DNA from: Spirochaetia bacterium
GTDB lineage: Bacteria; Spirochaetota; Spirochaetia; SZUA-6; Bin103
Assembly (NCBI GenBank): GCA_965203055.1
Contig: OZ241863.1
Coordinates: 3,744,001 to 3,808,000, forward strand
DNA length: 64,000 nt
Direction: 5' to 3'
Part shown: piece after piece, positions 1-64,000 of the stretch
How the letters are laid out: every line of letters begins with the position of its first letter
How positions within the stretch are numbered: position 1 is the first letter of the stretch
The notes under the pieces: generated by a model
Databases searched by the model: none
Told to the model about the DNA's origin: nothing
Seen by the model: the letters and a program-made list of their open reading frames with translations, nothing else
Position numbers and translations under genes: made by a program

Positions 1-420
1 TTCGCGCTCGGGCCGCAACCGTTCACCGCCACCGCCGGCGCAGTCCACCGCCTGGTGCTCTACGACCGGAGCGCCTGGCAGTCGCCCTACGGCGAATTCC
101 TCACCAACTTCATCGGCATCGAGGCCGACCGCCGCCTGCACCTCCAGCACGAACCGTCGACCTGGTACCTGTTGAGCCGCCTGCAGACCAGCTTCCTGCG
201 CGAACGACTCAGCGCCGAAGCGACCGCGGTGTGGGGCGTCACCGAGCAGGCGCTGCATCTGGCGCCGCGGCTGAGCTACGCGATCAGCGACGCCTGGTCG
301 GTGGCCGGCGGCGCCAACCTGTGGCTGATGCTCGACGGCCCCGACAGCGCCAGGACGGGACTGCTGCGCCGGGACGACGCCAAAGACAACCTGTTCTTCC
401 GCACCACGCTACGCTACTGA
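1..420 (+). CDS. Partial (5'-truncated) hypothetical protein, probable outer-membrane beta-barrel C-terminus
   Basis: Frame open from base 1. Amphipathic beta-strand pattern (APRLSYAISDAWSVAGGANLW), ending LFFRTTLRY with a terminal aromatic residue. Confidence 0.55.
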   Translation, partial: FALGPQPFTATAGAVHRLVLYDRSAWQSPYGEFLTNFIGIEADRRLHLQHEPSTWYLLSRLQTSFLRERLSAEATAVWGVTEQALHLAPRLSYAISDAWSVAGGANLWLMLDGPDSARTGLLRRDDAKDNLFFRTTLRY

Positions 421-425
421 CGCCG

Positions 426-977
426 CTAACTCGCCGCCTCCTGCTTCATAAGCGTGAGCTGCTCTGCGGCCGTCTTCGTTGCCATAATGGCCATGAGGGC
501 GAAGCCGCTGACCTTGAGTTCGTTATCCATCAGTTCGTACTTCAGGGTCTGAGGAGCCGCCAACAGCGTCGGTCTGAGGGCTTCAGGAACGGTGTCTTCC
601 GGGACTATACTGGCGATGGTAACGGCGATCTCCGCTTCGCTCACCTTGATGCTCCCGGTCACGTCGATCGGCGGCTGCGCCGGCGCTGATTCCGGCGCGG
701 TGGTGGTTACCTTGAGCGAAACGGTATCCTTGTTCGAGCCGGTGCCCTTCGCGATAGTTGCCGTGACGGTCCTCGTCACCGGAATCTCCTGCGCCGGAGT
801 CTCTCCAGCCGCCGGAATAGAGACCGTCCCGGCTATCTCACCCGACATCCAGGTGCCCACCAGCGGCGTCACGTAATCTTTCGTCGTCGTCGTTCCTGCT
901 GCGCCGCCGCAGCCGGCCAACACCGCTATGGCGGCGAGCGCGACCACCCCGCCGAGTGAAACGAATCTGCATTTCAT
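426..977 (-). CDS. Hypothetical lipoprotein
   Basis: ATG at 977 after a GGAGG RBS. Signal peptide MKCRFVSLGGVVALAAIAVLAG-C with lipobox LAGC. Confidence 0.75.
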   Translation of the reverse strand: MKCRFVSLGGVVALAAIAVLAGCGGAAGTTTTKDYVTPLVGTWMSGEIAGTVSIPAAGETPAQEIPVTRTVTATIAKGTGSNKDTVSLKVTTTAPESAPAQPPIDVTGSIKVSEAEIAVTIASIVPEDTVPEALRPTLLAAPQTLKYELMDNELKVSGFALMAIMATKTAAEQLTLMKQEAAS

Positions 978-1025
978 TCCGATTCCTCCCCGCGTGGGCG
1001 CATTCGGTGCGCCCACGTACCCTTG

Positions 1026-1054
1026 AGCATGCGACGGCCCGGGCGGCCCGTCAA
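1026..1054 (-). promoter_or_regulatory. Candidate sigma70 promoter of the lipoprotein gene
   Basis: Minus strand TTGACG-17 bp-CATGCT. Confidence 0.45.
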
Positions 1055-1062
1055 GCTGCGCG

Positions 1063-1191
1063 CTACGCGAGCAGTTCGTCGGCGGTATGGAGGAGCTTGA
1101 GCGCTTCCAGGTTGTCGCCTTCGATCAGCAGGTTCCGCGTCGATTCCCAGGCGACGCTCTCCTCGGGGTCTCCAGCGGTGATTCGCTTCAT
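1063..1191 (-). pseudogene. Collapsed remnant of a type III restriction-modification Mod methyltransferase
   Basis: Translates to MKRITAGDPEESVAWESTRNLLIEGDNLEALKLLHTADELLA*. NLLIEGDNLEALKLL is the hallmark segment just before DPPY in type III Mod; the catalytic region is absent. Confidence 0.7.
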
Positions 1192-1210
1192 GTCATTGCT
1201 CCGAACAGAG

Positions 1211-1238
1211 GAGGGCCGGCCGCGGTGGGCCGGCCCTC
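1211..1238. terminator. GC-rich hairpin downstream of the SBP gene (terminator or stabilising stem)
   Basis: Perfect 11-bp stem GAGGGCCGGCC-gcggtg-GGCCGGCCCTC. No clear U-tract. Confidence 0.45.
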
Positions 1239-1270
1239 TCGAATAGCGGTGGGATCTGCGGGAAGGAGAT

Positions 1271-3301
1271 CTACTCGCGGTCGAACCAGAGCTGGTCGGC
1301 CCAGTACATCAGGTTGCCCTTCCAGTCGGTGTTGGAGACCGGAAACTCGGTCGGGACGTTGCGCAGGTCGTTGCTGGTGAGCAGCACCGCCGGCGCCTCG
1401 CCGACGGTACCGATGGCAAACACGTTGTCACCGGTCCAGTCGTACATGCGCTGGGCCAGCTCGAACCACTCTTGGGAACCGAACTCGGAGAGGCGGAACT
1501 GGCGCTGCCACTCGAAGTAGCGCTGCCACTCCTCCGGCGGCTCGGTGCCGGGCAATTCGCCGCCGTAATCCTCCAGCCGGCGCTCGCCGCGCTCCACCGC
1601 CACGCGCGCCGTCTCCCAGATGTCGTAGCTGCCGGCCATGTTGAAGTCGCCGTGCAGGCCGACGCCGCCGGAACCGGCGCCGTCGTTGATCCAGTTCCAG
1701 AACTCGGTAATGGCGTCGATGATTCCCGGCTGCAGCATGAACTCGTCCTGATCCCGATTCTCGCCCCAGGCGGCGTTGTCCACCAGGCGCGGCACCACGC
1801 GCAGATCGACCTCCGCCCATTGCGCGATCTCGATCTCGAACAGCTTGCTGATGTCCACCGAACCGCCGGTGCGGGCGGCGACCTGGATGGTCAGGTTGGA
1901 GCCGTCCGGGAAGGTGCGAAAGCCGTCGCGGTCGCGCCCGTCGAGCCCGATCTCGTCGAGCAGCCGGCCCGCCAGCTCGGGATCGTAGGTCGCCCACAGG
2001 GTCTGCCACTCCGGCTTGTAGAAGCGCGCCCCGGAATGGATCGTGGCCGCGGTCGGGCGGCCCAGGCCGAGGAAGTACACTTCGTTCAACTCGTCGCGGT
2101 CCAGCGCCACCGACATGGCGCGCCGGAAGCGCACGTCCCGGAACAGGTCGCGGTACTTCTCGTCCTTGTAGGTGGGGTTGAAGCCGAAGGCGCGCCCCAC
2201 GTCGATGCCCGGAATCAGGGTGATCTTGTAGTTGCCGCGCTCCTCGTTCTCCTTGTAGTCGGGCAATGACGCGAAGTTGGTCTGCGCGATGGCCCAGTCC
2301 ACCTCGCCGGCGATTGCCTTGAGGTTGAACACCTCCACGTCAGCGTTGGGCGTGGACAGCACGCGGTCGATGTAGGGAAGCTGCTGCCCGGCCGGATCGA
2401 CCTTCCAGAAGTAGGGGTTGCGCTCCCACACTTCGGCCTGCGCGCTGATCTCCTTGGGCGCCCACGGGAACATGGTCGGCGTCTCCAGCAGACCCACGCC
2501 CACCGTGATGTCCCAGTGCGCGATCAACGCTTCCCCCCAGGTTTCGAAGCCTTCTTCTTCGGCCAGCTTCTGGGCGTCCTTGTTGTAGCGGATGTGCCAC
2601 CGCTTGAGGAACGAACTCGGCGCGTACTGCACGTAGTTGCCGCCCTTCCAGGTGGTCCAGCCGGGGATGATGACGTGGTCCTCGGCGGAAAGGTGGAACT
2701 GCATCGTGTAGTCGTCGATCTTGGAGATCCGCGTGGCGGTGGGCGGCGTCTCGTTGGGGCGCCAGCCGGGATCGACGCGGTCGTCCCACTTCAGGTCCTC
2801 CATCACGAACTTGATGTCGTCCACCACGAACGGGTCGCCGTTGGACCACCTGGTGCCCGGCCGCAACTCCAGGGTGACGGTCAGGCCGTCCGCCGACACG
2901 TCGTATCCCTTGGCGATGTTGGGCAGGATTTCGCGCGTCTCCTGGTGCATCTTCAGCAGGTAGATGTCCACTTCCTGGTTGGTCATCTCATGCCCGCGCC
3001 GATTCATGGCGCCGGTGGCATCCGACACCCGCAAGGTGCCGCCATACTTGCCGACGCCGTCGGCGAGCATCTCCTGCACCACCGGTTCGACGGCGATGCG
3101 CTCCTCCAGCGGCGGCAGCTCGCCGGCCGCCACCATGGCCGCCAGCATCGGCGCCTCGCTGAACTGGCCGCTGGCCGCGGTCATGGCGGTCGCGGCGCTG
3201 CCGCCCTGCTCGTCGGCTTCGCCGCCGGCCAGCACCAGGGCCGGCCCCCCCCCTAGCGCCAAACCAAACGCCAGCAATCGCTTCACTACGGTATGCATCA
3301 C
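1271..3301 (-). CDS. ABC transporter substrate-binding protein, family 5 (Opp/Dpp-like), orphan
   Basis: EAPMLAAMVAAGELPPLEERI, GKYGGTLR, WSNGDPF, ERNPYFWKVDPAGQQLPYID and DVRFRRAMSVALDR motifs; AGGAGG RBS; signal peptide. Confidence 0.9.
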   Translation of the reverse strand: MMHTVVKRLLAFGLALGGGPALVLAGGEADEQGGSAATAMTAASGQFSEAPMLAAMVAAGELPPLEERIAVEPVVQEMLADGVGKYGGTLRVSDATGAMNRRGHEMTNQEVDIYLLKMHQETREILPNIAKGYDVSADGLTVTLELRPGTRWSNGDPFVVDDIKFVMEDLKWDDRVDPGWRPNETPPTATRISKIDDYTMQFHLSAEDHVIIPGWTTWKGGNYVQYAPSSFLKRWHIRYNKDAQKLAEEEGFETWGEALIAHWDITVGVGLLETPTMFPWAPKEISAQAEVWERNPYFWKVDPAGQQLPYIDRVLSTPNADVEVFNLKAIAGEVDWAIAQTNFASLPDYKENEERGNYKITLIPGIDVGRAFGFNPTYKDEKYRDLFRDVRFRRAMSVALDRDELNEVYFLGLGRPTAATIHSGARFYKPEWQTLWATYDPELAGRLLDEIGLDGRDRDGFRTFPDGSNLTIQVAARTGGSVDISKLFEIEIAQWAEVDLRVVPRLVDNAAWGENRDQDEFMLQPGIIDAITEFWNWINDGAGSGGVGLHGDFNMAGSYDIWETARVAVERGERRLEDYGGELPGTEPPEEWQRYFEWQRQFRLSEFGSQEWFELAQRMYDWTGDNVFAIGTVGEAPAVLLTSNDLRNVPTEFPVSNTDWKGNLMYWADQLWFDRE

Positions 3302-3374
3302 TGCACCTCCTCCTCGGCTGGTTTCCCCCTGTTATCGGGTAAGCGTGACAGGCTACGATACCGATGGTTCAGAG

Positions 3375-5105
3375 ATGCGGTCAACCATTCGTTTCGCGGG
3401 TCTCGCCGGCGCCGCCCGCGCGGCGCCGGGATTGGCGCGCGCGGCGCTGTTCGGCGTTGCGGCGCTGTTCGGCGCCGCGGCCTGCGCTTCCCTGGCGCGG
3501 GACCCGGCGCCCGGCGGCGGCGCCCCGGTAACGGTCGCCGCGTTCCCGCTGGCGGCCGGGCAGTGCGGCGGCGGCTTCGCCGCCCTGGACCTGCCGCACG
3601 AGATCGAGGTCGCCTCGCCGCGGGTGTTCAACTACGACTCGCTGGGCGCCGGACTGGCCGCCGGCGACCTGGACAACGACGGCGACGTCGATCTGGCGCT
3701 GGCCAACCTGGACGGCCCCACGGCGCTGTTGTGGAACGAGACCGCGCCCGGCGGAGCGCTGCGCTTTCGCCGCCGCGACCTGACCGACGCCGCCTCCAGC
3801 AAGCCCACCAGCGCCGTCCTGGCGGTCGACGCCAACGCCGACGGCTGGCTCGACCTGGCCCTCACCCACACCAGCCGGCCGCCCACCTTGTGGCGCAACG
3901 AGCCGCGCGCCGGCGGCGGCGGCCGCACCTTCGTGCGCGATCCCGACTTCGCGGCCGGCTACTTCGCCCACGTAATGGATTGGGCCGATCTGGACGCCGA
4001 CGGCGATCTGGACATCGTTACCGCCACCTACGACTACCTGCTGGCCAAGGAGTTCGGCGGCTTCATCCCCGGCGGAGGAGTGGCCTACTACGAGAACCGC
4101 GGCGCCGGCCTGCTGCCCGCGCTGCTCACCTCCGGCGCCGACGCGCTGGCCGTGCTGGTGACCGACCTGGACGGCGACGGCAGCCGGGAGATCATCATCG
4201 GCAACGACTACGCGCGGCCGGACTACGTCTTCACCCGCAGCGCCGCCGCTCCTCCGCCGGGCTGGGCCGAGATCACGCCGCTGGCCGCCACTCCCACCAA
4301 CACCATGAGCTACGCCGCCGGCGACGTCGACAACGACGGCCGCCCGGAATTGTTCGCCGCGGACATGAAGCCGTACCGGGACGACGCCGAGACCCGCGCG
4401 GCCTGGGGCGGCCTCGCCGGCGGGGCGCCGCCCGATGCGGTGCAGACCGACGCCAACGTGCTGCTGGCGGCGGGCGGCGACGGCAGCTACCGCGACCGCG
4501 CGCCGGAGGCGGGGGTGGATGCGACCGGCTGGAGCTGGTCGGCCAAGTTCGGCGACCTGGACCAGGACGGGAACCTGGACCTGTACGTCGTCAACGGGGT
4601 GATCACGGTCGAGGTGTTCGGCCACCTGCCGGGCGATGAGCTGGTGGAGGAGAACCAGGCCCTGCGCGGCGACGGCCGCGGCGGCTTCACTGCGGTACCG
4701 CAGTGGGGTCTGGGCAGCACCCGCAGCGGGCGCGGCATGAGCATGGCCGACCTGGACGGGGACGGCGACCTGGACATCGTGGTGAGCAACCTGCGCGCGC
4801 CGTCGCAAGTGTTCGAGAACCGGCTGTGCGGCGGGGGCGGCGGCCTGCTGGTCGACCTGCGCCAGCCCGGCACCCCCAACACCCACGCCGTCGGCGCGCG
4901 CGCCGTGCTGGTGACCGCGGCCGGGGTGCGGCAGAGCCGCGTGGTGCGCGCGCAGAGCGGCTATCTGTCGGGCGACCCCAGCCGCCTGCACTTCGCCGTT
5001 CCGGCCGGCGACGCCCCGGCCCGGCTGGAGATTACCTGGCCGGACGGCGCGCGCTCGGTGGTGAACGAGCCGGCCGCGGCGCGGCTGGAAGTGACCCGCC
5101 GGTGA
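3375..5105 (+). CDS. CRTAC1-like FG-GAP repeat / ASPIC-UnbV lipoprotein (paralog 1)
   Basis: Repeated DxDxDGDxD motifs, C-terminal NTHAVGAR...SGYLSGDPSRLHF...ITWPDG, lipobox-like AAAC. Confidence 0.85.
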   Translation: MRSTIRFAGLAGAARAAPGLARAALFGVAALFGAAACASLARDPAPGGGAPVTVAAFPLAAGQCGGGFAALDLPHEIEVASPRVFNYDSLGAGLAAGDLDNDGDVDLALANLDGPTALLWNETAPGGALRFRRRDLTDAASSKPTSAVLAVDANADGWLDLALTHTSRPPTLWRNEPRAGGGGRTFVRDPDFAAGYFAHVMDWADLDADGDLDIVTATYDYLLAKEFGGFIPGGGVAYYENRGAGLLPALLTSGADALAVLVTDLDGDGSREIIIGNDYARPDYVFTRSAAAPPPGWAEITPLAATPTNTMSYAAGDVDNDGRPELFAADMKPYRDDAETRAAWGGLAGGAPPDAVQTDANVLLAAGGDGSYRDRAPEAGVDATGWSWSAKFGDLDQDGNLDLYVVNGVITVEVFGHLPGDELVEENQALRGDGRGGFTAVPQWGLGSTRSGRGMSMADLDGDGDLDIVVSNLRAPSQVFENRLCGGGGGLLVDLRQPGTPNTHAVGARAVLVTAAGVRQSRVVRAQSGYLSGDPSRLHFAVPAGDAPARLEITWPDGARSVVNEPAAARLEVTRR

Positions 5106-6787
5106 GCGCCGCCGCCCGCGCGGCAGCGCTGGGGCTGGCGCTGCTGCTGGCGGCCTGCGCCTCGCTCCCGCCCGGCGCGGACCTCACGGCCCCGCCGCCC
5201 TACACGGTCACTCCCCTCGCCGCGCCGGCGGCGTGCAGCGGCGGCTTTGCCGCCCGCGACCTCGACCACCGCATCCAATGGCTGGGCGGGCGCATCACCA
5301 ACTTCGATACCATCGGCTCCGGCCTCGCCGCCGGCGACCTGGACGACGACGGCGACCTCGATCTGGTGCTCGCCAACCTCGCCCGGCCCGGCACGGTGTA
5401 CTGGAACGACGGCGCGCTGCGCTTCCGCGCCGAGCCGCTGGCCACCGGCGCCGCGCGCGGCGTGAACGCCATCGACTTCGACGGCGACGGCTGGCTCGAC
5501 CTGGCCTTCACCCATCCCGCGGCGCCGCCCTCGCTGTGGCTCAACCAGGGCGCCGCGGCCGCCGCCGGCGCCGCGGCCCGCGACCGGTTCCAGCGCGTGG
5601 CGCGGCTGGGCGCCGGCTACGTAGCCAACGCCATGGGCTGGGCCGACCTGGACGGCGACGGCGACCTCGATCTGGTCACCGGCAGCTACAACAGCGAGCT
5701 GCCGGCGGTGAGCGCGGGCTTTGCCATCGGCGGCGGCGTGGCCTACTACGAGAACCGGGGAGAGCGCCTGGCCCTGACCGTGCTGGCGCCGACCGCCGAG
5801 GCGCTGGCGGTGCTGCTCACCGACCTGGACGGCGACGCGCTGCTCGACATCGTGGTAGGCAACGACTACGACCATCCTGACCAGGTCTTCCTGCGCGACC
5901 CCGCGGCCGAACACGGCTGGCGGGCGGCGCCGCTGTTCCGGGCCACCGCCACCAACACCATGAGCTACGACGCCGGCGACGTCGACAACGACGGCCGCCC
6001 GGAGCTGTTCGCGGCCGACATGAAGCCGTACCGGCGCGACCCGGCGGTGAGCTACGCCTGGGAACGCATCACCATCCTGCCGCCGCCGGACGACGTGCAG
6101 ACCAACGAGAACGTGCTGCTCATCCCCGGCGGCGCGGCCGGGGCCGCCGCCTACGACAACGACGCCCCCGCGCGCGGCGTGGACGCCACCGGCTGGACCT
6201 GGTCGGCCAAGTTCGGCGACCTCGACAGCGACGGGTTTCTCGACCTGTACGCGGTCAACGGGATGATCGACTCGCTGGTGTTCGGCCACCTGCCGGGCGA
6301 CGAGCTGGTGGAGGAGAACCAAGCCCTGCGCAACCGCGGCGACGGCACCTTCGAGCCGGCGCCGCAGTGGGGGCTGGGCAGCGAACGCAGCGGCCGCGGC
6401 ATGAGCATGGCCGACCTGGACGGCGACGGAGACCTGGACGTGGTGGTCAGCAACATGCGCCGGCCGTCGCAGGTATTCGAGAACCGTATCTGCGGCGGAT
6501 CCAACCTGCTGGTCGACCTGCGCCAGCCCGGCACCCGCAACACCCACGCCATCGGCGCGCAGGTGACGTTGACCGGCGAACACGGCGGCGCGCCGTTGCG
6601 CCTGCTGCGGGAAGTGCGCTCCCAGAGCGGTTACCTGTCCGGCGACCCCAGCCGCCTGCACTTCGGCATCCCGCGCGGCGCCGCCCTGCGCCGCCTGCAG
6701 ATCCGCTGGCCCGACGGCACCCTGTCCGCCATCCCGAACCCCGCCGCCGGCACCCTGATCAGCGTCACCTACCCCCCTGAACCGTAG
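5102..6787 (+). CDS. CRTAC1-like FG-GAP repeat / ASPIC-UnbV lipoprotein (paralog 2)
   Basis: GTGA overlap with the upstream stop, lipobox LAAC, same FG-GAP and ASPIC-UnbV motifs, colinear with paralog 1. Confidence 0.85.
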   Translation: MSAAARAAALGLALLLAACASLPPGADLTAPPPYTVTPLAAPAACSGGFAARDLDHRIQWLGGRITNFDTIGSGLAAGDLDDDGDLDLVLANLARPGTVYWNDGALRFRAEPLATGAARGVNAIDFDGDGWLDLAFTHPAAPPSLWLNQGAAAAAGAAARDRFQRVARLGAGYVANAMGWADLDGDGDLDLVTGSYNSELPAVSAGFAIGGGVAYYENRGERLALTVLAPTAEALAVLLTDLDGDALLDIVVGNDYDHPDQVFLRDPAAEHGWRAAPLFRATATNTMSYDAGDVDNDGRPELFAADMKPYRRDPAVSYAWERITILPPPDDVQTNENVLLIPGGAAGAAAYDNDAPARGVDATGWTWSAKFGDLDSDGFLDLYAVNGMIDSLVFGHLPGDELVEENQALRNRGDGTFEPAPQWGLGSERSGRGMSMADLDGDGDLDVVVSNMRRPSQVFENRICGGSNLLVDLRQPGTRNTHAIGAQVTLTGEHGGAPLRLLREVRSQSGYLSGDPSRLHFGIPRGAALRRLQIRWPDGTLSAIPNPAAGTLISVTYPPEP

Positions 6788-6875
6788 CCGGCAAGCCCGC
6801 ACCGGCGGACACCCACACTCGCAGCGCACCGAGACCAGCTTGCGCCGCGGTCGCCGGTCCGGCATCGTAGTGCTC

Positions 6876-8189
6876 ATGGCACAGCCATTTGAGCCTCCGC
6901 GCGACATCTGGGAGGTCAACCGGACCATGCACGTCAATGAGCCGCTGGACGGCGACCGGGACCCGCGCTGGGTGGATACCGAACCGGCACGCGGTGAGTA
7001 CAGCCTGAATGAACTGTGTCGAACGCTGGGAGTGGACCGTTCCAGGCGGGAACTGACGGCGCCCGACGACGGCTACTACCTGTTCTGCGGCCATCGCGGC
7101 AGCGGCAAGAGCACCGAGCTGCGGCGCATTGCCCGTGAGCTCCACGACGAAACGCTCTACTACGTGGTGTTCGCCGACACCGCGCAAGAACTCGACGTCA
7201 ACAACCTGCGGTACCAGGACGTCCTGCTTCACCTTGCCGGCAAGCTCATGGCACGACTCGATCGCGATAGTGTTCCTGTTGAACAGGTATACCTGCGCAA
7301 GCTCCAGGACTGGTTTACGGAGCGCGTCGAAAGAACAGAACATACCAGAGCGTTCGCGCTGGATGCGAAGGCAGGCATCAGTGCCACGGTAGGACTCCCT
7401 TTTCTGGCCAAGGTATTCGCGCATATCAGCACTGCGTTCAAGACCAACACGACGTACAAGGCTGAACTGAGACGTACGCTGCGTAACAACTTCAGCGACT
7501 TCTCGGAGGGATTCAATCAAATCATCAGCGCCGCCGAAGCCAAAATCGGCCGCCGGATATTGTTCGTGATCGACGGCACCGATCGTCTCGGCGGCGATGA
7601 CGCGCAAGCGTTCTTCGTCGCGGACGTGCATCAACTGCAGCAGGTGCATGGCGTGTTCGTGTATTGCGCACCGGTCCACCTGGCTTACGAGGGCAATAAC
7701 ATCAGGCAGAACTTCAAAGAAATCTTCCGATTGCCGATGATCAAAGTTGCAAACGACGACGGATCTCGGCATGCTGAAGGGTATACGGCGATGCGGGAGA
7801 TGCTGCATCGGCGCGCGGCTCCCGAACTATTCGATAGCGGCGTCGCCGACCTTCTGATCGAGCATAGCGGAGGTCATCCGCGTGATCTGCTGCAACTCTT
7901 GCTGAAAGCTCACTCACACGCCGAGCACGACCGTTTCGATGATACCTCGGCTCGTCAAGCGGTGCGCAAGCTGGCGACTGAATACCGGCGCATCCTGACG
8001 GCGGACGACTATCAACTTCTGGCAAGGATCGACGCCACCCCTCAAACCCCGCCAAGCTCCGAGCGCGTTCGCGGGTTGCTCTACAACCTGGCACTGTTGG
8101 AGTACAACGACTTCTACTGGCGCAGCCATCCCGTCATCCGGACGCTGCCGGCATACGAGGCCGCGCGTAGAGCCGTCACCGATGAGTGA
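6876..8189 (+). CDS. P-loop ATPase (KAP/STAND-like AAA family)
   Basis: Walker A GHRGSGKST, Walker B ILFVIDGTD, SGGHPRDLL (GxP-like), C-terminal LLEYN..W..HP. Confidence 0.8.
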   Translation: MAQPFEPPRDIWEVNRTMHVNEPLDGDRDPRWVDTEPARGEYSLNELCRTLGVDRSRRELTAPDDGYYLFCGHRGSGKSTELRRIARELHDETLYYVVFADTAQELDVNNLRYQDVLLHLAGKLMARLDRDSVPVEQVYLRKLQDWFTERVERTEHTRAFALDAKAGISATVGLPFLAKVFAHISTAFKTNTTYKAELRRTLRNNFSDFSEGFNQIISAAEAKIGRRILFVIDGTDRLGGDDAQAFFVADVHQLQQVHGVFVYCAPVHLAYEGNNIRQNFKEIFRLPMIKVANDDGSRHAEGYTAMREMLHRRAAPELFDSGVADLLIEHSGGHPRDLLQLLLKAHSHAEHDRFDDTSARQAVRKLATEYRRILTADDYQLLARIDATPQTPPSSERVRGLLYNLALLEYNDFYWRSHPVIRTLPAYEAARRAVTDE

Positions 8190-10236
8190 AGCCGGTACCG
8201 CATGGCCGCTCCGTTCGGAGCACTCCGGAACACTGCTGCAGCTGCGCCGGACGATAGCAAACAGGCGATCGTTTACCCTCTGCTTCCTGACCTATTCCGA
8301 CAGCACCTATCGCGACATCGTGGCTGCCTTTCTGGCCGACCTGCTGGGGGCGCGGCTGCGCGTGACCATAGATCGTGATATTCGGATCGGCACCGAAGAC
8401 CTGTTCGAACGCCTGAGCGACCCGGCGCACGACGGTCCGGTACAGGTCAGCGGCCTGGAACGGTGGCCGGAAGGTCTGAATAACCTGTTGCAGCGGTTGA
8501 ACTATCGCCGGGAAGCGTTGGCCGCGCGCTGCCGGCGTCCGTTGCTAGTGTGGATTCGGAACCGCGACGTGACCGCGGTAGCGACCGGCGCCGCAGATCT
8601 CTGGGCTTGGCGTTCCGGGGTGTTTGATTTCTTGCTGCCTGCGTCTGCCGATAGTGTCGATCCCCTGCCAACGAGGATGAATCTTCTTACGGCGAATGAA
8701 TCCAAACGCCGCGAACGTCTGGATGAATTGCAGCTATTTTTCGAGTCACGCTCGCCATTACGGCCAGTGGACGTCGACTTGCTGCTTGAGCTCGGCGACT
8801 TGCAGCGATCCATCGGCCAACCGGACGAGGCGGAGCGCTCCTACTCGCGTGCCCTTACGGAGCTGTCAAGCATGGACGACCGCCGGCGTCGGGCCACCGC
8901 TCGGGGGCGGATAGCCGACCTCCTGGAAACCCGAGGCGAATTGGACGAGGCACTGCGCATCCGCACCGACGAACAACTACCGGTCTACGAACGTCTGGGA
9001 GACGTACGGTCGCTAGCTATCACCAGGGGCAAGATCGCGGACATCCTGCAAACCCGCGGCGAACTGGGCGAGGCATTGCGCATACGTACCCAAGAGGAAC
9101 TCCCCGTTTACGAACGTCTGGGTGACACCCGATCGCTGGCTATCACCAAGGGTGAGATCGCCGACATCCTGCAAATGCGCGGCGAACTGGACGAGGCTCT
9201 CCGCATACGCACCGAGGAACAACTGCCGGCATTCAAACACCTGGGGGACGCACGCTCCGTAGCCATTACCAAGGGCCGGATCGCCGACATCCTGGAGCCA
9301 CGCGGCGATCTGGACGAGGCGCTGCGCATCTATACCGAAGAACAACTGCCGGTGTTCGAACGCCTAGGGGACGCGCGCTCCGTGGCCGTCATCAAGGGCC
9401 GGATCGCCAACATCCTCCAGGCGCGCGGCAATCTGGACGAGGCGCTCCGCATACGCACCGAGGAACAACTGCCCGTCTACGAACGTCTGGGAGACGTACG
9501 GTCGCTGGCTATCGCCAAGGGCAAGATCGCCGATATCCGGCAAACCCGCGGCGATCTCGACGAGGCGCTGCGCATCTATACCGAAGAACAACTGCCGGTG
9601 TTCGAACGCCTAGGGGACGCGCGCTCCGTGGCCATCACCAAGGGCCGGATCGCCAACATCCTCCAGGCGCGCGGCAATCTGGACGAGGCGCTCCGCATAC
9701 GCACCGAGGAACAACTGCCCGTCTACGAACGTCTGGGAGACGTACGATCGCTGGCTATCGCCAAGGGCAAGATCGCCGATATCCGACAAGCCCGCGGCGA
9801 TCTAGACGAGGCGTTGCGCATACGCACCGATGAAGAGATTCCTGTTTACGAACGTCTGGAAGATTTGCACTTGCTGGCCATTACCAAGGGCCAGATCGCC
9901 GACATCCTGCATATGCGTGGTAACCTGGGCGAAGCGCTACGCATACGCACCGATGAGGAGATCCCCGTCTACGAGCGGCTCGGTGACGCGCGATCGCTGG
10001 CCATCACCAAGGGTCAGATCGCTGACATCCTGCAGGCGCGCGGCGATCTGGATGAGGCGCTGCGCATACGCACCGATGAGGAGATCCCCGTCTATGAGCG
10101 CTTGGGTGACAAGCAATCGTTGGCCGCGGCCAAGGCGCAAGTCGCGCAACTCCGGCAGGCGCTCTCACGAACCCGCGAGACGCCGCCCCGGACGAGCAGG
10201 GCGGCAGCGGATACCCCTACCCCGGCGCGTGGATAG
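8182..10236 (+). CDS. TPR-like repeat protein with an N-terminal degenerate (inactive STAND-like) domain
   Basis: Overlaps the ATPase stop. N-terminal LNYRRE...PLLVW...ADLWAWRSGVFDF segment, then ten 41-aa helical repeats. Confidence 0.8.
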   Translation: MSEAGTAWPLRSEHSGTLLQLRRTIANRRSFTLCFLTYSDSTYRDIVAAFLADLLGARLRVTIDRDIRIGTEDLFERLSDPAHDGPVQVSGLERWPEGLNNLLQRLNYRREALAARCRRPLLVWIRNRDVTAVATGAADLWAWRSGVFDFLLPASADSVDPLPTRMNLLTANESKRRERLDELQLFFESRSPLRPVDVDLLLELGDLQRSIGQPDEAERSYSRALTELSSMDDRRRRATARGRIADLLETRGELDEALRIRTDEQLPVYERLGDVRSLAITRGKIADILQTRGELGEALRIRTQEELPVYERLGDTRSLAITKGEIADILQMRGELDEALRIRTEEQLPAFKHLGDARSVAITKGRIADILEPRGDLDEALRIYTEEQLPVFERLGDARSVAVIKGRIANILQARGNLDEALRIRTEEQLPVYERLGDVRSLAIAKGKIADIRQTRGDLDEALRIYTEEQLPVFERLGDARSVAITKGRIANILQARGNLDEALRIRTEEQLPVYERLGDVRSLAIAKGKIADIRQARGDLDEALRIRTDEEIPVYERLEDLHLLAITKGQIADILHMRGNLGEALRIRTDEEIPVYERLGDARSLAITKGQIADILQARGDLDEALRIRTDEEIPVYERLGDKQSLAAAKAQVAQLRQALSRTRETPPRTSRAAADTPTPARG
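8935..10164 (+). repeat. Ten tandem 123-bp coding repeats (G[END]L[DG]EALRI.T.E.[LI]PV[YF]ERLGD.RS.AI.KG.IA[DN]I....R)
   Basis: Counted from the translation. Units 4-5 and 6-7 are nearly identical at DNA level. Confidence 0.9.
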
Positions 10237-10240
10237 CTAG

Positions 10241-10936
10241 CTACCTGAGTTCGGCGGCGGTTTGGAGCTGGGCGGCCGGTTCCTGGCCGAGGCGGCCGCG
10301 CCAATGCCCGGCAAGTATTCGGTTGCGCGCCACGCACTGGTCCACGAGCCGCGGGGCCAACTCGCTGCTGAGCAGGCCGTACCAGTCGCCGGCCGGGTAG
10401 GCGATAAGGCATCCGGCGAAGCGGTGGCCGCCCACGTGGCTGGAGCGGCGCACGGTCACTTGGTGGAGGCCGCGTTCCGCGAGCTCCCGCTCGACCGCGG
10501 CGGCCAGCTCCGGCCCCTGGTCGCCGCAACGCTGGTCGCGCGCGGCATGCACGCATACGAACAGATGGTGGCCGGTGAGCGGCTCGCTGATGAGGCGAGT
10601 CGAAGTCCTGCCGCCCAGCAGATGGTCCTCCACCAGCGCGGCAAGGTCCGTCTCCGGGCGGTCGGCGCCCACGGCGCAATAGCGCACCATGTCGGGGAAC
10701 ACCAGCACGTCGTGGCCGCGCGCGGCCGTGTTGCCGGTAGCGGCGGTGACCTTGACGTCACCGAGGCGGTCAGCATGGTCCGCAACCGCGGCCAGCAACG
10801 CGCCGGGCAGGCCATCCGCCTGGTCGAGATGCGACGGCCAGTCGGCCTGGGCGGTGAGCACCACCACGTGGCGCCGGTACAGCTTGACGGTGCCGGCGAG
10901 CTGCTCCTCGCCGGCGCCGTTCTGCAGGTCACTCAT
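10241..10936 (-). CDS. Sucrase/ferredoxin-like (Apd1/Aim32-type) thioredoxin-fold 2Fe-2S protein
   Basis: CVHAARDQRCG and SHVGGHRFAG (C-x8-C...HxGGH), followed by YP..DWYG. Confidence 0.8.
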   Translation of the reverse strand: MSDLQNGAGEEQLAGTVKLYRRHVVVLTAQADWPSHLDQADGLPGALLAAVADHADRLGDVKVTAATGNTAARGHDVLVFPDMVRYCAVGADRPETDLAALVEDHLLGGRTSTRLISEPLTGHHLFVCVHAARDQRCGDQGPELAAAVERELAERGLHQVTVRRSSHVGGHRFAGCLIAYPAGDWYGLLSSELAPRLVDQCVARNRILAGHWRGRLGQEPAAQLQTAAELR

Positions 10937-11047
10937 CGGCAACAAGTGAGCCGGCCGCGCCGCTTCCTGTCAATGGCGCGCAACGGCGGTATCCTGGGTC
11001 ACCAGTTGCCGCGCCACGTGCGCCGGCCGCGATGGAGGCGCCCGCCG

Positions 11048-11971
11048 ATGGCCGATCATCAGTTCGTTCCCACCACGTATCACACCACGCTCGGTCCGCA
11101 TGACCCGGTACTTACCATCGAATCGGGCGATCGAGTTGCCACCACCACCGTAGATGCCTACGGCTGCGACGCGGCGGGAGACGAGGTCACCCCCGCCGGC
11201 AATCCTCAGACCGGGCCGTTCCGGGTAGCCGGCGCCGCGCCGGGCGACACCCTGGCGGTCCACCTGGAGTCGATTCGCCCCAACCGCGCCCGCGGCTACA
11301 CCAAGAGCTGGGTAGCGCCCAACGTGCTCGATCCCGGCTCGCCCACCCTGCCCGCTGACCTGCCGGAGCGCATCGAGTGGGCCGTAGACGCCGGCGCCGG
11401 CTGCGCCGCTCCCTTGGAGGTGCCCGGCCTGGAACGCTGGCGGCTGCCGCTGGCGCCGATGATCGGCTGCTTCGGCGTGGCCCCGGAGCGTCAGCAGGCG
11501 ATCTCCGCCGCCACCTCCGACCGCCACGGCGGCAACATGGATTGGAACGGCTTCCGCGCCGGCGTCACCGCCCTGTTTCCGGTGTTCGAGCCCGGCGCCC
11601 TGTTCTCCCTCGGGGACGTGCATGCCGTCCAGGGCGACGGCGAAATCGTCGGCACCGGCATCGAGATCTCCGCCGACGTGGTGTTCCGCGTCGAGTTGCT
11701 CAAGGGCCGCGCCATCGGCTGGCCGAGGGCGCAGTCGCCGGCCTTCATCGCCGCCCTGGGCAACGCCCGTCCCCTCGACCAGTGCGTGCAGCACGCCACC
11801 ACCGAAATGCTGCGCTGGCTGGCGGAGGACTACGGCCTCGACCGCCACTTGGCCCACGTCGTCCTCGGCCAGGCCGCCGGCTACCAGCTCGGCAACATGT
11901 TCGACCCCGCCTACACCATGGTCTGCACCCTCGCCAAGCAGGTACTCAATGCCATCACCTCCGGCGCCTGA
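11048..11971 (+). CDS. Acetamidase/formamidase family protein
   Basis: NPQTGP...GAAPGDTLAV, PMIGCFGVAP, HGGNMD and GDVHAVQGDGE motifs. Confidence 0.9.
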   Translation: MADHQFVPTTYHTTLGPHDPVLTIESGDRVATTTVDAYGCDAAGDEVTPAGNPQTGPFRVAGAAPGDTLAVHLESIRPNRARGYTKSWVAPNVLDPGSPTLPADLPERIEWAVDAGAGCAAPLEVPGLERWRLPLAPMIGCFGVAPERQQAISAATSDRHGGNMDWNGFRAGVTALFPVFEPGALFSLGDVHAVQGDGEIVGTGIEISADVVFRVELLKGRAIGWPRAQSPAFIAALGNARPLDQCVQHATTEMLRWLAEDYGLDRHLAHVVLGQAAGYQLGNMFDPAYTMVCTLAKQVLNAITSGA

Positions 11972-11996
11972 ACCCGCAGCGCGCACAGACTGCCGC

Positions 11997-12027
11997 TTGC
12001 AAACCGCCGTCCCTATGGTGTTATGCT
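11997..12027 (+). promoter_or_regulatory. Candidate promoter of the AAA/DUF3226 cassette
   Basis: TTGCAA upstream of an extended -10 TGtTATGCT. Confidence 0.4.
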
Positions 12028-12063
12028 GCAATCGATCCCAGATCGTTTCGAGGGACTAAGCAC

Positions 12064-13071
12064 ATGCCAAGCGAAAAAAGCCTGCACCTTCCGCAGCTAG
12101 CGATAAGTGGGTTCCGCGGTATCAACGAGCTCTTGATTCCACGGCTGGGCAGAGTGACGTTGCTTGCTGGAAAGAACAGCGTCGGAAAGACGACCGTGTT
12201 GGACGCCGTTCGCGTCTATGCATCTCGGGGCCGCTACTCCGTCCTGCGCGACCTCTTGCGGGACCGGCAAGAGCTCACCGAATCAACCGATCAAGACGGG
12301 GACATCTCAGTTGACCTCGACTGGATGTCTTTGTTCCATGGTCGGTATTCGAAGGTGCAAGGAGAAATCATCATCGGCCCTAACGACGCAGAATATCACC
12401 TCGAGATACACGCGGCCGACACATCTCTACATCACGCTGACCCTACAGTGACTATCAAGCCTATATTTCGGAATAAAGAAGATAAAATGCCACCATCAAT
12501 GACCTGTGAATATCTGGGACCGGGTAGGTTAAACGAGGGCCAAATGTCACATCTCTGGGACAGTGTCGCACTGACTGATGATGAGAACCGCGTACGGAAC
12601 GCTCTTGATTTGGTTATAGGAACAGATGTAGTAGGTGTCGCGATAGTAGGAGAATCGAGGTCTGTGAGAGGAGCCCGTCGCGCGATTGTCAGACTGAAGA
12701 GCCAAGATCATCCAGTCCCATTAAAGAGTCTGGGAGATGGTGCGGTACGGCTGTTTGGCGTTGCGTTGGCGTTGGCTAACAGCCGCGGAGGATTTCTGCT
12801 TATCGACGAGGCCGAGAATGGCATCCACCACACTGTTCAGCGAGCCCTCTGGACCATGATCCTTCGTGCGGCACACGAGAATGACGTACAAGTGCTGGCC
12901 ACGACACATAGTTGGGATTGTGTGAGAGGCTTTGCCCAAGCTGCTACGGACTTCGAACACGGCGAAGGTGTTCTGGTCCGTCTCGAACGAGACAACGGAG
13001 AACTGCGGGCTATCGAGTATTCAGAAGAAGACCTCAGGATTGCGGCAGAGCATGGCATCGAGGTGAGGTGA
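12064..13071 (+). CDS. ABC-type AAA ATPase (AAA_15/AAA_21, OLD/AbiEii-like)
   Basis: ISGFRGI, Walker A GKNSVGKTT, signature LGDG, Walker B LLIDEAENGIH, ATTHS. Lower GC than the flanks. Confidence 0.85.
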   Translation: MPSEKSLHLPQLAISGFRGINELLIPRLGRVTLLAGKNSVGKTTVLDAVRVYASRGRYSVLRDLLRDRQELTESTDQDGDISVDLDWMSLFHGRYSKVQGEIIIGPNDAEYHLEIHAADTSLHHADPTVTIKPIFRNKEDKMPPSMTCEYLGPGRLNEGQMSHLWDSVALTDDENRVRNALDLVIGTDVVGVAIVGESRSVRGARRAIVRLKSQDHPVPLKSLGDGAVRLFGVALALANSRGGFLLIDEAENGIHHTVQRALWTMILRAAHENDVQVLATTHSWDCVRGFAQAATDFEHGEGVLVRLERDNGELRAIEYSEEDLRIAAEHGIEVR

Positions 13072-13072
13072 G

Positions 13073-13687
13073 TTGCTCAATACTGACGCATCATCTCGCG
13101 TATTGCTAGTCGAGGGCACCGACGACGAACACGTTGTCAGACATTTCTGTCAACGTATCGGATCGATACCTCTCTTTCAGATAATTGACAAACGGAGCAT
13201 AAGGCCTCTCCTCGATACGATCAGGCTGGAGGTCCGGGCTCCCGGACGAGAAGTACTAGGCATATTGGTAGACGCTAATGACCGCCCGCAGGATCGCTGG
13301 CGAGCAGTCGCTGATCGATTGCAACGAGCTAACGTAGCAACGCCCGACAAGCCCGATCCGGCAGGCACGATCATCGACAGCGCACCGCGTGTCGGCATCT
13401 GGTTGATGCCGAATAATCAGGAGTCGGGCGAACTGGAAGACTTCGTTGCCAGGATGATCCCAACGAACGATACCGTGTGGCCGTTGTCGGAGAAGTACGT
13501 CAACGGCATACCGAACGACGCTCGCAAGTTCAAGCCGGGCAAGACTCTCAGAGCCAGGGTTCACTCCTGGCTTGCCACTCGGGAGGAGCCGCGGAAGATG
13601 GGAGCGGCGATCGGGGCCGGAGATCTGAACGTTGCCGCGCCGGAGGCGGTTCGGTTCGTGGAGTGGCTGCGGCGGCTCTTTGGTTGA
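13073..13687 (+). CDS. DUF3226-like TOPRIM-domain protein
   Basis: LLVEGTDD, GILVDAND and GIWLMPNN..GELEDF motifs. Starts immediately after the ATPase stop. Confidence 0.75.
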   Translation: MLNTDASSRVLLVEGTDDEHVVRHFCQRIGSIPLFQIIDKRSIRPLLDTIRLEVRAPGREVLGILVDANDRPQDRWRAVADRLQRANVATPDKPDPAGTIIDSAPRVGIWLMPNNQESGELEDFVARMIPTNDTVWPLSEKYVNGIPNDARKFKPGKTLRARVHSWLATREEPRKMGAAIGAGDLNVAAPEAVRFVEWLRRLFG

Positions 13688-13703
13688 GCCGGCGAGGCTA
13701 CTT

Positions 13704-14615
13704 TCAGGAGCGCGGTTTGCGGAGGTCTTCCAGCTCGTCGACGCTGCGCGGCCAGTCGGACTTGAGCAGGCGGGACAGGGAACGGTCGGCGAGCAGCTTG
13801 CCGCCGGTCTGGCAGCGCGGGCAGTAGTTGCTCTCGTTGTCGGCGTAGACGATGCGCTGCACCGGAGTGGCGCATACCGGGCACGGCTGCCCGTACTTGC
13901 CGTGCACCGCCATGCGCGGATGGAACGCGGTCACCTTCTTCGGGAATGCCTCCCCGCTCTCGGCGCGCAGCAGCTCCACCCACTCGCTCAGCACGGCCAC
14001 GCACGCGCGGCGCAGCGCGTCGATCTGCGCGCCGGTCATGCGCTGAGTGAGCTGCAGCGGCGACAGCCCCGCCCGATGCAAAATCTCATCCGAAAAGGCG
14101 TTGCCCACCCCCGAGAACAGACGCGGGTCGGCCAGCGCGCGCTTCAAGGTGTGATTCTCCCGCAGCAGCGCCTCGCGGAACGCCGCGGCGTCAGCTTCCA
14201 ATATCTCCAGACCGCCGCGCTCGTGTTCGGCCATCCCATCGGCCCCCGCCACCAGGTGCAGCGACGCGCGCCGCTTGCTGCCCGCTTCGGTAAGGACCAG
14301 GGTGCCGCTATCGAACTCGAAGCCCGCCAACCCGGTCTTACGCGGCATCCTGGCCGGCGCGGCGCCCTCCTGCCAGCGCAGGCGCCCGGCGACCATCAGG
14401 TGGATCACCAGGAACAACTCATCGCTCAGCGTGAACACGATGCGCTTGCCAAGGCGCTCCACGGCTTGCACCTGCTTGCCTGCGGCAGCGCTGATCGGGG
14501 GCGCGTAGGAACGCAGTACGAACGGGCTGGCGATGCGCACGCGCAGCAGCGCGCGGCCCACGGTGCGGCGCCGCAGATGCTCCACGTATACGGTTATCGA
14601 CGGCAGTTCAGGCAT
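13704..14615 (-). CDS. Fpg/Nei family DNA glycosylase/AP lyase
   Basis: N-terminal MPELP, RLGK, HLMVAG, H2TH GVGNAFSDEIL, C-terminal zinc finger CPVC...CPRC. Confidence 0.92.
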   Translation of the reverse strand: MPELPSITVYVEHLRRRTVGRALLRVRIASPFVLRSYAPPISAAAGKQVQAVERLGKRIVFTLSDELFLVIHLMVAGRLRWQEGAAPARMPRKTGLAGFEFDSGTLVLTEAGSKRRASLHLVAGADGMAEHERGGLEILEADAAAFREALLRENHTLKRALADPRLFSGVGNAFSDEILHRAGLSPLQLTQRMTGAQIDALRRACVAVLSEWVELLRAESGEAFPKKVTAFHPRMAVHGKYGQPCPVCATPVQRIVYADNESNYCPRCQTGGKLLADRSLSRLLKSDWPRSVDELEDLRKPRS

Positions 14616-14721
14616 GGTTCCGCAGCGCTTCCTACTGCCGGCAGGCTACGCTGCCGCGGCGCGCTCGCCAAGCGCGGCGCGGCGGCGCCCGGGCGATGCG
14701 CCTGTGCTATGCTGAGCGGCG

Positions 14722-15759
14722 ATGAAAGCTGTCGTCTACAACGGGCCTTGGGACATGGAAGTGGTCGATCTGCCGGCGCCGGAGCCGGCGGCCGGGGAAG
14801 CGCTGCTGCGGGTGGACACGGTCGGCATCTGCGGCAGCGACGTGCACGGGTTCACCGGCGAGAGCGGGCGCCGCACCCCCGGCATGGTGATGGGCCATGA
14901 AGTGAGCGGCACGGTGGCGCGCCTCGGTCCCGGCGCCGACGCGCCGCCGGCCGGCACCCGGGTGGCGTTGTACAACATCATTGCCGACCACGCGCCGAGC
15001 CCGGAGGAGGGCGACCCCTCGTTCCTCAACAAGCAGGTGGTGGGGGTGAACCTGGGCCGGCGCGGCGCGATGGCCGAATACCTGGCCGTTCCGACCGCCA
15101 ACCTGATCCCGCTGGCGGAGGGGGTGCCGAGCGAGGTCGGCCTGCTGGCGGAGCCGTTGGGCGTGGTGCTGCACGGCTGGCACCGGCTGGAGGAGCGCAA
15201 CGTGGCGCCGCGGCGGGTGGCCATTCTCGGCGCCGGCACCATTGGCATGGCGGGGGTGCTGGTGGCGCGGGCGCGGGGGGCGGAGCAGGTCGCCTCCCTC
15301 GACACCATCGCCGCCAAGGCGCAGCGCGCGGGGGAGCTCGGCGCCATACCGGTGCCGATCGCCGCCGGGGAGGCGCCGGCCGCCGCCCGCGCCGCAGTCA
15401 CGGCCGCGCTTGGCGATGCCCCCGACGTGGTGATCGACGCGGTCGGCAGCCGCGGCTCCTTTGCCGGCGCGGTGCGTCTGGTGGCCGAGGGCGGCACGGT
15501 GCTGGTAATCGGCAACCTGGCCAAGGAGGCGCCCCTGCCGCTGCAAGACCTGGTCAGCAACGAGTGGACCCTGGTGGGAACCTACGCCTTCGACCGGCGC
15601 GCGTTCACCGACGCGGTAGCGCTGCTCGGCCAATTGCAGGGTGAACTGGCCGGCTTCATCGAGGCGCGCTGTACCCTGGACGAGGTGCCGGCGATGATGA
15701 CCGCGCTGGCGAAGGGGGAACGGCAGGCCCTCAAGGTGGTGATCGACGTCGCCCGCTGA
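14722..15759 (+). CDS. Zn-dependent MDR alcohol/sugar dehydrogenase
   Basis: GICGSD, GHE and GAGTIG motifs; the structural-zinc cysteines are absent. Confidence 0.88.
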   Translation: MKAVVYNGPWDMEVVDLPAPEPAAGEALLRVDTVGICGSDVHGFTGESGRRTPGMVMGHEVSGTVARLGPGADAPPAGTRVALYNIIADHAPSPEEGDPSFLNKQVVGVNLGRRGAMAEYLAVPTANLIPLAEGVPSEVGLLAEPLGVVLHGWHRLEERNVAPRRVAILGAGTIGMAGVLVARARGAEQVASLDTIAAKAQRAGELGAIPVPIAAGEAPAAARAAVTAALGDAPDVVIDAVGSRGSFAGAVRLVAEGGTVLVIGNLAKEAPLPLQDLVSNEWTLVGTYAFDRRAFTDAVALLGQLQGELAGFIEARCTLDEVPAMMTALAKGERQALKVVIDVAR

Positions 15760-15780
15760 CAGCGCGCGCTGGCCGGGCTT

Positions 15781-16506
15781 CTACAGGTGCTGTAGCGGGT
15801 GCAGGGCCATCAGCGCGATCATTACCGGGAAGGCGGGCAGGAAGTTGGCGGTCTTGAGCCGGCGCAGGTCCAGCAGGTTGATCCCGATCATGGCGATCAG
15901 GACGCCGCCCGCGGCGCTCAGCTCCGCCAGCAGCGGTTCCGTTACCAGTGGCCGGAGGGTGCCGGCGAGCAGCGTGAGGCCGCCTTGATAGAGCAGGATC
16001 ACCAGGCTGGCGAACGCCACCCCGACGCCCATGGCGGCCGCCAGCAGCACCGCCATGAAGCCGTCCAGCACCGACTTGGTGAGCAGCAGCTCATAGTCGC
16101 CTTCCGCGCCGGCCTGGAACGAGCCCACCAGCGTCATGGCGCCGACGCAGAACAACACCGACGAGTTCAGGAATGCCGCCGCGAACCCCCGCCGTCCCTC
16201 GACGCCCCGGCCACGGCCGGCCGCGCGCCGGCCGGCCGGCAGCAACCGATGCAGGCCCTCGCCAAGTCGCGTGATGCCGGCTTCGATCTGCCACCACTCT
16301 CCCAGCAGCCCGCCGATGGTAATCGCCAGCGCCAGGTACACGATCTGCTGTGACTCGAAGCTGAGGCGAAACCCCAGTACCAGCGTGACCACGCCGATGC
16401 CGCTGGTGACGACGCCGCGGAACCGCTCCGTGATGAAGCGCCGCAACAACAAGCCGGCGGCGGCGCCCACCACCACCGTAACGGCGTTGATATAGGTCGC
16501 GATCAT
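15781..16506 (-). CDS. DUF554 (YqgA-like) membrane protein
   Basis: SVLFCVGAMTLVGS...KSVLDG, YQGGLT and KTANFLPA motifs. Confidence 0.88.
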   Translation of the reverse strand: MIATYINAVTVVVGAAAGLLLRRFITERFRGVVTSGIGVVTLVLGFRLSFESQQIVYLALAITIGGLLGEWWQIEAGITRLGEGLHRLLPAGRRAAGRGRGVEGRRGFAAAFLNSSVLFCVGAMTLVGSFQAGAEGDYELLLTKSVLDGFMAVLLAAAMGVGVAFASLVILLYQGGLTLLAGTLRPLVTEPLLAELSAAGGVLIAMIGINLLDLRRLKTANFLPAFPVMIALMALHPLQHL

Positions 16507-16576
16507 GCCTCTTTCAGCAGGTTACGCGCGCCTGATCCAACGCCGCGCCGCTCGCCTGGTATCGTGCGTACCGGAA

Positions 16577-16903
16577 TCAGCGGATCCCTACTGCCGGAGC
16601 CAGTGCGACCGCTACTTCTACTTCAACCATCGACACCGTGGTTTCCAGTTCCGGGCCCGCGTGGCCGTGTTCATTCAGGACTTCACTGTGATACGTCATC
16701 GCTTCCCCTATTGACCGTCGGGGCTCGGGTACCGGGTCGCCGTTGTCCATCAAGCCTTCGAGGTGGAACCCGATTGCTGCGCGTATGTTGTCCCGAATCT
16801 CGCGCCAACTGACGCCGGTGCTGATGCAGCCCGGCAGATCTGGAACATAGGCTCCATAATTGTTAGGCGTCCGTTCATATACCACGGCATACTTCAGCTT
16901 CAT
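16577..16903 (-). CDS. hicB: HicB family antitoxin
   Basis: YAVVYE...YGAYVPDLPGCISTG...AIGFHLEGL..G.PVP. ATGA overlap with hicA. Confidence 0.9.
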   Translation of the reverse strand: MKLKYAVVYERTPNNYGAYVPDLPGCISTGVSWREIRDNIRAAIGFHLEGLMDNGDPVPEPRRSIGEAMTYHSEVLNEHGHAGPELETTVSMVEVEVAVALAPAVGIR

Positions 16904-17100
16904 TCATCCCTCTCTCTGAGTCCTGCTTGCCTCAGCACGCTCAGCCACATGGCCGGAGACAGATCGTCTCCCGGTTTCCCGGGAATGGTCACGGTTCCGG
17001 CTTTCTCTGCGTGATGGTATTGCCGGTGGCTGCCGCGCGTCCGCACCTGCCGCCAGCCGTCTCTCTCCACCAATCGGATGGCGTCCCTGACCTTCCGCAC
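16900..17100 (-). CDS. hicA: HicA family mRNase toxin
   Basis: DGW...RGSHRQYHH...VTIPG...L..VLRQAGL, 66 aa. Confidence 0.9.
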   Translation of the reverse strand: MRKVRDAIRLVERDGWRQVRTRGSHRQYHHAEKAGTVTIPGKPGDDLSPAMWLSVLRQAGLRERDE

Positions 17101-17122
17101 GTTCCGCTCCGGCGCCGGACGT

Positions 17123-18625
17123 TCACTGAGCGGGGCGGTGCAGGGCGGCTTCCAGGTGGCCGCGCCAACGGTGGTAGGCGGCGGCGTAGGCCGCGCGCCG
17201 GGCGGCGTCGGGCGCTACCGTGAGCACCCGCTGCAGACCCTCGAACGCGGCCTCCCGGTCGTAGATGCCGGCGCCAATGCCGGCGCCGCGCGCCGCGCCC
17301 TGGGCGCCGTCGGCGTCGTACAGCTCGACGACGGCGCCGGTGGTGGTGGCGAACGCCTCGCGGAACAGCGGGCTGAGGAACAGGTTGGCGTGGCCGGCGC
17401 GCACCGCAGCCGCGGTAACGCCAACCCCGCGCATCACCTCCAGCCCGTAGGCCAGCCCGAAGGCGATGCCCTCCTGGCCGGCGCGCAACAGGTGGCCGCG
17501 CTGATGGGTATTGAAGCCCAGCCCATGCACCGACGCCCCCAGGTCGCGGTTGCCGAGCATGCGTTCGGCGCCGTTGCCGAACGGCAGGACCACCAGTCCC
17601 GCGGCACCAACCGGAGTGGCGGCCGCGGCGGCGTTCAGCGCCGCGTAGTCCGCTCCCTCCGCGCAGATGCGCCGCAGCCAGCTATTCAGAATACCGGTCC
17701 CGTTCAGGCACAGCAGCACCCCGTAGCGCGGGCGGTCCGCGGCATGGTTGACGTGCACGAAGGTGTTGACCCGCGACTGCGGATCGTAGTCCGCGCGGTC
17801 GGCCACCCCATACACCACCCCGGAAGTACCGGCGGTGGCCGCTACGGTACCCGGCTCCAACACGCCCAGCGCCAGGGCGTTGTTGGGCTGATCGCCGGCG
17901 CGGTAGGTGAGCGGGATGCCGCGCCGCAGCCCCAGCTCGGCGGCCGCCGCGGCGGTAAGTTCGCCCTGCGGCGCGAACGTGGGCACCACTTCCGGCACCA
18001 GCGCCGGGTCGATGGCGTAATGGTCCAGCAGGAAGTCGGCGCGCCGGCCGTGCGAGAAATCCCACAGCATCCCCTCCGACAACCCCGCCGGAGTAGTCGC
18101 CCATTCGCCGGTGAGCCGCCAGGCGAGGTAGTCGCCCGGCAACAGCAGATGCGCCGCCGCGGCGGCAACGCGCGGCTCCTGCTCGATCACCCAGCGCATC
18201 TTCGAGGCGGTGAAGTTGCCCGGCGAGTTGAGCAGGCGCCCCAGCGTCTGCTCGCGGCCCAGCTCCTGCAATGCGCGGTCGCCGATGGCCACCGCCCGGC
18301 TGTCGCACCAGATGATGGCGGGCCGCAGCACCGCGCCGGCGGCGTCAGTCAGCACCAGGCCGTGCATCTGATAGGAAACGCCGATCGCCTCCACCGCCGC
18401 CAGGGAGCGGCCGGCGCCCGCCGCGCGCAGCATGCCGGTGGCCGCGGCCAGGTGCTGCCACCAGGTGGCCGGATCCTGCTCCGCCCAGCCGGGCCGCGGC
18501 GCCGCCATCGCCAGCTCGGTCGCCGGCGAGGTGGCCGCCGCCACCTGCCGCCCGCTGTCGATCGCCACCAGCGCCGCCTTGACCGCGGAGCTGCCGACGT
18601 CGTAGCCCAGCAAGTATCCTGCCAC
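17123..18625 (-). CDS. FGGY-family carbohydrate kinase (xylulokinase-like)
   Basis: LGYDVGSSAVKA, GWAEQDP, SYQMHG, IIWCDSR, AGDQPNNA and GTSG motifs. Confidence 0.9.
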   Translation of the reverse strand: MAGYLLGYDVGSSAVKAALVAIDSGRQVAAATSPATELAMAAPRPGWAEQDPATWWQHLAAATGMLRAAGAGRSLAAVEAIGVSYQMHGLVLTDAAGAVLRPAIIWCDSRAVAIGDRALQELGREQTLGRLLNSPGNFTASKMRWVIEQEPRVAAAAAHLLLPGDYLAWRLTGEWATTPAGLSEGMLWDFSHGRRADFLLDHYAIDPALVPEVVPTFAPQGELTAAAAAELGLRRGIPLTYRAGDQPNNALALGVLEPGTVAATAGTSGVVYGVADRADYDPQSRVNTFVHVNHAADRPRYGVLLCLNGTGILNSWLRRICAEGADYAALNAAAAATPVGAAGLVVLPFGNGAERMLGNRDLGASVHGLGFNTHQRGHLLRAGQEGIAFGLAYGLEVMRGVGVTAAAVRAGHANLFLSPLFREAFATTTGAVVELYDADGAQGAARGAGIGAGIYDREAAFEGLQRVLTVAPDAARRAAYAAAYHRWRGHLEAALHRPAQ

Positions 18626-18725
18626 TTCAGCCCCTCATCCCGGCTCCACGACGCGCGGGCCGGCCGCGAGGCGGTTGCGCTGCCCGGCGGCTCTGGCCGC
18701 GCGGCCCCGGCCGCGGCGGCGCCGG

Positions 18726-20066
18726 TCAGCCGCCACCGCGGTAGGCCGGCAACAGGTCGCCGTGGGCCTCGATCAGATCGTCGCACAGGCTCACGATCTG
18801 GTCCAGGCTCAGCTCGCTGGCGGTGTGCGGGTCGAGCATCGCGGCCTGGTAGACGTGGTCGCGGCGCCGGGTCAGGGCCGCTTCCACGGTGAGCAGTTGG
18901 ACGTTGACGTTGGTGCGGTTGAGCGCCGCGCACGGCTCCGGCAGGTCGCCCACGACGCAGCCCTGCACCCCGTTGCGATCCACCAGCGAGGGCACCTCGA
19001 CGCAGGCCGCGCGCGGCAGGTTGCCAATGAAGCCGGCATTCAGCAGGTTGCCGTGGATGCGGTAGGGGGTGTCGGTGACGATCGCCTCCATGATGCGCGA
19101 GCCGTACTCCACCGAGCGCTCGTGGCCCAGGTCGGGATTGTCGACCATGGTGGCGCTCTGCGTACGCCAGCGTTCGAGCTGCCGCAGGCAGCGCCGCGGG
19201 TACTCGTCCAGGGGGATGTTGAACTCTTCGATCAACTCGGGATGGGTGCGCTTGATCCAGTAGGGGAAGTACTCGGCGCTGTGTTCCGAGGATTCGGTGA
19301 GGTAGTAGCCGAAGTGGCGCATCATCTCGAACCGCACCATGTCGCCGTGGCGCGCGCCGCCGGCGCGCGCGGCGCGGTTCAGCTCGGCGGCGCGGCGCTT
19401 CACCTCGGGGTAGAGATCCTCTCCGGCGGCGCGCAGCTCCAGCAGCCACGCCTGGTGGTTGATGCCGGCAATGCGCCACTTGGTGGCCGCCGGATCGTGC
19501 TCCATCTGCAGTTTCTGCAGCAGGCGCGGCACGCAGGCCTGCACCGAGTGGCACAGGCCGACCGCCCGCACCGCGCGCCGGCGCAGCACCGCGCCGGTCA
19601 CCATCGCCATCGGGTTGGTGTAGTTCAGCAGCCACGCCTCCGGCGCCGCCTGCTCCATGTCCCGCGCCAAGTCGAGCATCACCGGAATGGTGCGCAGCGC
19701 GCGGAAGATGCCGCCGATCCCCAGCGTGTCGCCGATGGTCTGGCGCAGGCCGTAGCGCTTGGGCACCTCGAAGTCGATCACCGTGCTCGGCTCGTAACCG
19801 CCCACCTGAATGGCGTTGACCACGAAGTCGGCGCCGCGCAGCGCCTCCCGCCGCGCGCCGGTGCCCAGGTGGGTCTCGATCCGGGCGCGGCCGGCGTTGA
19901 GGTTGCGGTTCAGGGTAGTAAGCATCGCCTGCGACTCGCGCAGGCGCTGGGCGTCGATGTCGTACAGGGCGACGGTGGCGGCGCGCAACGGCTCGGTCAG
20001 CAGGCAGTCGCCGATGATGTTCTTGACGAACACGGTCGAGCCGGCGCCGACGAAGGTGATCTTCAT
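18726..20066 (-). CDS. melA: GH4 NAD-dependent alpha-galactosidase/glucosidase (MelA-like)
   Basis: KITFVGAGS, QTIGDTLGIGGIFRALRT, LNYTNPMA, GLCHS, GINH and TESSEH motifs. Confidence 0.85.
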   Translation of the reverse strand: MKITFVGAGSTVFVKNIIGDCLLTEPLRAATVALYDIDAQRLRESQAMLTTLNRNLNAGRARIETHLGTGARREALRGADFVVNAIQVGGYEPSTVIDFEVPKRYGLRQTIGDTLGIGGIFRALRTIPVMLDLARDMEQAAPEAWLLNYTNPMAMVTGAVLRRRAVRAVGLCHSVQACVPRLLQKLQMEHDPAATKWRIAGINHQAWLLELRAAGEDLYPEVKRRAAELNRAARAGGARHGDMVRFEMMRHFGYYLTESSEHSAEYFPYWIKRTHPELIEEFNIPLDEYPRRCLRQLERWRTQSATMVDNPDLGHERSVEYGSRIMEAIVTDTPYRIHGNLLNAGFIGNLPRAACVEVPSLVDRNGVQGCVVGDLPEPCAALNRTNVNVQLLTVEAALTRRRDHVYQAAMLDPHTASELSLDQIVSLCDDLIEAHGDLLPAYRGGG

Positions 20067-20106
20067 GGCGCATGATTGCAGCATGGAGCGACAAAATATG
20101 CCAGCG

Positions 20107-20145
20107 GCTATCCCGCCGCGCGCGGGCGGCGCGCGGCGGGATAGC
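20107..20145. repeat. Perfect 17-bp inverted repeat in the melA/trkA divergent intergenic region
   Basis: GCTATCCCGCCGCGCGC-gggcg-GCGCGCGGCGGGATAGC. Confidence 0.85.
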
Positions 20146-20180
20146 GCGCGGTTGGGGCGTGCGCGCGGGCAGGCATCTTG

Positions 20181-20209
20181 TTGCCAGCCGCCCGCGCAAA
20201 GGCCATATT
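20181..20209 (+). promoter_or_regulatory. Candidate sigma70 promoter of trkA (probably leaderless)
   Basis: TTGCCA-17 bp-CATATT, 7 nt before the ATG, no SD. Confidence 0.45.
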
Positions 20210-20216
20210 GACGCCG

Positions 20217-21614
20217 ATGCCTGAGAAGGTGGTCATCGCCGGCGCCGGCACCACCGGCTTCCAGGTGGCGCGTCACCTGGTGGCCGACAACAAGGACGTG
20301 GTCCTCATCGAGCGCAATCCCGAGACCGCCAAGTATGCCGTGAACCACCTCGATTGCATGGTGATCAACGACTCCGGCAACCGCCTGCCGGCGCTGCGCG
20401 AGGCGGGCATCCACAACGCCGACTTCTTCATCAGCGTCACCGACAGCGACGAGTTCAACATCGTGGCCTGCGGCTTGGTGGCGAGCGAATTCCGGGTACC
20501 GTGCAAGATCGCGCGGGTGCGCAACCCGGAGTACGCCAACTCGCACCTGCCCGAGCACTCCTTCCTGGAGGTGGACTACTTCGTCAATCCCGAGATCGAA
20601 GCGGCGCGGGCAATCGCCAAGTCGGTGGAGCAGGGCGCCACCAGCGACGTGATGACCTTCGAGAATACCGACCTGCAGATGCGCAACTTTCTGGTGGACG
20701 ACCGCACCCTGTTCGCGCGCCAGAGCATCGCCGGCATCAAGCAGGCGCTGGACGCCGAGTTCATGGTGGCCGGCATCTCCCGCGGCGCGGAGTTCTTCGT
20801 GCCGAGCGGCGATGCGCGGGTGGAAGCCGGCGACGAGCTGTATCTGGTAGCCGCCGAGCACACGCTGGACGAGGTGTTCGTGATCGCCGGGCGGCCGCGG
20901 GTGACGCTCAAGAACGTGATTCTGGTGGGAGGCGGCCGGGTCGGGAGCTTCGTGGCCGAGGCGCTGGTCGCCAAGCCCAACGGACGCCAGGCGCGGCGCC
21001 TGCTCGACTACCTGCGGCGGACCCAGAAGACCCTCAAGATCGTGGACAGCAACTACGACAACTGCAAACGTCTGGCCGAGCGGTTTCCCGATGCGGTGGT
21101 GATCAACAGCGACGTGTCCGAGGAAGGGTTCTTCGAGGAGGAGACGCTGGCCGGCTACGACCTGATCATCACCACCACCAACAACCCGGAGCTCAACATC
21201 CTGGTGGCGATCTATGCCAAGACCCTGGGCATCAAGCGCTCCATTGCCCTGGTGAACAAGTTCAACTACCTCAAGGTGGCGTCGCGGCTTGGCGCGGACG
21301 TCATCATCAGCCCCAAGTACAGCGTGGTGAACAGCATCCTCAAGTTCATCCGGCGCGGGCGGGTGAAGAGCGTGCACAGCATCTTCGGCGGGCTGGCCGA
21401 GGTAATCGAGTCGAAGCTGGATGGTTCGCGCGGGTTCGTCGGGCGCGAGATCCGCGACCTCAGGATGCCGGACAACTCGCTGGTGGTAGCGGTGACCCGC
21501 AACGGCTCCCACTTCGTGCCGCGCGGCAACTTCGTCCTTCACGACGGCGACAAGCTCACCATGGTGGCCAAGACCGAGTCGATCGCGCGCGTGGAGGAGA
21601 TGTTCAACACCTGA
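20217..21614 (+). CDS. trkA: Trk potassium uptake NAD-binding subunit TrkA
   Basis: Two RCK_N/RCK_C repeats (VIAGAGTTG; ILVGGGRVG), KIARVRNPEY; adjacent to trkH. Confidence 0.92.
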   Translation: MPEKVVIAGAGTTGFQVARHLVADNKDVVLIERNPETAKYAVNHLDCMVINDSGNRLPALREAGIHNADFFISVTDSDEFNIVACGLVASEFRVPCKIARVRNPEYANSHLPEHSFLEVDYFVNPEIEAARAIAKSVEQGATSDVMTFENTDLQMRNFLVDDRTLFARQSIAGIKQALDAEFMVAGISRGAEFFVPSGDARVEAGDELYLVAAEHTLDEVFVIAGRPRVTLKNVILVGGGRVGSFVAEALVAKPNGRQARRLLDYLRRTQKTLKIVDSNYDNCKRLAERFPDAVVINSDVSEEGFFEEETLAGYDLIITTTNNPELNILVAIYAKTLGIKRSIALVNKFNYLKVASRLGADVIISPKYSVVNSILKFIRRGRVKSVHSIFGGLAEVIESKLDGSRGFVGREIRDLRMPDNSLVVAVTRNGSHFVPRGNFVLHDGDKLTMVAKTESIARVEEMFNT

Positions 21615-21619
21615 AGCGG

Positions 21620-23143
21620 GTGCGCGCGCCGCAGCCCGGCCGGCGGGTCGGCCGCCCGCCCCATCGCGCGCCCGCGCCGGCGAGCGACCGGCCGGGCCGG
21701 GCCGGGGTCATCATCTACACCATTTCGGCCCTGCTGCTGATGGTGGGCCTGTTCATGCTGGCTGGGGTCGCCGTGGCCCTGGGGTATGGAGAAGTGCATG
21801 CGGCGCGCGGCTTCGCCGTCGCCGTGAGCGTGGCGCTGGGCTGCGGCCTGAGCGGATTCCTGCGGTTCCGCCGCTACCGCGACGGCGCCCTGCTCACCCG
21901 CGACGGATTTCTGGTGGTGGTTGCGAGCTGGCTGGTGGTGTCCGCCTTCGGCGCGCTGCCGTTCGTCCTCACCGGCAGCATCCCCAGCTACACCGACGCC
22001 TTCTTCGAGACCATGTCGGGGTTCACCACCACCGGCGCCTCGATCCTGCGCGACATCGAAGCGCTGCCCCGTTCGATCCTGTTCTGGCGTTCCCTGACCC
22101 ACTGGATAGGCGGCATGGGCATCGTGGTGCTCACCGTGGCGGTGCTGCCGCGCCTCGGCATCGGCGGGCTCAAGCTGATGCGCTCGGAAGCGCCGGGGCC
22201 GACCCTGGACAAGCTCACCCCGCGGCTCACCGAAACCGCCAAGATCCTGTGGCTGATCTACCTTGCGCTGACCGCGGCCTTGTTCGGGTTGCTGCTGCTG
22301 GCGGGCCTCGACTGGTTCGACGCGCTGACCCACACCTTCGGCGCCGTCGGAACCGCCGGTTTCTCGCCGCGCAACGCGAGCGTCGGCGCCTTCGATTCGG
22401 CATTCGTGGACCTCGTGGTGACGGTGTTCATGCTCCTGGCGGCGGTGAACTTCTCCCTCTACTTCCAGGTGATCCGCGGGCGGCCCGGGCACCTGCTCAG
22501 CAACCTGGAGCTGCGGGTATTCGCGGCGGTGTTCCTGACCGCGGTGGCGCTGGTGACGCTGGCGGTCACCCCGGTGTACGGATCGGTCGGCGAAGGATTG
22601 CGCTACGCCAGCTTCCAGGTGGCCTCGATCCTCACCACCACGGGGTTTGCCACCGCCGACTTCGACGCCTGGCCGGCGCTCGCCAAGGGGGTGCTGGTGA
22701 CCCTGATGCTGGTGGGCGGGTGCGCCGGCTCCACCGCCGGCGGGGTCAAGGTGATTCGTCTGGTAACCCTGTTCAAGCAGGGCCTCAACGAACTCAAGTA
22801 CCTGGTCCACCCGCAGGGCATCTTCATGCTCAAGATCGGCGACCGTCCGGTGAAGAAGGACATCCTGTATCCGGTAGCGGTGTTCTTCTTCCTCTACGTC
22901 ACCCTGGTGATGGTGACCGCGCTCATCGCCTCCGCCGCCGGCCAGGACCTGGTCACCGCCATTGCCACCGGCTTGGCCATGGTGGGCAACGTCGGCCCCG
23001 GCTTCGGGGCCATCGGCCCCACCCGCAGCTACGCGTTCTATCCTGACGCGGTGAAGTGGTGGCTCAGCTTCACCATGCTCATCGGGCGCCTGGAGGTCTA
23101 CAGCGTGCTGGTGCTGCTCACCCCTACCTTCTGGCGCCGGTAG
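21620..23143 (+). CDS. trkH: Trk potassium uptake permease TrkH (start approximate)
   Basis: FFETMSGFTTTGAS, WIGGMGI, TAGFS, TTTGF, GGCAGSTAGGVK, GNVGPG and MLIGRLE motifs. Confidence 0.92.
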   Translation: MRAPQPGRRVGRPPHRAPAPASDRPGRAGVIIYTISALLLMVGLFMLAGVAVALGYGEVHAARGFAVAVSVALGCGLSGFLRFRRYRDGALLTRDGFLVVVASWLVVSAFGALPFVLTGSIPSYTDAFFETMSGFTTTGASILRDIEALPRSILFWRSLTHWIGGMGIVVLTVAVLPRLGIGGLKLMRSEAPGPTLDKLTPRLTETAKILWLIYLALTAALFGLLLLAGLDWFDALTHTFGAVGTAGFSPRNASVGAFDSAFVDLVVTVFMLLAAVNFSLYFQVIRGRPGHLLSNLELRVFAAVFLTAVALVTLAVTPVYGSVGEGLRYASFQVASILTTTGFATADFDAWPALAKGVLVTLMLVGGCAGSTAGGVKVIRLVTLFKQGLNELKYLVHPQGIFMLKIGDRPVKKDILYPVAVFFFLYVTLVMVTALIASAAGQDLVTAIATGLAMVGNVGPGFGAIGPTRSYAFYPDAVKWWLSFTMLIGRLEVYSVLVLLTPTFWRR

Positions 23144-23189
23144 CCGCCAGCCGCCCGCGCGGCGGCAGCGTCGAATCGGCTTGGCGGCG

Positions 23190-23217
23190 GCTCGGCGCGC
23201 TCGGCGCGCTCGGCGCG
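23190..23217. repeat. Short tandem repeat (GCTCGGCGC)x3
   Basis: Read directly in the intergenic region. Confidence 0.6.
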
Positions 23218-23225
23218 GCGCGTGG

Positions 23226-23254
23226 TTGACCCGCGGCGGGCGGCGGCGCAGACT
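23226..23254 (+). promoter_or_regulatory. Candidate promoter
   Basis: TTGACC-17 bp-CAGACT, followed by a GGAGG RBS. Confidence 0.45.
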
Positions 23255-23277
23255 GGCGCGCGGGAGGTGTGAATTAC

Positions 23278-23730
23278 ATGCCACATGCAACGCCGGGGTC
23301 CGGCAAGGGTTTTCAGGGATTGGCCGGGGTGATTACGGCGCTCACGGTGCTCGCGACCGTAATCTTTACGCTGCTCGGCGTGGTGGGCGTCGTCGACATG
23401 AACTGGGTCGATACGGAGCGGGGGGCCGCGCTCGCCTACGCGGTGGCGTTCGGCAGCATCGCGTTGAGTCCGCTGGCGGCGATCGGCTTCGTCGCCGTCG
23501 GTCTGTTCAACGCGATCGGCATCATCGCGATCGGCGCCGGGTCGGCGCGCGGGATCATTGCCATCGCCGGGGACGACGCGGGCGGCATCATCGCCATCAG
23601 CGCCGGCGGGCGGGCGAGCGGCGTCCTGATCGGCATCGGCGACGAAGCGCGGGGGCTGATTGCCATAGCCTACTCCGGCCGAAAGGCCGCGCCGTTCGCG
23701 AACTGGCCGCCCTGGCCCGGCTCGAACTGA
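23278..23730 (+). CDS. Hypothetical membrane protein with Gly-rich GIIAI repeats
   Basis: Two hydrophobic helices, then repeated GIIAI[GAS] units; GGAGG RBS. Confidence 0.65.
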   Translation: MPHATPGSGKGFQGLAGVITALTVLATVIFTLLGVVGVVDMNWVDTERGAALAYAVAFGSIALSPLAAIGFVAVGLFNAIGIIAIGAGSARGIIAIAGDDAGGIIAISAGGRASGVLIGIGDEARGLIAIAYSGRKAAPFANWPPWPGSN

Positions 23731-23735
23731 GCTCC

Positions 23736-24242
23736 ATGCGCATCTACCTCCTGCGCCACGGCGAGGCCGAGCCGGCCGCCGCGGGGCAGGCCGACGCCGG
23801 GCGGAAGCTCACCGCCCAGGGTCGGCGCCAGTCGGCGCGCGCCGGCGCCGCGTTGCGCGTGCTCGGCGACGCCCCGGCGCTGGTCCTCACCAGCCCGCTG
23901 CCGCGCGCGCGGGAGACCGCGGAGCTCGCCGTAGAGGCGCTGGCCGGAAAGCAGCGCCGCCCGCCGCTGCGGACGCTCGACCGGCTTGCCTCCGGCGCCT
24001 ACCCGGGCGAGGTGCTCGAGGCGATTCCCGCCGATCAGCCGTCGGTGATGCTGGTCGGCCACCAGCCGACGCTCGGGGCCCTGCTGGGGGTGCTGATCGG
24101 CGGCCCGCACGCGGCGCCGATCTGGCTGTCGAAGGCATCGCTGGCCTGCCTGGAGACTCCGGGCGCACCGCAACCCGGCGGCGCCGCGCTGGAGTACCTC
24201 CTGCGCCGCCGCGTCATCGCCGCCCTCGCCGAAACCGCGTGA
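23736..24242 (+). CDS. sixA: Phosphohistidine phosphatase SixA
   Basis: LLRHGEA, LTSPLPRARETA and LVGHQP motifs. Confidence 0.85.
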   Translation: MRIYLLRHGEAEPAAAGQADAGRKLTAQGRRQSARAGAALRVLGDAPALVLTSPLPRARETAELAVEALAGKQRRPPLRTLDRLASGAYPGEVLEAIPADQPSVMLVGHQPTLGALLGVLIGGPHAAPIWLSKASLACLETPGAPQPGGAALEYLLRRRVIAALAETA

Positions 24243-24254
24243 CGGGAGAGTAAC

Positions 24255-25250
24255 ATGCAAGAGAAGGTTCGCTGGGGCATCATTAGTACCGCCCAGATCG
24301 GGCGCAACGTGTTCATTCCGGCGCTGCGCGCCGCCCGGCGCGGGGAGCTGGCGGCGGTGGCCGGGCGCGACGCCGGCCGGACCGCGGCGTTCGCGGCCGA
24401 GCTGGGCGTTCCCGAAGTGTTCGCCAGCTACGACGCCCTGCTCACCAGCGACCGCGTGGATGCGGTGTATCTGCCGCTGCCCAACACGATGCACGAGGAG
24501 TGGACGTTGCGCGCAGTCGAGTGCGGCAAGCACGTCTTCTGCGAAAAGCCGCTGGCCACCACGGCGGCCGGGGCGCAGCGCATGGTGGACGCCGCCCGCC
24601 GCCGCGGCGTGCTGCTGTGGGAAGCGATGGTGTTCCGCTACCACCCGCAGACGCTGCGCCTGCGCCGGCTGCTGGACGGCGGGGCCATCGGCGACCTGCG
24701 CCACCTGCACATGCGCATGAGCTTCAACCTGCCGGCCGGGGAGAACATCCGCCGGCAACCGGAGCTGGGAGGCGGCGTCCTGATGGACGTGGGCTGCTAC
24801 CTGATCACCGTGGCGCGCTGGGCGGCCGCCGGCGAGCCTACCCAGGTCAGCGCCGCCTGGCACGTCGATCCGCAGCACGGCGTCGACCTCCGCCTCGCGC
24901 TGCTGCTGGCGTTCCCCGGCGGCGCCGCGGCGACGCTGTACGGCGGCTTCGACGGGGCGGCCACGCCCGGCGCGCACCTGATCGGCAGCCGCGGTTCCCT
25001 GCACGTCGAGCAGCCGACCCACCCCTACGAGGAGAGCGCCTACACCCTGACCACGCCGGCCGCCACCGAACGGGTCACGCTGCACAACGGCGTGCGCGCG
25101 TTCACCCCCGCCCTCGATCACTTTCACGACTGCGTGCTGGACGGGCGCATGCCCCTGCTCGACGCCCGCGACGCGATCCTCACGCTGCGCGTGATGGAAG
25201 CCGCCCAGGAGGCCGCCCGCAGCCAACGCACCGTCACGCTCGACGGGTAG
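24255..25250 (+). CDS. Gfo/Idh/MocA oxidoreductase
   Basis: WGIISTAQIG, YLPLPN..H, GKHVFCEKP and GGGVLMDVGCY motifs. Confidence 0.92.
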   Translation: MQEKVRWGIISTAQIGRNVFIPALRAARRGELAAVAGRDAGRTAAFAAELGVPEVFASYDALLTSDRVDAVYLPLPNTMHEEWTLRAVECGKHVFCEKPLATTAAGAQRMVDAARRRGVLLWEAMVFRYHPQTLRLRRLLDGGAIGDLRHLHMRMSFNLPAGENIRRQPELGGGVLMDVGCYLITVARWAAAGEPTQVSAAWHVDPQHGVDLRLALLLAFPGGAAATLYGGFDGAATPGAHLIGSRGSLHVEQPTHPYEESAYTLTTPAATERVTLHNGVRAFTPALDHFHDCVLDGRMPLLDARDAILTLRVMEAAQEAARSQRTVTLDG

Positions 25251-25269
25251 GCGGCTCGCCGCCCGCCGG

Positions 25270-26823
25270 TCACGGCACGCGGAGTTCGACGGCCGTTTCG
25301 TAGAGCCGTATTTGCCGGCTCACGCTGCCAGAACGCACCGCGGAGTTGACGATGCTGGTTCCGATGCGCTTCTTGCGCACCTCGTGCAGATCGACGATCC
25401 TGAAACCCTCTCGTTCGGCAATTTCGGCGAACAGCCGGTCGGTCTGAAACTCGATCCCTTGCAGGATATTGTTCCCGATCACGACCACGACCGTTCCCCC
25501 GGAACGCATGAGCGGCAGCGTGGCGGCGCAGAATTTCTGGCAGTCGTTGAAGTACGCCGCGGCGTAGTTCGCCCAGCCCGGACCGCCGTAGACTCCCTTA
25601 TCGGTATTCCGGCTCCTTAGTTCCTCCAATTGACGGGCCAAGTGGGGAAGATCAGCCCGTAGAGACATCGCGGGACCGGAGCGAACGGTCTGCCAGAACT
25701 GGCCGAAGCTGTGCTGCTCTATCTGCTTCAACTCGGCCGCGTGCCGCACCATGCCCAGCCAGAATAGATGCGGCCGCGTGTTCCGCACGTAGTGATAGTT
25801 GTTGAGATAGGGCGGGGAGGTGATGAGTGCGTCCACGCTGCCTGGTTCGGTGCGGTCGGAATGGTCCAGGTAAGATAAGGGATGGACAGCAGCCCGCGGG
25901 AGCTTGTCGTACTTCGCCATCCGGGTCTGAAACGTTACGATATCTTCGTGCATGTCGCGCAACTTGCGGCGTACGACACCGAACACGTCGGCGTTCTCGA
26001 CCGCCGGTTTGCCGGCGCCGGCGCGAGTGCCGAGACTCGGTTCGTAGGTATAGTTCGAGAAGCTCACCATTACGGAACCGAAAGCGACCTGCAGCAGGTC
26101 CCTTACCCAATCGCTCCGTTGCTGGGAAATGAAGTCCATACAAGCCAATACCTGGCGCTCCACCGCAGGACTGAAGAATGGTATCCTGCTACGGAAGCCG
26201 GCCGGTATGCTTGACTGTACGCCGTTGAGCCACGACTCGTCCTCGTCGTATTCTTCGAGTGCGGCAATCACCTCTTCGACCATGGAAGCATCGTAGTGGG
26301 CAGCATTGATCTTCACCCTGCACGCCATGGCGGCGTAAGGATTGATCTCGTAGCCAATCGCGTCGTCGCCCTCCTTGAGCGCTTCGATCAGCGTGGTGCC
26401 GACGCCGGCGAATGGATCCAGAACCTGGAGGCGCCGGCGCGGACTGCGCACCGAGTCGAGCACGCCGGCAACGAACGAACCGGAAAAGCCGGCAATCCAC
26501 GGCACCCAGCGGTGCAGCGCGCGGTCATGGTTTTCGGCGAACGCGGTATCGCCGAGTCCGGCCGCGGGTAACAACAATTCGTATTGCCTGGGGCCGGAGC
26601 CGCCGCTCTCCGTGACGGCAACATTGCGTTTGGCGATGCTGCCGGCCTCTCCGGCCAGCCACGCTTCCAACGCCGGCCGCAGGAAACGCCACTCCCGGCC
26701 CACCTTCCGCGACGGGACGCGCCGCATTCGGGCCAGCTCGCCGAGCGTCCTCTCGCTCACCCGAATCAGCGCAGCCGCCTCAGACAGGGTCAGGATGTCT
26801 GAAACCAGCTTCGTTTCGCTCAT
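25270..26823 (-). CDS. Orphan DNA methyltransferase (N4-cytosine type) with an N-terminal excisionase-like HTH
   Basis: LTLSEAAALIRVSERTL...KVGREWRF (HTH_17-like), motif I VLDPFAGVGTT, motif IV ITSPPY. Confidence 0.85.
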   Translation of the reverse strand: MSETKLVSDILTLSEAAALIRVSERTLGELARMRRVPSRKVGREWRFLRPALEAWLAGEAGSIAKRNVAVTESGGSGPRQYELLLPAAGLGDTAFAENHDRALHRWVPWIAGFSGSFVAGVLDSVRSPRRRLQVLDPFAGVGTTLIEALKEGDDAIGYEINPYAAMACRVKINAAHYDASMVEEVIAALEEYDEDESWLNGVQSSIPAGFRSRIPFFSPAVERQVLACMDFISQQRSDWVRDLLQVAFGSVMVSFSNYTYEPSLGTRAGAGKPAVENADVFGVVRRKLRDMHEDIVTFQTRMAKYDKLPRAAVHPLSYLDHSDRTEPGSVDALITSPPYLNNYHYVRNTRPHLFWLGMVRHAAELKQIEQHSFGQFWQTVRSGPAMSLRADLPHLARQLEELRSRNTDKGVYGGPGWANYAAAYFNDCQKFCAATLPLMRSGGTVVVVIGNNILQGIEFQTDRLFAEIAEREGFRIVDLHEVRKKRIGTSIVNSAVRSGSVSRQIRLYETAVELRVP

Positions 26824-26915
26824 ATTCCGTTATCTTCCGGTATATTCTATTCCACGTGATGGGATGTCAAGACGTCCGAATCGCGCTTGACTACCTCCTC
26901 GTCTTGTGAGATCAT

Positions 26916-26943
26916 GCCGTTGAGTCTCGATAGTCTCGACGGC
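26916..26943. promoter_or_regulatory. Imperfect inverted repeat before the SBP RBS (operator or 5'-UTR stem)
   Basis: GCCGTTGAGTCT-cgat-AGTCTCGACGGC immediately upstream of AGGAGG. Confidence 0.4.
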
Positions 26944-26961
26944 TCAGGAGGAAGTGTGACA

Positions 26962-28299
26962 ATGAAGACCTCTGTCATGGCGATGCTGTTCTCTCTGACG
27001 GTCAGCGGGACGCTGCTTGCGTCGGCTGCGCAGGAAGCCGCGAGCTCGGACGAAGCGGCGGAGCTCGTGGTCTGGACGCACGCCACAATCACTCCTGAGC
27101 GTCGAGTTGCCTGGGAGGCGGACGTGAAGGGCGCCTTTCAAGAGGCGCACCCCCACGTAACGATCAACCTGGAGTTCATTCCCGAAACGTACGACACCGC
27201 AAAGACCGCCATCGCCGGCGGCGGCGGCCCCGACATCACGGTGATGTACGGCGGTCACGCGATGGAGCTGGCCAAGGCCGGGCTGCTGTACGAGATGAAT
27301 GACTACGCGGAGCAGTACGGGTGGGACGAGCGGTTCGCCTCCTGGGCGCTGCCGCTGTGGGGCGTGGAAGGCAACGTCTATACGTTGCCGGACGAGATCG
27401 AGACCCTGGTGCTCTACTACAGCCCCCAGGTATTCGAACGGCACGGCTGGACGCCGCCCGACACGATGGACGACTTGATCGCGCTGGCGGAGCAGGTCGA
27501 AGCCGCGGGGGTGATTCCGTTCGGTCACAACAGCGCCGACTGGCACAATACGCACGAATGGTTCATCGGCGAGTTCATCAATGGCTGGGCCGGTCCCGAG
27601 AAGACCTACGAGGCGCTGACCGGCGAGCGCAGTTGGACCGATCCCGACTTCGTCGAATCAATGGAGATTCTCGCCAGCTTCCAGCAAAACGGTTGGTTCT
27701 CCGGCAGCCTCGACCGCTACTACGCGGGGACCTTCTCCGAACGGTGGGGGAACTTCGCCAACGGCGACTCCGCGATGCTCATCGAAGGCACTTGGTTCCC
27801 GAGCAGCGCGGTCGATTACTTCGGACCCGAACACGGCAACGACAACGAGTGGGATTGGGTCCCCACCCCCACCAGAACCGGCGACGCGATCTTCAACGTC
27901 GGCATTGGCGAGGGTTACGCGGTAGCCGCCGCTACCCGGCACGCGGACGCGGCGGCGTTGTTCCTCGACTGGTTGTTCTCGTCGGAGACGCAGGGGCAGT
28001 TGTTCGCCGGGGACGTCGGCAAGCAGCCGGCTCCGGTCAAGGTGGAACCCGAACACATGGAGGGCGCCGATGAACGGGTAGCCGGGATTCTGGGCCTGAT
28101 GCACGAAGCGTTCGCCAACGGCAACTACGGCTATACCATGTGGACCTTCTCCGGCCCCAAGACCAATACCTACCAGAACCGCGGGGTGGAGAAGCTGTGG
28201 GCGGGCGACATTACCGCCGCGCAGTACATGGCAGACTGGCAGGAGCTGCACGCCGCGGAGTTGGCCGAAGGCGCCGTGCCGCCCATACCCCCGCGGTAG
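26962..28299 (+). CDS. Carbohydrate ABC transporter substrate-binding protein
   Basis: Signal peptide, GGGPDI, LYYSPQVFE..G..PP.TMDDL and FANGDSAMLIEGTW motifs. Confidence 0.9.
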   Translation: MKTSVMAMLFSLTVSGTLLASAAQEAASSDEAAELVVWTHATITPERRVAWEADVKGAFQEAHPHVTINLEFIPETYDTAKTAIAGGGGPDITVMYGGHAMELAKAGLLYEMNDYAEQYGWDERFASWALPLWGVEGNVYTLPDEIETLVLYYSPQVFERHGWTPPDTMDDLIALAEQVEAAGVIPFGHNSADWHNTHEWFIGEFINGWAGPEKTYEALTGERSWTDPDFVESMEILASFQQNGWFSGSLDRYYAGTFSERWGNFANGDSAMLIEGTWFPSSAVDYFGPEHGNDNEWDWVPTPTRTGDAIFNVGIGEGYAVAAATRHADAAALFLDWLFSSETQGQLFAGDVGKQPAPVKVEPEHMEGADERVAGILGLMHEAFANGNYGYTMWTFSGPKTNTYQNRGVEKLWAGDITAAQYMADWQELHAAELAEGAVPPIPPR

Positions 28300-28353
28300 C
28301 GCGCTCCCGCACGGCACGGCGCTCCCTAGAGGCCCGATAGCCCGGCTGCGGGC

Positions 28354-29247
28354 ATGACCCTGTTGCGCGGTCACCGTCTGCGGGCCGCCAAGCTCACGCC
28401 GTGGCTGTTCCTGTTGCCGATCCTGATCGTCCACTTCGCTATCAGGATCGCGCCGTCGGCGGCGGCCGCCTACTATTCGCTTACCGATTGGACCGGAATC
28501 GGTGGGGCGGAGTTCATCGGCCTCGACAACTTTCGTCACCTGTTTCAGGAAGACCCCGACTTCCTGGCGGCGTTCAGCCACAACTGGTTGTGGCTGGCGT
28601 ACACGAGCATCTCCTTCACCATGGCGCTGCTGGTAGCGGCCCTGCTGGTGCCGCTGAAGCGGGGCGGCATGACCATCCGCACGCTGCTGTTCATTCCGTT
28701 CGTGCTGCCGAGCGTGGTGGTGGCCTCCACCTGGAGAGACCTGCTGCACCCGGACCTCGGCATCGTGGCGCTGTTCGGGCGAGTGTTCGGCATCGCCGGC
28801 CTCGACCGCGCCTTCCTGGCGGTGCCGCAGACCTCGCTGTTCGCGGTGTTCTTCATCGACAACTGGCGCTGGTGGGTGTTCCTGATGATCCTGCTGCTCA
28901 CCGCGATGCAGAACATCGATCGCGAGCAGTACGAATCGGCGCGGGTCGACGGGGCAACCGCCTGGCAGGAGTTCTTTCACATCACCTTGCCGGGGATCCG
29001 CCCGACGTTGATGTTCCTGGCGCTGATGGTCTGTATCTGGACCTTTCTGGTGTTCGACTACGTCTTCCTGTTGACCGGCGGCGGGCCGGGCAACTCCTCC
29101 GAGGTGCTGGGAACGCTCCTGTTCACCCACGCCTTCCTCAACTTCGAAGCCGGCTACGCCGCCGCGATCGGGATCGCGATGACCCTGATCTCCTCGCTCT
29201 TCATCGTGATGTTCGTGTTCCTGCGGCGCCGGGGATGGGACATCTGA
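28354..29247 (+). CDS. Carbohydrate ABC transporter permease (MalF-like)
   Basis: FIGLDNF, EAA loop YESARVDGA, TGGGPG. Confidence 0.92.
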   Translation: MTLLRGHRLRAAKLTPWLFLLPILIVHFAIRIAPSAAAAYYSLTDWTGIGGAEFIGLDNFRHLFQEDPDFLAAFSHNWLWLAYTSISFTMALLVAALLVPLKRGGMTIRTLLFIPFVLPSVVVASTWRDLLHPDLGIVALFGRVFGIAGLDRAFLAVPQTSLFAVFFIDNWRWWVFLMILLLTAMQNIDREQYESARVDGATAWQEFFHITLPGIRPTLMFLALMVCIWTFLVFDYVFLLTGGGPGNSSEVLGTLLFTHAFLNFEAGYAAAIGIAMTLISSLFIVMFVFLRRRGWDI

Positions 29248-30095
29248 TGACCGCCGCGGGGGGCCGCCTGCGCCGCGGCCGCGTGCTGAACTATCTCATC
29301 CTGTTCCTGTTCGTGGCGTTCGCCTTGGGGCCGATCGTCAACGTCGTGTTCAACTCGCTCAAGACGCAGGCCGAGATCGGCCGCAATCCGCTCGGACCGC
29401 CGTCCGCCGAGCTGCACTTCGAGAACTATCCGCGCGCCTGGGAGTATGGCGAATTCGGGACCACGGTTCGCAACAGCCTCATTCTGGTCGCCGGTACGGT
29501 GGCCGGAATCCTGCTGTTCGGGGGGATGGCGGCCTACAGCATGGCCAAGCTGCACTTGCCGGCCGCGGCAACCAACGTGCTGTTGCTCTATCTGCTGGTG
29601 ATGCAGAGCCTGCCGATACATCTCTCTCTGGTACCGCTGTTCTGGATCTTCCGCGTCATCGGGCTGGTCAACACCCACGTCGGGGTGATCCTGATCTATC
29701 TGGCGCTCAACTCGCCGTTCTCGATCTTCCTGATGCGCTCCTACTTCCTGCAGATCCCGGACGATTTTCGCGACGCCGCCCGGCTCGACGGCGCGAACGA
29801 GATGCAGATTCTGTACCGCGTCATGGTGCCCATGGCGTGGCCGGTGTTCCTGACGGTGGGGCTGGTCAACGCGCTGTTCGTGTGGAGCGAGTTCATGATC
29901 GTGCGCATCTTTCTGATCCGCGGCGACCTGTTTACGGTAGTCACCAGCTACTTCCGGTTCGCCACCGCCTACGGCCGCGACTGGGGGCTGACCAGCGCGG
30001 GAGCGGTGATGATGATCTTCCCGATCGTGGTGACCTTCCTCCTGCTGCAGCGCCGCTTCATCCAGGGCCTGACCCAGGGCGGAGTGAAGGGCTGA
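29247..30095 (+). CDS. Carbohydrate ABC transporter permease (MalG-like)
   Basis: TGATG overlap, DAARLDGA, QRRFIQGLTQGGVKG. Confidence 0.92.
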   Translation: MTAAGGRLRRGRVLNYLILFLFVAFALGPIVNVVFNSLKTQAEIGRNPLGPPSAELHFENYPRAWEYGEFGTTVRNSLILVAGTVAGILLFGGMAAYSMAKLHLPAAATNVLLLYLLVMQSLPIHLSLVPLFWIFRVIGLVNTHVGVILIYLALNSPFSIFLMRSYFLQIPDDFRDAARLDGANEMQILYRVMVPMAWPVFLTVGLVNALFVWSEFMIVRIFLIRGDLFTVVTSYFRFATAYGRDWGLTSAGAVMMIFPIVVTFLLLQRRFIQGLTQGGVKG

Positions 30096-30119
30096 CACTC
30101 CGGCGGCCGAACGGAGCTT

Positions 30120-32222
30120 TCAGGACTCCGGTTCGGTGACCGCCAGAATCTGGTCAGCGGGCAGGTCGCGGAGGGTTTGCGTGACCCCGCTCGGCCAGTG
30201 GATCTCGAGCGTCTCGACCTGCGCGGCGCGGCCGAGCCCGAACTCCAGGTCGATGCTGTCCATCGACAGATAGCTGGAGCCCGCGCGCACCTCCTGCACC
30301 TGAACCGTGGCCGGCGCGCCGCCGGTGGTGAGGTAGACCCGGGCGCCAATGGCGTCCGCGTTGCTGCCGGTCCCGTCGATCGCCATGCGCCCCCGCAGGC
30401 GGAGGGTGAGCCAGTGATTGCCGCCGCCGCCGTTCAACCACGTGAAGACCGGGCCGGGAGCGGGCGCCGTGGAACGGCGCCCGGTGATGGCGTTGGGTTC
30501 ACCCACGTACCGCTCGCCGCTGCTGTTGGTGGCTATCAGATCGACGTAGCCGTCGCCGTTCAGGTCGCCGTGCGCCAGCCCCTTGCCGTTTTCGTGGTTC
30601 ATGCGATCGATGCGGCGCAGTTTGAGGTCGGTCGGGTTGCGCGGCCCGGACGCGTCCAGGCCGGCGTAGTCGACGTCCACGATGTTCAGCAATCGGGCGC
30701 GCACCGTAACGTCGGCGAACGAACCGCGCCCGTCGCCGCGCAGCATGCGTCCGGCGGCGGGGTAGATGGCGCCCCAGGGACTCTCACCGCGACCGCGGGT
30801 GGAGCCGGTCCAGTACAGATCCTGATCGCCGTCGTTGTCGTAATCGAAGAAGGTCGCCCCGAACGCGAAGTCGTAGGCGGCGAGTCCCTGTGGAATCTGG
30901 TGCGCCGGGTGAATGACGGATGGTTCCAGCGCCAGCGGCGGAAACAGCGGGCTCGGCGCAACGTGGGTAGCTGCGGCGACGTCGCTGAACCTTCCGGGGG
31001 CGACGTTGGCCAGAAGGAAGTGGGAGCAGGTGCCGGAGGTGAAGCGCGCGAAGTAGTCGCAGGTAGCGCGCGGCACGGCCAGCGGCTCCCGCAGCAGCGA
31101 GTGGAAGCCGACGTTGGCGGCGAACAGGTCGAGGTCGGCGTCGCCGTCGTAGTCGCCCACCGCAAACGCCATCCAGGCGCCAACCTTGTCGATCCCCATC
31201 TCGCGCGCGACCGGGGTGAACGCGACGGTCCCGCCCGCCGAGTCGTTGCGGTAGAGGTGCAGCCGGTCGCCGTCGTTGGCCACCCACAGGTCGGGATCGC
31301 GGTCGTCGTCGTAGTCGAAGAACAGCACCGCGTGGGTCTGGCCGGTGGGCTCGCCGACGCGGTTGCCGAGCTCGTCGGTAAGCTGCGGATCGTATCCCTG
31401 GTACACGGCGCCGGTGTCCGGGTCGGTATGCAGTACCGGTGAATCGTCGGGGTGGCGCATCTCGATCTGCGGCCCGTGCACGCCCACTTGGCGGGCGATC
31501 TCGGTAAAGGTCAGGTCGCCGTTGTTCATGAACAGAAGGTTGTAGTGACCGGGCTGGTTGAGGTCGTCGAAGTAGCGGAAGTCCTCGTCCAGCAAGTTGC
31601 CCACGTACAGGTCGAGCCAGCCGTCGCCGTTGACGTCGGCGCAGGCGACGCCGGCCGCGGAGCGCACGTTGACCTGGCCGCCGAAGGCGCCGGCGGTTAT
31701 CTCCTCGAAGGTGCCGTCGCCGCGATTGCGCAGCAACGAGTCGCGGTGGCCGGTCTGCGGGGAACGAAAGCCGAGGCCGTCCGCGGGATCGCCCCAGGCG
31801 CCCACGTACAGGTCCTGGAAGCCGTCGTTGTCGAGGTCACAGGCCACTGCGCCGGTGCTGTGGCTCTGCTCCAGGGCGACCCCGGCCTGCTGCGCGACGT
31901 CGGTGAACACCGCGTTGCCGTCGTTGCGGTACAACCAGTTCGCATGCCCGGCGGCCGCGGTGAGGTACAGATCGAGGTCCCCGTCGCGGTCGTAGTCGAA
32001 TACCACCACCCCCGGGCGGTCGTTCCAGAGCTGGTAGCCGTTCGCCATGGCGGCGGCGGCAACGTTGGTGAACGGCGTTACCGCTCCCGGGTCGCGCACC
32101 GGGCCGGCGGACTGCTCCGCGCCGCAGCCGCCGATCAGCCCCGCGGCGCCGATGCCGATGAGGGCGCGAGCCAGCAGGTTGCCCGGCGCAGCCGGCGCGC
32201 GCCGGCCAGCGTGCCGGGTCAC
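30120..32222 (-). CDS. CRTAC1-like FG-GAP / ASPIC-UnbV lipoprotein (paralog 3, more divergent)
   Basis: GTGA overlap, LIGGC lipobox-like motif, many DYDxDGDxD repeats, NADAIGARV...GSSYLS...FGLG...WPSG. Confidence 0.85.
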   Translation of the reverse strand: MTRHAGRRAPAAPGNLLARALIGIGAAGLIGGCGAEQSAGPVRDPGAVTPFTNVAAAAMANGYQLWNDRPGVVVFDYDRDGDLDLYLTAAAGHANWLYRNDGNAVFTDVAQQAGVALEQSHSTGAVACDLDNDGFQDLYVGAWGDPADGLGFRSPQTGHRDSLLRNRGDGTFEEITAGAFGGQVNVRSAAGVACADVNGDGWLDLYVGNLLDEDFRYFDDLNQPGHYNLLFMNNGDLTFTEIARQVGVHGPQIEMRHPDDSPVLHTDPDTGAVYQGYDPQLTDELGNRVGEPTGQTHAVLFFDYDDDRDPDLWVANDGDRLHLYRNDSAGGTVAFTPVAREMGIDKVGAWMAFAVGDYDGDADLDLFAANVGFHSLLREPLAVPRATCDYFARFTSGTCSHFLLANVAPGRFSDVAAATHVAPSPLFPPLALEPSVIHPAHQIPQGLAAYDFAFGATFFDYDNDGDQDLYWTGSTRGRGESPWGAIYPAAGRMLRGDGRGSFADVTVRARLLNIVDVDYAGLDASGPRNPTDLKLRRIDRMNHENGKGLAHGDLNGDGYVDLIATNSSGERYVGEPNAITGRRSTAPAPGPVFTWLNGGGGNHWLTLRLRGRMAIDGTGSNADAIGARVYLTTGGAPATVQVQEVRAGSSYLSMDSIDLEFGLGRAAQVETLEIHWPSGVTQTLRDLPADQILAVTEPES

Positions 32223-33586
32223 GCCGCCTGGCGGTACCGGCGCGCGCGCCGGCCCAGGACGACCGCCATCAGCAGCAGCGGCAGCGCCGGCAGGGCCAGC
32301 GAGATCGGCCCGGTCCGCGCCGGATCGACCACCCTGATCTGCCGCGCGCCGGTGGGCAGGGCCGCGTTCCGGGCGTCGCGCACCTGCACCTGCACCACGC
32401 GGTCGCTCGGCGCCAGCGGCACGTGTACCGCGCGCAGCGACGGCTGCCGATTGGCGTGGTCGCCCGCCGGATCGAACGGCACGATCCGGTAGCCGCGCGC
32501 CGCGCCCGCGGTTTGCGCGACGAAGAACGGCTCCTCCAGCCGGGTCTCCGGCGCCCGCGCCGCGCCGCTCCCGTCCCGGCGCGTCAGGTCGATCCGGGCG
32601 CGCGGTATCTGCTGGGTACGGACCCAGCGCATCAGCGCACGGTTGCCCTTGGCGTCGTTGCGCAACATCCGCGCGTAGCGGTGGTCGTTGTACTCGATCT
32701 GGAAGAACGGCCGCAGGTAGAGGTCGGCGGACCCATCGACGTATAGCACGGCCGACGGCGCGTTCGATTCCACCGGCCGGGTCCACTTGTCTCCGGGAAT
32801 CACCTCCAATCCGACCGCGGCCGCGCGCCGGGGCGCGAACGCGATAACGGTGCGCTCGGAGCCTTCGACCGTCAGGCCATCCTCGGTCAGCAGGCGGATG
32901 CGGTAGCGGCCGGGCGAAAGGTTGAGGATGATCGCCGGGCGCACCGCGGCCGGCGGGACCACGTAGGTGGCCGGACGCTGCGGCGGCTGCGGCTCTTCCA
33001 ACGCGCGCACCAGCGCCTCCAGTTCGCCGGTATCCGCACCCCGGTGGCGCAGCTCGCGGCCCTGCATCATCAGCTCGCTGAGCCGTTCCTGGTACGCCGC
33101 CTGGGCGCCTTGAAAGGCAAACGCAGCATCCCGATACGCGCGTTGCTCGGCCAAGTGTTCCCGGTAGATCCGGTGCGCGTCATCGCCGGTGGCTACGCGC
33201 CAGTTCAGCTCATACTCGCCGCGCACGTTGTAGTAGGTGTAGTCGATCATGCGCACGGTCAGCGGCTCGCGGCCGGGGCCGGTTACCTGCAGCGAACCGG
33301 GCACCGGGACGTTCAGGCCGCGCTGGTCGGTGAGCCACTGCCGGGTGATGGGCCAGAAGTAGACGAAGGTGTAACGCGCGGTCAGAAAGTTGTCGACATC
33401 CGCGATCAGGTAGATCGCGTCCGACTCCTCGCCGGCGAAGGTCGGCGTGTAATGCTTGCCGGTGAACGCGGTGGCAGTGTAGACGAACTGCTCCTCCCGC
33501 GGCGGCGCCTGGCCCCATGCCAGCCCGCCTGCCTCGGCCAGCATCAGCGCCGCCAGCGCCGCCTGCCGGATCCGCGCCGCCGTCAC
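32219..33586 (-). CDS. Hypothetical exported protein with a C-terminal membrane anchor
   Basis: GAGGAG RBS before GTG 33586, signal-like N-terminus, central coiled segment, hydrophobic C-terminal helix followed by Arg residues. Confidence 0.7.
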   Translation of the reverse strand: MTAARIRQAALAALMLAEAGGLAWGQAPPREEQFVYTATAFTGKHYTPTFAGEESDAIYLIADVDNFLTARYTFVYFWPITRQWLTDQRGLNVPVPGSLQVTGPGREPLTVRMIDYTYYNVRGEYELNWRVATGDDAHRIYREHLAEQRAYRDAAFAFQGAQAAYQERLSELMMQGRELRHRGADTGELEALVRALEEPQPPQRPATYVVPPAAVRPAIILNLSPGRYRIRLLTEDGLTVEGSERTVIAFAPRRAAAVGLEVIPGDKWTRPVESNAPSAVLYVDGSADLYLRPFFQIEYNDHRYARMLRNDAKGNRALMRWVRTQQIPRARIDLTRRDGSGAARAPETRLEEPFFVAQTAGAARGYRIVPFDPAGDHANRQPSLRAVHVPLAPSDRVVQVQVRDARNAALPTGARQIRVVDPARTGPISLALPALPLLLMAVVLGRRARRYRQAA

Positions 33587-33660
33587 CCGCGTACTCCTCG
33601 TACCCCGAGCGTCAGGGAGAAGAACGCCGGGCCAAGGCTCAGGCGCATTCGGTCGCTCAT
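33583..33660 (-). pseudogene. 25-aa mini-ORF coupled to both neighbours (probable collapsed gene)
   Basis: MSDRMRLSLGPAFFSLTLGVRGVRG*. ATGA overlap with the upstream stop and GTGA overlap with the downstream start. Confidence 0.55.
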
Positions 33661-34508
33661 GTGCTGATTCCGGGCACGTTCCAGGCGGTGAACGGGTAGG
33701 GGATGAGCCGTCCTGCGGCGCGGTAGGGAGCGAGGACCGCCTCCACCTCGGACGGCGCCAGCGACAGCACGGCGCGCAGCGCCTCATCCACTTCCGCGGC
33801 GGTGATACGGCGCGGATCGGGCACCACGACCAGATAGTCGACTACCCACCAGGGGTCGGCGTTAGGCCTGATCCGGGCGCCGGGAATGGTGGCTCGGTAG
33901 CGAAACGAGGTTTCCGGCGCAGCGTCCCACTCCACTTCGGCTAACCCCGCGAACAGTTCCTGGCCGCGCTCGGCGCCCTCCTCGGTCCGCTCCCGGGTGG
34001 GGTTTCCGCCGAAGGTCTGCACCGTGATCCGGGCCAACACGCGAATGTCCAGCCGCGGATGATCGAGCACCGCGGAGCCGGCGCGGCTCACCGGGCGCAA
34101 CTCGGACACGATGCCGCCGTCCACCTGCTGCTCGAACAATACCCAGCGGGCGAGGTCGGGAATCTCGTACCCGACCATCTCGATCGGCGCTGCGAGCACG
34201 TTGGCGCCGCGGCGCAGGGTAACGGCGACCGATTGCGGCAGGTAGTGGGGGGCGCTGACTTCGATCGTGGCCGGTCCGGGCTTGAGGCGGGTGAACCGCT
34301 GCGGCACCGCTCCGTGATCGGACTGAAAGTGGGCCAGCATGAACCGGTCCTGCAGGCGGATCGCGGCGCCGTACACCCAGCCGCCGCTCACCGCGTCCAC
34401 CACCCTGAACTCCAGCGTGGTATCGACCGGGTGGCTCACCGCCCACACCACCGCCGCCAGCGTAATCGGCACCACCGCGACTGCGGCCAGCGTCACCCTC
34501 CGCCTCAT
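33657..34508 (-). CDS. Membrane-anchored protein with a carboxypeptidase-regulatory-like domain
   Basis: N-terminal TM helix; FRVVDAVSG..V.GA.I...F..L.PG...IEVSAPHY. ATGA overlap. Confidence 0.65.
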   Translation of the reverse strand: MRRRVTLAAVAVVPITLAAVVWAVSHPVDTTLEFRVVDAVSGGWVYGAAIRLQDRFMLAHFQSDHGAVPQRFTRLKPGPATIEVSAPHYLPQSVAVTLRRGANVLAAPIEMVGYEIPDLARWVLFEQQVDGGIVSELRPVSRAGSAVLDHPRLDIRVLARITVQTFGGNPTRERTEEGAERGQELFAGLAEVEWDAAPETSFRYRATIPGARIRPNADPWWVVDYLVVVPDPRRITAAEVDEALRAVLSLAPSEVEAVLAPYRAAGRLIPYPFTAWNVPGIST

Positions 34509-36382
34509 GGCCGGCCGAAGTAGGTGAGCGCCCGCGCAAATGCCGCCTTGCCGATCCGGGCGCCGAGCCGGCGGCCCGGCAGGTCGTCCACGCGCGGATG
34601 GATGCCGCCGTACAGACGGGAGAGCGCGGCCTCGTCGGCGGCGTCGTAGTAGGTCGCCCACTGCAGCGCCAGCGTGGCGCTGGGGCCGGACTCGAAGGCG
34701 AGGAAATCGTGAGCGGGGGCAACGAATTCGCCCACGCCGCCGGGGAAGACCTCGCTGCCGGTAACGTTGGCCAGCACCTCCGCGGCCGCGCGGCTGAACG
34801 TGCTGTGGCCCGACACGTAGCCGGCGAACGGCGGGGTCACGAAGGTGTCGCGCTGGTAGGGGAGCCACTCGACTCCCCGCACCCAGCCGACGCCTCCGTA
34901 CGAATCGGGTTGCGCCGGCCTGCCGCGCCACCCCAACACCGCGATCTGGCCGACGAACTCCGCCAAGTGCGCATGCCGCTCGCCGGGCGCGGCGCTGGCG
35001 GCGGTGATCAATTCCGCCAGCCCCGGTTCCAGTGGCATACCGTATTGGTGGTATGCGGGCAGCCCCGGATCGGAGGACTGGCCGAGCTCCGCCAGCAGCC
35101 GGATGGCGGTGATCGGGCGCACGTAATCGTAGTGTCCCTTGATGCCCCAGGCAGCGATCGCGGCGTCGTGCAGGGCGCCGTTCAGTGCCAGATAGAGCTT
35201 GACGTCCCATTCGAGCGGGTCGAGCCGCGGCCCCGAGCCGCCGAGGCGCCGCTCCAGCAGCGGGTGATCGGTGACGTAGTTGGCCAGCGTGTTCCAGTGG
35301 CCCGGCGGCAACTCCGAGTCGGGGCCGTCGGCCCAGAACTCGGCGATGACGCGCGACCAGTCGCCGCGCCTGACCACGTTCGGGGCATACGGCTGACCGG
35401 TCACCGGGTTGCGCGGATGGCCGGTTCCGTCGTTGGCGCCGAGGCTGTTGTTGCCGCGCGCCCCGGGCGAGATGTCGATCAGTACGCCGTCGTCGGGGGT
35501 GAGGGTGGCGCCGTACCGGATCACCTCGAGGAACGTCTCCTGATACTCGGCGCTGCGCGCGCCGCCCAGGTAGGGCGGCGGCCCCGGGTCGTGATACACC
35601 CCGGGAGCGTCGAGGTCGGCGGCGGCCAGCGCGAACGGCGTGACCTGCCCCCAGTGCGAACCGAGGAATCGTTGCACCGGCCCCGGCTGCACGTTGCCCG
35701 CCTGGTCGAGGCGCCGGCGCAAGGAGAGCGGCTGCCAGCGGTTGGGGTCGACCACCAGGCTGGTGCCCGGCTCCAGGACCACCAGCGGTGGATTGACCGG
35801 CCGGTAGCCGCGCTCGAAGGCGTAGCCGCCGAATTCGTCCGCGCCGTCCCGGTACCCGTGGTCAAGGACCAGCTTGGCGATCCGGTTGCCCACCGCCGCC
35901 GGGTCGGTTCCGGCCAGCCGCACGTCGCCGCGGTCGTAGCCGAGCGCGGCGAACAGCTCGTCGAACCTTGGCAGCGTCGAAGCGGCGCCGGGTGAGGTCC
36001 GGTAGCGCGCGCGCAGCACCCGATACGCGGCGTGGCTGATCGCTGCGCGGCGCGCCGCGGCCACGTCGCCGGACGCGGCGCGCTCGCGCGCCAGCACCGG
36101 CCGGGCATGCTCGTCGAACACCGCCCACGCATCCCACATTGCCACCGACACGTGATGGAGATTGCGCGCGTGGACCGTAGGAAAGGCGTAGTCCTTGCGG
36201 ATCGCCTCCAGGAGCAGCTCGTTCCATTGCCGCGCGATCGAATGCGGTTGGGCCGCAAGAGGAGCCGCGGCGGCCAGCAACACCGCCGCGGCCGCGCGCG
36301 CCGCAGGGTGCGGCCGCGCACTTCGGCGCGCACCGGTCTCGCAGACCCTTACCGAGGAGGTCAGGATGGCGGCGTCGTTCAT
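34505..36382 (-). CDS. Vanadium-dependent haloperoxidase (PAP2 superfamily), probably secreted
   Basis: WGIKGHYDYVRP (K-x6-RP), PPFAGYVSGHS and SRLYGGIH motifs; N-terminal SIARQWNELLLEAIR; signal-like AAAPLAA. Confidence 0.85.
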   Translation of the reverse strand: MNDAAILTSSVRVCETGARRSARPHPAARAAAAVLLAAAAPLAAQPHSIARQWNELLLEAIRKDYAFPTVHARNLHHVSVAMWDAWAVFDEHARPVLARERAASGDVAAARRAAISHAAYRVLRARYRTSPGAASTLPRFDELFAALGYDRGDVRLAGTDPAAVGNRIAKLVLDHGYRDGADEFGGYAFERGYRPVNPPLVVLEPGTSLVVDPNRWQPLSLRRRLDQAGNVQPGPVQRFLGSHWGQVTPFALAAADLDAPGVYHDPGPPPYLGGARSAEYQETFLEVIRYGATLTPDDGVLIDISPGARGNNSLGANDGTGHPRNPVTGQPYAPNVVRRGDWSRVIAEFWADGPDSELPPGHWNTLANYVTDHPLLERRLGGSGPRLDPLEWDVKLYLALNGALHDAAIAAWGIKGHYDYVRPITAIRLLAELGQSSDPGLPAYHQYGMPLEPGLAELITAASAAPGERHAHLAEFVGQIAVLGWRGRPAQPDSYGGVGWVRGVEWLPYQRDTFVTPPFAGYVSGHSTFSRAAAEVLANVTGSEVFPGGVGEFVAPAHDFLAFESGPSATLALQWATYYDAADEAALSRLYGGIHPRVDDLPGRRLGARIGKAAFARALTYFGRP

Positions 36383-36524
36383 CCGGCGGCGAGGCGCCGG
36401 GCGAGTTCGGGGAGGCTCACGAACCGAATGGTACCGCCCGGGAAGTCGCGTACGTAGGAACGCTCGGTGTCGGAAGTAACGACATAATTCAGCCCGTCCG
36501 GATAGCGTACTCAATAGCTGCGGC

Positions 36525-36570
36525 GTACCATATGCAAACCGGAATGACATATGGTGCCACCAAATGTCAA
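36525..36570 (-). promoter_or_regulatory. Candidate promoter/operator of the haloperoxidase operon
   Basis: Consensus TTGACA on the minus strand (36565-36570), plus inverted repeat GTACCATATG-13 nt-CATATGGTGC. Confidence 0.4.
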
Positions 36571-36633
36571 GTCCGGTGGCGTCTGGTACCGTTTGGTCGT
36601 GAGCGCGCAGCATGTTGGCGCGGCCGCCGATGC

Positions 36634-36642
36634 TGATAGAAT
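36634..36642 (+). promoter_or_regulatory. Extended -10 element of the dioxygenase gene
   Basis: TGaTAGAAT followed by a GAGGAGG RBS. Confidence 0.45.
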
Positions 36643-36664
36643 GGCCTCGCCGAGGAGGTGTGCC

Positions 36665-37546
36665 ATGGGACAATCAACCACTCCGAATGGCGTTGCGGTG
36701 CGGCCCGAGCCGGGGCTGCCGGCGGCGCGGCTGGAGCAGTTGCAGCGGGACGGGTTCTGCGTGATTCCGCAGGTGGTCGACGGCGCGGTGCTGGAGCTCA
36801 CGCGGCGGTGCGCGCAACGCGCCGTGGCGGCGCAGGACGCCGAAAGCCTGGCCCGCGCCCGTTCGCCGGGCACCCTGATCGACTCCGGTCCCTACCCGGA
36901 GCTGGCCGATCTGGTCGGCAACCCGCAGGCGCTGCATGAGTTGGAGCGGATGGGCCTGACCGACGTCGTGTTCTGGAAGGCGGTGATCATCAGCAAGTTT
37001 CCCGGCGGGCCGCGGCTGTATTGGCACCAGGACTGCATGATGTGGCAGGACCCGCGCGCCTACAGCGCCATCGCGCCGATGATCTTTCTGATGTACTACC
37101 TGGAGGATACCAACCCGTTCAACGGCTGCCTGCGGGTGCTGCCCGGCAGCCACCGCCGGCGCCATCCGCTGCACGACGTCGGCGAGGCGCATACCAGGGA
37201 CGTCAACAGCATCGACGACCCCGACGACCCGCGCTTTCGCGACTACGCCGGCGCCGCCGACGTGCCGGTGACCGCCGGCGACCTGGTGGTCGGCGACGCG
37301 CGGCTGCTGCACGCCGCCCACGCCAACCGGTCCGACCGGCAGCGGACGGTGATCACCATCTGGTTCTATCCGCTGTTCAGCGATCTGCAGGAACCGACCC
37401 AGCGCTGGTTCCACGACGACATGCACCGCCGCCACGACGGCTGGCCGCCGGAGGCCCTCGCCAAGATCGCGCCGGTCATTCCCCGCTACGCCGGCAGCGC
37501 GGCGGCAATGGAGATAAACCGCCAGCCGGGACCGCTGCTGGCGTGA
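36665..37546 (+). CDS. Phytanoyl-CoA dioxygenase (PhyH) family Fe/2OG enzyme
   Basis: RDGFCVIP, WHQD, NGCLRVLPGSH and LLHAAHANRS..R motifs. Confidence 0.9.
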   Translation: MGQSTTPNGVAVRPEPGLPAARLEQLQRDGFCVIPQVVDGAVLELTRRCAQRAVAAQDAESLARARSPGTLIDSGPYPELADLVGNPQALHELERMGLTDVVFWKAVIISKFPGGPRLYWHQDCMMWQDPRAYSAIAPMIFLMYYLEDTNPFNGCLRVLPGSHRRRHPLHDVGEAHTRDVNSIDDPDDPRFRDYAGAADVPVTAGDLVVGDARLLHAAHANRSDRQRTVITIWFYPLFSDLQEPTQRWFHDDMHRRHDGWPPEALAKIAPVIPRYAGSAAAMEINRQPGPLLA

Positions 37547-37559
37547 TCTTGCAAGTGGT

Positions 37560-39968
37560 TCAGGCGGTGAACAACTCGAGCTGGCGCTCGTTGCGGCGCA
37601 CCTCCCCGAAGTCGCGGCGCAGGGCGGCCAGCACCGGCTCCGCCACCGGGCGGAGCTGGCGTTCGATGTAGTGCTCGTAGTCGAGCGGCTGGGTGCGGCG
37701 GTCGGCCGGTTCCGGCCCCTCGACGGTCATCACGTAGTCGATCACCTCCCGTTGCGAGCCGCCTGCGGCGGGGCCGGCGGACGTGTCGCCGGCGGCCGGC
37801 GGGTCCTCCGCGGCGCGGCGCTTGCGGGCGGCCACGACGTGGGGCGGCAGCGCCCGGTAGGCGCGCGCATCCTTGCGCAGCGTCTTGTGGTACACCAGAT
37901 CGGCATCGCGGCGGCCGGCGGCTACCGCGTCGATCACTGACCGCAGGTACGCTTCCACCGGCTCGCCGGCGAACAGCCGCCGGTACAGCTCGCGCTGCAC
38001 CTCGTGGGCCAGGGCGGTCCAGTCGCGCCGCACCACCTCCATGCCGGTGAAGTGCAGCTTGCCCTGCGCCAGACCGGCGTAGCGCTTGGTGGCGCCGCGC
38101 CCGCCGCCGCGCACCAGCGGCAGGAACAGGCGCTCGAACGCCATTTCGAACTCCATCTCCAGGTAGCTCGGCACCCGCCAGGCGGCGGCGACGTAGGCCG
38201 CCAGGTCGGCGTTCAACGCCGCGGCCAGCCGCGCGCCCTCGCGCGGCGCGGCGCCGGCCACGAACACGCTGTCGGTATCGCCGTACAGCACCTGCAGCCC
38301 GCGCCGTTCCATCCAGGTCCGGGCCCACAGCAGGAAGTGCTTGCCGAAGCCGGTGATGGCATTCGCCAGGCGCGGGTCGTGGAACCGGCAGGCCGAGGTC
38401 CCGAGCACGCCGTAGAAGGAGTTCATCAAGATCTTGATGGCATGGCTGGCGACCGCGTTGCCGGCTTGCCGGGCCTGCTCGCGGCTGGCGAACAGGTCGT
38501 CCAGCATGGCGCTGAGGATGCCGCGGCGGCGCCGGAAGCGCGCGCCGTTGGGGGCCTCGATCGCATCCTCGGGGCCTTCCGCGGAGCCGCTGCCGTCCCG
38601 AATCAGCCCGAGGGGGTCGATCTGGAAGGTGCGGATGATGCTCGGATAGAGGCTCTTGAAGTCGAACAGCAGCACCTGATCGTGCAGTCCGGGGCGCGGC
38701 CGCAGGACGTGGCCGCCCTGGGTGTGCTCCTGCGCGGCGGCCGCGTCCAGCTCCGCGCCCACCGTCGGCGCCACCACCCGGCGCTCCCGCAGGCGGGACA
38801 GGTAGAGGAAGTCGAACGCGGCGATGGAGGAGCCCACCCGGTCCGGCGGCATCCCGGTGAGCGCGCTGCGCTCCACGGTGAAGGGCACCAGCTCCAGCTT
38901 CTCCAGGATGTCGAGCGCCAGGCGCGCGTCGGTCAGATTGTACTCCACGAAGCGCGCCGGATCATGGGTGAAGGTACGCATGATCCGGTCCGCATGGCCC
39001 GGCCCGCCGCCGCCCAGGGTCTTGCCCTCGCCGAGAATCTCCTGCGCCGCGGCCTCCAGGCTGTAACGCTCCAGCCGCACCGACACCGCGCGCAGCAGGC
39101 GAATGCCATCCAGCACGACCCGCCCGGGAATGAAGATGGAATCGGAGAACCGGCGCCCGCCGCCGCGCTCGCGCTGGCGCAACGCGCCGGGCGCGCGGCC
39201 CCACTCCAGCGCCGCGCCGGCCGCCGCCGCGCGGCGGATCAACACCGGCACGTCGAAGTCGATGATGTTCCAGCCGGTCACCACGTCGGGATCCAGGGCG
39301 CGGATGCGCCGCCCCAGGGCGGCCAGCAACTCCGCTTCGCTGGCGCACGGCGTGGCCGCCGCGGGGCAGGCCGCGCGCGCCCGCTCGTCGGGGCACCACA
39401 GCAGCACTTCCCGCGCCCCGCAGCCCCACAACGCCACCGACAGCAGCCGCTCGTCGGGGCCGGTCTCGATGTCCAGCGACAGCGTGGTGAGCGCCGGCGT
39501 CCACTGCGCCGGGCGCAGCGCCGGCTCGTCGAACAGCACGGTGGCGGAGGGCGCGCCCTCCCACCCCGGCAGGGGGCGCGGCTCCCCTTCGATCAGCAGC
39601 GCGCTGCGGATGCCGCGGTCGATCAGGTAGCGGTAGGCGAAGCGCACGTCGGCCTCGAAGGTGCGCACCCCGGCGCGGTGCAGGCGCGCGCGCAGCGCCG
39701 CGGCCTCGGCCGGCCGCGGCAACCGCACCCGCAGCACCGGTTGGCCCTGCAGCGTGCGGCGCTCGACCGCTTCCAGCTCCGCGGCGCCCAGGCTCAGCGC
39801 CTGCTCGCGGGCGCTGCTCTCGACGTAGAAATAGGGTTGCGGGCGGCGGTCGCGGACCACGAAGGGGCGGCCGTCGCGCAGCTTCCCGTAGAGCCGCACG
39901 ACCGCGCGGCCGCTGCCGGGCTCGGCGGCGTGGGCAACGTTGAGGATGAACCCGAGCTGCCCGCTCAC
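37560..39968 (-). CDS. polB: Family B DNA polymerase (DNA polymerase II)
   Basis: Exonuclease LDIET and TGWNIIDFD; polymerase DFKSLYPSII, KILMNSFYG, YGDTDS and KRYAG. Confidence 0.92.
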   Translation of the reverse strand: MSGQLGFILNVAHAAEPGSGRAVVRLYGKLRDGRPFVVRDRRPQPYFYVESSAREQALSLGAAELEAVERRTLQGQPVLRVRLPRPAEAAALRARLHRAGVRTFEADVRFAYRYLIDRGIRSALLIEGEPRPLPGWEGAPSATVLFDEPALRPAQWTPALTTLSLDIETGPDERLLSVALWGCGAREVLLWCPDERARAACPAAATPCASEAELLAALGRRIRALDPDVVTGWNIIDFDVPVLIRRAAAAGAALEWGRAPGALRQRERGGGRRFSDSIFIPGRVVLDGIRLLRAVSVRLERYSLEAAAQEILGEGKTLGGGGPGHADRIMRTFTHDPARFVEYNLTDARLALDILEKLELVPFTVERSALTGMPPDRVGSSIAAFDFLYLSRLRERRVVAPTVGAELDAAAAQEHTQGGHVLRPRPGLHDQVLLFDFKSLYPSIIRTFQIDPLGLIRDGSGSAEGPEDAIEAPNGARFRRRRGILSAMLDDLFASREQARQAGNAVASHAIKILMNSFYGVLGTSACRFHDPRLANAITGFGKHFLLWARTWMERRGLQVLYGDTDSVFVAGAAPREGARLAAALNADLAAYVAAAWRVPSYLEMEFEMAFERLFLPLVRGGGRGATKRYAGLAQGKLHFTGMEVVRRDWTALAHEVQRELYRRLFAGEPVEAYLRSVIDAVAAGRRDADLVYHKTLRKDARAYRALPPHVVAARKRRAAEDPPAAGDTSAGPAAGGSQREVIDYVMTVEGPEPADRRTQPLDYEHYIERQLRPVAEPVLAALRRDFGEVRRNERQLELFTA

Positions 39969-41125
39969 GGCGCGCCCGGCAACTCGGCGACCGGAACTTC
40001 GCGCCCGCCCTGGGCGGCGGAGCGGTAGGCGGCGTACAACACCGCGGTGGTGACGAAGCCCAGCTCCGCCCCGCATTGCGGCGCCGCGCCGCGCGCGAAG
40101 CAGTCATAGAAGTGGGCCAGTTCCTGCGGGTAGCCGTGCATCCAGCCCTCGTCCGGCGCCGGCTGCGACCAGCCCTGCTTGGTGCCGATCTTCTCCACCA
40201 CGTAGATGTCGTCGAACTGCTCCTCGCGCGGATTGTAGGTCTGCAGCGCATCGACCGGGTTGAGATTGCAGCGCGTGCGGTGGTTGTTGGCGAACACTTC
40301 CAGCCAGTTGGAAACGCCGCCGAGCACCACCTCGGAGGCAAACACGTCGGCGACGGTGCCGTCGCCGAAGGTCACGTGCAGCGCGCCGCAATCCTCGATC
40401 TCCTCGTAGTCGGCGCGCAGGAAACCGGCGTCGCGGTAGCCGGGCAGGCGCGTGAGGGAATGGACCCGGGCGCTCACCGTGGCCGGACGAATCGGCCGGC
40501 CGTCATGGGCGCGGCCCTCCTCCTCCTTGAGGAACAGCATGGCGGTCAACGGATGGCATGCCTTGCCCATCAGGGAGCCGCCGCCGGAGTGGCGCCACCG
40601 GCCGTACAGCGGCGAGTGCGAACCGGAGTGCGATTCCTCCCCCAGCATGCGCAGCAATTGCGCCTTGCTCTTGCGTACGATCTCCGCCTCCTTCTGCACC
40701 GCGGGCGCGAACACCCAGTTCTCGGCGTACCCCAGGGTGGCGCTGCCGGCCCGCTCGGCGGCGAGCATGCGCCGCGCGCTGGCCACCGCCGCGGCCTCCA
40801 TCTCGGCGCGCGGCGTGTCGGCGGCGGCGAAGCAACCGGTGAACGGCTTTTCCAGTATGACGTGGACGCCGGCGGCCAGCGCCGCGCAGGTAATTTCCTC
40901 GTGCGCGGCGGGCGGGGCGCACACGTGCACCACGTCCACCTGTTCCAGCAGTTCCGGCAAACTCGCGGCGTCAGCCAACCGATGGCGCGCGGCGAACGCG
41001 GCCCGGCGCGCCGCGTTCGGCGAAAAGACCGCCGCCGGCCGCACCTCCAGGTGGCGGCAGGCGCTCAGCCCGGCGACGTGGAACTCGGCGGCGAAGCCGC
41101 TGCCGGCAATGCCTGACCTGATCAT
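39965..41125 (-). CDS. Gfo/Idh/MocA oxidoreductase
   Basis: GIAGSGF, HVILEKP, YAENW and GGGSL motifs. Confidence 0.88.
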   Translation of the reverse strand: MIRSGIAGSGFAAEFHVAGLSACRHLEVRPAAVFSPNAARRAAFAARHRLADAASLPELLEQVDVVHVCAPPAAHEEITCAALAAGVHVILEKPFTGCFAAADTPRAEMEAAAVASARRMLAAERAGSATLGYAENWVFAPAVQKEAEIVRKSKAQLLRMLGEESHSGSHSPLYGRWRHSGGGSLMGKACHPLTAMLFLKEEEGRAHDGRPIRPATVSARVHSLTRLPGYRDAGFLRADYEEIEDCGALHVTFGDGTVADVFASEVVLGGVSNWLEVFANNHRTRCNLNPVDALQTYNPREEQFDDIYVVEKIGTKQGWSQPAPDEGWMHGYPQELAHFYDCFARGAAPQCGAELGFVTTAVLYAAYRSAAQGGREVPVAELPGAP

Positions 41126-41224
41126 GTGGCTCCCTCCCGTTGGCGGGTACCGCGCGCCTGCCCGTTGCCGGTGGCTGGACAGCAGGCAAGGCTTGGTCCC
41201 ACTCTGCTGGCGGAGATTCTAGAC

Positions 41225-44125
41225 GTGACGCTCATCCTTGGCTATGAACTCGACGGCACGGCGCAGCGCGACCTGCCGCCCGCCGGCGCCGAGGCGGGGG
41301 TGGTTGCCGCCGGCCCCCAACGGCTGGTGGAGATGCTGGAGCAGGGGTACGGCATTCCGGCTGCGAGCGCCACGCCGCTGCAACGCATGCTCGGCTATCA
41401 GCAGGCGCTGGAGCAAGGCAACGACGGCGCCCGCTTCTACTCGCGGTCGTGGCAGCGCGACCCCCTCGGGGTGGCGCGGGCCGTGCTGGCGGCGCGCGAC
41501 GAGTTGCTCATGGCGGCGCCGTCGAAGTTCTCCTGGTCCGCCCTGGCCGGGCGCGGCGGGCGGCTCGCCGAGCTGGCGCGGATCGAGGCGCTGGCCGCGG
41601 CCCACGGGGTGGCGCCGGGACTGCCGGACCGCCTGCGGGCGCTGATCGAAGAGCTGGCGCGCAGCCCGATCCGCCCGCCGATCGCCGAGTTGCAGCTCGT
41701 CGAAGAGCGCAGGTTCTGGCCGGCGCTGCTGCAGGAGTTGCAGTTCGTACTGGAGTTTCGCGGTACCAGGATCGGCTCCTACCTGCCGCCGCGCGCCCGG
41801 CGCCGCTCCGCGAAACGGGCGCTTTCGGACCTGGCGCGCGCTCAGGCCGCGCTCGACCCGGCGCCGGCGGCCCGCGGCCGGCGCCGCCGGCGAGTCGAAG
41901 CCGGAGCCGCCGGCAGCGCGGCGGCGAATGCGGCCGGCGGGGAGCCGCCGCGGGCGGATGGCAGCTTGGCGCTGGTGCGCGCCGACAGCCTGGTGGAGGG
42001 CGCCGACGCGGCGGCGGCGCTGATCGCCTCCTGGCTGGGCCCGCGCGCCGGCGCGGAGCAGGCCGGGCAGGGCATCTGCGTGGTGGCGGAGGAACACGGC
42101 GAGCTGCTCGACGCGGCGTTGCTGCGCGCCGGCATCCCGCCTGCCGGCCACCCGCAGCCGATACGCGGCGGCGATGCCGGCGGCCTGCTGCCCCTGCTGC
42201 TGCAACTGCTCTGGGATCCGGTCGATCCGCGCACCATGCAGCGCTACCTGCTGCTGCCCCGCCACCCGCTGCCCGGCCCGCTGCGCCGCGAGCTGCTGCG
42301 CGAGCTGGACCGGATGCCGGGCGTCTGGGGGCCGCGCTGGCAGGCGGTGATCGAGCGCTACCTGGCGACTGCGGACGGCGGGCGCCGCGCCACCGTACGG
42401 CGCCGCCTGGAACGCTGGCTGCCGGCGCCGGCCGGCGGCCAGCGGCTGCCGGCGGCGACGATCGCCGCGCACGCCCGGGAGGCGGCGGCGTGGGCGCGGC
42501 GGCATGCGGCGGCGGATGCGGCGGATGCGGCCGCACGAGAGCCGCACGCGGCGCTGGTGATGCGGGAGAGCGCCGCGCTGGCCGACGCGGTGGCCGCGGC
42601 GGTTGCCGCCCAGCCGCGCGAGCGGATGAGCCGGCCCGAGTTGGAGCGCCTGGTGAGCGAGGTGGAACACGCCGCGCCGCGCCGGCGCAACGGTCAGCCG
42701 TGCCGCGGCGGCCCGCGCGCGGCCACCGCCCCCGGCACGTTGCTGAGCCCGGTAGACCACGTGCTGTGGTGGCACGCCGCGGAGTCTACCGTCGGCGCGG
42801 CGCCGCCGGCGTTCTTCGCGCCGCGCGAGCGCGCGGCCCTGGAACGGCTCGGCGTGCGGCTGCAGGAGCCGCTGCTGGCGATCGAACGCAAGGAACAGCA
42901 GTGGCGGCGGCTGGCCGGGCTGGCGCGCCGCAGTCTGGTCCTGGTGTACGCCGCCAGTCACGGCGAGCAGGTCGACGCGCCGCATCCGCTGTGGTTCATC
43001 CTGCAGCAGCCGTTTGCCGGCGGCGCGGCCGAACCGGGCGCGGCGCTCACCTGGCCGGCGCGCGCCGCCGACGCCGCGGCGGCCGCGGGCCGGCGGCGCC
43101 GGGCGGATGGCGGGCGCCTGCTGCGGCCGCGGTTGCCGCTGGCGGCGCCGGCGTTCACGCCGCGCTGGCAGGTGCCGGAACTGGCCGGCCAGGCGCCGCA
43201 TCCCACCGAGTCAGCCACCTCGCTGGCTACCCTGCTCGGTTGTCCGCTGCGCTACGTGCTGGAGTACCGCGCCGGGCTGCGGCCGCGGCGGGAGCTGGGA
43301 CTGACCGCCGGCAACCGCCTGCTGGGGATCGTGGCGCACGACGTGCTGGCCGAGCACCTGGCGGCGTACCCGGCCGCGACCGCGGAGCGGGTCGTGGAGA
43401 CCGACCTGCGCGAGCGCTTCGCCCACACCTTCGCCAACGTGGCCACCCTGCTGCGGATGCCGGGCATGGACCGCGAGCGGGCCGAGGTGGAAGCGGTGAC
43501 CACGCGCGCCGCCAAGATCCTGCGCGCGGCGCTGCAGCAGGGCGGCTGCGAGGTGGTTGCGGTCGAACGCGACTTTGAGACCGCGCCGCCGGAGGAGGCG
43601 GAGGCAGAGGAGGCGGAACCGTCGTTGCGCGGCCGCGTCGATCTGGTGGTGCGCCGCGGCGGCGCCGGCGGCGGGCTGGTGATCATCGACCTGAAGTGGT
43701 CGGGGCGGCGCCACTACCGGCGCCTGCTGGAGCAGCGCCGCGCCGTGCAGCTCGCTCACTACGCCATCATCACCGGGGCGGCCGAGGCGCAGCCGGAACC
43801 GCCGCCTACCGCCTACTTCGTCATTACCACCGGCGAACTGTTCACCGTCCACCGCGGCCTGCTGCCCGGCGCCATCGTGGTGCCGGGGCCCGCGGAAGGC
43901 GAGCTGTGGGCGGAGCTGTGGCCGCACGGGCAGGCGCGGCGCGCGGCCGTGAGCGCCGGCGCGGTGGCCGTGGGCACGCCGGAAGAGGAGTGGCGCGCGG
44001 GCTTGACCGGGACGCCGTTGCCGGCCCCGTGCCGCTTCTGCGACTACGGCCTGTTCTGCCGGGTCGACGCCGCCGGCCACAGCGGCCGCTCACCCGCGCC
44101 CGTGGCCGCGGCCTCCGCCTCGTGA
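41225..44125 (+). CDS. AddB-like inactive helicase with a C-terminal PD-(D/E)xK nuclease
   Basis: SATSL..LLGCPLRY, LLGIVAH, RGRVDL, IIDLK, QLAHY and CRFCDYGLFC (Fe-S cysteines). Confidence 0.8.
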   Translation: MTLILGYELDGTAQRDLPPAGAEAGVVAAGPQRLVEMLEQGYGIPAASATPLQRMLGYQQALEQGNDGARFYSRSWQRDPLGVARAVLAARDELLMAAPSKFSWSALAGRGGRLAELARIEALAAAHGVAPGLPDRLRALIEELARSPIRPPIAELQLVEERRFWPALLQELQFVLEFRGTRIGSYLPPRARRRSAKRALSDLARAQAALDPAPAARGRRRRRVEAGAAGSAAANAAGGEPPRADGSLALVRADSLVEGADAAAALIASWLGPRAGAEQAGQGICVVAEEHGELLDAALLRAGIPPAGHPQPIRGGDAGGLLPLLLQLLWDPVDPRTMQRYLLLPRHPLPGPLRRELLRELDRMPGVWGPRWQAVIERYLATADGGRRATVRRRLERWLPAPAGGQRLPAATIAAHAREAAAWARRHAAADAADAAAREPHAALVMRESAALADAVAAAVAAQPRERMSRPELERLVSEVEHAAPRRRNGQPCRGGPRAATAPGTLLSPVDHVLWWHAAESTVGAAPPAFFAPRERAALERLGVRLQEPLLAIERKEQQWRRLAGLARRSLVLVYAASHGEQVDAPHPLWFILQQPFAGGAAEPGAALTWPARAADAAAAAGRRRRADGGRLLRPRLPLAAPAFTPRWQVPELAGQAPHPTESATSLATLLGCPLRYVLEYRAGLRPRRELGLTAGNRLLGIVAHDVLAEHLAAYPAATAERVVETDLRERFAHTFANVATLLRMPGMDRERAEVEAVTTRAAKILRAALQQGGCEVVAVERDFETAPPEEAEAEEAEPSLRGRVDLVVRRGGAGGGLVIIDLKWSGRRHYRRLLEQRRAVQLAHYAIITGAAEAQPEPPPTAYFVITTGELFTVHRGLLPGAIVVPGPAEGELWAELWPHGQARRAAVSAGAVAVGTPEEEWRAGLTGTPLPAPCRFCDYGLFCRVDAAGHSGRSPAPVAAASAS

Positions 44126-47100
44126 CGCCCGCCGCCGCGGGGCGCCGGGATCACCTGCCCGTCACGGTGATCGAGGCCGGCGCCGGGACCGGCAAGACCT
44201 ATCGCCTGGCCGAGGAGATCAGCCGCGCCGTGGCGAGCGGCGAGGTGCGCCCGGAAGCGATCCTGCTCACCACTTTTACCCGCCGCGCGGCCGCGGAGCT
44301 GACCAGCCGGGTGACCAGCCGGTTGATCGGCGCCGGGCGCACCCGCGAGGCGCTGCGCGTCGGGCAGGCGCGCATCGGTACGGTGCACAGCGTGTGCGGC
44401 CGGCTGCTGGAGCAATATGCGCTGAGCGCGGGGCTGGCGGTGCGCCACAACGTGATCCCCGAGAGCGAGCAGCGCCGGCTCCTCAACGAGGCGCTCTCCA
44501 CGGTGCTCAAGCCGGAGGAGAACGAGGAGCTGCAGCTCATGGCGCAGTGCCTGTACCGCCTCGACTGGCGGGACGACGTGCGCGAGCTGATCGGTCAGGC
44601 GCGCAGCAACGCCCTGGCGCCGGAACAGTTTGCCGGCTACGCCGAGGCCAGCGTGCGGGAAATACTCGCCGCGCTGCCCGCGGAGAGCGGCAGCGCCGCG
44701 GAGTGTCTGCGGCTCGCGCGCGAGGTGGAGCCGCAGCTCGGAGCGCTGCTGGAAAGCGGCGCCGACACCCACAAGAACACCCGTGAGGCGCTGAGCACGG
44801 TGCGCTCCTACCTGGCCCTGGCCGAGCGCGAAGTGCCGGTCTACTGGCAGCGCTTCCAGCAGCTTGCGCGCGCCGCGGCGGCGAAGCGCACCGGAGCGCA
44901 CGCCCTCTACCAGCCGCTGGCCGAGTACGCCGCCGGGCACCACCAATGGCCCCAGTTCCGCCGCCAGCTCGGCGCCTACGTGCGCGCCATCTTCGCGCTG
45001 GCGGCCCGCGCCTGCGAGCGGTACGAGTGGATCAAGGCGCAGGCGGGCGTGATCGACTATGCCGACCAGGAGGCGCTGGCGGCGCGCCTGCTGGAGCAGG
45101 AGGAGGTGCGGGCCGCGTTGGCCGGCGAGCTGGATCTGGTGCTGGTGGACGAGTTTCAGGATACCAGCCCGCTGCAGCTCCACCTGTTCCTGCTGCTGGC
45201 GCGCTGCGCGCCGCGCTCGGTGTGGGTGGGGGATCCCAAGCAGGCGATCTTCGGGTTCCGCGGTACCGACCCGCAGTTGATGCTCGGGGTAGTGGAGCGG
45301 TTCACCGGTGGACTCGACGCGGGGCCGGAACGGCTCGACCGGTCGTGGCGTTCGCTGCCGCAGTTGGTGGATTGGGTCAACGCCGCGTTTCAGCCGGTGT
45401 TCGCCCGGCAGGGCCTGGATCCGCAGGCGGTTGCCCTGCGCGCGCAGCGGGAGGGGCGCCTTCCCGCCGGGAGCCTGGAGAGCTGGGTGTGCCGGGCGGA
45501 CAATCAGGAGCAGGATTACGCCGCCATCGCCGCGGCCGTGGAGCAGTGCCTGGCGCACCCCGAGTACTACCCCGTGCACGGCGCGGACGGCGGCCAGCGC
45601 CCGCTGCGCGCCGCGGACCTCGCCATCGCCGCGCGCACCAATGCCGAGTGCGCCGGTCTGGCGCAGGCGCTCGCCGCGGCGGGGGTACCGTACGAGATGA
45701 GCACGGCCGGGCTGCTGCGCCAGCCGGTGTGCGAGCTGCTGCTGGCGGCCCTGACGCTGCTGCTCGATCCCTACGACCGCCTGGCCGCGGCGCAGGTGAC
45801 TTGGTTCCACGACGTGTGGAGCGCGGTCACCGACGCCGCCCGGCAGCAACGGCAGGCGGGCGACTGGCTGGCGGCGCGGGTCCGCGAAGCGGAGACGCGG
45901 GACGGCGCCCGCCACCCGGTGGTGGCCGCGCTCGCCGCGGCGGCGGCCGGCTCCGCCCTGCTGGCGCCGGCGGAGCTGGCGCGGCGCGCGGCCGACGTGG
46001 CGGACGTCTGGCGGCTGGTGCAGGGCAGCGCCGCGCCGGCCCGCGCCGCGGCCGACGTGGATCAGTTCCTGGCCCTGGTCCGCGAGTATGAGGAGATCGC
46101 GGCGCAGCGCGGCCAGGGAGTGACCCACGGCGGGCTGCTCTCCTGGCTGCGCGCGCTCGCCCAGTCGGGCGACGACCAACGCCACGCCGCGGCCAGCGAC
46201 GCAGTGCGCATTACCACCTGGCACGGCGCCAAGGGGCTGGAATGGCCGATGGTGGTGCTCTACGGATTCGGCGACGAACCGCAGACGCGCTTCTTCGGCA
46301 TCTCCGCCTTCACCGAGGGGCAGGACCGCGGCGCCGGCGACGTCACCGACCCGCTGCGCGGCCGGGCGTTGCGCTTCGTACCCTTCCCGTACCATGAGGC
46401 GACGCGCAACTGCGGTTACCGGAAGGCATTCGTCGATACCGCGCGCTTCCGTGAGGCGGAGGCCGGCGACGCGCGGGAGCGCGCCCGCCTGCTCTACGTG
46501 ATCATGACCCGGGCGCGCGACCGGCTGGTGATCGCCGCCCGCGGCAAGGCGCGCGGCGGCCTGCGCGGGCTGGAAGTGGACGGCGCGCCGCTGTGCGAGG
46601 TGCCGCAGGAGCCGGCGCAGGCGCCGCCCGGCTGGCGGGTGCGGGAGGTGCGGCCGGCGCGCCCGGCACGCCCGGCGCCGGCCGCGAACGACTGGTTCGA
46701 ATACCGGGCGCGGCCGCCGCTGGTCCCGGCGCGGGCGCTGCCGTCGCACCTGCAACTGCCGGCCGGCGCCGATGGGGTCAGCGCCGGCGCCGTCACCCGC
46801 TTCGCGCCGCCGCTGGAGCTGGCCGCCGGCGGCGACCCCGCCGCGACCGGCGCCGCGCTGCACCGCCTGCTGGCGGTCGACGCGGCCGCGCTGTCGGCGG
46901 AACAACGCCTCCGCGTGGCGCAGCGAGTGTTGTCCCCGCTGCCCGCGGGCGCCGTCGCCCCGGAGCAGGCGGTGCGCTGCAAGGAAGCCCTGGAGGCCCA
47001 CGTAGCGCGCCACTGGCCGGGCGCCGCGCTCCGCCGCGAGTGGCCGGTGAGCCTGCAACTGGACGGCCTGCGCCTGGAGGGTCTCGCCGACCTGGTAGTG

Positions 47101-47355
47101 GAACAGGAAAAGAGCTTCGTCCTGATCGACTACAAGACCTTCACCGGCAACGCCGACGAGAGCGCCCTGCGCGCCCATGGGGTGCGCTACGCGCCGCAGC
47201 TCGCGGCCTATCGGCTCGCCCTGGAACGCGCTCTGGACAAGACGTGCGCCGCCACCCTGATCTGCTATCCGCTACGCGGCGAGCTGCTGGAAATCCACGT
47301 CGCCGAGCCGGAACGGCTGCTGCACGCCAGCAGCGCCGCCGCCGGCGGCCCCTAG
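44122..47355 (+). CDS. AddA-like UvrD helicase-nuclease
   Basis: AGAGTGKT, TFTRRAA, VDEFQDT, VGDPKQAIFGFRG, HGAKGLEW, LLYVIMTRAR, IDYKT and QLAAY motifs. Confidence 0.88.
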   Translation: MTPAAAGRRDHLPVTVIEAGAGTGKTYRLAEEISRAVASGEVRPEAILLTTFTRRAAAELTSRVTSRLIGAGRTREALRVGQARIGTVHSVCGRLLEQYALSAGLAVRHNVIPESEQRRLLNEALSTVLKPEENEELQLMAQCLYRLDWRDDVRELIGQARSNALAPEQFAGYAEASVREILAALPAESGSAAECLRLAREVEPQLGALLESGADTHKNTREALSTVRSYLALAEREVPVYWQRFQQLARAAAAKRTGAHALYQPLAEYAAGHHQWPQFRRQLGAYVRAIFALAARACERYEWIKAQAGVIDYADQEALAARLLEQEEVRAALAGELDLVLVDEFQDTSPLQLHLFLLLARCAPRSVWVGDPKQAIFGFRGTDPQLMLGVVERFTGGLDAGPERLDRSWRSLPQLVDWVNAAFQPVFARQGLDPQAVALRAQREGRLPAGSLESWVCRADNQEQDYAAIAAAVEQCLAHPEYYPVHGADGGQRPLRAADLAIAARTNAECAGLAQALAAAGVPYEMSTAGLLRQPVCELLLAALTLLLDPYDRLAAAQVTWFHDVWSAVTDAARQQRQAGDWLAARVREAETRDGARHPVVAALAAAAAGSALLAPAELARRAADVADVWRLVQGSAAPARAAADVDQFLALVREYEEIAAQRGQGVTHGGLLSWLRALAQSGDDQRHAAASDAVRITTWHGAKGLEWPMVVLYGFGDEPQTRFFGISAFTEGQDRGAGDVTDPLRGRALRFVPFPYHEATRNCGYRKAFVDTARFREAEAGDARERARLLYVIMTRARDRLVIAARGKARGGLRGLEVDGAPLCEVPQEPAQAPPGWRVREVRPARPARPAPAANDWFEYRARPPLVPARALPSHLQLPAGADGVSAGAVTRFAPPLELAAGGDPAATGAALHRLLAVDAAALSAEQRLRVAQRVLSPLPAGAVAPEQAVRCKEALEAHVARHWPGAALRREWPVSLQLDGLRLEGLADLVVEQEKSFVLIDYKTFTGNADESALRAHGVRYAPQLAAYRLALERALDKTCAATLICYPLRGELLEIHVAEPERLLHASSAAAGGP

Positions 47356-47367
47356 CGGCAACACCGG

Positions 47368-48231
47368 ATGCCACCGCCCGTCGGGCACCGCCCGCGGCTC
47401 CTGTTCGTGCACGGCTTCCTCGGAGAAGCGGCGGACTGGAACGAGCTGCGCGCGCTGTTGACTCCGTACTTTTCCAGTGACTGCTTCGAGCTTCCCGGAC
47501 ACGGCGCGGCGCCGCCGGTGGCCGGCCCCGCCGGCGACTGGTTCCCGGCGGCGGCTGCCCGCCTGCGGGCGGCGTGCGCCGCCCTGCCGGTCCCGCCGGT
47601 GGTGGTGGGCTACTCCATGGGCGGGCGGCTGGCGCTGTACACCGCGCTGCGCTTTCCCGAGGCGGCCGGCGGGCTGGTGGTGCTCGGCGCCGACCCCGGC
47701 CTGCGCGACCCCGCGGCGCGCGCCGCCCGCGGCGCGCGCGACGAGGCGCTGGCGCAGGAGCTGGCCGGCGCCCGCGGCGAGCACGCCTTTGCCGCGTGGC
47801 TGCGGCGCTGGTACGACTTGCCGCTGTTCGGCAGCCTGAGCCGCCAACGGCGCTTCGGCGGCCTGCTGCGGCGCCGGCTGCGGCAGGACCCGGGCCTGCT
47901 CGCCGCGGCGCTGCGCGGGCTTTCGGTCGCCCGCCAGCCCGTGCTCTGGGATGCTCTGCCGGAGCTGCGGTGCCCGGCGCTGTTCATCGCCGGCGCCGGC
48001 GACGCCAAGTACCGCGGCCTGGCGGAGCGCGTCGCGGCGGCGGGCGCCCGGTGGCAGGCCGCGCTCTGTCCCGGGGCGGCGCATGCCGTCCACCTGGAAC
48101 AGCCGGAGGCGGTCGCCGGCATGATCCGTCGATTCGCGGCGGAACTGCCCGCGCCCGCCGCGTTTGCCGCCGGCGCTTCCGGGGCGGCACATTGCGCGCA
48201 CCAACCTCATCCCCGAAAGGAGCAGCCATGA
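47368..48231 (+). CDS. menH: Alpha/beta hydrolase, MenH-like
   Basis: HGFLG, LPGHG, GYSMGGR, WY..PLF, D.KY and H..H.E.P motifs; directly upstream of menB. Confidence 0.75.
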
Positions 48232-49052
48232 GCGACCTCATCAACTGGACCGCATGCGGCGAATATCAGGACATTCTGTATGCCAAGGCGGAGGGCATCG
48301 CCAAGATCACCATCAACCGCCCGGCGCGGCGCAACGCCTTCACGCCGCTCACCGTGGAGGAGATGATGGCAGCCCTGGAAGACGCCCGCCGCGACCCGGC
48401 GATCGGGGTCGTGATCCTCACCGGGCAGGGCGAGCTCGCGTTCTGCTCCGGGGGCGACCAGAAGATCCGCGGCGACGCCGGCTACCGCGACCAGGGCGGC
48501 GACGACCGCCTCAACGTCCTGGAGTTTCAGCGCCAGATTCGCACCTGTCCGAAGCCGATCGTGGCAATGGTGGCCGGCTACGCCGTGGGCGGCGGCCACG
48601 TGCTGCACGTCATGTGCGACCTGACCATCGCCGCCGACAACGCCATCTTCGGCCAGACCGGCCCCAAGGTGGGCTCGTTCGACGGCGGCTACGGCTCCAG
48701 CTACCTGGCGCGCATCGTGGGCCAGAAGAAGGCGCGCGAAATCTGGTTCCTGTGCCGCCAGTACGATGCCCGGCAGGCGCTGGAGATGGGTCTGGTGAAC
48801 GCCGTGGTGCCGCTCGCCAAGCTGGAACGCGAGACGGTGCGCTGGTGCCGCGAGATGCTGGCGCACTCCCCCACTGCCCTGCGCTGCCTCAAGGCCGCCA
48901 TGAATGCCGACTGCGACGGCCAGGCCGGCCTGCAGGAACTGGCCGGATCGGCCACCATGCTGTTCTACCAGACCCCGGAGGCCCAGGAGGGACGCGACTC
49001 CTTCGTCGAAAAGCGCCCCCCCGACTTCACCAGGTTCCCCCGCCACTCCTGA
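48228..49052 (+). CDS. menB: 1,4-dihydroxy-2-naphthoyl-CoA synthase
   Basis: [50 protein letters not shown] and GLQELAG motifs. Confidence 0.96.
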
Positions 49053-49087
49053 CCGCTCCCGAGGCCGAATTGCCGACCGCCTCGTTC

Positions 49088-50156
49088 GTGGAGTTCGGGA
49101 CCAACAAGACGGTTCCGACGGCTACCAAAGTGCGAGGTGGGTACTACACGCCTGCTGCCCTCGCCGATTATCTGTGCCGATGGGCGATACGAAATCGCTC
49201 GGACCGGGTGCTGGAGCCGAGCTGCGGCGACGGCAGCTTCGTGTCCGCGGCCGCGCCGCTGCTCGGCGACGACGGCTCGATTACCGCCGTGGAAATCGTG
49301 CCCGTGCAATACGCCGCCGAGCTGCGCGACCGGCTGCCCCGGCTGTTCGACGCCGTATTCGTCATCGCCTTCGACCGGCTGGTGTTCCCGGACATCCAGC
49401 AGGAGGTGCTGCTGCTGCTCGGCGAGGGCCGCAACCGGAATCCTCAGACGTACGGCAGACTGTACACTCGGCAAGTCGCCAACGGCAAAGCGCTGTTGTC
49501 GATGGCGCGAACGGCCGACCTCGTTTCGCACGTGCCGGAGCGGCACACGCATGCCGACATGAAGTGGACGTCGCTCTTCCTCGAAGACGACGAGTTCCGC
49601 GCCCTCAGCGACGCCGCAGAAAGCGGGGCGCTTGACCGCATGGGCGATTTGGCGGGCGTGGACGTCGGCATCGTGACCGGGCGCAACAGCTTCTTCGTCG
49701 TTACCGAAGGCACGGCGCAGCGGCTGGGGCTGGATGGCCGCGCGGTCGACGTGGTCGGCCGGACCGCCGCCCTCAAGTCGATTCGGTTTACCGCGGACGA
49801 CCTGCAGCGTTACGATCCACCGCGTGCGGGTCGCCGCGGGGGTAGACGTAGATATGCTCTGCGCGTCGATGGTGAACTCGCTTACCTTCGCCTGGGCCGA
49901 AGTGTGCGGGCGGAGTTACGGCGGCGGCGTGCTGGAACTGGAGCCGCGGGAAGCGGAACGACTGTTGATCCCGTATCGGTTCTCGGCAGGCATCGACGTC
50001 GAGTACGTCGACCAGCGCCTACGGGCCGGCGACCTCGAAGGCGTGCTGGATCACGGCGACCGCGCGCTCCTCAAGGACGGATGCGGATTCTCCGACCGGG
50101 ACGTGACGCGCGCCGCATGGAACAGACTACGATCAAGGCGCCATCGACGAAGATAG
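49088..50156 (+). pseudogene. Internally deleted, frameshifted gamma-class (Eco57I-like) N6-adenine DNA methyltransferase
   Basis: GGYYTP and VLEPSCGDGSF are present but NPPY is missing (AVEIVP is joined to VQYAAELR). The C-terminus TIHRV...GRSYGGGVLELEP is in another frame after ~49810. Confidence 0.8.
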
Positions 50157-50235
50157 AAAGAAGATGCGTCGGAAGGACCTGTCCCTTCAGTTTAACTAAC
50201 CCAAGACACGTCCTCAGCCCGGCACAAGTTGAACG

Positions 50236-50522
50236 CCGCTCAGCTACAGTGTATGTTTACGAAGTGTCCGATACACGGATCGCGAATGGCTGAGCAATGG
50301 CGGAGGTTGGTATGTTGAACATACGGTCCAGGAGGTAGTACCTTTTCTGGTACCTGCTGCGTCGGGAGCGCTCTCTCCTGAGGAGAATGCTCTGGCAACG
50401 ACGGCAGACTATAGGCGCCGTTTACGGTGCCGTACTAAATGGATCGAACGTGCCTATTAAGGGTTTGTGCGTTCGATTGATTGTTTGCTGTTGCTAACTT
50501 CGAGGAGGATTGAATGGCAACA
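50236..50522 (+). ncRNA. Candidate structured RNA or leader (unassigned family)
   Basis: Series of stem-loops, several with G-U pairs, upstream of the ATG at 50514; see findings. Confidence 0.35.
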
Positions 50523-50923
50523 AAGAGGAATGCTACTCCGCGTAGCAGGACGACTACTCCGGGGCCGGCGCAAGCGGTGGCCAAGGAAACTTCTACGACG
50601 GCGGCGGAAGCTGCCAAGGAAGCTTCTTCGGGGCCGGGGAAAGTGTCCTTTCGGACACGATCGATGCATCGAAGCTGTCGGTCGCTCAGCTCCAGGATAT
50701 CCTGGCTGAGCGGCAGCAGGACGAAGAGCAAGAGTCTGCCGAAACAAAGGCAGACAAGCTGCTCACCGCTGTGCGCGCCTACAAGGCACAGCGGATCCGT
50801 CCTGGGGTCGTCGGGACCTTCAGCCCGGACGGCTCCACCGGTGGCGTGCAGCTTATGTTGCTGTACCGGGCCGGATCGATGCTGGTCTTCGACGCCTATT
50901 CGGATGTTGTGACCGAGGAGTAG
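50514..50923 (+). pseudogene. Small hypothetical gene with an apparent -1 frameshift near 50630-50650
   Basis: GAGGAGG RBS before ATG 50514 (MATKRNATP...). A protein-like continuation SDTIDASKLSVAQLQDILAERQQ...VVTEE* lies in the -1 frame and ends at TAG 50921-50923. Confidence 0.5.
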
Positions 50924-50929
50924 GCGGCG

Positions 50930-52405
50930 ATGTTCAACGAGGATAATGTCCCCGCTGGAGCGTTCGTCCGCATCAACGTCACGAAGAAGGCCAAGGCTGT
51001 GGTTGCGGTCCTTTCCCCGTATTCGAAGGTGGTCTATGTCACGCCGAATCCGAAGGATCAGACCAACAGGGCGCCCCATGAGGTTCCCTACAGCAAGGTT
51101 GCGCGGGTTTACAAGACCATCGACGCAGCCCGTGGGGATAAGATCAACCGGCGCGCGGATACTACGGTGTTCGAGCCGTCTGCGCGGTTGGCGTCTTTGG
51201 ACGAGGAAAAGTGGACCTCCCTGTATGGGGACGCCCTTTCGATCGCTGCGTACAATTTCGACACTGTACCTATCGGTGCCGTTGCCAGGATCCGTCTGTC
51301 ATCGACGCTTAACGTCGTCGTGCTTACCATCGTAGGCAAGGATGACGAGAAGGTATTCGTACATCCTCATCCAAAGAAGGATAAGGGTTCCTTAGCACTC
51401 TACGGAGCCAAGTACTCCAAGGTGCTCAAGCTGTACCGGACCTTGAAAGAAGCTTTGGCGGACCCCATCAACCAAGTTCCGTCCACAAAGATACTAGCTC
51501 CCCGTATGTCAGTTGCGGCTTTAGACGAAGCCGAATGGGAGGCAATTTACGGGGATACTTCCGAGGCGGAAGACATCATCGATCTCAGCCAGCTCTCCGA
51601 ACCCGCCCTTGACTTCGCCATTGATCTCCTGAGAGAACCCATCGACTCTCTTGATCTATCAATTCTAAACCAGCATCTTGTGCGCAGATGTTCTTTCAAA
51701 TCAAGATCAGACCGCGACTATTGGACGGTTTACAGACGAAAGATACAAAAGACTCTAAGTTGCGGAGCAATCTGTGGCTTCGACCTCCCACGATTCGTCG
51801 CCGACCGCTTGCTTAAATTACATCAAGTTTCGCTAATTGATCTATCCCATTACCTCGTCTTCAATGAAAGAAATGACCGCCTATCGACGATCATCAGAAG
51901 ATCCGACTATAGGAAAGTCTATACCGCATACATCAAATTTCTCAAAACACTTCGCAGATCGAGCCGCTACGGACGCCCATCTTCAAACAGGATCAAGTGG
52001 ATAGTGCCGACACCTCAAATGCAGCGGCAGCGTATCTACAGTTCTGATGATGACGTATGGTGTCATTGGATGCCGCTCGCTGTCGTTCAGCTTCTTCGCA
52101 GGTGGCAGCCACGTAGGATCAACTCACTACGCTTAGCCTTGTCCAGGCTTGCACAAGATATAGGAGGACAAAAGGTCTACTATCCTTGGTTTCCTACGTT
52201 CAATCTTGAAACGCGGTTCGTTCCGATACATGCGTTGTATCAATACGAACCATCAAGCCTCACACTCGGCGGCATAAAGGCACTACATAATTGCGGCCTG
52301 ACGTCGATAAACGACCTTCGGTGCCTCCATCCCCACGCTGTAGCCGCCGCGAAGGACCCAACCCAACCGCTTCTGCAGCTATATCGTGAGAATCATCCAA
52401 TCTGA
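50930..52405 (+). CDS. Hypothetical protein with an internal ~100-aa duplication
   Basis: GAGGAG RBS, 491-aa ORF in low-GC DNA, two copies of D.VP.GA..RI...V.V.P.PK...YSKV..Y.T...D.IN...LDE..W..YGD. Confidence 0.7.
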   Translation: MFNEDNVPAGAFVRINVTKKAKAVVAVLSPYSKVVYVTPNPKDQTNRAPHEVPYSKVARVYKTIDAARGDKINRRADTTVFEPSARLASLDEEKWTSLYGDALSIAAYNFDTVPIGAVARIRLSSTLNVVVLTIVGKDDEKVFVHPHPKKDKGSLALYGAKYSKVLKLYRTLKEALADPINQVPSTKILAPRMSVAALDEAEWEAIYGDTSEAEDIIDLSQLSEPALDFAIDLLREPIDSLDLSILNQHLVRRCSFKSRSDRDYWTVYRRKIQKTLSCGAICGFDLPRFVADRLLKLHQVSLIDLSHYLVFNERNDRLSTIIRRSDYRKVYTAYIKFLKTLRRSSRYGRPSSNRIKWIVPTPQMQRQRIYSSDDDVWCHWMPLAVVQLLRRWQPRRINSLRLALSRLAQDIGGQKVYYPWFPTFNLETRFVPIHALYQYEPSSLTLGGIKALHNCGLTSINDLRCLHPHAVAAAKDPTQPLLQLYRENHPI

Positions 52406-53763
52406 CGAGAAATTACCCTCCACCTTTCTTCCACTTCCTCGGGTCCGGGCAGCGGTATCAACATTGCCTGCCACTCGACTTTCAACTCCTCAAGGTTCGC
52501 GTAGTCATCTATCCCTACCTGGAACAAAAGGATCCTCTGGGCTACTTCCAATGCGCGTTTCCGATCCTCGCTACGCATTCTCCGCCTGCGCCCCCTAGCT
52601 AGTTCAGAATCTTCGACCAACAGGAGTCCTATCCAAGGAGGCATCCGCAGGTCCCATTCCACCTCCGCAAGCACCCTGATACAGGCGCGTACGTCTTGCT
52701 CAGTTGGTGAACTTGGATCAGGAAGACGCCGGTTCATCATGATTCTCGCTACGGAGGCAAATAATTCCTGCCCTATCGGCCAAAACAGAAGATGATCCGT
52801 ATGGCCATCCGGATGATCTAATTCTGCGTCGTGCTCACGCATCTTCGCAGGCTCGGAATTTAGCACATCAATCTCCGACAAGATAGCGCTCCAGTAAACC
52901 ATCAGCTCACTGAACATCCCGTCGAGCTCCTCTTCAGCCGGTCTGAATTGTCGGTAATCCCCCCTGCGCCTCCAAAGACGACCACGCTCCGGGGTATGTA
53001 ACAGCGTCTCATTCATGGCGTACAGTGTCTGAAGCGTGGTGAAATAGCTGTCACCAGAACGCAGGTTCTTACCCTTCGTCTTCAATTTAGGTGAAGTAGT
53101 CGGCGTACCCCTCCAAACAAAGAAGTCGTGCTCGATAATCAGACGTCGAGTTAGAATAGCGACAGCGTCGTCTTCATCCATAATAATGTTCGTATCTGCA
53201 TCCGTCGGCTTTGCGTATCGGTTGAGACTAGAGAAAATACGACGGTAGCTCTTCATAAACTCCGCTTCGTCAGTCTCTTCTCGGACGATCATTATCACCG
53301 ACACCTCTTCGTCTATAAAGCCCTCCGGAATTTCCGGCACATCCGCTTCGCCCTGCTCGATCAGCGTCTTAATGGCCTTCAGTCGATGCTGCCCGTCTAG
53401 TGCGAAATATCGTTGTCCCCCAATAAACGTAAGGACGCCAAACGAGTTGACCAAGTTTGCAGGTCTGAATAACTCAAATCGCGGATCATGGGCTATATCT
53501 ACAGGAATAAATTCCGGATTACCGCCGAGCGCAGCGACAACGATCGACGAAAAGAACCGATCATCCCGTCTTCCCAAATATTGGACGATCTCGTTCTTTA
53601 CGCGACTTTCATTCAGGGACCGTTGGATAGCGTCGTCCAACGTCTTGTTGCTATAGATCTCCGACGCGAAGCCTACTTCATTTACGATCTCCCTCATCGT
53701 CATCTTGACAACGTAGTATGTCCAGCTTCCCATACTTGCCTTCAGAGCCGGGTACAAATTCAT
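52393..53763 (-). CDS. DGQHR-domain / DndB-family protein
   Basis: IQRSLNESRV, RFFSSIVVA, FALDGQHRL and IFSSLNRYAKP motifs; GGAGG RBS. Confidence 0.88.
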   Translation of the reverse strand: MNLYPALKASMGSWTYYVVKMTMREIVNEVGFASEIYSNKTLDDAIQRSLNESRVKNEIVQYLGRRDDRFFSSIVVAALGGNPEFIPVDIAHDPRFELFRPANLVNSFGVLTFIGGQRYFALDGQHRLKAIKTLIEQGEADVPEIPEGFIDEEVSVIMIVREETDEAEFMKSYRRIFSSLNRYAKPTDADTNIIMDEDDAVAILTRRLIIEHDFFVWRGTPTTSPKLKTKGKNLRSGDSYFTTLQTLYAMNETLLHTPERGRLWRRRGDYRQFRPAEEELDGMFSELMVYWSAILSEIDVLNSEPAKMREHDAELDHPDGHTDHLLFWPIGQELFASVARIMMNRRLPDPSSPTEQDVRACIRVLAEVEWDLRMPPWIGLLLVEDSELARGRRRRMRSEDRKRALEVAQRILLFQVGIDDYANLEELKVEWQAMLIPLPGPEEVEERWRVISRQIG

Positions 53764-53789
53764 CTGATCCTCCTATATCTATTTATTGC

Positions 53790-54380
53790 CTAACGGTCGT
53801 GTACGCCTATGGCCACCGGATCACCTATCGCGCCAGAGATCGATCCAGGCTGGTCGTTGGCGATCGGCCCGAAGCAGCGAATCAAGATTGCCTCATCGGC
53901 ACCAAGCCGTTCGGCCCCGCGACGGTGATACCAGAACTGCATAGATGCACCAAAACAACGCCGAGCTGCCTCTAATTTCACTGATGGGCTCCTGCAATGC
54001 TCCAGAAAACGCCGCCTCAGATTGCCGGTTTTACCGATATAGATCGGCGTCAACAGAATCGAAAACAGATCATTGTCGCGGTATTCTGACAGCCTCCTGC
54101 GACCTACCGGCGATGTGCAAACGAAGTATAGCCCGGACTGTCTGGCGGGCACAAGCACAGCTTCGTTCTCCACAAATCCGACCGAATTCCAAGCGTTACT
54201 GTCGCGCAGATCAGCCGGAACCTGCGCCCATAGCTCAGCGTCATACTGCCAGCCGTAGCTTAGCACGGCGACACCGTGAGCAACGACCACGAACCCCCAG
54301 CCGACCGGACGCTCAGCCAGTGTGCCGTCTGCCTCATACACCTCATCGTATCTCCCATCCACCAACCCAATATATCTCAT
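53790..54380 (-). CDS. GIY-YIG nuclease family protein (start uncertain)
   Basis: SGLY...PIYIGKTGNLRRRFLEH...EAILIR.F.P..N matches the GIY/YIG, Arg, His, Glu and Asn catalytic pattern. Confidence 0.75.
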   Translation of the reverse strand: MRYIGLVDGRYDEVYEADGTLAERPVGWGFVVVAHGVAVLSYGWQYDAELWAQVPADLRDSNAWNSVGFVENEAVLVPARQSGLYFVCTSPVGRRRLSEYRDNDLFSILLTPIYIGKTGNLRRRFLEHCRSPSVKLEAARRCFGASMQFWYHRRGAERLGADEAILIRCFGPIANDQPGSISGAIGDPVAIGVHDR

Positions 54381-54405
54381 TCAACAATCGTCAGGAAATC
54401 ACGCG

Positions 54406-56142
54406 TCACAGGCTGTCGAGAACCCGTGCTCCATCGGTAAGCGACGCAACGATCTTACGAAATAGCTCCGACTTTGACGCAAGGAGGTCATCGATCTTTG
54501 ACTCGACTGTTCCTTGAGACCTCAAGCGATAGACATAGACCGCCCGCTTCTGACCAATACGGTTAACTCGATCTCGAGCTTGGGCGTTGACAGCAGGGTT
54601 CCACCATTCGTTCAAGAATACAACATGGTTTGCTGCAGTGAGCGTAAGCCCCTCGGCGGTTGCTCGGATAGAACACAGCAGTACAAACGGATCTGACGAT
54701 GATTGGAACGCCTTCACGATACTCGATCTTGCCGCGGAATCAGTCTGGCCAGTAATCATGGCAACCGAGCTATTCCCATACCGATTGGTGACTTTCCGAC
54801 GGACTATACGCAGAGGCTCTAGTCTCCACGAGAATACTACAACTTTCTCTCCGAGTTCTCGTATTGCTTCAGTGATTACTACTGCTCGGTCTACTTTTGA
54901 GCTTTTCTTGGTCACCGGATCGAAGTCGCATATGCTGCGTAGCTTGTTGAATAAACTGATCCATAAATCGACGGTCGTGATCGATCCACTATTTGCGCGT
55001 ACTCTATCATATTCACGCCTCTGTTCGACCGATAATGGAATCATCTCTGTTCGTTCTAGGACAGTCGGAAGTTCCTCCGAAATCACCGTCCGCGGCCGCC
55101 GCAAAACATAGCCTGCCGCAAGTGTCCTAAGCGATGCCGGAGACAGATAACGGTCGCGTAGTGACACTCTTTTTCGATCGAGTAAGTGAAGGATAGCGGT
55201 CAAGTCGCCTGCATGGTTCTCCAAAGGCGTGCCAGACAGACCCCATGCAAATCGAGGATACAACTGAAGTGATGAAGAATAGTTTAGCGAATATGGATTC
55301 TTGAGCTTGTGTATTTCATCGAAAATTACAAGATCGAAAGACCGAGGATCAATTCGGTTTCCGCGAATAGCCTCGTAATTCGTAATTGCTACGTGGCACT
55401 GCGCCTTTATCAGACTCCACGCTTTAGGCTCCACGCTAGAGTATAACACCACCGCACACAACTGTGGTGCCCATAATTTGATCTCCGCTTCCCAGACACC
55501 AAGCAGTGACTTTGGGCAAAGGACGAGAGCGCTGTTGATCTTTCCAGACCTCTTCATTTCTTCCAATGCGGCAATCGCCTGCAATGTTTTTCCTAGCCCC
55601 ATGTCATCAGCGAGTATAGCCGCTGACCGGCCGCTAAGCCACTTAACGCCATATCCTTGGTGTCTTTTGAACGGAATATTGTCGGGACGCTTCATGAATC
55701 GCCAACGCCATAGCTCACCGAGGTTGAAGTATCGACGGCGCTCTGCCCGCCGGGTGACTCGGATAACGGGTGGATCTGTTTGTGGAGATAGCAATGTCAC
55801 TGATTCTCCGGTGTCAATGCGTTGTACGAGATCTGGTCGGCTGCCCTCAATATACTCGATAAGGTCCAGTATATCAGATACAAGACACTCGAACGTATCA
55901 TCCGAAAAGGCTATTGATTCAGCGGGCGCAGACGTGGTAGATGTGGCGGACGATAACCGAATTGTTAGGCCAAGTGAGGTTCGCTCAAGCAGGTAGCGGA
56001 TGGTTGGGCGCTCAGATGCTTGGCGTATACCGCTATCTTGTTGGACGTGAACCATCGGTGTCGCATGTAAACTATTGGTTCTGTGGACGCTGGATATTAA
56101 AGGTGTGGGACCCTTTCGACCTCTGTCTGTTAAAGATGACAT
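54406..56142 (-). CDS. SNF2-family helicase/ATPase (start uncertain, 56142 or 56055)
   Basis: ILADDMGLGKT, DEIH, LSGTPLEN, EGLTLTAAN, WWNP and QARDRVNRIGQ motifs. Confidence 0.9.
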   Translation of the reverse strand: MSSLTDRGRKGPTPLISSVHRTNSLHATPMVHVQQDSGIRQASERPTIRYLLERTSLGLTIRLSSATSTTSAPAESIAFSDDTFECLVSDILDLIEYIEGSRPDLVQRIDTGESVTLLSPQTDPPVIRVTRRAERRRYFNLGELWRWRFMKRPDNIPFKRHQGYGVKWLSGRSAAILADDMGLGKTLQAIAALEEMKRSGKINSALVLCPKSLLGVWEAEIKLWAPQLCAVVLYSSVEPKAWSLIKAQCHVAITNYEAIRGNRIDPRSFDLVIFDEIHKLKNPYSLNYSSSLQLYPRFAWGLSGTPLENHAGDLTAILHLLDRKRVSLRDRYLSPASLRTLAAGYVLRRPRTVISEELPTVLERTEMIPLSVEQRREYDRVRANSGSITTVDLWISLFNKLRSICDFDPVTKKSSKVDRAVVITEAIRELGEKVVVFSWRLEPLRIVRRKVTNRYGNSSVAMITGQTDSAARSSIVKAFQSSSDPFVLLCSIRATAEGLTLTAANHVVFLNEWWNPAVNAQARDRVNRIGQKRAVYVYRLRSQGTVESKIDDLLASKSELFRKIVASLTDGARVLDSL

Positions 56143-56942
56143 ATGGCGCAACCCTCTGCCGCTTCGATAGACTGGAGAGGGAATTCTTCCAGCAGGGTCT
56201 CGACGTCGTCCAATGAGCGTCCTTGCACCCATGTATAACGCTTGGTCCCGTTGGGGCGCTCATACGACTTCGCACTCGTGAATAGAGTTGGGTGCTCGTG
56301 GCGCAGGCGCTGCCACTCGCCGATCTGCTGGTAGAAGCAGAAGTAGCAACCGGAGCGGGAACGCCAGCGGTAGTAGTCGGGCAGGCCGATGCCGGACGTT
56401 TCCAGGATTTCCTTGACTGTCCCAAGGTCGATGCCATCGTCCTTGAATGGGTACACAGGAACAATGTTGGGACGGTCGGAGAACACTGGTGGCTTCTTAG
56501 GGGTGTAACCCTGCCGGTCTTCGTCGGCCCGGATGCCGATGTAGCTGAAGGCGGTGTCGGAACCGACGTAGCGCTCGAATGGTTCGATCTTCAACTTGCG
56601 CGTGCACCAGCGAGCCTGCGGGCTCGGCAGGAAGCCAGAGTACATCTCGTTAAGCACGAAGTCAAACGCCTTTCGCGTCGGCTTGCGAGTGACGTTCATG
56701 TAGTCGAGCGCGTTGATCCGATGAATCGGCTTGCCGAGCAGCGCTTCCAGCCTGTCCAGGTAGTCGTAGGTCTCGGGCAGCTCCGCGTCAGTGTCGCAGA
56801 ATACGTATTCGCTCGGTAGCTGCGGGTAGGTCTGCGTCAGGTAGATCGCCAACGCGGCCGAGTCCTTGCCGCCGGACACCGGGACGACGTGGCGGATAGA
56901 TGGATCAGCAAGCGCTTCAAGCGCTTCGTGCAGGTTAGCCAT
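56130..56942 (-). CDS. sspD: PAPS-reductase family protein, SspD-like
   Basis: PP-loop SGGKDS, RWCT..LKI.P, GIRADE, SGCYFC and C-terminal CAIC; located after the ATPase, DUF4007 and desulfurase genes. Confidence 0.75.
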   Translation of the reverse strand: MANLHEALEALADPSIRHVVPVSGGKDSAALAIYLTQTYPQLPSEYVFCDTDAELPETYDYLDRLEALLGKPIHRINALDYMNVTRKPTRKAFDFVLNEMYSGFLPSPQARWCTRKLKIEPFERYVGSDTAFSYIGIRADEDRQGYTPKKPPVFSDRPNIVPVYPFKDDGIDLGTVKEILETSGIGLPDYYRWRSRSGCYFCFYQQIGEWQRLRHEHPTLFTSAKSYERPNGTKRYTWVQGRSLDDVETLLEEFPLQSIEAAEGCAICHL

Positions 56943-59900
56943 CGGAGCTGACCTCCTCGGTGATGTGCTCTAGTGCATCCTCGACAATGGTGCGCGTCCG
57001 GTCCGGGCCGGCAACGGTGGCGATTGCGCGCAACGACGCCTGCAGCCTGGAGGTGGCGATGTCCACGACGGCCTGGCTGCGAACGCCGTCGGCAGTCGTC
57101 GAAAGGCTGAGCACGGCATCCTCCACTCGGCGTATCACGGCGCCGAGCTCTCGCTCAAACACCACGATGGAACTATCCTCCCACCGATCGATGCGCTTAC
57201 CGACGAGCAACGCGGCCAGGGCGTCGGCCATTGCCCGATCGGTATCGTAGCTCATGCCCGTCCGCGTTATCAAGGCGCGTGCAATGCCATCCTTGACCTC
57301 CTTCGCCACGCTGCCCGGAAAGAACTCGGCCCATGCGCCCACGACCTGACGAAGCGTTGCGGCCTGCCTGTTCTGCGCTAGAAATGCCGAGCGGATGGCG
57401 CGTTCGGCTGCTTCGTAGTTCCAGTGCACGACGCCCTCCATCTCTGTCTTGCAGTCGCTCAGCGCGTGCAGCAGATCATCAATGCTCGACCCGTTCGGAT
57501 CAAGTGCGTCGGGCAAAGCATTGAACAGCAACCGATACGGATCGATAGCCGTGGCGGACATGAGTCGGCCGAACGCCCGCCCTCGGGGCGAAAGATACCG
57601 CGACGTAAGCGCGCTGTGCGGGAGGGTGCTGCGCCACCGCATCAGTGCATCATGGCAGCGTCGCACCGGGTCAGCCTCCACCGCGCCATCTTCCGTGAAA
57701 CCGAACAGCGCGGCAACCCGGTCAAGGAATGCCTTCTGATCAAAGGTCAGTTCAGGGACCAGCACCTGGTACTCGGCCGGGTGGGCGGCCATCGCTTCGA
57801 TAGTCGAGGGAAGCAGGTCATTGACGTATTCCCCATTGATCCGGGTGATGCTGATCGGACCGGGAAACGCCCGCAACGCCGCCGCAAGCAGAATCGGGAC
57901 AATCCCTTCCCGTACACCGTACGGAGCTGCGCTGAGCAGAGAAGTCAGATCCCCCAATGGCTTGGGGCGTCCCCCAGGGACGGTCAGGAAGTCCCGCAGG
58001 TGCTTCCAGACATCACGCAACCCAGGATCCGCCAACTCCTCGGGCGCGGCATAACGCCATACCGAGCCGCCGTCTTCCCGTCCACCGTCGGTTCGATACA
58101 GACCGGTCATGAGCAGCACCGTCCGGAACATCGACATGTCGGGCCGATACCCTTCCAACCCCAGGTTCTCAGTACCCGAACTCTCGAGAATACCCAGAAC
58201 CAGCTTCTTGCGCGCGTTGACGACAACCGGGCGAGGCCGACGCCGCACGATCATCTCATTCTTGATGCGCGGCGTACGCGGGTATAGTGTCCGCATGATC
58301 GTCGAGAGTAGCTGCCGCAACTCCTTGGCCGACGCGATCTCATGGAACCGATTACCCCATAGATACTCCGGTCCTTCGGCGGAAGGCTGAGACATCCGGG
58401 CGACTTGTTGGCTGAGATACCCCTGCGAGTCGTCGATCATCTGCGCAAGCTCCGACTCGACGAGCGGGTCCTCGGCTAGCAGGCCGGTGTCCTGCCGCAA
58501 CAGTTGCAGCGCGCGCACTTCAAGCGCGTTCTCGGCGATCGGAGCGACATACCGTGGCAGCGCGACGATTACGCCGGTCTCCGGCGTCTCCGCAACGAGG
58601 CGCTTTCGAACTTCCTCCGTCTCGTCGTACGAATCGGGAATGACCACGTACAGCGTGCCGTCTGGCGCTGACGGCGGGAGCGCTTCCGCCACGCTAGCCG
58701 CAGTAATGACGGCCCCGGCGGCGACATAGCAAGTATCGAAGGATCGTTCGATACCGTACTTGACGTTGTAGTCAATCGGCTTCCACGGTGCCAGAGGCGC
58801 TTCTGAGGTCAGAAACGAGACGTGATCGAATCGTGGCCGCAACCGATCCTTCTCCTGATCGAGCCGCCCGCGAAGATCAAGATCGGTACCGTGCCAGACG
58901 GATACGCTGTCTGCGTTGCGTCGATAGAGCAGCAGCTTGGCGTCGATCAAGCGTATCACGCTGTTGCTCGCCGTCCCGTCCTTCCGGTACCCGGACACTG
59001 CGTACTCAAGCAGCCGCCGGCTGACGCGCGAACGCTCCCCGATCAAGCCAAGTCCGAGCAGGCAGGCGCACTTGAGTGCCTTCTCGTCGATGCCGCCTAC
59101 ATTGTGCAGTGCCGCCTCGGTCTCCAGCCACGTGTGATAGCTGCCGCCCGGCAGGGTGTCCGCGCGCATCGCGTCGGAGAAGTAGTCGTACAGGCTGTCC
59201 GGCGAAACGGGAGCGGCCGCATCAAGCGAGTTGAGGTAGGTGAACAGGGTCCGTTCGTTCTGGGCCACTCGGGCGGAGACTCGCGGCAGCAGATACAGGG
59301 TCAGTGGCTCCAGCGGATAGGAGTCGGCCAACGTCCGCTCCATCTCTTGTTTCGAGAAATCGCTGAAAAGGCCCACTTCACGGCATCTCCGTACGCTGCG
59401 GTCCACCAAGTCCGACGAGGGAGCGTTCGAGGACCTGATTTGGCGCACGATTCGGCTGACCAACTGGTACAGCTCCTTGCTGTCGTCGACGAACTGGACC
59501 GTCTCGAACCGTCCCTCGATCTTCTTCCACTCCCGCTGTACCGTCACCGAGGTGTTGGCGGCGTAGCGTACCAGTCCCTGATGGAGCAGTAGCGCAAAGG
59601 TCGTCGCCGCCCGCTTGGTGCGCGCGCAGAATTCCGCGAGCGTCTGTACGTCGGACAAGTCCGCCGCCGTTCCGCGGAGGATTAGCTCCTCGAGATGGCG
59701 GCCGAATTCATCCCAGACGATCGCCAAGCGGTCAATCGGCTCCGGGCAGTAGCGATCGCGTACCGCACTGAGCAACGCGATGACGTCGTCCATCGAATCA
59801 GCGCGCCGGCGAGACACCAGTGCCGCCGCGTTCCTGTTGCCCGTCCGCCGAAGCGACGTGATGAGAGACTCCTTGATGGCGGTCGGGAGATGTCGCTGGA

Positions 59901-60339
59901 AGCCGGATAGGGCGACGGTGGCACCATGTCTACCGAACAGGGGCATCTGCTCGCTGCCGATACGCGACCTCAGTTCGTTTGCAAGTTCGCCGTCGACTCC
60001 GGCGAACCGTTCGGTGACCCGCTCCAACACCACGTCCGCCGGGCGCAGATTCTCGACGACCTGAATGAAGAACGCCGCGGTGAGAGACTTGCCGGTTCCG
60101 TACGGCGCTACTACGAAGTAGCTTGAAGACCCATCAGGCTGCAGCAGCCACGACCGCAACAGCCGGGCGCTCTTCGCCGTGGGATGAAAGTGAGCGATAC
60201 GCTGCGGTGCGGCGCCGTCGAGCGTAATGTTGATGGAGCGCAGGCGCATCGCCGTTTCCAGCATGGATTCATCCGCGGCGGGAACAGCGGTGCCGTTCTT
60301 CCGTATCTTGGTCAAACTCCTGGTGCTCATCTCAGGCAT
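56935..60339 (-). CDS. sspC: Large P-loop ATPase, SspC-like
   Basis: RSINI, Walker A APYGTGKS, Walker B IVWDEFGRHLE, EWKKIEGRF, YPLEP, QNERTLF and APYGVREG motifs; ~1130 aa. Confidence 0.75.
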   Translation of the reverse strand: MPEMSTRSLTKIRKNGTAVPAADESMLETAMRLRSINITLDGAAPQRIAHFHPTAKSARLLRSWLLQPDGSSSYFVVAPYGTGKSLTAAFFIQVVENLRPADVVLERVTERFAGVDGELANELRSRIGSEQMPLFGRHGATVALSGFQRHLPTAIKESLITSLRRTGNRNAAALVSRRRADSMDDVIALLSAVRDRYCPEPIDRLAIVWDEFGRHLEELILRGTAADLSDVQTLAEFCARTKRAATTFALLLHQGLVRYAANTSVTVQREWKKIEGRFETVQFVDDSKELYQLVSRIVRQIRSSNAPSSDLVDRSVRRCREVGLFSDFSKQEMERTLADSYPLEPLTLYLLPRVSARVAQNERTLFTYLNSLDAAAPVSPDSLYDYFSDAMRADTLPGGSYHTWLETEAALHNVGGIDEKALKCACLLGLGLIGERSRVSRRLLEYAVSGYRKDGTASNSVIRLIDAKLLLYRRNADSVSVWHGTDLDLRGRLDQEKDRLRPRFDHVSFLTSEAPLAPWKPIDYNVKYGIERSFDTCYVAAGAVITAASVAEALPPSAPDGTLYVVIPDSYDETEEVRKRLVAETPETGVIVALPRYVAPIAENALEVRALQLLRQDTGLLAEDPLVESELAQMIDDSQGYLSQQVARMSQPSAEGPEYLWGNRFHEIASAKELRQLLSTIMRTLYPRTPRIKNEMIVRRRPRPVVVNARKKLVLGILESSGTENLGLEGYRPDMSMFRTVLLMTGLYRTDGGREDGGSVWRYAAPEELADPGLRDVWKHLRDFLTVPGGRPKPLGDLTSLLSAAPYGVREGIVPILLAAALRAFPGPISITRINGEYVNDLLPSTIEAMAAHPAEYQVLVPELTFDQKAFLDRVAALFGFTEDGAVEADPVRRCHDALMRWRSTLPHSALTSRYLSPRGRAFGRLMSATAIDPYRLLFNALPDALDPNGSSIDDLLHALSDCKTEMEGVVHWNYEAAERAIRSAFLAQNRQAATLRQVVGAWAEFFPGSVAKEVKDGIARALITRTGMSYDTDRAMADALAALLVGKRIDRWEDSSIVVFERELGAVIRRVEDAVLSLSTTADGVRSQAVVDIATSRLQASLRAIATVAGPDRTRTIVEDALEHITEEVSSDG

Positions 60340-61255
60340 GCACCAACTCCCTGGCAACGACGTCGAAGTGCCGCGCCAGCAGCCTCGGGGCCGGCGTACG
60401 GTCGAAGCGAAGCTGTCGGTCGCCGGCAAGGCCGCTCATGGCAAGTGGCGCGTCGGCGCCGTTCGCTTCCAAGTCCACCAGATGTTCAAAGAGCGCGTCG
60501 GACGACAGCGCCAGTACCTGTGCCGGGCCACTCTCCATCCGCTGCAGGTCGTGCAGCGTCACGTCGACGGTGCCGGCGCTCTCACCCATCATCAGGTCCG
60601 GAGTCTGCAAGGCGTACAACAATACCTGCGAAGGTATGGACTTGCGACGACGGTTCAGTTCGTAGTAGCCGGATGCGCGGAAGTGACGGATGATCCTCAG
60701 CTCCTGAAACGGACAGTCGATTTCCTCCTCCGGGTCCTTACGCCGGTAGGGCACTTCGACCGCATAGCTTCCCAGGAAGCAGCTCACGTCGCGCTCCAAC
60801 GTCTTACGCGTGGCCGAGCGCCGCGAGCTCACGCGATCATGCTGTTCGAGCTGGGCCACTACCGTGGCTCGTTCGAATCGGCTTGATGCATAGTGGTTGA
60901 AGAACCAGTGCCACGTTGCCGCGTGAGCCGGGGTGCGCACCAATTTGATATGCAGGAACCACCACGTGCCGGGATCGAGAAACCATGGATCGTGGCGCGC
61001 GACCACCTCGCCAAGCTCAGAGACCGCCAAACGGGGTTGCCCGTCGCGACGGCCGCGGCCTCGGCGCTCGATCTTTTCTGCCAAGCCGGTGGCCAGCAGC
61101 CAGTGCTCGATGGACTTCGCCATGTTTCGGCCCACTCCGAGAATGTCCGCGACGTAGGGGTTGTCGAACTTGCTCGGATCCTCCCGGAGCAGCGCGAGCC
61201 CCTTTGCCAGCCAGCCCTCGCGGATGAAGAAGGTCTGATGTCCGCCAAACCGCAT
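60332..61255 (-). CDS. sspB: DUF4007 family protein, SspB-like
   Basis: FGGHQTF.IREGWLAKG, LGVGRNMAKSI.HWL, DPWF.DPGTWWFLH and CPFQEL motifs. Confidence 0.8.
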   Translation of the reverse strand: MRFGGHQTFFIREGWLAKGLALLREDPSKFDNPYVADILGVGRNMAKSIEHWLLATGLAEKIERRGRGRRDGQPRLAVSELGEVVARHDPWFLDPGTWWFLHIKLVRTPAHAATWHWFFNHYASSRFERATVVAQLEQHDRVSSRRSATRKTLERDVSCFLGSYAVEVPYRRKDPEEEIDCPFQELRIIRHFRASGYYELNRRRKSIPSQVLLYALQTPDLMMGESAGTVDVTLHDLQRMESGPAQVLALSSDALFEHLVDLEANGADAPLAMSGLAGDRQLRFDRTPAPRLLARHFDVVARELVHA

Positions 61256-61256
61256 G

Positions 61257-62411
61257 CTACGCCGCTCCAATACGGTGCAGACGAGACACCAAGTCCCGGT
61301 AGGCGTCGATGACGCAACGCGCTCCGCGTTCGGCTTCTTCCGGCGTGTTGAGAACACCGAACGAGAATCGGAGCGAAGCGTATGCCTCCGTCTCCGAGAG
61401 GCCCATCGCGGTAAGCACGTGCGACGGCGTGGGCCGCGCGGTCGTACACGCGGAGCTCTGCGAGCAGTAGAGCTCGCGGTCGTCCAGGGCGGCGATGAGC
61501 ATCGTGCCGTCGATGTCGGGAAAGCGCAGATTCGAGGTATTCCCCACTCGGTGATGACGGTCACCGTTGACCGTCACCCCCGGTTCGGCGGCAAGGACCG
61601 CCTGCTCGAAGGTGTCGCGGCATGCCGTCAGCAAGGCGGTGACGCCGGTCAGGTCCCGCACTCGGTCCGCCGCGGCGGTGCCGAATCCGACGGCGCCGAT
61701 CAGATTTTCGGTGCCGCCGCGCAGACCCTGTTCCTGATCCCCCCCGCCGACGAGCGGCTGCAGCACCGACGGGTCGCGGGCGTACAGGGCGCCGCAGCCG
61801 GTCGGGCCGTGTATCTTGTGCGCGGTCACGCTCAACAGATCCGGGCCATGCTGCCGGCCGACGTCGACCGGGAGCTTGCCGAGCGCCTGCGCGGCGTCGC
61901 AGTGGTACAGGGCGCCGGCTTGATGACTGATCTCCGCTACCGCCTCCACCGGTTGGACGACGCCGGTTTCGTTGTTCACGGACTGCACGGACACGAGCGC
62001 GGTGTGCGCGTTGACCATATCGGCCAATCGATCAAGGTCGATGCGGCCGGATTTCGCTACCGGCGCTTCATGCACCACGTAGCCGCGCCGGCTGAGCAGC
62101 GCGGCGTTTGCCGTCACGGATGAGTGTTCGACCGCGCTGACGATGATCTCGTCGCGCTCCCCGCGGGTCTGCGCCGCGGCGACGGCCATGGCGTTCGCCT
62201 CCGACCCGCTCGCCACGAACAAGACGCATTCGGATCGCGCCCCGAGTGCCGCGGCCACCTGATCGCGCGCCTTCTCAAGCAGGGCGCGCGCCTCATGACC
62301 GAGGCGGTGCGGGCTTGACGGGTTGCCAACCGGACCGGCGATCAGCGATTCGACGCGGGCTCGCACGGCGGGGCTCAAGAACGTGGTAGCGTTGTTGTCG
62401 AGGTAGATCAT
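61257..62411 (-). CDS. sspA: Cysteine desulfurase (IscS/DndA/SspA-like)
   Basis: IYLDNNATT, GNPSS, NNETG, HCDAAQ, TAHKIHGP, RGGTEN and catalytic SSAC motifs. Confidence 0.85.
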   Translation of the reverse strand: MIYLDNNATTFLSPAVRARVESLIAGPVGNPSSPHRLGHEARALLEKARDQVAAALGARSECVLFVASGSEANAMAVAAAQTRGERDEIIVSAVEHSSVTANAALLSRRGYVVHEAPVAKSGRIDLDRLADMVNAHTALVSVQSVNNETGVVQPVEAVAEISHQAGALYHCDAAQALGKLPVDVGRQHGPDLLSVTAHKIHGPTGCGALYARDPSVLQPLVGGGDQEQGLRGGTENLIGAVGFGTAAADRVRDLTGVTALLTACRDTFEQAVLAAEPGVTVNGDRHHRVGNTSNLRFPDIDGTMLIAALDDRELYCSQSSACTTARPTPSHVLTAMGLSETEAYASLRFSFGVLNTPEEAERGARCVIDAYRDLVSRLHRIGAA

Positions 62412-62472
62412 CGTTTCATCGCCCGGCCAACCAAGACGGTATAGACCGTACCACATCGGTTTCTGGAAGTCA

Positions 62473-63927
62473 CTACGCCGGCCTTCCAGTAGACGCCGCC
62501 CACGCTCGCGGCCGCAGGTTGCGCTCGCGCACGATCAGGCCAAACGGTTCGTTATGCATCAGGACCCTCCTGCCCAATACAACGGCCCGTTCGTCCGTGC
62601 TGCCTTCATCGAAGCCGAGAATCTGCTTCCCGATGAGCAGTTCCGGCTCCGCGTTCGTCGAGTGGTCGAAGAATCGCACCTGCTGACTCTGCAGGTCGAT
62701 CTTCACCCGCGACCTCAGGCGCGGCCGCGCCTCCCGCACGTCGCTGAGCGAGAACAGGGAGAGGCGCGGCGATGTCTTGTGGATCTTGATCACGTCCGCG
62801 CGGTCGAGGTCGCCTGAGAACAACTCGCCAAGGCGCGCGTAGATCTGCAACGTGGGGTCAAGGGACGTCAGATCGCGCCGGGCGACGAAGTAGCCGTCGG
62901 CCGTATTCACCCCGACCGGAGCGTCCTCGCATAGCCGCGCCACCCGCTCCGCATCGCCCGCCGCGAACAGGTGCTCGTCGCTCAATTGCTTGAGGTGGCT
63001 GTAACTGCGGAAGTAGTAGCGAATGTCGTAGCGGGACGTGGCCGGCAGGTCGCGCAGCCGCGGCACCCCGCGGAACCGGCAGATCGCCATGAACGTCAGG
63101 AACTGATTGGTATGGCGGCGCCGTTGCTCCGCGAGCTGATCCTGCGCCAGCGCGCCGGAAGCTGCCTCCCACAGATCGGCAGGTGCAAGACCATACTCTG
63201 CGGCGACCGGCAGCGCGGCGGTTTCGCCGGCCGCGGGTGGACGAGCTCGGGCCGCCGCGAAGTCGACGTACGCCGACCACTCCTCCGCGTGCTCCGTCTG
63301 AAAGGCCGACATGAGTGCGGTTCGCAGCACGCGCTTGCGCTCCCGAGGGATGCCGCGGACGAGCGGCACGGAACGCTGAATGCGATTGAGCAGGAAGGCA
63401 TGGGCATCGGCGCTCTGTCTGAAGATCAGAAAGACGCCCGCTTCAAGCGGGATCGGCGCGACGCCGAGGACCTCTTCAAGGTACCGTCCCGCCTCTTCCT
63501 GGTGGTAGTACTTCTGAAAGGTCTGACGCGACGTAAGTAATCCGTCCCCATAGGGTTGCGCTTCCCCGGAATAGGTCGCGGAGCCGACCAGGACGGCGAC
63601 GCACAGGCATCCACCGGCGAGATCGAACGCCCGCCGCAGGGCGTCGGCCCGTTCGGCCGGCCGCTCGATGACGTTGAGCACGTACCCCAGGTTGACCACT
63701 GCCGCGCCGCGCCGCGCTTCGTCCGGCCGGTGCGCCGGGTCCCAGCCGTGCGCGTCGTAGCCGAGCGACCGCAGGAAGCGCACGTCGTCGCCGAGGCCGC
63801 AGCCGTAGTCGAAGAAGGTGTGTTCCGGCGTGAGGACGCCGTTGCCGATGAGCAGTTGCACGGGCCGGGACAGGTCCGATCGCGCTATCGCGGTCCGGTC
63901 ACGCCGTACTTCCACCGAGCTACCCAC
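62473..63927 (-). CDS. DNA phosphorothioation-associated putative methyltransferase family protein
   Basis: RTAI.R..LSRP, FDYGCG.GDD, GWDP.H, VNLGYVLNVIE..ER, DG.LT...TFQKYY and D.IKIH motifs; adjacent to the PT genes. Confidence 0.8.
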   Translation of the reverse strand: MGSSVEVRRDRTAIARSDLSRPVQLLIGNGVLTPEHTFFDYGCGLGDDVRFLRSLGYDAHGWDPAHRPDEARRGAAVVNLGYVLNVIERPAERADALRRAFDLAGGCLCVAVLVGSATYSGEAQPYGDGLLTSRQTFQKYYHQEEAGRYLEEVLGVAPIPLEAGVFLIFRQSADAHAFLLNRIQRSVPLVRGIPRERKRVLRTALMSAFQTEHAEEWSAYVDFAAARARPPAAGETAALPVAAEYGLAPADLWEAASGALAQDQLAEQRRRHTNQFLTFMAICRFRGVPRLRDLPATSRYDIRYYFRSYSHLKQLSDEHLFAAGDAERVARLCEDAPVGVNTADGYFVARRDLTSLDPTLQIYARLGELFSGDLDRADVIKIHKTSPRLSLFSLSDVREARPRLRSRVKIDLQSQQVRFFDHSTNAEPELLIGKQILGFDEGSTDERAVVLGRRVLMHNEPFGLIVRERNLRPRAWAASTGRPA

Positions 63928-64000
63928 CCGTGCGCAACAACTTGTGGTCCCGGATCGTCAAGCCGCGCCGTTCGAGCTGCCTCGACCACCCACGTTCGTG
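63920..64000 (-). CDS. Partial CDS (C-terminus only), probably related to the PT-associated methyltransferase family
   Basis: Reads HERGWSRQLERRGLTIRDHKLLRTGG*; the stop overlaps the downstream GTG start. Confidence 0.5.
   Translation of the reverse strand, partial: HERGWSRQLERRGLTIRDHKLLRTGG

Follow-up and report, generated by a model that had tools for sequence, protein, structure and literature searches.

In SspABCD-SspE, the described system that shares its modification module with the locus reported here, the effector is a single protein of ~770 amino acids (aa) with a DUF262 and a DUF1524 HNH domain. According to the sections covered of the papers cited here, SspE and DndI each consist of a ParB-like NTPase with a DGQQR motif fused to an HNH nickase, and the NTPase is stimulated by phosphorothioate (PT) (PMC11662687, PMC8092258). 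Within the IscS-DndBCDE-DndI system, PT stimulation of the DndI ATPase leads to the release of DndI from self DNA (PMC11662687). SspFGH, an effector set of three genes, one of which encodes a DNA-translocase-like protein, is found beside sspBCD and damages non-PT DNA; in the text covered, SspF is assigned a Walker A motif only and SspH an FtsK/SpoIIIE-like C terminus, with no other annotated homology (PMC8092258). The role described for the characterized DndB is regulation of PT levels, not that of an effector (PMC4507180, PMC10853773). Of 2,678 sspBCD loci, 196 contain sspFGH and 199 contain sspE, and most have no known partner (PMC8092258). PT modification neighborhoods also recruit varied nucleases, including URI/GIY-YIG proteins, which are likely restriction components (PMC10853773).

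Here, we analyzed a 64,000-nucleotide stretch of the genome of a Spirochaetia bacterium (the window), in which the sspABCD genes share an operon with genes for an SNF2-family helicase, a small GIY-YIG nuclease, and a DGQHR-domain protein, and a fourth gene, orfX, converges on them. We put at roughly 60% the probability that this cassette is a restriction arm of Ssp that is undescribed in the papers searched. From domain content and gene linkage, we infer that its most likely function is that of a PT-reading, anti-phage restriction arm.

An intact SspABCD module in an eight-gene operon

Eight co-oriented minus-strand genes at 52393-63927 form one tightly packed operon, the SspABCD part of which is intact. 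The first gene (62473..63927) encodes a putative PT-associated methyltransferase, which scored 369.4 bits against TIGR04096 (cut-off, 150) and had no Pfam match. The other members with a known place in phosphorothioation are the cysteine desulfurase SspA (61257..62456; Pfam Aminotran_5, E = 6.8e-65; PADLOC SspA, 4.6e-108), which also matches PADLOC DndA (1.2e-106); the DUF4007 protein SspB (60332..61255; DUF4007, 2.8e-59; PADLOC SspB, 2.5e-95); the large ATPase SspC (56935..60339; PADLOC SspC, 4.9e-152, residues 63 to 1104); and the PAPS-reductase-family sulfurtransferase SspD (56130..56942; PAPS_reduct, 1.1e-09; PADLOC SspD, 3.4e-92). The SNF2, GIY-YIG, and DGQHR/DndB-family genes complete the operon. 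A reading made from the sequence alone had proposed this packed run, with its PT-associated methyltransferase and single-strand PT module, and the profile matches bear it out.

Between the longest open reading frames (ORFs) of the operon, the gaps measure 26, 25, and 16 nt and the overlaps 103, 8, 98, and 308 nt. The overlaps would likely fall to near zero once the true starts of SspB, SspC, the SNF2 protein, and the nuclease are assumed. For SspB, the longest ORF extends to 61564, and the probable start is ATG 61255; within the long ORF, DUF4007 spans residues 106 to 392, and the PADLOC SspB match begins at residue 104. The longest SspC ORF extends to 60429, with ATG 60339 or 60330 as start candidates. 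All eight reading frames are open, the DNA between 47 and 64 kb of the window is free of homopolymer runs of 8 or longer, and, as read from the translations, the catalytic motifs of the locus are all intact.

The region from 51 to 56 kb, which holds orfX and the DGQHR, GIY-YIG, and SNF2 genes, has a GC content of 50 to 53%, lower than that of the ssp genes (58 to 68%) and the flanking chromosome (70 to 78%), a pattern consistent with a module swapped into an acquired island. The GC difference within a single operon could also mean that the cassette is an independent defense system that is merely co-located with ssp on the island and may act without reading PT. Such an arrangement would be in keeping with a genome rich in other defense-type genes, among them nine DUF262 genes, and with the argument, in the text covered, that DndFGH and the genes for Dnd modification are commonly decoupled (PMC10853773). 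As shown below, the linkage of the cassette to ssp makes this improbable.

No sspE gene was found near the locus. The sequence-only reading had seen none and had pointed to the DNA just beyond the window as a place where one might lie; a PIN-domain (toxin) gene is located there, followed by the gene for isoleucyl-tRNA synthetase (IleRS). Elsewhere in the genome, eight DUF262 genes were checked, and none encodes SspE. We also rejected SspE as an identity for the trio itself, which yielded no PADLOC SspE match at an E threshold of 0.01.

The four cassette proteins

The DGQHR-domain protein (456 aa; 52393..53763, minus strand) is a DndB-family, ParB/Srx-like protein. It scored 104.1 bits against the TIGR03187 DGQHR domain (cut-off, 58.85), and its D123-G-Q-H-R127 motif is invariant among 25 sequences. 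It belongs to the same Pfam family as DndB (PF14072; E = 3.6e-27) and, as had been noted from the sequence, carries the DGQHR motif that DndB also has. The Pfam match spans residues 4 to 387, and this likeness to DndB over most of the protein counts against a restriction arm. It agrees better with a cassette that serves PT modification, in which the DGQHR protein would be the Ssp counterpart of DndB and set the PT frequency, nicks made by the GIY-YIG protein would admit the sulfur-inserting enzymes, and the SNF2 protein would help SspBC to scan the chromosome. Both the regulatory role described for DndB and the operon shared with sspABCD point in the same direction. However, the protein reaches 51.2 bits against the DndB equivalog model TIGR03233, for which the cut-off is 328. 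It also differs from DndB in exceeding the length of the DndB profile by ~100 aa, in being preceded nearly always by a GIY-YIG gene, and in its gene company, which is ssp and not dnd. Canonical Ssp modifies DNA without any cassette gene, the minimal set being sspBCD plus a desulfurase according to the sections covered (PMC12914056, PMC8092258). The DGQHR subfamily was found in none of nine further SspD-positive genomes from two samples of other genomes (positive control, 5/5), and the cassette is therefore one option among several and dispensable to Ssp as such, a result that also weighs against the restriction-arm reading. A dedicated nuclease and translocase are, in addition, the usual composition of restriction arms, and in genomes G456 and G755 the position next to sspD that the cassette holds here is occupied by sspE. 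We therefore regard a role in modification as unlikely.

The N-terminal domain of an AF2 model of the DGQHR protein gave BrxU, SspE, PadC, and sulfiredoxin as its best structural matches (Z = 4.1 to 5.4). Matches to ParB/Srx folds were weak throughout (Z = 3.4 to 5.4, under the trust level of the tool). When the profile of the DGQHR family was compared with three SspE proteins, only 40 columns around DGQ(H/Q)R aligned, with a probability of 3%, so that the sequence likeness to SspE is limited to the DGQxR motif. The confined likeness and the weak fold matches both count against the restriction-arm reading.

The second protein is a small stand-alone GIY-YIG nuclease of ~158 aa (53790..54266, minus strand). 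Its longest ORF extends to 54380, and GTG 54266 is the probable start, since the relatives are 145 to 155 aa long and start at position 11 of the profile, where this codon falls. Taken alone, the protein encoded by 53790-54380 had no family match at E = 0.01, and its score against Pfam GIY-YIG (0.014; 16.1 bits) is below the cut-off of 22.6. The nuclease call of the sequence-only reading is nevertheless upheld by the relatives, all 22 of which match Pfam GIY-YIG at E values up to 1 (best, 4.7e-06). In the alignment of these 22 sequences, the catalytic set G83-x-Y85, Y114-I-G116, R124, H128, E163, and N175 is invariant, as are four cysteines. The top PDB sequence match of the family profile is T4 endonuclease II (EndoII; 2wsh, E = 0.0032).

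The third protein, encoded at 54406..56142 on the minus strand, is an SNF2-family helicase/translocase, as had been called (SNF2-rel_dom, 7.7e-35; Helicase_C, 2.1e-15), with the motifs GLGKT, DEIH, SGTP, and QARDRVNRIGQ in its translation; no nuclease domain is fused to it. The longest ORF extends to 56232; homologs begin to align at about residue 75 to 82, and ATG 56142 and ATG 56055 are the start candidates. Its top PADLOC matches were ZorD (6.7e-66) and DpdE (3.9e-51), with which, as with DrmD, it has the SNF2 motor core in common. These three proteins are longer, however, and the matches span the motor half only. Against the NCBIfam equivalog cut-offs, the protein scored 117.1 for ZorD (cut-off, 1500), 79.5 for DrmD (610), and 69.4 for DpdE (500), and none of the partner genes of the three is present at the locus.

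The fourth gene, orfX (orf491; 50930..52405, plus strand), encodes a variable accessory protein and overlaps the convergent DGQHR gene by 13 nt at its 3' end. The protein has no Pfam match. Its conserved C-terminal helical domain (approximately residues 260 to 490), confidently modeled by AF2, had no fold match. Homologs of this domain occur at 6/9 genome loci, in every case convergent to DGQHR and mostly directly after the SNF2 gene, and at 10/80 metagenome loci. Sigma70_r4 (6/17) and RNA_pol_A_CTD (4/17) occur in longer relatives. The sequence-only reading, which had three downstream genes, had missed this fourth recurrent partner.

Conservation of the cassette beside ssp genes

Using the nuclease profile, we gathered nine genome loci, from Vicinamibacterales, Luteitalea, Azotimanducaceae, Pseudohongiella, Pseudomonadales, an unclassified gammaproteobacterium, and Dehalococcoidia. 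In all nine, DGQHR lies directly downstream of the nuclease gene, and sspB, sspC, and sspD lie within 10 kb of the cassette. An independent metagenome scan with DGQHR alone returned 299 relatives. We retained 80 loci, which collapse to 71 clusters at 95% identity (the non-redundant set). Where 500 bp or more of upstream sequence was available, the nuclease gene is directly upstream of DGQHR at 65/67 loci (59/61 non-redundant), and the distance from the GIY-YIG stop to the DGQHR start has a median of 16 nt (range, -8 to 91; 70 loci). A homolog of the TIGR04096 methyltransferase is near the cassette at one genome locus (L019) and at 5/14 non-redundant metagenome loci of at least 12 kb. Together, these loci show that GIY-YIG and DGQHR form an almost inseparable pair beside sspBCD across several phyla.

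SspC and SspD are encoded at all 16 metagenome loci of at least 12 kb (14/14 non-redundant), and no locus of this size lacks them. Such linkage, maintained while gene order and orientation vary among the loci, would not result from chance co-location in islands, which is why we consider an independent system improbable. It also contradicts the possibility, raised beforehand, that the trio never accompanies ssp elsewhere. SNF2 is not a fixed member, which the sequence-only reading had missed: it is usually present (7/9 genome loci; 15/16 metagenome loci of at least 12 kb, 13/14 non-redundant), orfX sometimes, and SNF2 was not found within the DNA fetched for L014 and L018. SNF2 is therefore dispensable at some loci, and the invariant core is the GIY-YIG and DGQHR pair. 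At metagenome locus L054 there are two DGQHR genes and no GIY-YIG gene, and at L028 the 587 bp upstream of DGQHR held no nuclease match; these two loci, like the two without SNF2, count against a restriction arm.

Relation to described systems and proposed function

The restriction arm that we favor resembles SspE in that a nuclease and a ParB/Srx-superfamily, DGQxR NTPase-type domain are combined next to sspD, but it consists of a DndB-family protein and a separate GIY-YIG protein, joined by an SNF2 motor and, at some loci, by orfX. DndI, which likewise joins a DGQQR ParB-like NTPase to a nuclease and reads PT according to the sections covered (PMC11662687), differs in belonging to double-strand Dnd modification, in being one polypeptide to which the HNH domain is fused, and in having no helicase partner. 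SspFGH was rejected as an identity for the trio by description only: the cassette proteins are plainly SNF2, GIY-YIG, and DGQHR and do not match SspFGH as described in the text covered (PMC8092258).

That the cassette has already been described under another name seems very improbable. Within the full-text literature searched, which is mainly open-access, we found no paper on sspBCD with SNF2 and, in the sections covered, no description of the ssp, GIY-YIG, DGQHR, and SNF2 set, whether in papers naming phosphorothioation, SNF2, and GIY-YIG together or in those on DGQHR proteins; nor do the covered parts of PMC10853773 mention it among Dnd-neighborhood nucleases. The nuclease has no model in PADLOC 2.0, where DndB is the only one that covers the DGQHR protein, and NCBIfam release 20 names neither.

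In the mechanism that we propose, SspABCD would mark host DNA with single-strand PT, and the DGQHR protein would act as an NTP-dependent PT reader, a role that falls to the ParB-like DUF262 domains in SspE and DndI. Nicking or cleavage of DNA, for which those two proteins have a fused HNH domain, would come from the separate GIY-YIG protein, while the SNF2 motor would move the complex along DNA and so locate unmarked invader DNA. orfX may be a DNA-binding adaptor or regulator, given the HTH and RpoA-CTD-like modules of its relatives. PT might either activate the arm, as it does SspE, or hold it back, as it does SspFGH and DndI; the sequence fits both. After SspE, DndI is a second precedent in PT defense for combining a ParB-like reader with a nuclease.

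Gene content of the locus

Eight minus-strand ORFs make up the operon at 52393-63927, at exactly the coordinates proposed from the sequence alone; every frame is open, and once the likely true starts are used, the genes adjoin or share only a few bases. The stretch from 47 to 64 kb, sspC included, is free of homopolymer runs of 8 or more. The first gene (62473-63927) was matched by TIGR04096, "PT-associated putative methyltransferase," PT being phosphorothioation. The assignment of a cysteine desulfurase, a DUF4007 protein, a large ATPase, and a PAPS-reductase family member to an SspABCD module was confirmed with PADLOC and Pfam, which matched all four. SspA was recovered at an E value of 4.6e-108 (370 of 374 profile positions covered), SspB at 2.5e-95 (positions 1 to 291 of 293; DUF4007, 2.8e-59), the ATPase SspC at 4.9e-152 (positions 6 to 1050 of 1054), and SspD at 3.4e-92 (PAPS_reduct, 1.1e-09). 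Downstream of these genes lies a cassette of three further genes, encoding an SNF2 helicase, a small protein, and a DGQHR protein.

The SNF2 protein exceeded the cutoffs of PF00176 (120.8 versus 24.9 bits) and of PF00271 (Helicase_C; 57.4 versus 23.5 bits). Its ATPase motifs (GLGKT, DEIH, SGTP, and QARDRVNRIGQ) are intact in the translation, and it carries no nuclease domain of its own. Its identification as the Dnd-associated restriction enzyme TIGR04095 was rejected (33.7 bits against a cutoff of 600), as were ZorD (117.1 bits), DrmD (79.5 bits), and DpdE (69.4 bits), for which the equivalog cutoffs are 1500, 610, and 500 bits, respectively.

The small protein gave no family match of its own at the search threshold. 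A word-based search with it returned 33 relatives, and an exhaustive profile search recovered 233 cluster representatives at an E value of 1e-10 or better. Nearly all members of this family are stand-alone proteins of 145 to 155 amino acids that start at profile position 11, and we therefore placed the start of the gene in the window at GTG 54266. Residues G83 and Y85, Y114 and G116, R124, H128, E163, and N175 were invariant in 22 aligned members; we take them to include the GIY/YIG tyrosines, the catalytic Arg, the metal-binding Glu, and the conserved Asn. Pfam GIY-YIG (PF01541) was matched by all 22 relatives at E values up to 1 (best, 4.7e-06). Since the protein from the window itself scored below the PF01541 gathering cutoff (16.1 versus 22.6 bits; E value of 0.014), the family profile, together with the motifs, is the basis of our assignment. 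The best match of the family profile in the PDB was T4 endonuclease II (T4 EndoII; 2wsh) at an E value of 0.0032. By family, this protein belongs to the GIY-YIG nucleases, with nuclease activity predicted. Also invariant among the 22 members are four cysteines (C88, C129, C142, and C169, numbered along the long ORF), which may form a metal site or a feature related to sulfur sensing.

The DGQHR protein belongs to the DndB family, scoring 104.1 bits with TIGR03187 (cutoff, 58.85) and 95.8 bits with PF14072 (Pfam DndB; cutoff, 29.1), and residues D123, G124, Q125, H126, and R127 were invariant in 25 sequences. It was rejected as a DndB equivalog, with 51.2 bits for TIGR03233 against a cutoff of 328 and a match limited to residues 4 to 216. 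In an AlphaFold model built from the 25 sequences (mean pLDDT of 74), the N-terminal domain was nearest to ParB/Srx folds, with BrxU at a Z score of 5.4 (rmsd of 3.3 over 116 residues) and SspE at 4.9 (rmsd of 3.6 over 125 residues), followed by PadC (4.5) and sulfiredoxin (4.1), all of them weak and mutually consistent values. These fold matches of the model agree, weakly and short of proof, with the family assignment. The helical C-terminal half of the model had no clear structural match. Foldseek returned nothing at an E value of 0.001 (SspE entries ranked 2 and 6, with E values above 1), comparison of the profile with PDB sequences produced no meaningful match (E value of 0.052 for the best, an unrelated protein), and no relative of the protein was found in the viral contigs searched. 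When both the nuclease and the DGQHR protein were supplied as alignments, the complex prediction scored 0.19 relative to a mark of 0.32, which carries no weight for or against binding.

Comparison of the cassette with known Ssp partners

Two Ssp partners are known for PT-based defense, SspE and SspFGH. None of the cassette proteins matched PADLOC SspE, Pfam DUF262, or Pfam DUF1524 at an E value of 0.01. SspE is a single protein with an N-terminal DUF262 domain (DGQQR) and a C-terminal DUF1524 HNH domain, a build that is absent from the cassette proteins. Aligning the DGQHR family with three SspE proteins from other genomes in hhalign gave 40 columns at a probability of 3%; since this alignment was restricted to the DGQ(H/Q)R motif region, we rejected the DGQHR protein as SspE. 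The sequence-only reading had seen no sspE-like gene at the locus, and this also held for the 20 kb past the end of the window. The source genome, which is rich in defense genes, contains nine DUF262/GmrSD_N genes (L003 to L010 and C1:1733836-1734246), the nearest about 100 kb from the locus. For the eight at L003 to L010, the best PADLOC models were HEC-05, HEC-06, Orf5, NsnA, and PDC-M55C, and SspE scores were weak and partial.

In domain content, the cassette differs from SspFGH as described in excerpts of PMC8092258, where SspH has an FtsK/SpoIIIE-like C terminus, a Walker A motif is all that SspF shows, and further domains are not recognizable; the cassette comprises SNF2, GIY-YIG, and DGQHR proteins and has no FtsK-type match in Pfam. 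PbeABCD, consisting of an HKD-helicase, a small protein, a CxC ABC-ATPase, and DndE (PMC10853773, in part), is unrelated to it.

A functional parallel is offered by SspE and DndI, the two characterized PT effectors that are single proteins, in which, according to excerpts of PMC11662687 and PMC8092258, a ParB-like DGQQR NTPase is fused to an HNH nickase and is stimulated by PT-containing DNA, thereby governing cleavage. The invariant core of the cassette would divide the same two functions between two proteins encoded translationally close to each other, the DGQHR protein, which is ParB-like, and the GIY-YIG nuclease. Membership of the DGQHR protein in the DndB family could also fit a modification-side regulator or helper. 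We consider such a role unlikely. A core with the two predicted functions of SspE and DndI, together with an intact SNF2 motor, favors a PT-reading restriction arm.

It is very improbable that the cassette is a system already named in the literature. We found no main text joining sspBCD with SNF2, and no description of the cassette in the titles and abstracts of phosphorothioation papers naming SNF2 and GIY-YIG, in the portions available of papers on DGQHR proteins (including PMC3226654 and PMC3632139), or in main-text portions of papers on SspFGH and of those published on sspBCD since 2022 (including PMC13712998 and PMC12914056). The single GIY-YIG passage in the available part of PMC10853773 concerns Dnd neighborhoods.

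Conservation of the cassette beside ssp genes

We searched for the cassette from two independent entry points, using a nuclease profile on contigs from one genome per species and the DGQHR profile alone on metagenome contigs. The nuclease profile identified nine loci, in Vicinamibacterales (2), Luteitalea, Azotimanducaceae (2), Pseudohongiella, Pseudomonadales, an unclassified gammaproteobacterium, and Dehalococcoidia. In all nine, the DGQHR gene lay directly 3' of the nuclease gene, and sspB, sspC, and sspD were located within 10 kb. Seven of the nine also had the SNF2 gene, which was not found in the DNA fetched around L014 and L018.

The DGQHR profile yielded 299 metagenome relatives, from which 80 loci were kept; the HMMs used to score these derived from the window together with the nine genome loci. 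A nuclease gene was immediately 5' of the DGQHR gene in 65 of the 67 loci whose upstream DNA reached 500 bp (all but L028 and L054), and a partial nuclease gene was seen in 10 of the 13 with shorter upstream DNA. Across 70 loci, a median of 16 nt separated the nuclease stop codon from the start of the DGQHR gene. Metagenome loci of at least 12 kb contained sspC and sspD in 16/16 cases, SNF2 in 15/16, sspB in 12/16, sspA in 8/16, and the TIGR04096 methyltransferase gene in 5/16. Clustering the DGQHR proteins at 95% identity left 71 groups, and the nuclease was then counted in 59/61, sspC and sspD in 14/14, and SNF2 in 13/14. The position of SNF2 varied: it was downstream and on the same strand in 23 cases, downstream and on the opposite one in 18, and upstream in 2. 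The order in the window, sspD-SNF2-GIY-DGQHR, represents the rare upstream arrangement.

This linkage, kept across phyla despite rearrangement, argues that the cassette and ssp form a functional unit. The three genes might instead constitute an independent system that is merely co-located with ssp on the same island; the linkage to ssp genes in 9/9 genome loci and 16/16 metagenome loci makes this quite improbable. The sequence-only reading had taken the trio for an effector module of ssp, and its co-occurrence with ssp elsewhere was upheld in all nine genome loci and in 14 of 14 nonredundant metagenome loci of at least 12 kb.

One of the two exceptions, L054:5416-11458, has the order sspC, sspD, sspA, a gene for an unknown 431-amino-acid protein, one for a DndB-family protein of 414 amino acids, one for an unknown 655-amino-acid protein, DGQHR, and SNF2. 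No GIY-YIG gene was found in this interval, which encodes two DndB-family proteins, including the DGQHR protein.

Sampling of 401 genomes from the phylum of the window gave 4 with SspD, and the class of one cassette-bearing genome gave 7 among the 400 genomes scored, both counts including the center genome. This DGQHR subfamily was found in none of nine further SspD-positive genomes, a sample too small to give a rate, and the same query was positive in 5 of 5 known carriers. sspE adjoined sspD in two of the nine, and seven had neither partner. The cassette is thus one among several alternative partners. The genome of L018, which carries sspABCD, GIY-YIG, and DGQHR genes without SNF2, encodes a full-length SspE (E value of 7e-168; C1:2570007-2572277) 1.75 Mb away and has another DGQHR-family gene, a weaker match, at 2595968.

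A variable gene convergent to the DGQHR gene

A plus-strand gene, orfX (orf491; 50930-52405), converges on the DGQHR gene, and the 3' ends of the two share 13 nt (52393-52405), leaving no space for a terminator between them. Convergent overlaps of 4 to 9 nt also occur in L013, L016, and L017. The C-terminal domain of OrfX, about 230 amino acids long, is kept in the same convergent position in six of the nine genome loci, where orfX is mostly the gene immediately following SNF2, its start codon overlapping the SNF2 stop codon; homologs of this domain were present in 10 of the 80 metagenome loci. Relatives range from 349 to 848 amino acids, and among 17 aligned members the N termini contained Sigma70_r4 in six and a module resembling the RpoA C-terminal domain in four.

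The C-terminal domain gave a confident all-helical model. OrfX found no convincing counterpart among solved structures with Foldseek (best E value of 0.6); a wide VIA search reached Z scores of at most 5.7, on helices of the low-confidence N-terminal half (residues 151 to 243), and an Atlas search gave only leads below 0.9 (best, 0.87; RpoA-CTD clusters, 0.81 to 0.82). The N-terminal half of OrfX in the window (50930-51700), for which the model is of low confidence, seemingly consists in the alignment of two tandem repeats of about 100 amino acids. The repeats are common only to the close relatives P0158 and P0159 and had no family match. We infer that OrfX may be a variable DNA-binding adaptor or regulator.

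Genomic setting of the locus

The source genome is a single contig of 4.56 Mb, and between about 49 and 65 kb its G+C content drops from 70 to 78% to 50 to 68%; this region is an acquired island. Housekeeping-type genes for AdnAB-like helicase-nucleases, an alpha/beta hydrolase, and an enoyl-CoA hydratase form its left border; the two long AdnAB-like genes, with PD-(D/E)XK and UvrD domains, lie on the plus strand at 41126-44125 and 43696-47355, and a family-B DNA polymerase gene lies on the minus strand at 37560-40076. Just past the end of the window, the right border consists of a PIN-domain gene (L002:1512-1931; PIN_3, 4.3e-13) between the PT-associated methyltransferase gene and the isoleucyl-tRNA synthetase gene ileS. 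The product of this PIN_3 gene, located at the island's right edge, is probably the toxin of a toxin-antitoxin pair.

At the left edge, a plus-strand gene resembling those for Type II methyltransferases (about 49050-50293) matched PADLOC MTase_II (PDLC03267, 1.4e-50) and, weakly, Pfam N6_Mtase; it had no homolog in L011 to L019. The longer orf709 (48164-50293) was rejected as a single gene because its first 890 nt overlap the enoyl-CoA hydratase gene in another frame, and the true start probably lies near 49050.

G+C content also steps within the operon itself, from 50 to 53% in the orfX/DGQHR/GIY-YIG/SNF2 region (51000-56000) to 58 to 68% in the ssp genes, with 70 to 78% in the flanking chromosome. 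This step suggests that the effector cassette came in by exchange from a donor of lower G+C content. Scans of 50 to 64 kb for promoter-like sites (5, versus 4.8 expected) and terminator-like sites (18, versus 10.5 expected; standard deviation, 3.9) were uninformative.

A putative effector arm for Ssp

As far as sequence goes, the locus would thus be a PT-based, restriction-modification-like defense with a new effector arm, in support of the sequence-only reading. We put the probability that the cassette is a PT-reading restriction arm at roughly 0.6. The ParB-like DGQHR protein would read PT, the separate GIY-YIG protein would cut, and the SNF2 motor would add ATP-driven translocation along DNA, the role that translocase-like components are assigned in DndFGH and SspFGH (PMC8092258, in part). 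With regard to polarity, PT-activated and PT-restrained cleavage are both possible.

In excerpts of PMC8092258, the study in which SspFGH was defined, a known partner adjoins only about 15% of 2,678 sspBCD loci, and SspE and SspFGH are known to coexist. It is slightly better than an even bet that the cassette is a third Ssp effector arm, present in several phyla and accounting for some of the sspBCD loci, roughly 85%, for which no restriction partner is known: a split counterpart of SspE and DndI, with a DndB-family, ParB-like PT reader and a stand-alone GIY-YIG nuclease, driven by SNF2 and tuned by OrfX.

Should the cassette instead be a regulator of modification, it would provide the first DndB-type control described for Ssp. 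As a PT-reading restriction arm, it would offer a natural experiment on PT reading: with a ParB-like reader and a GIY-YIG cutter on separate proteins, sensing and cleavage become separable for study and recombination. Its SNF2 motor would tie PT defense to the translocase-coupled logic of ZorD in Zorya, DrmD in DISARM, and DpdE in Dpd, whose models were matched here. Conserved in multiple phyla at the position of sspE, the cassette offers a tangible candidate for a missing partner of sspBCD.
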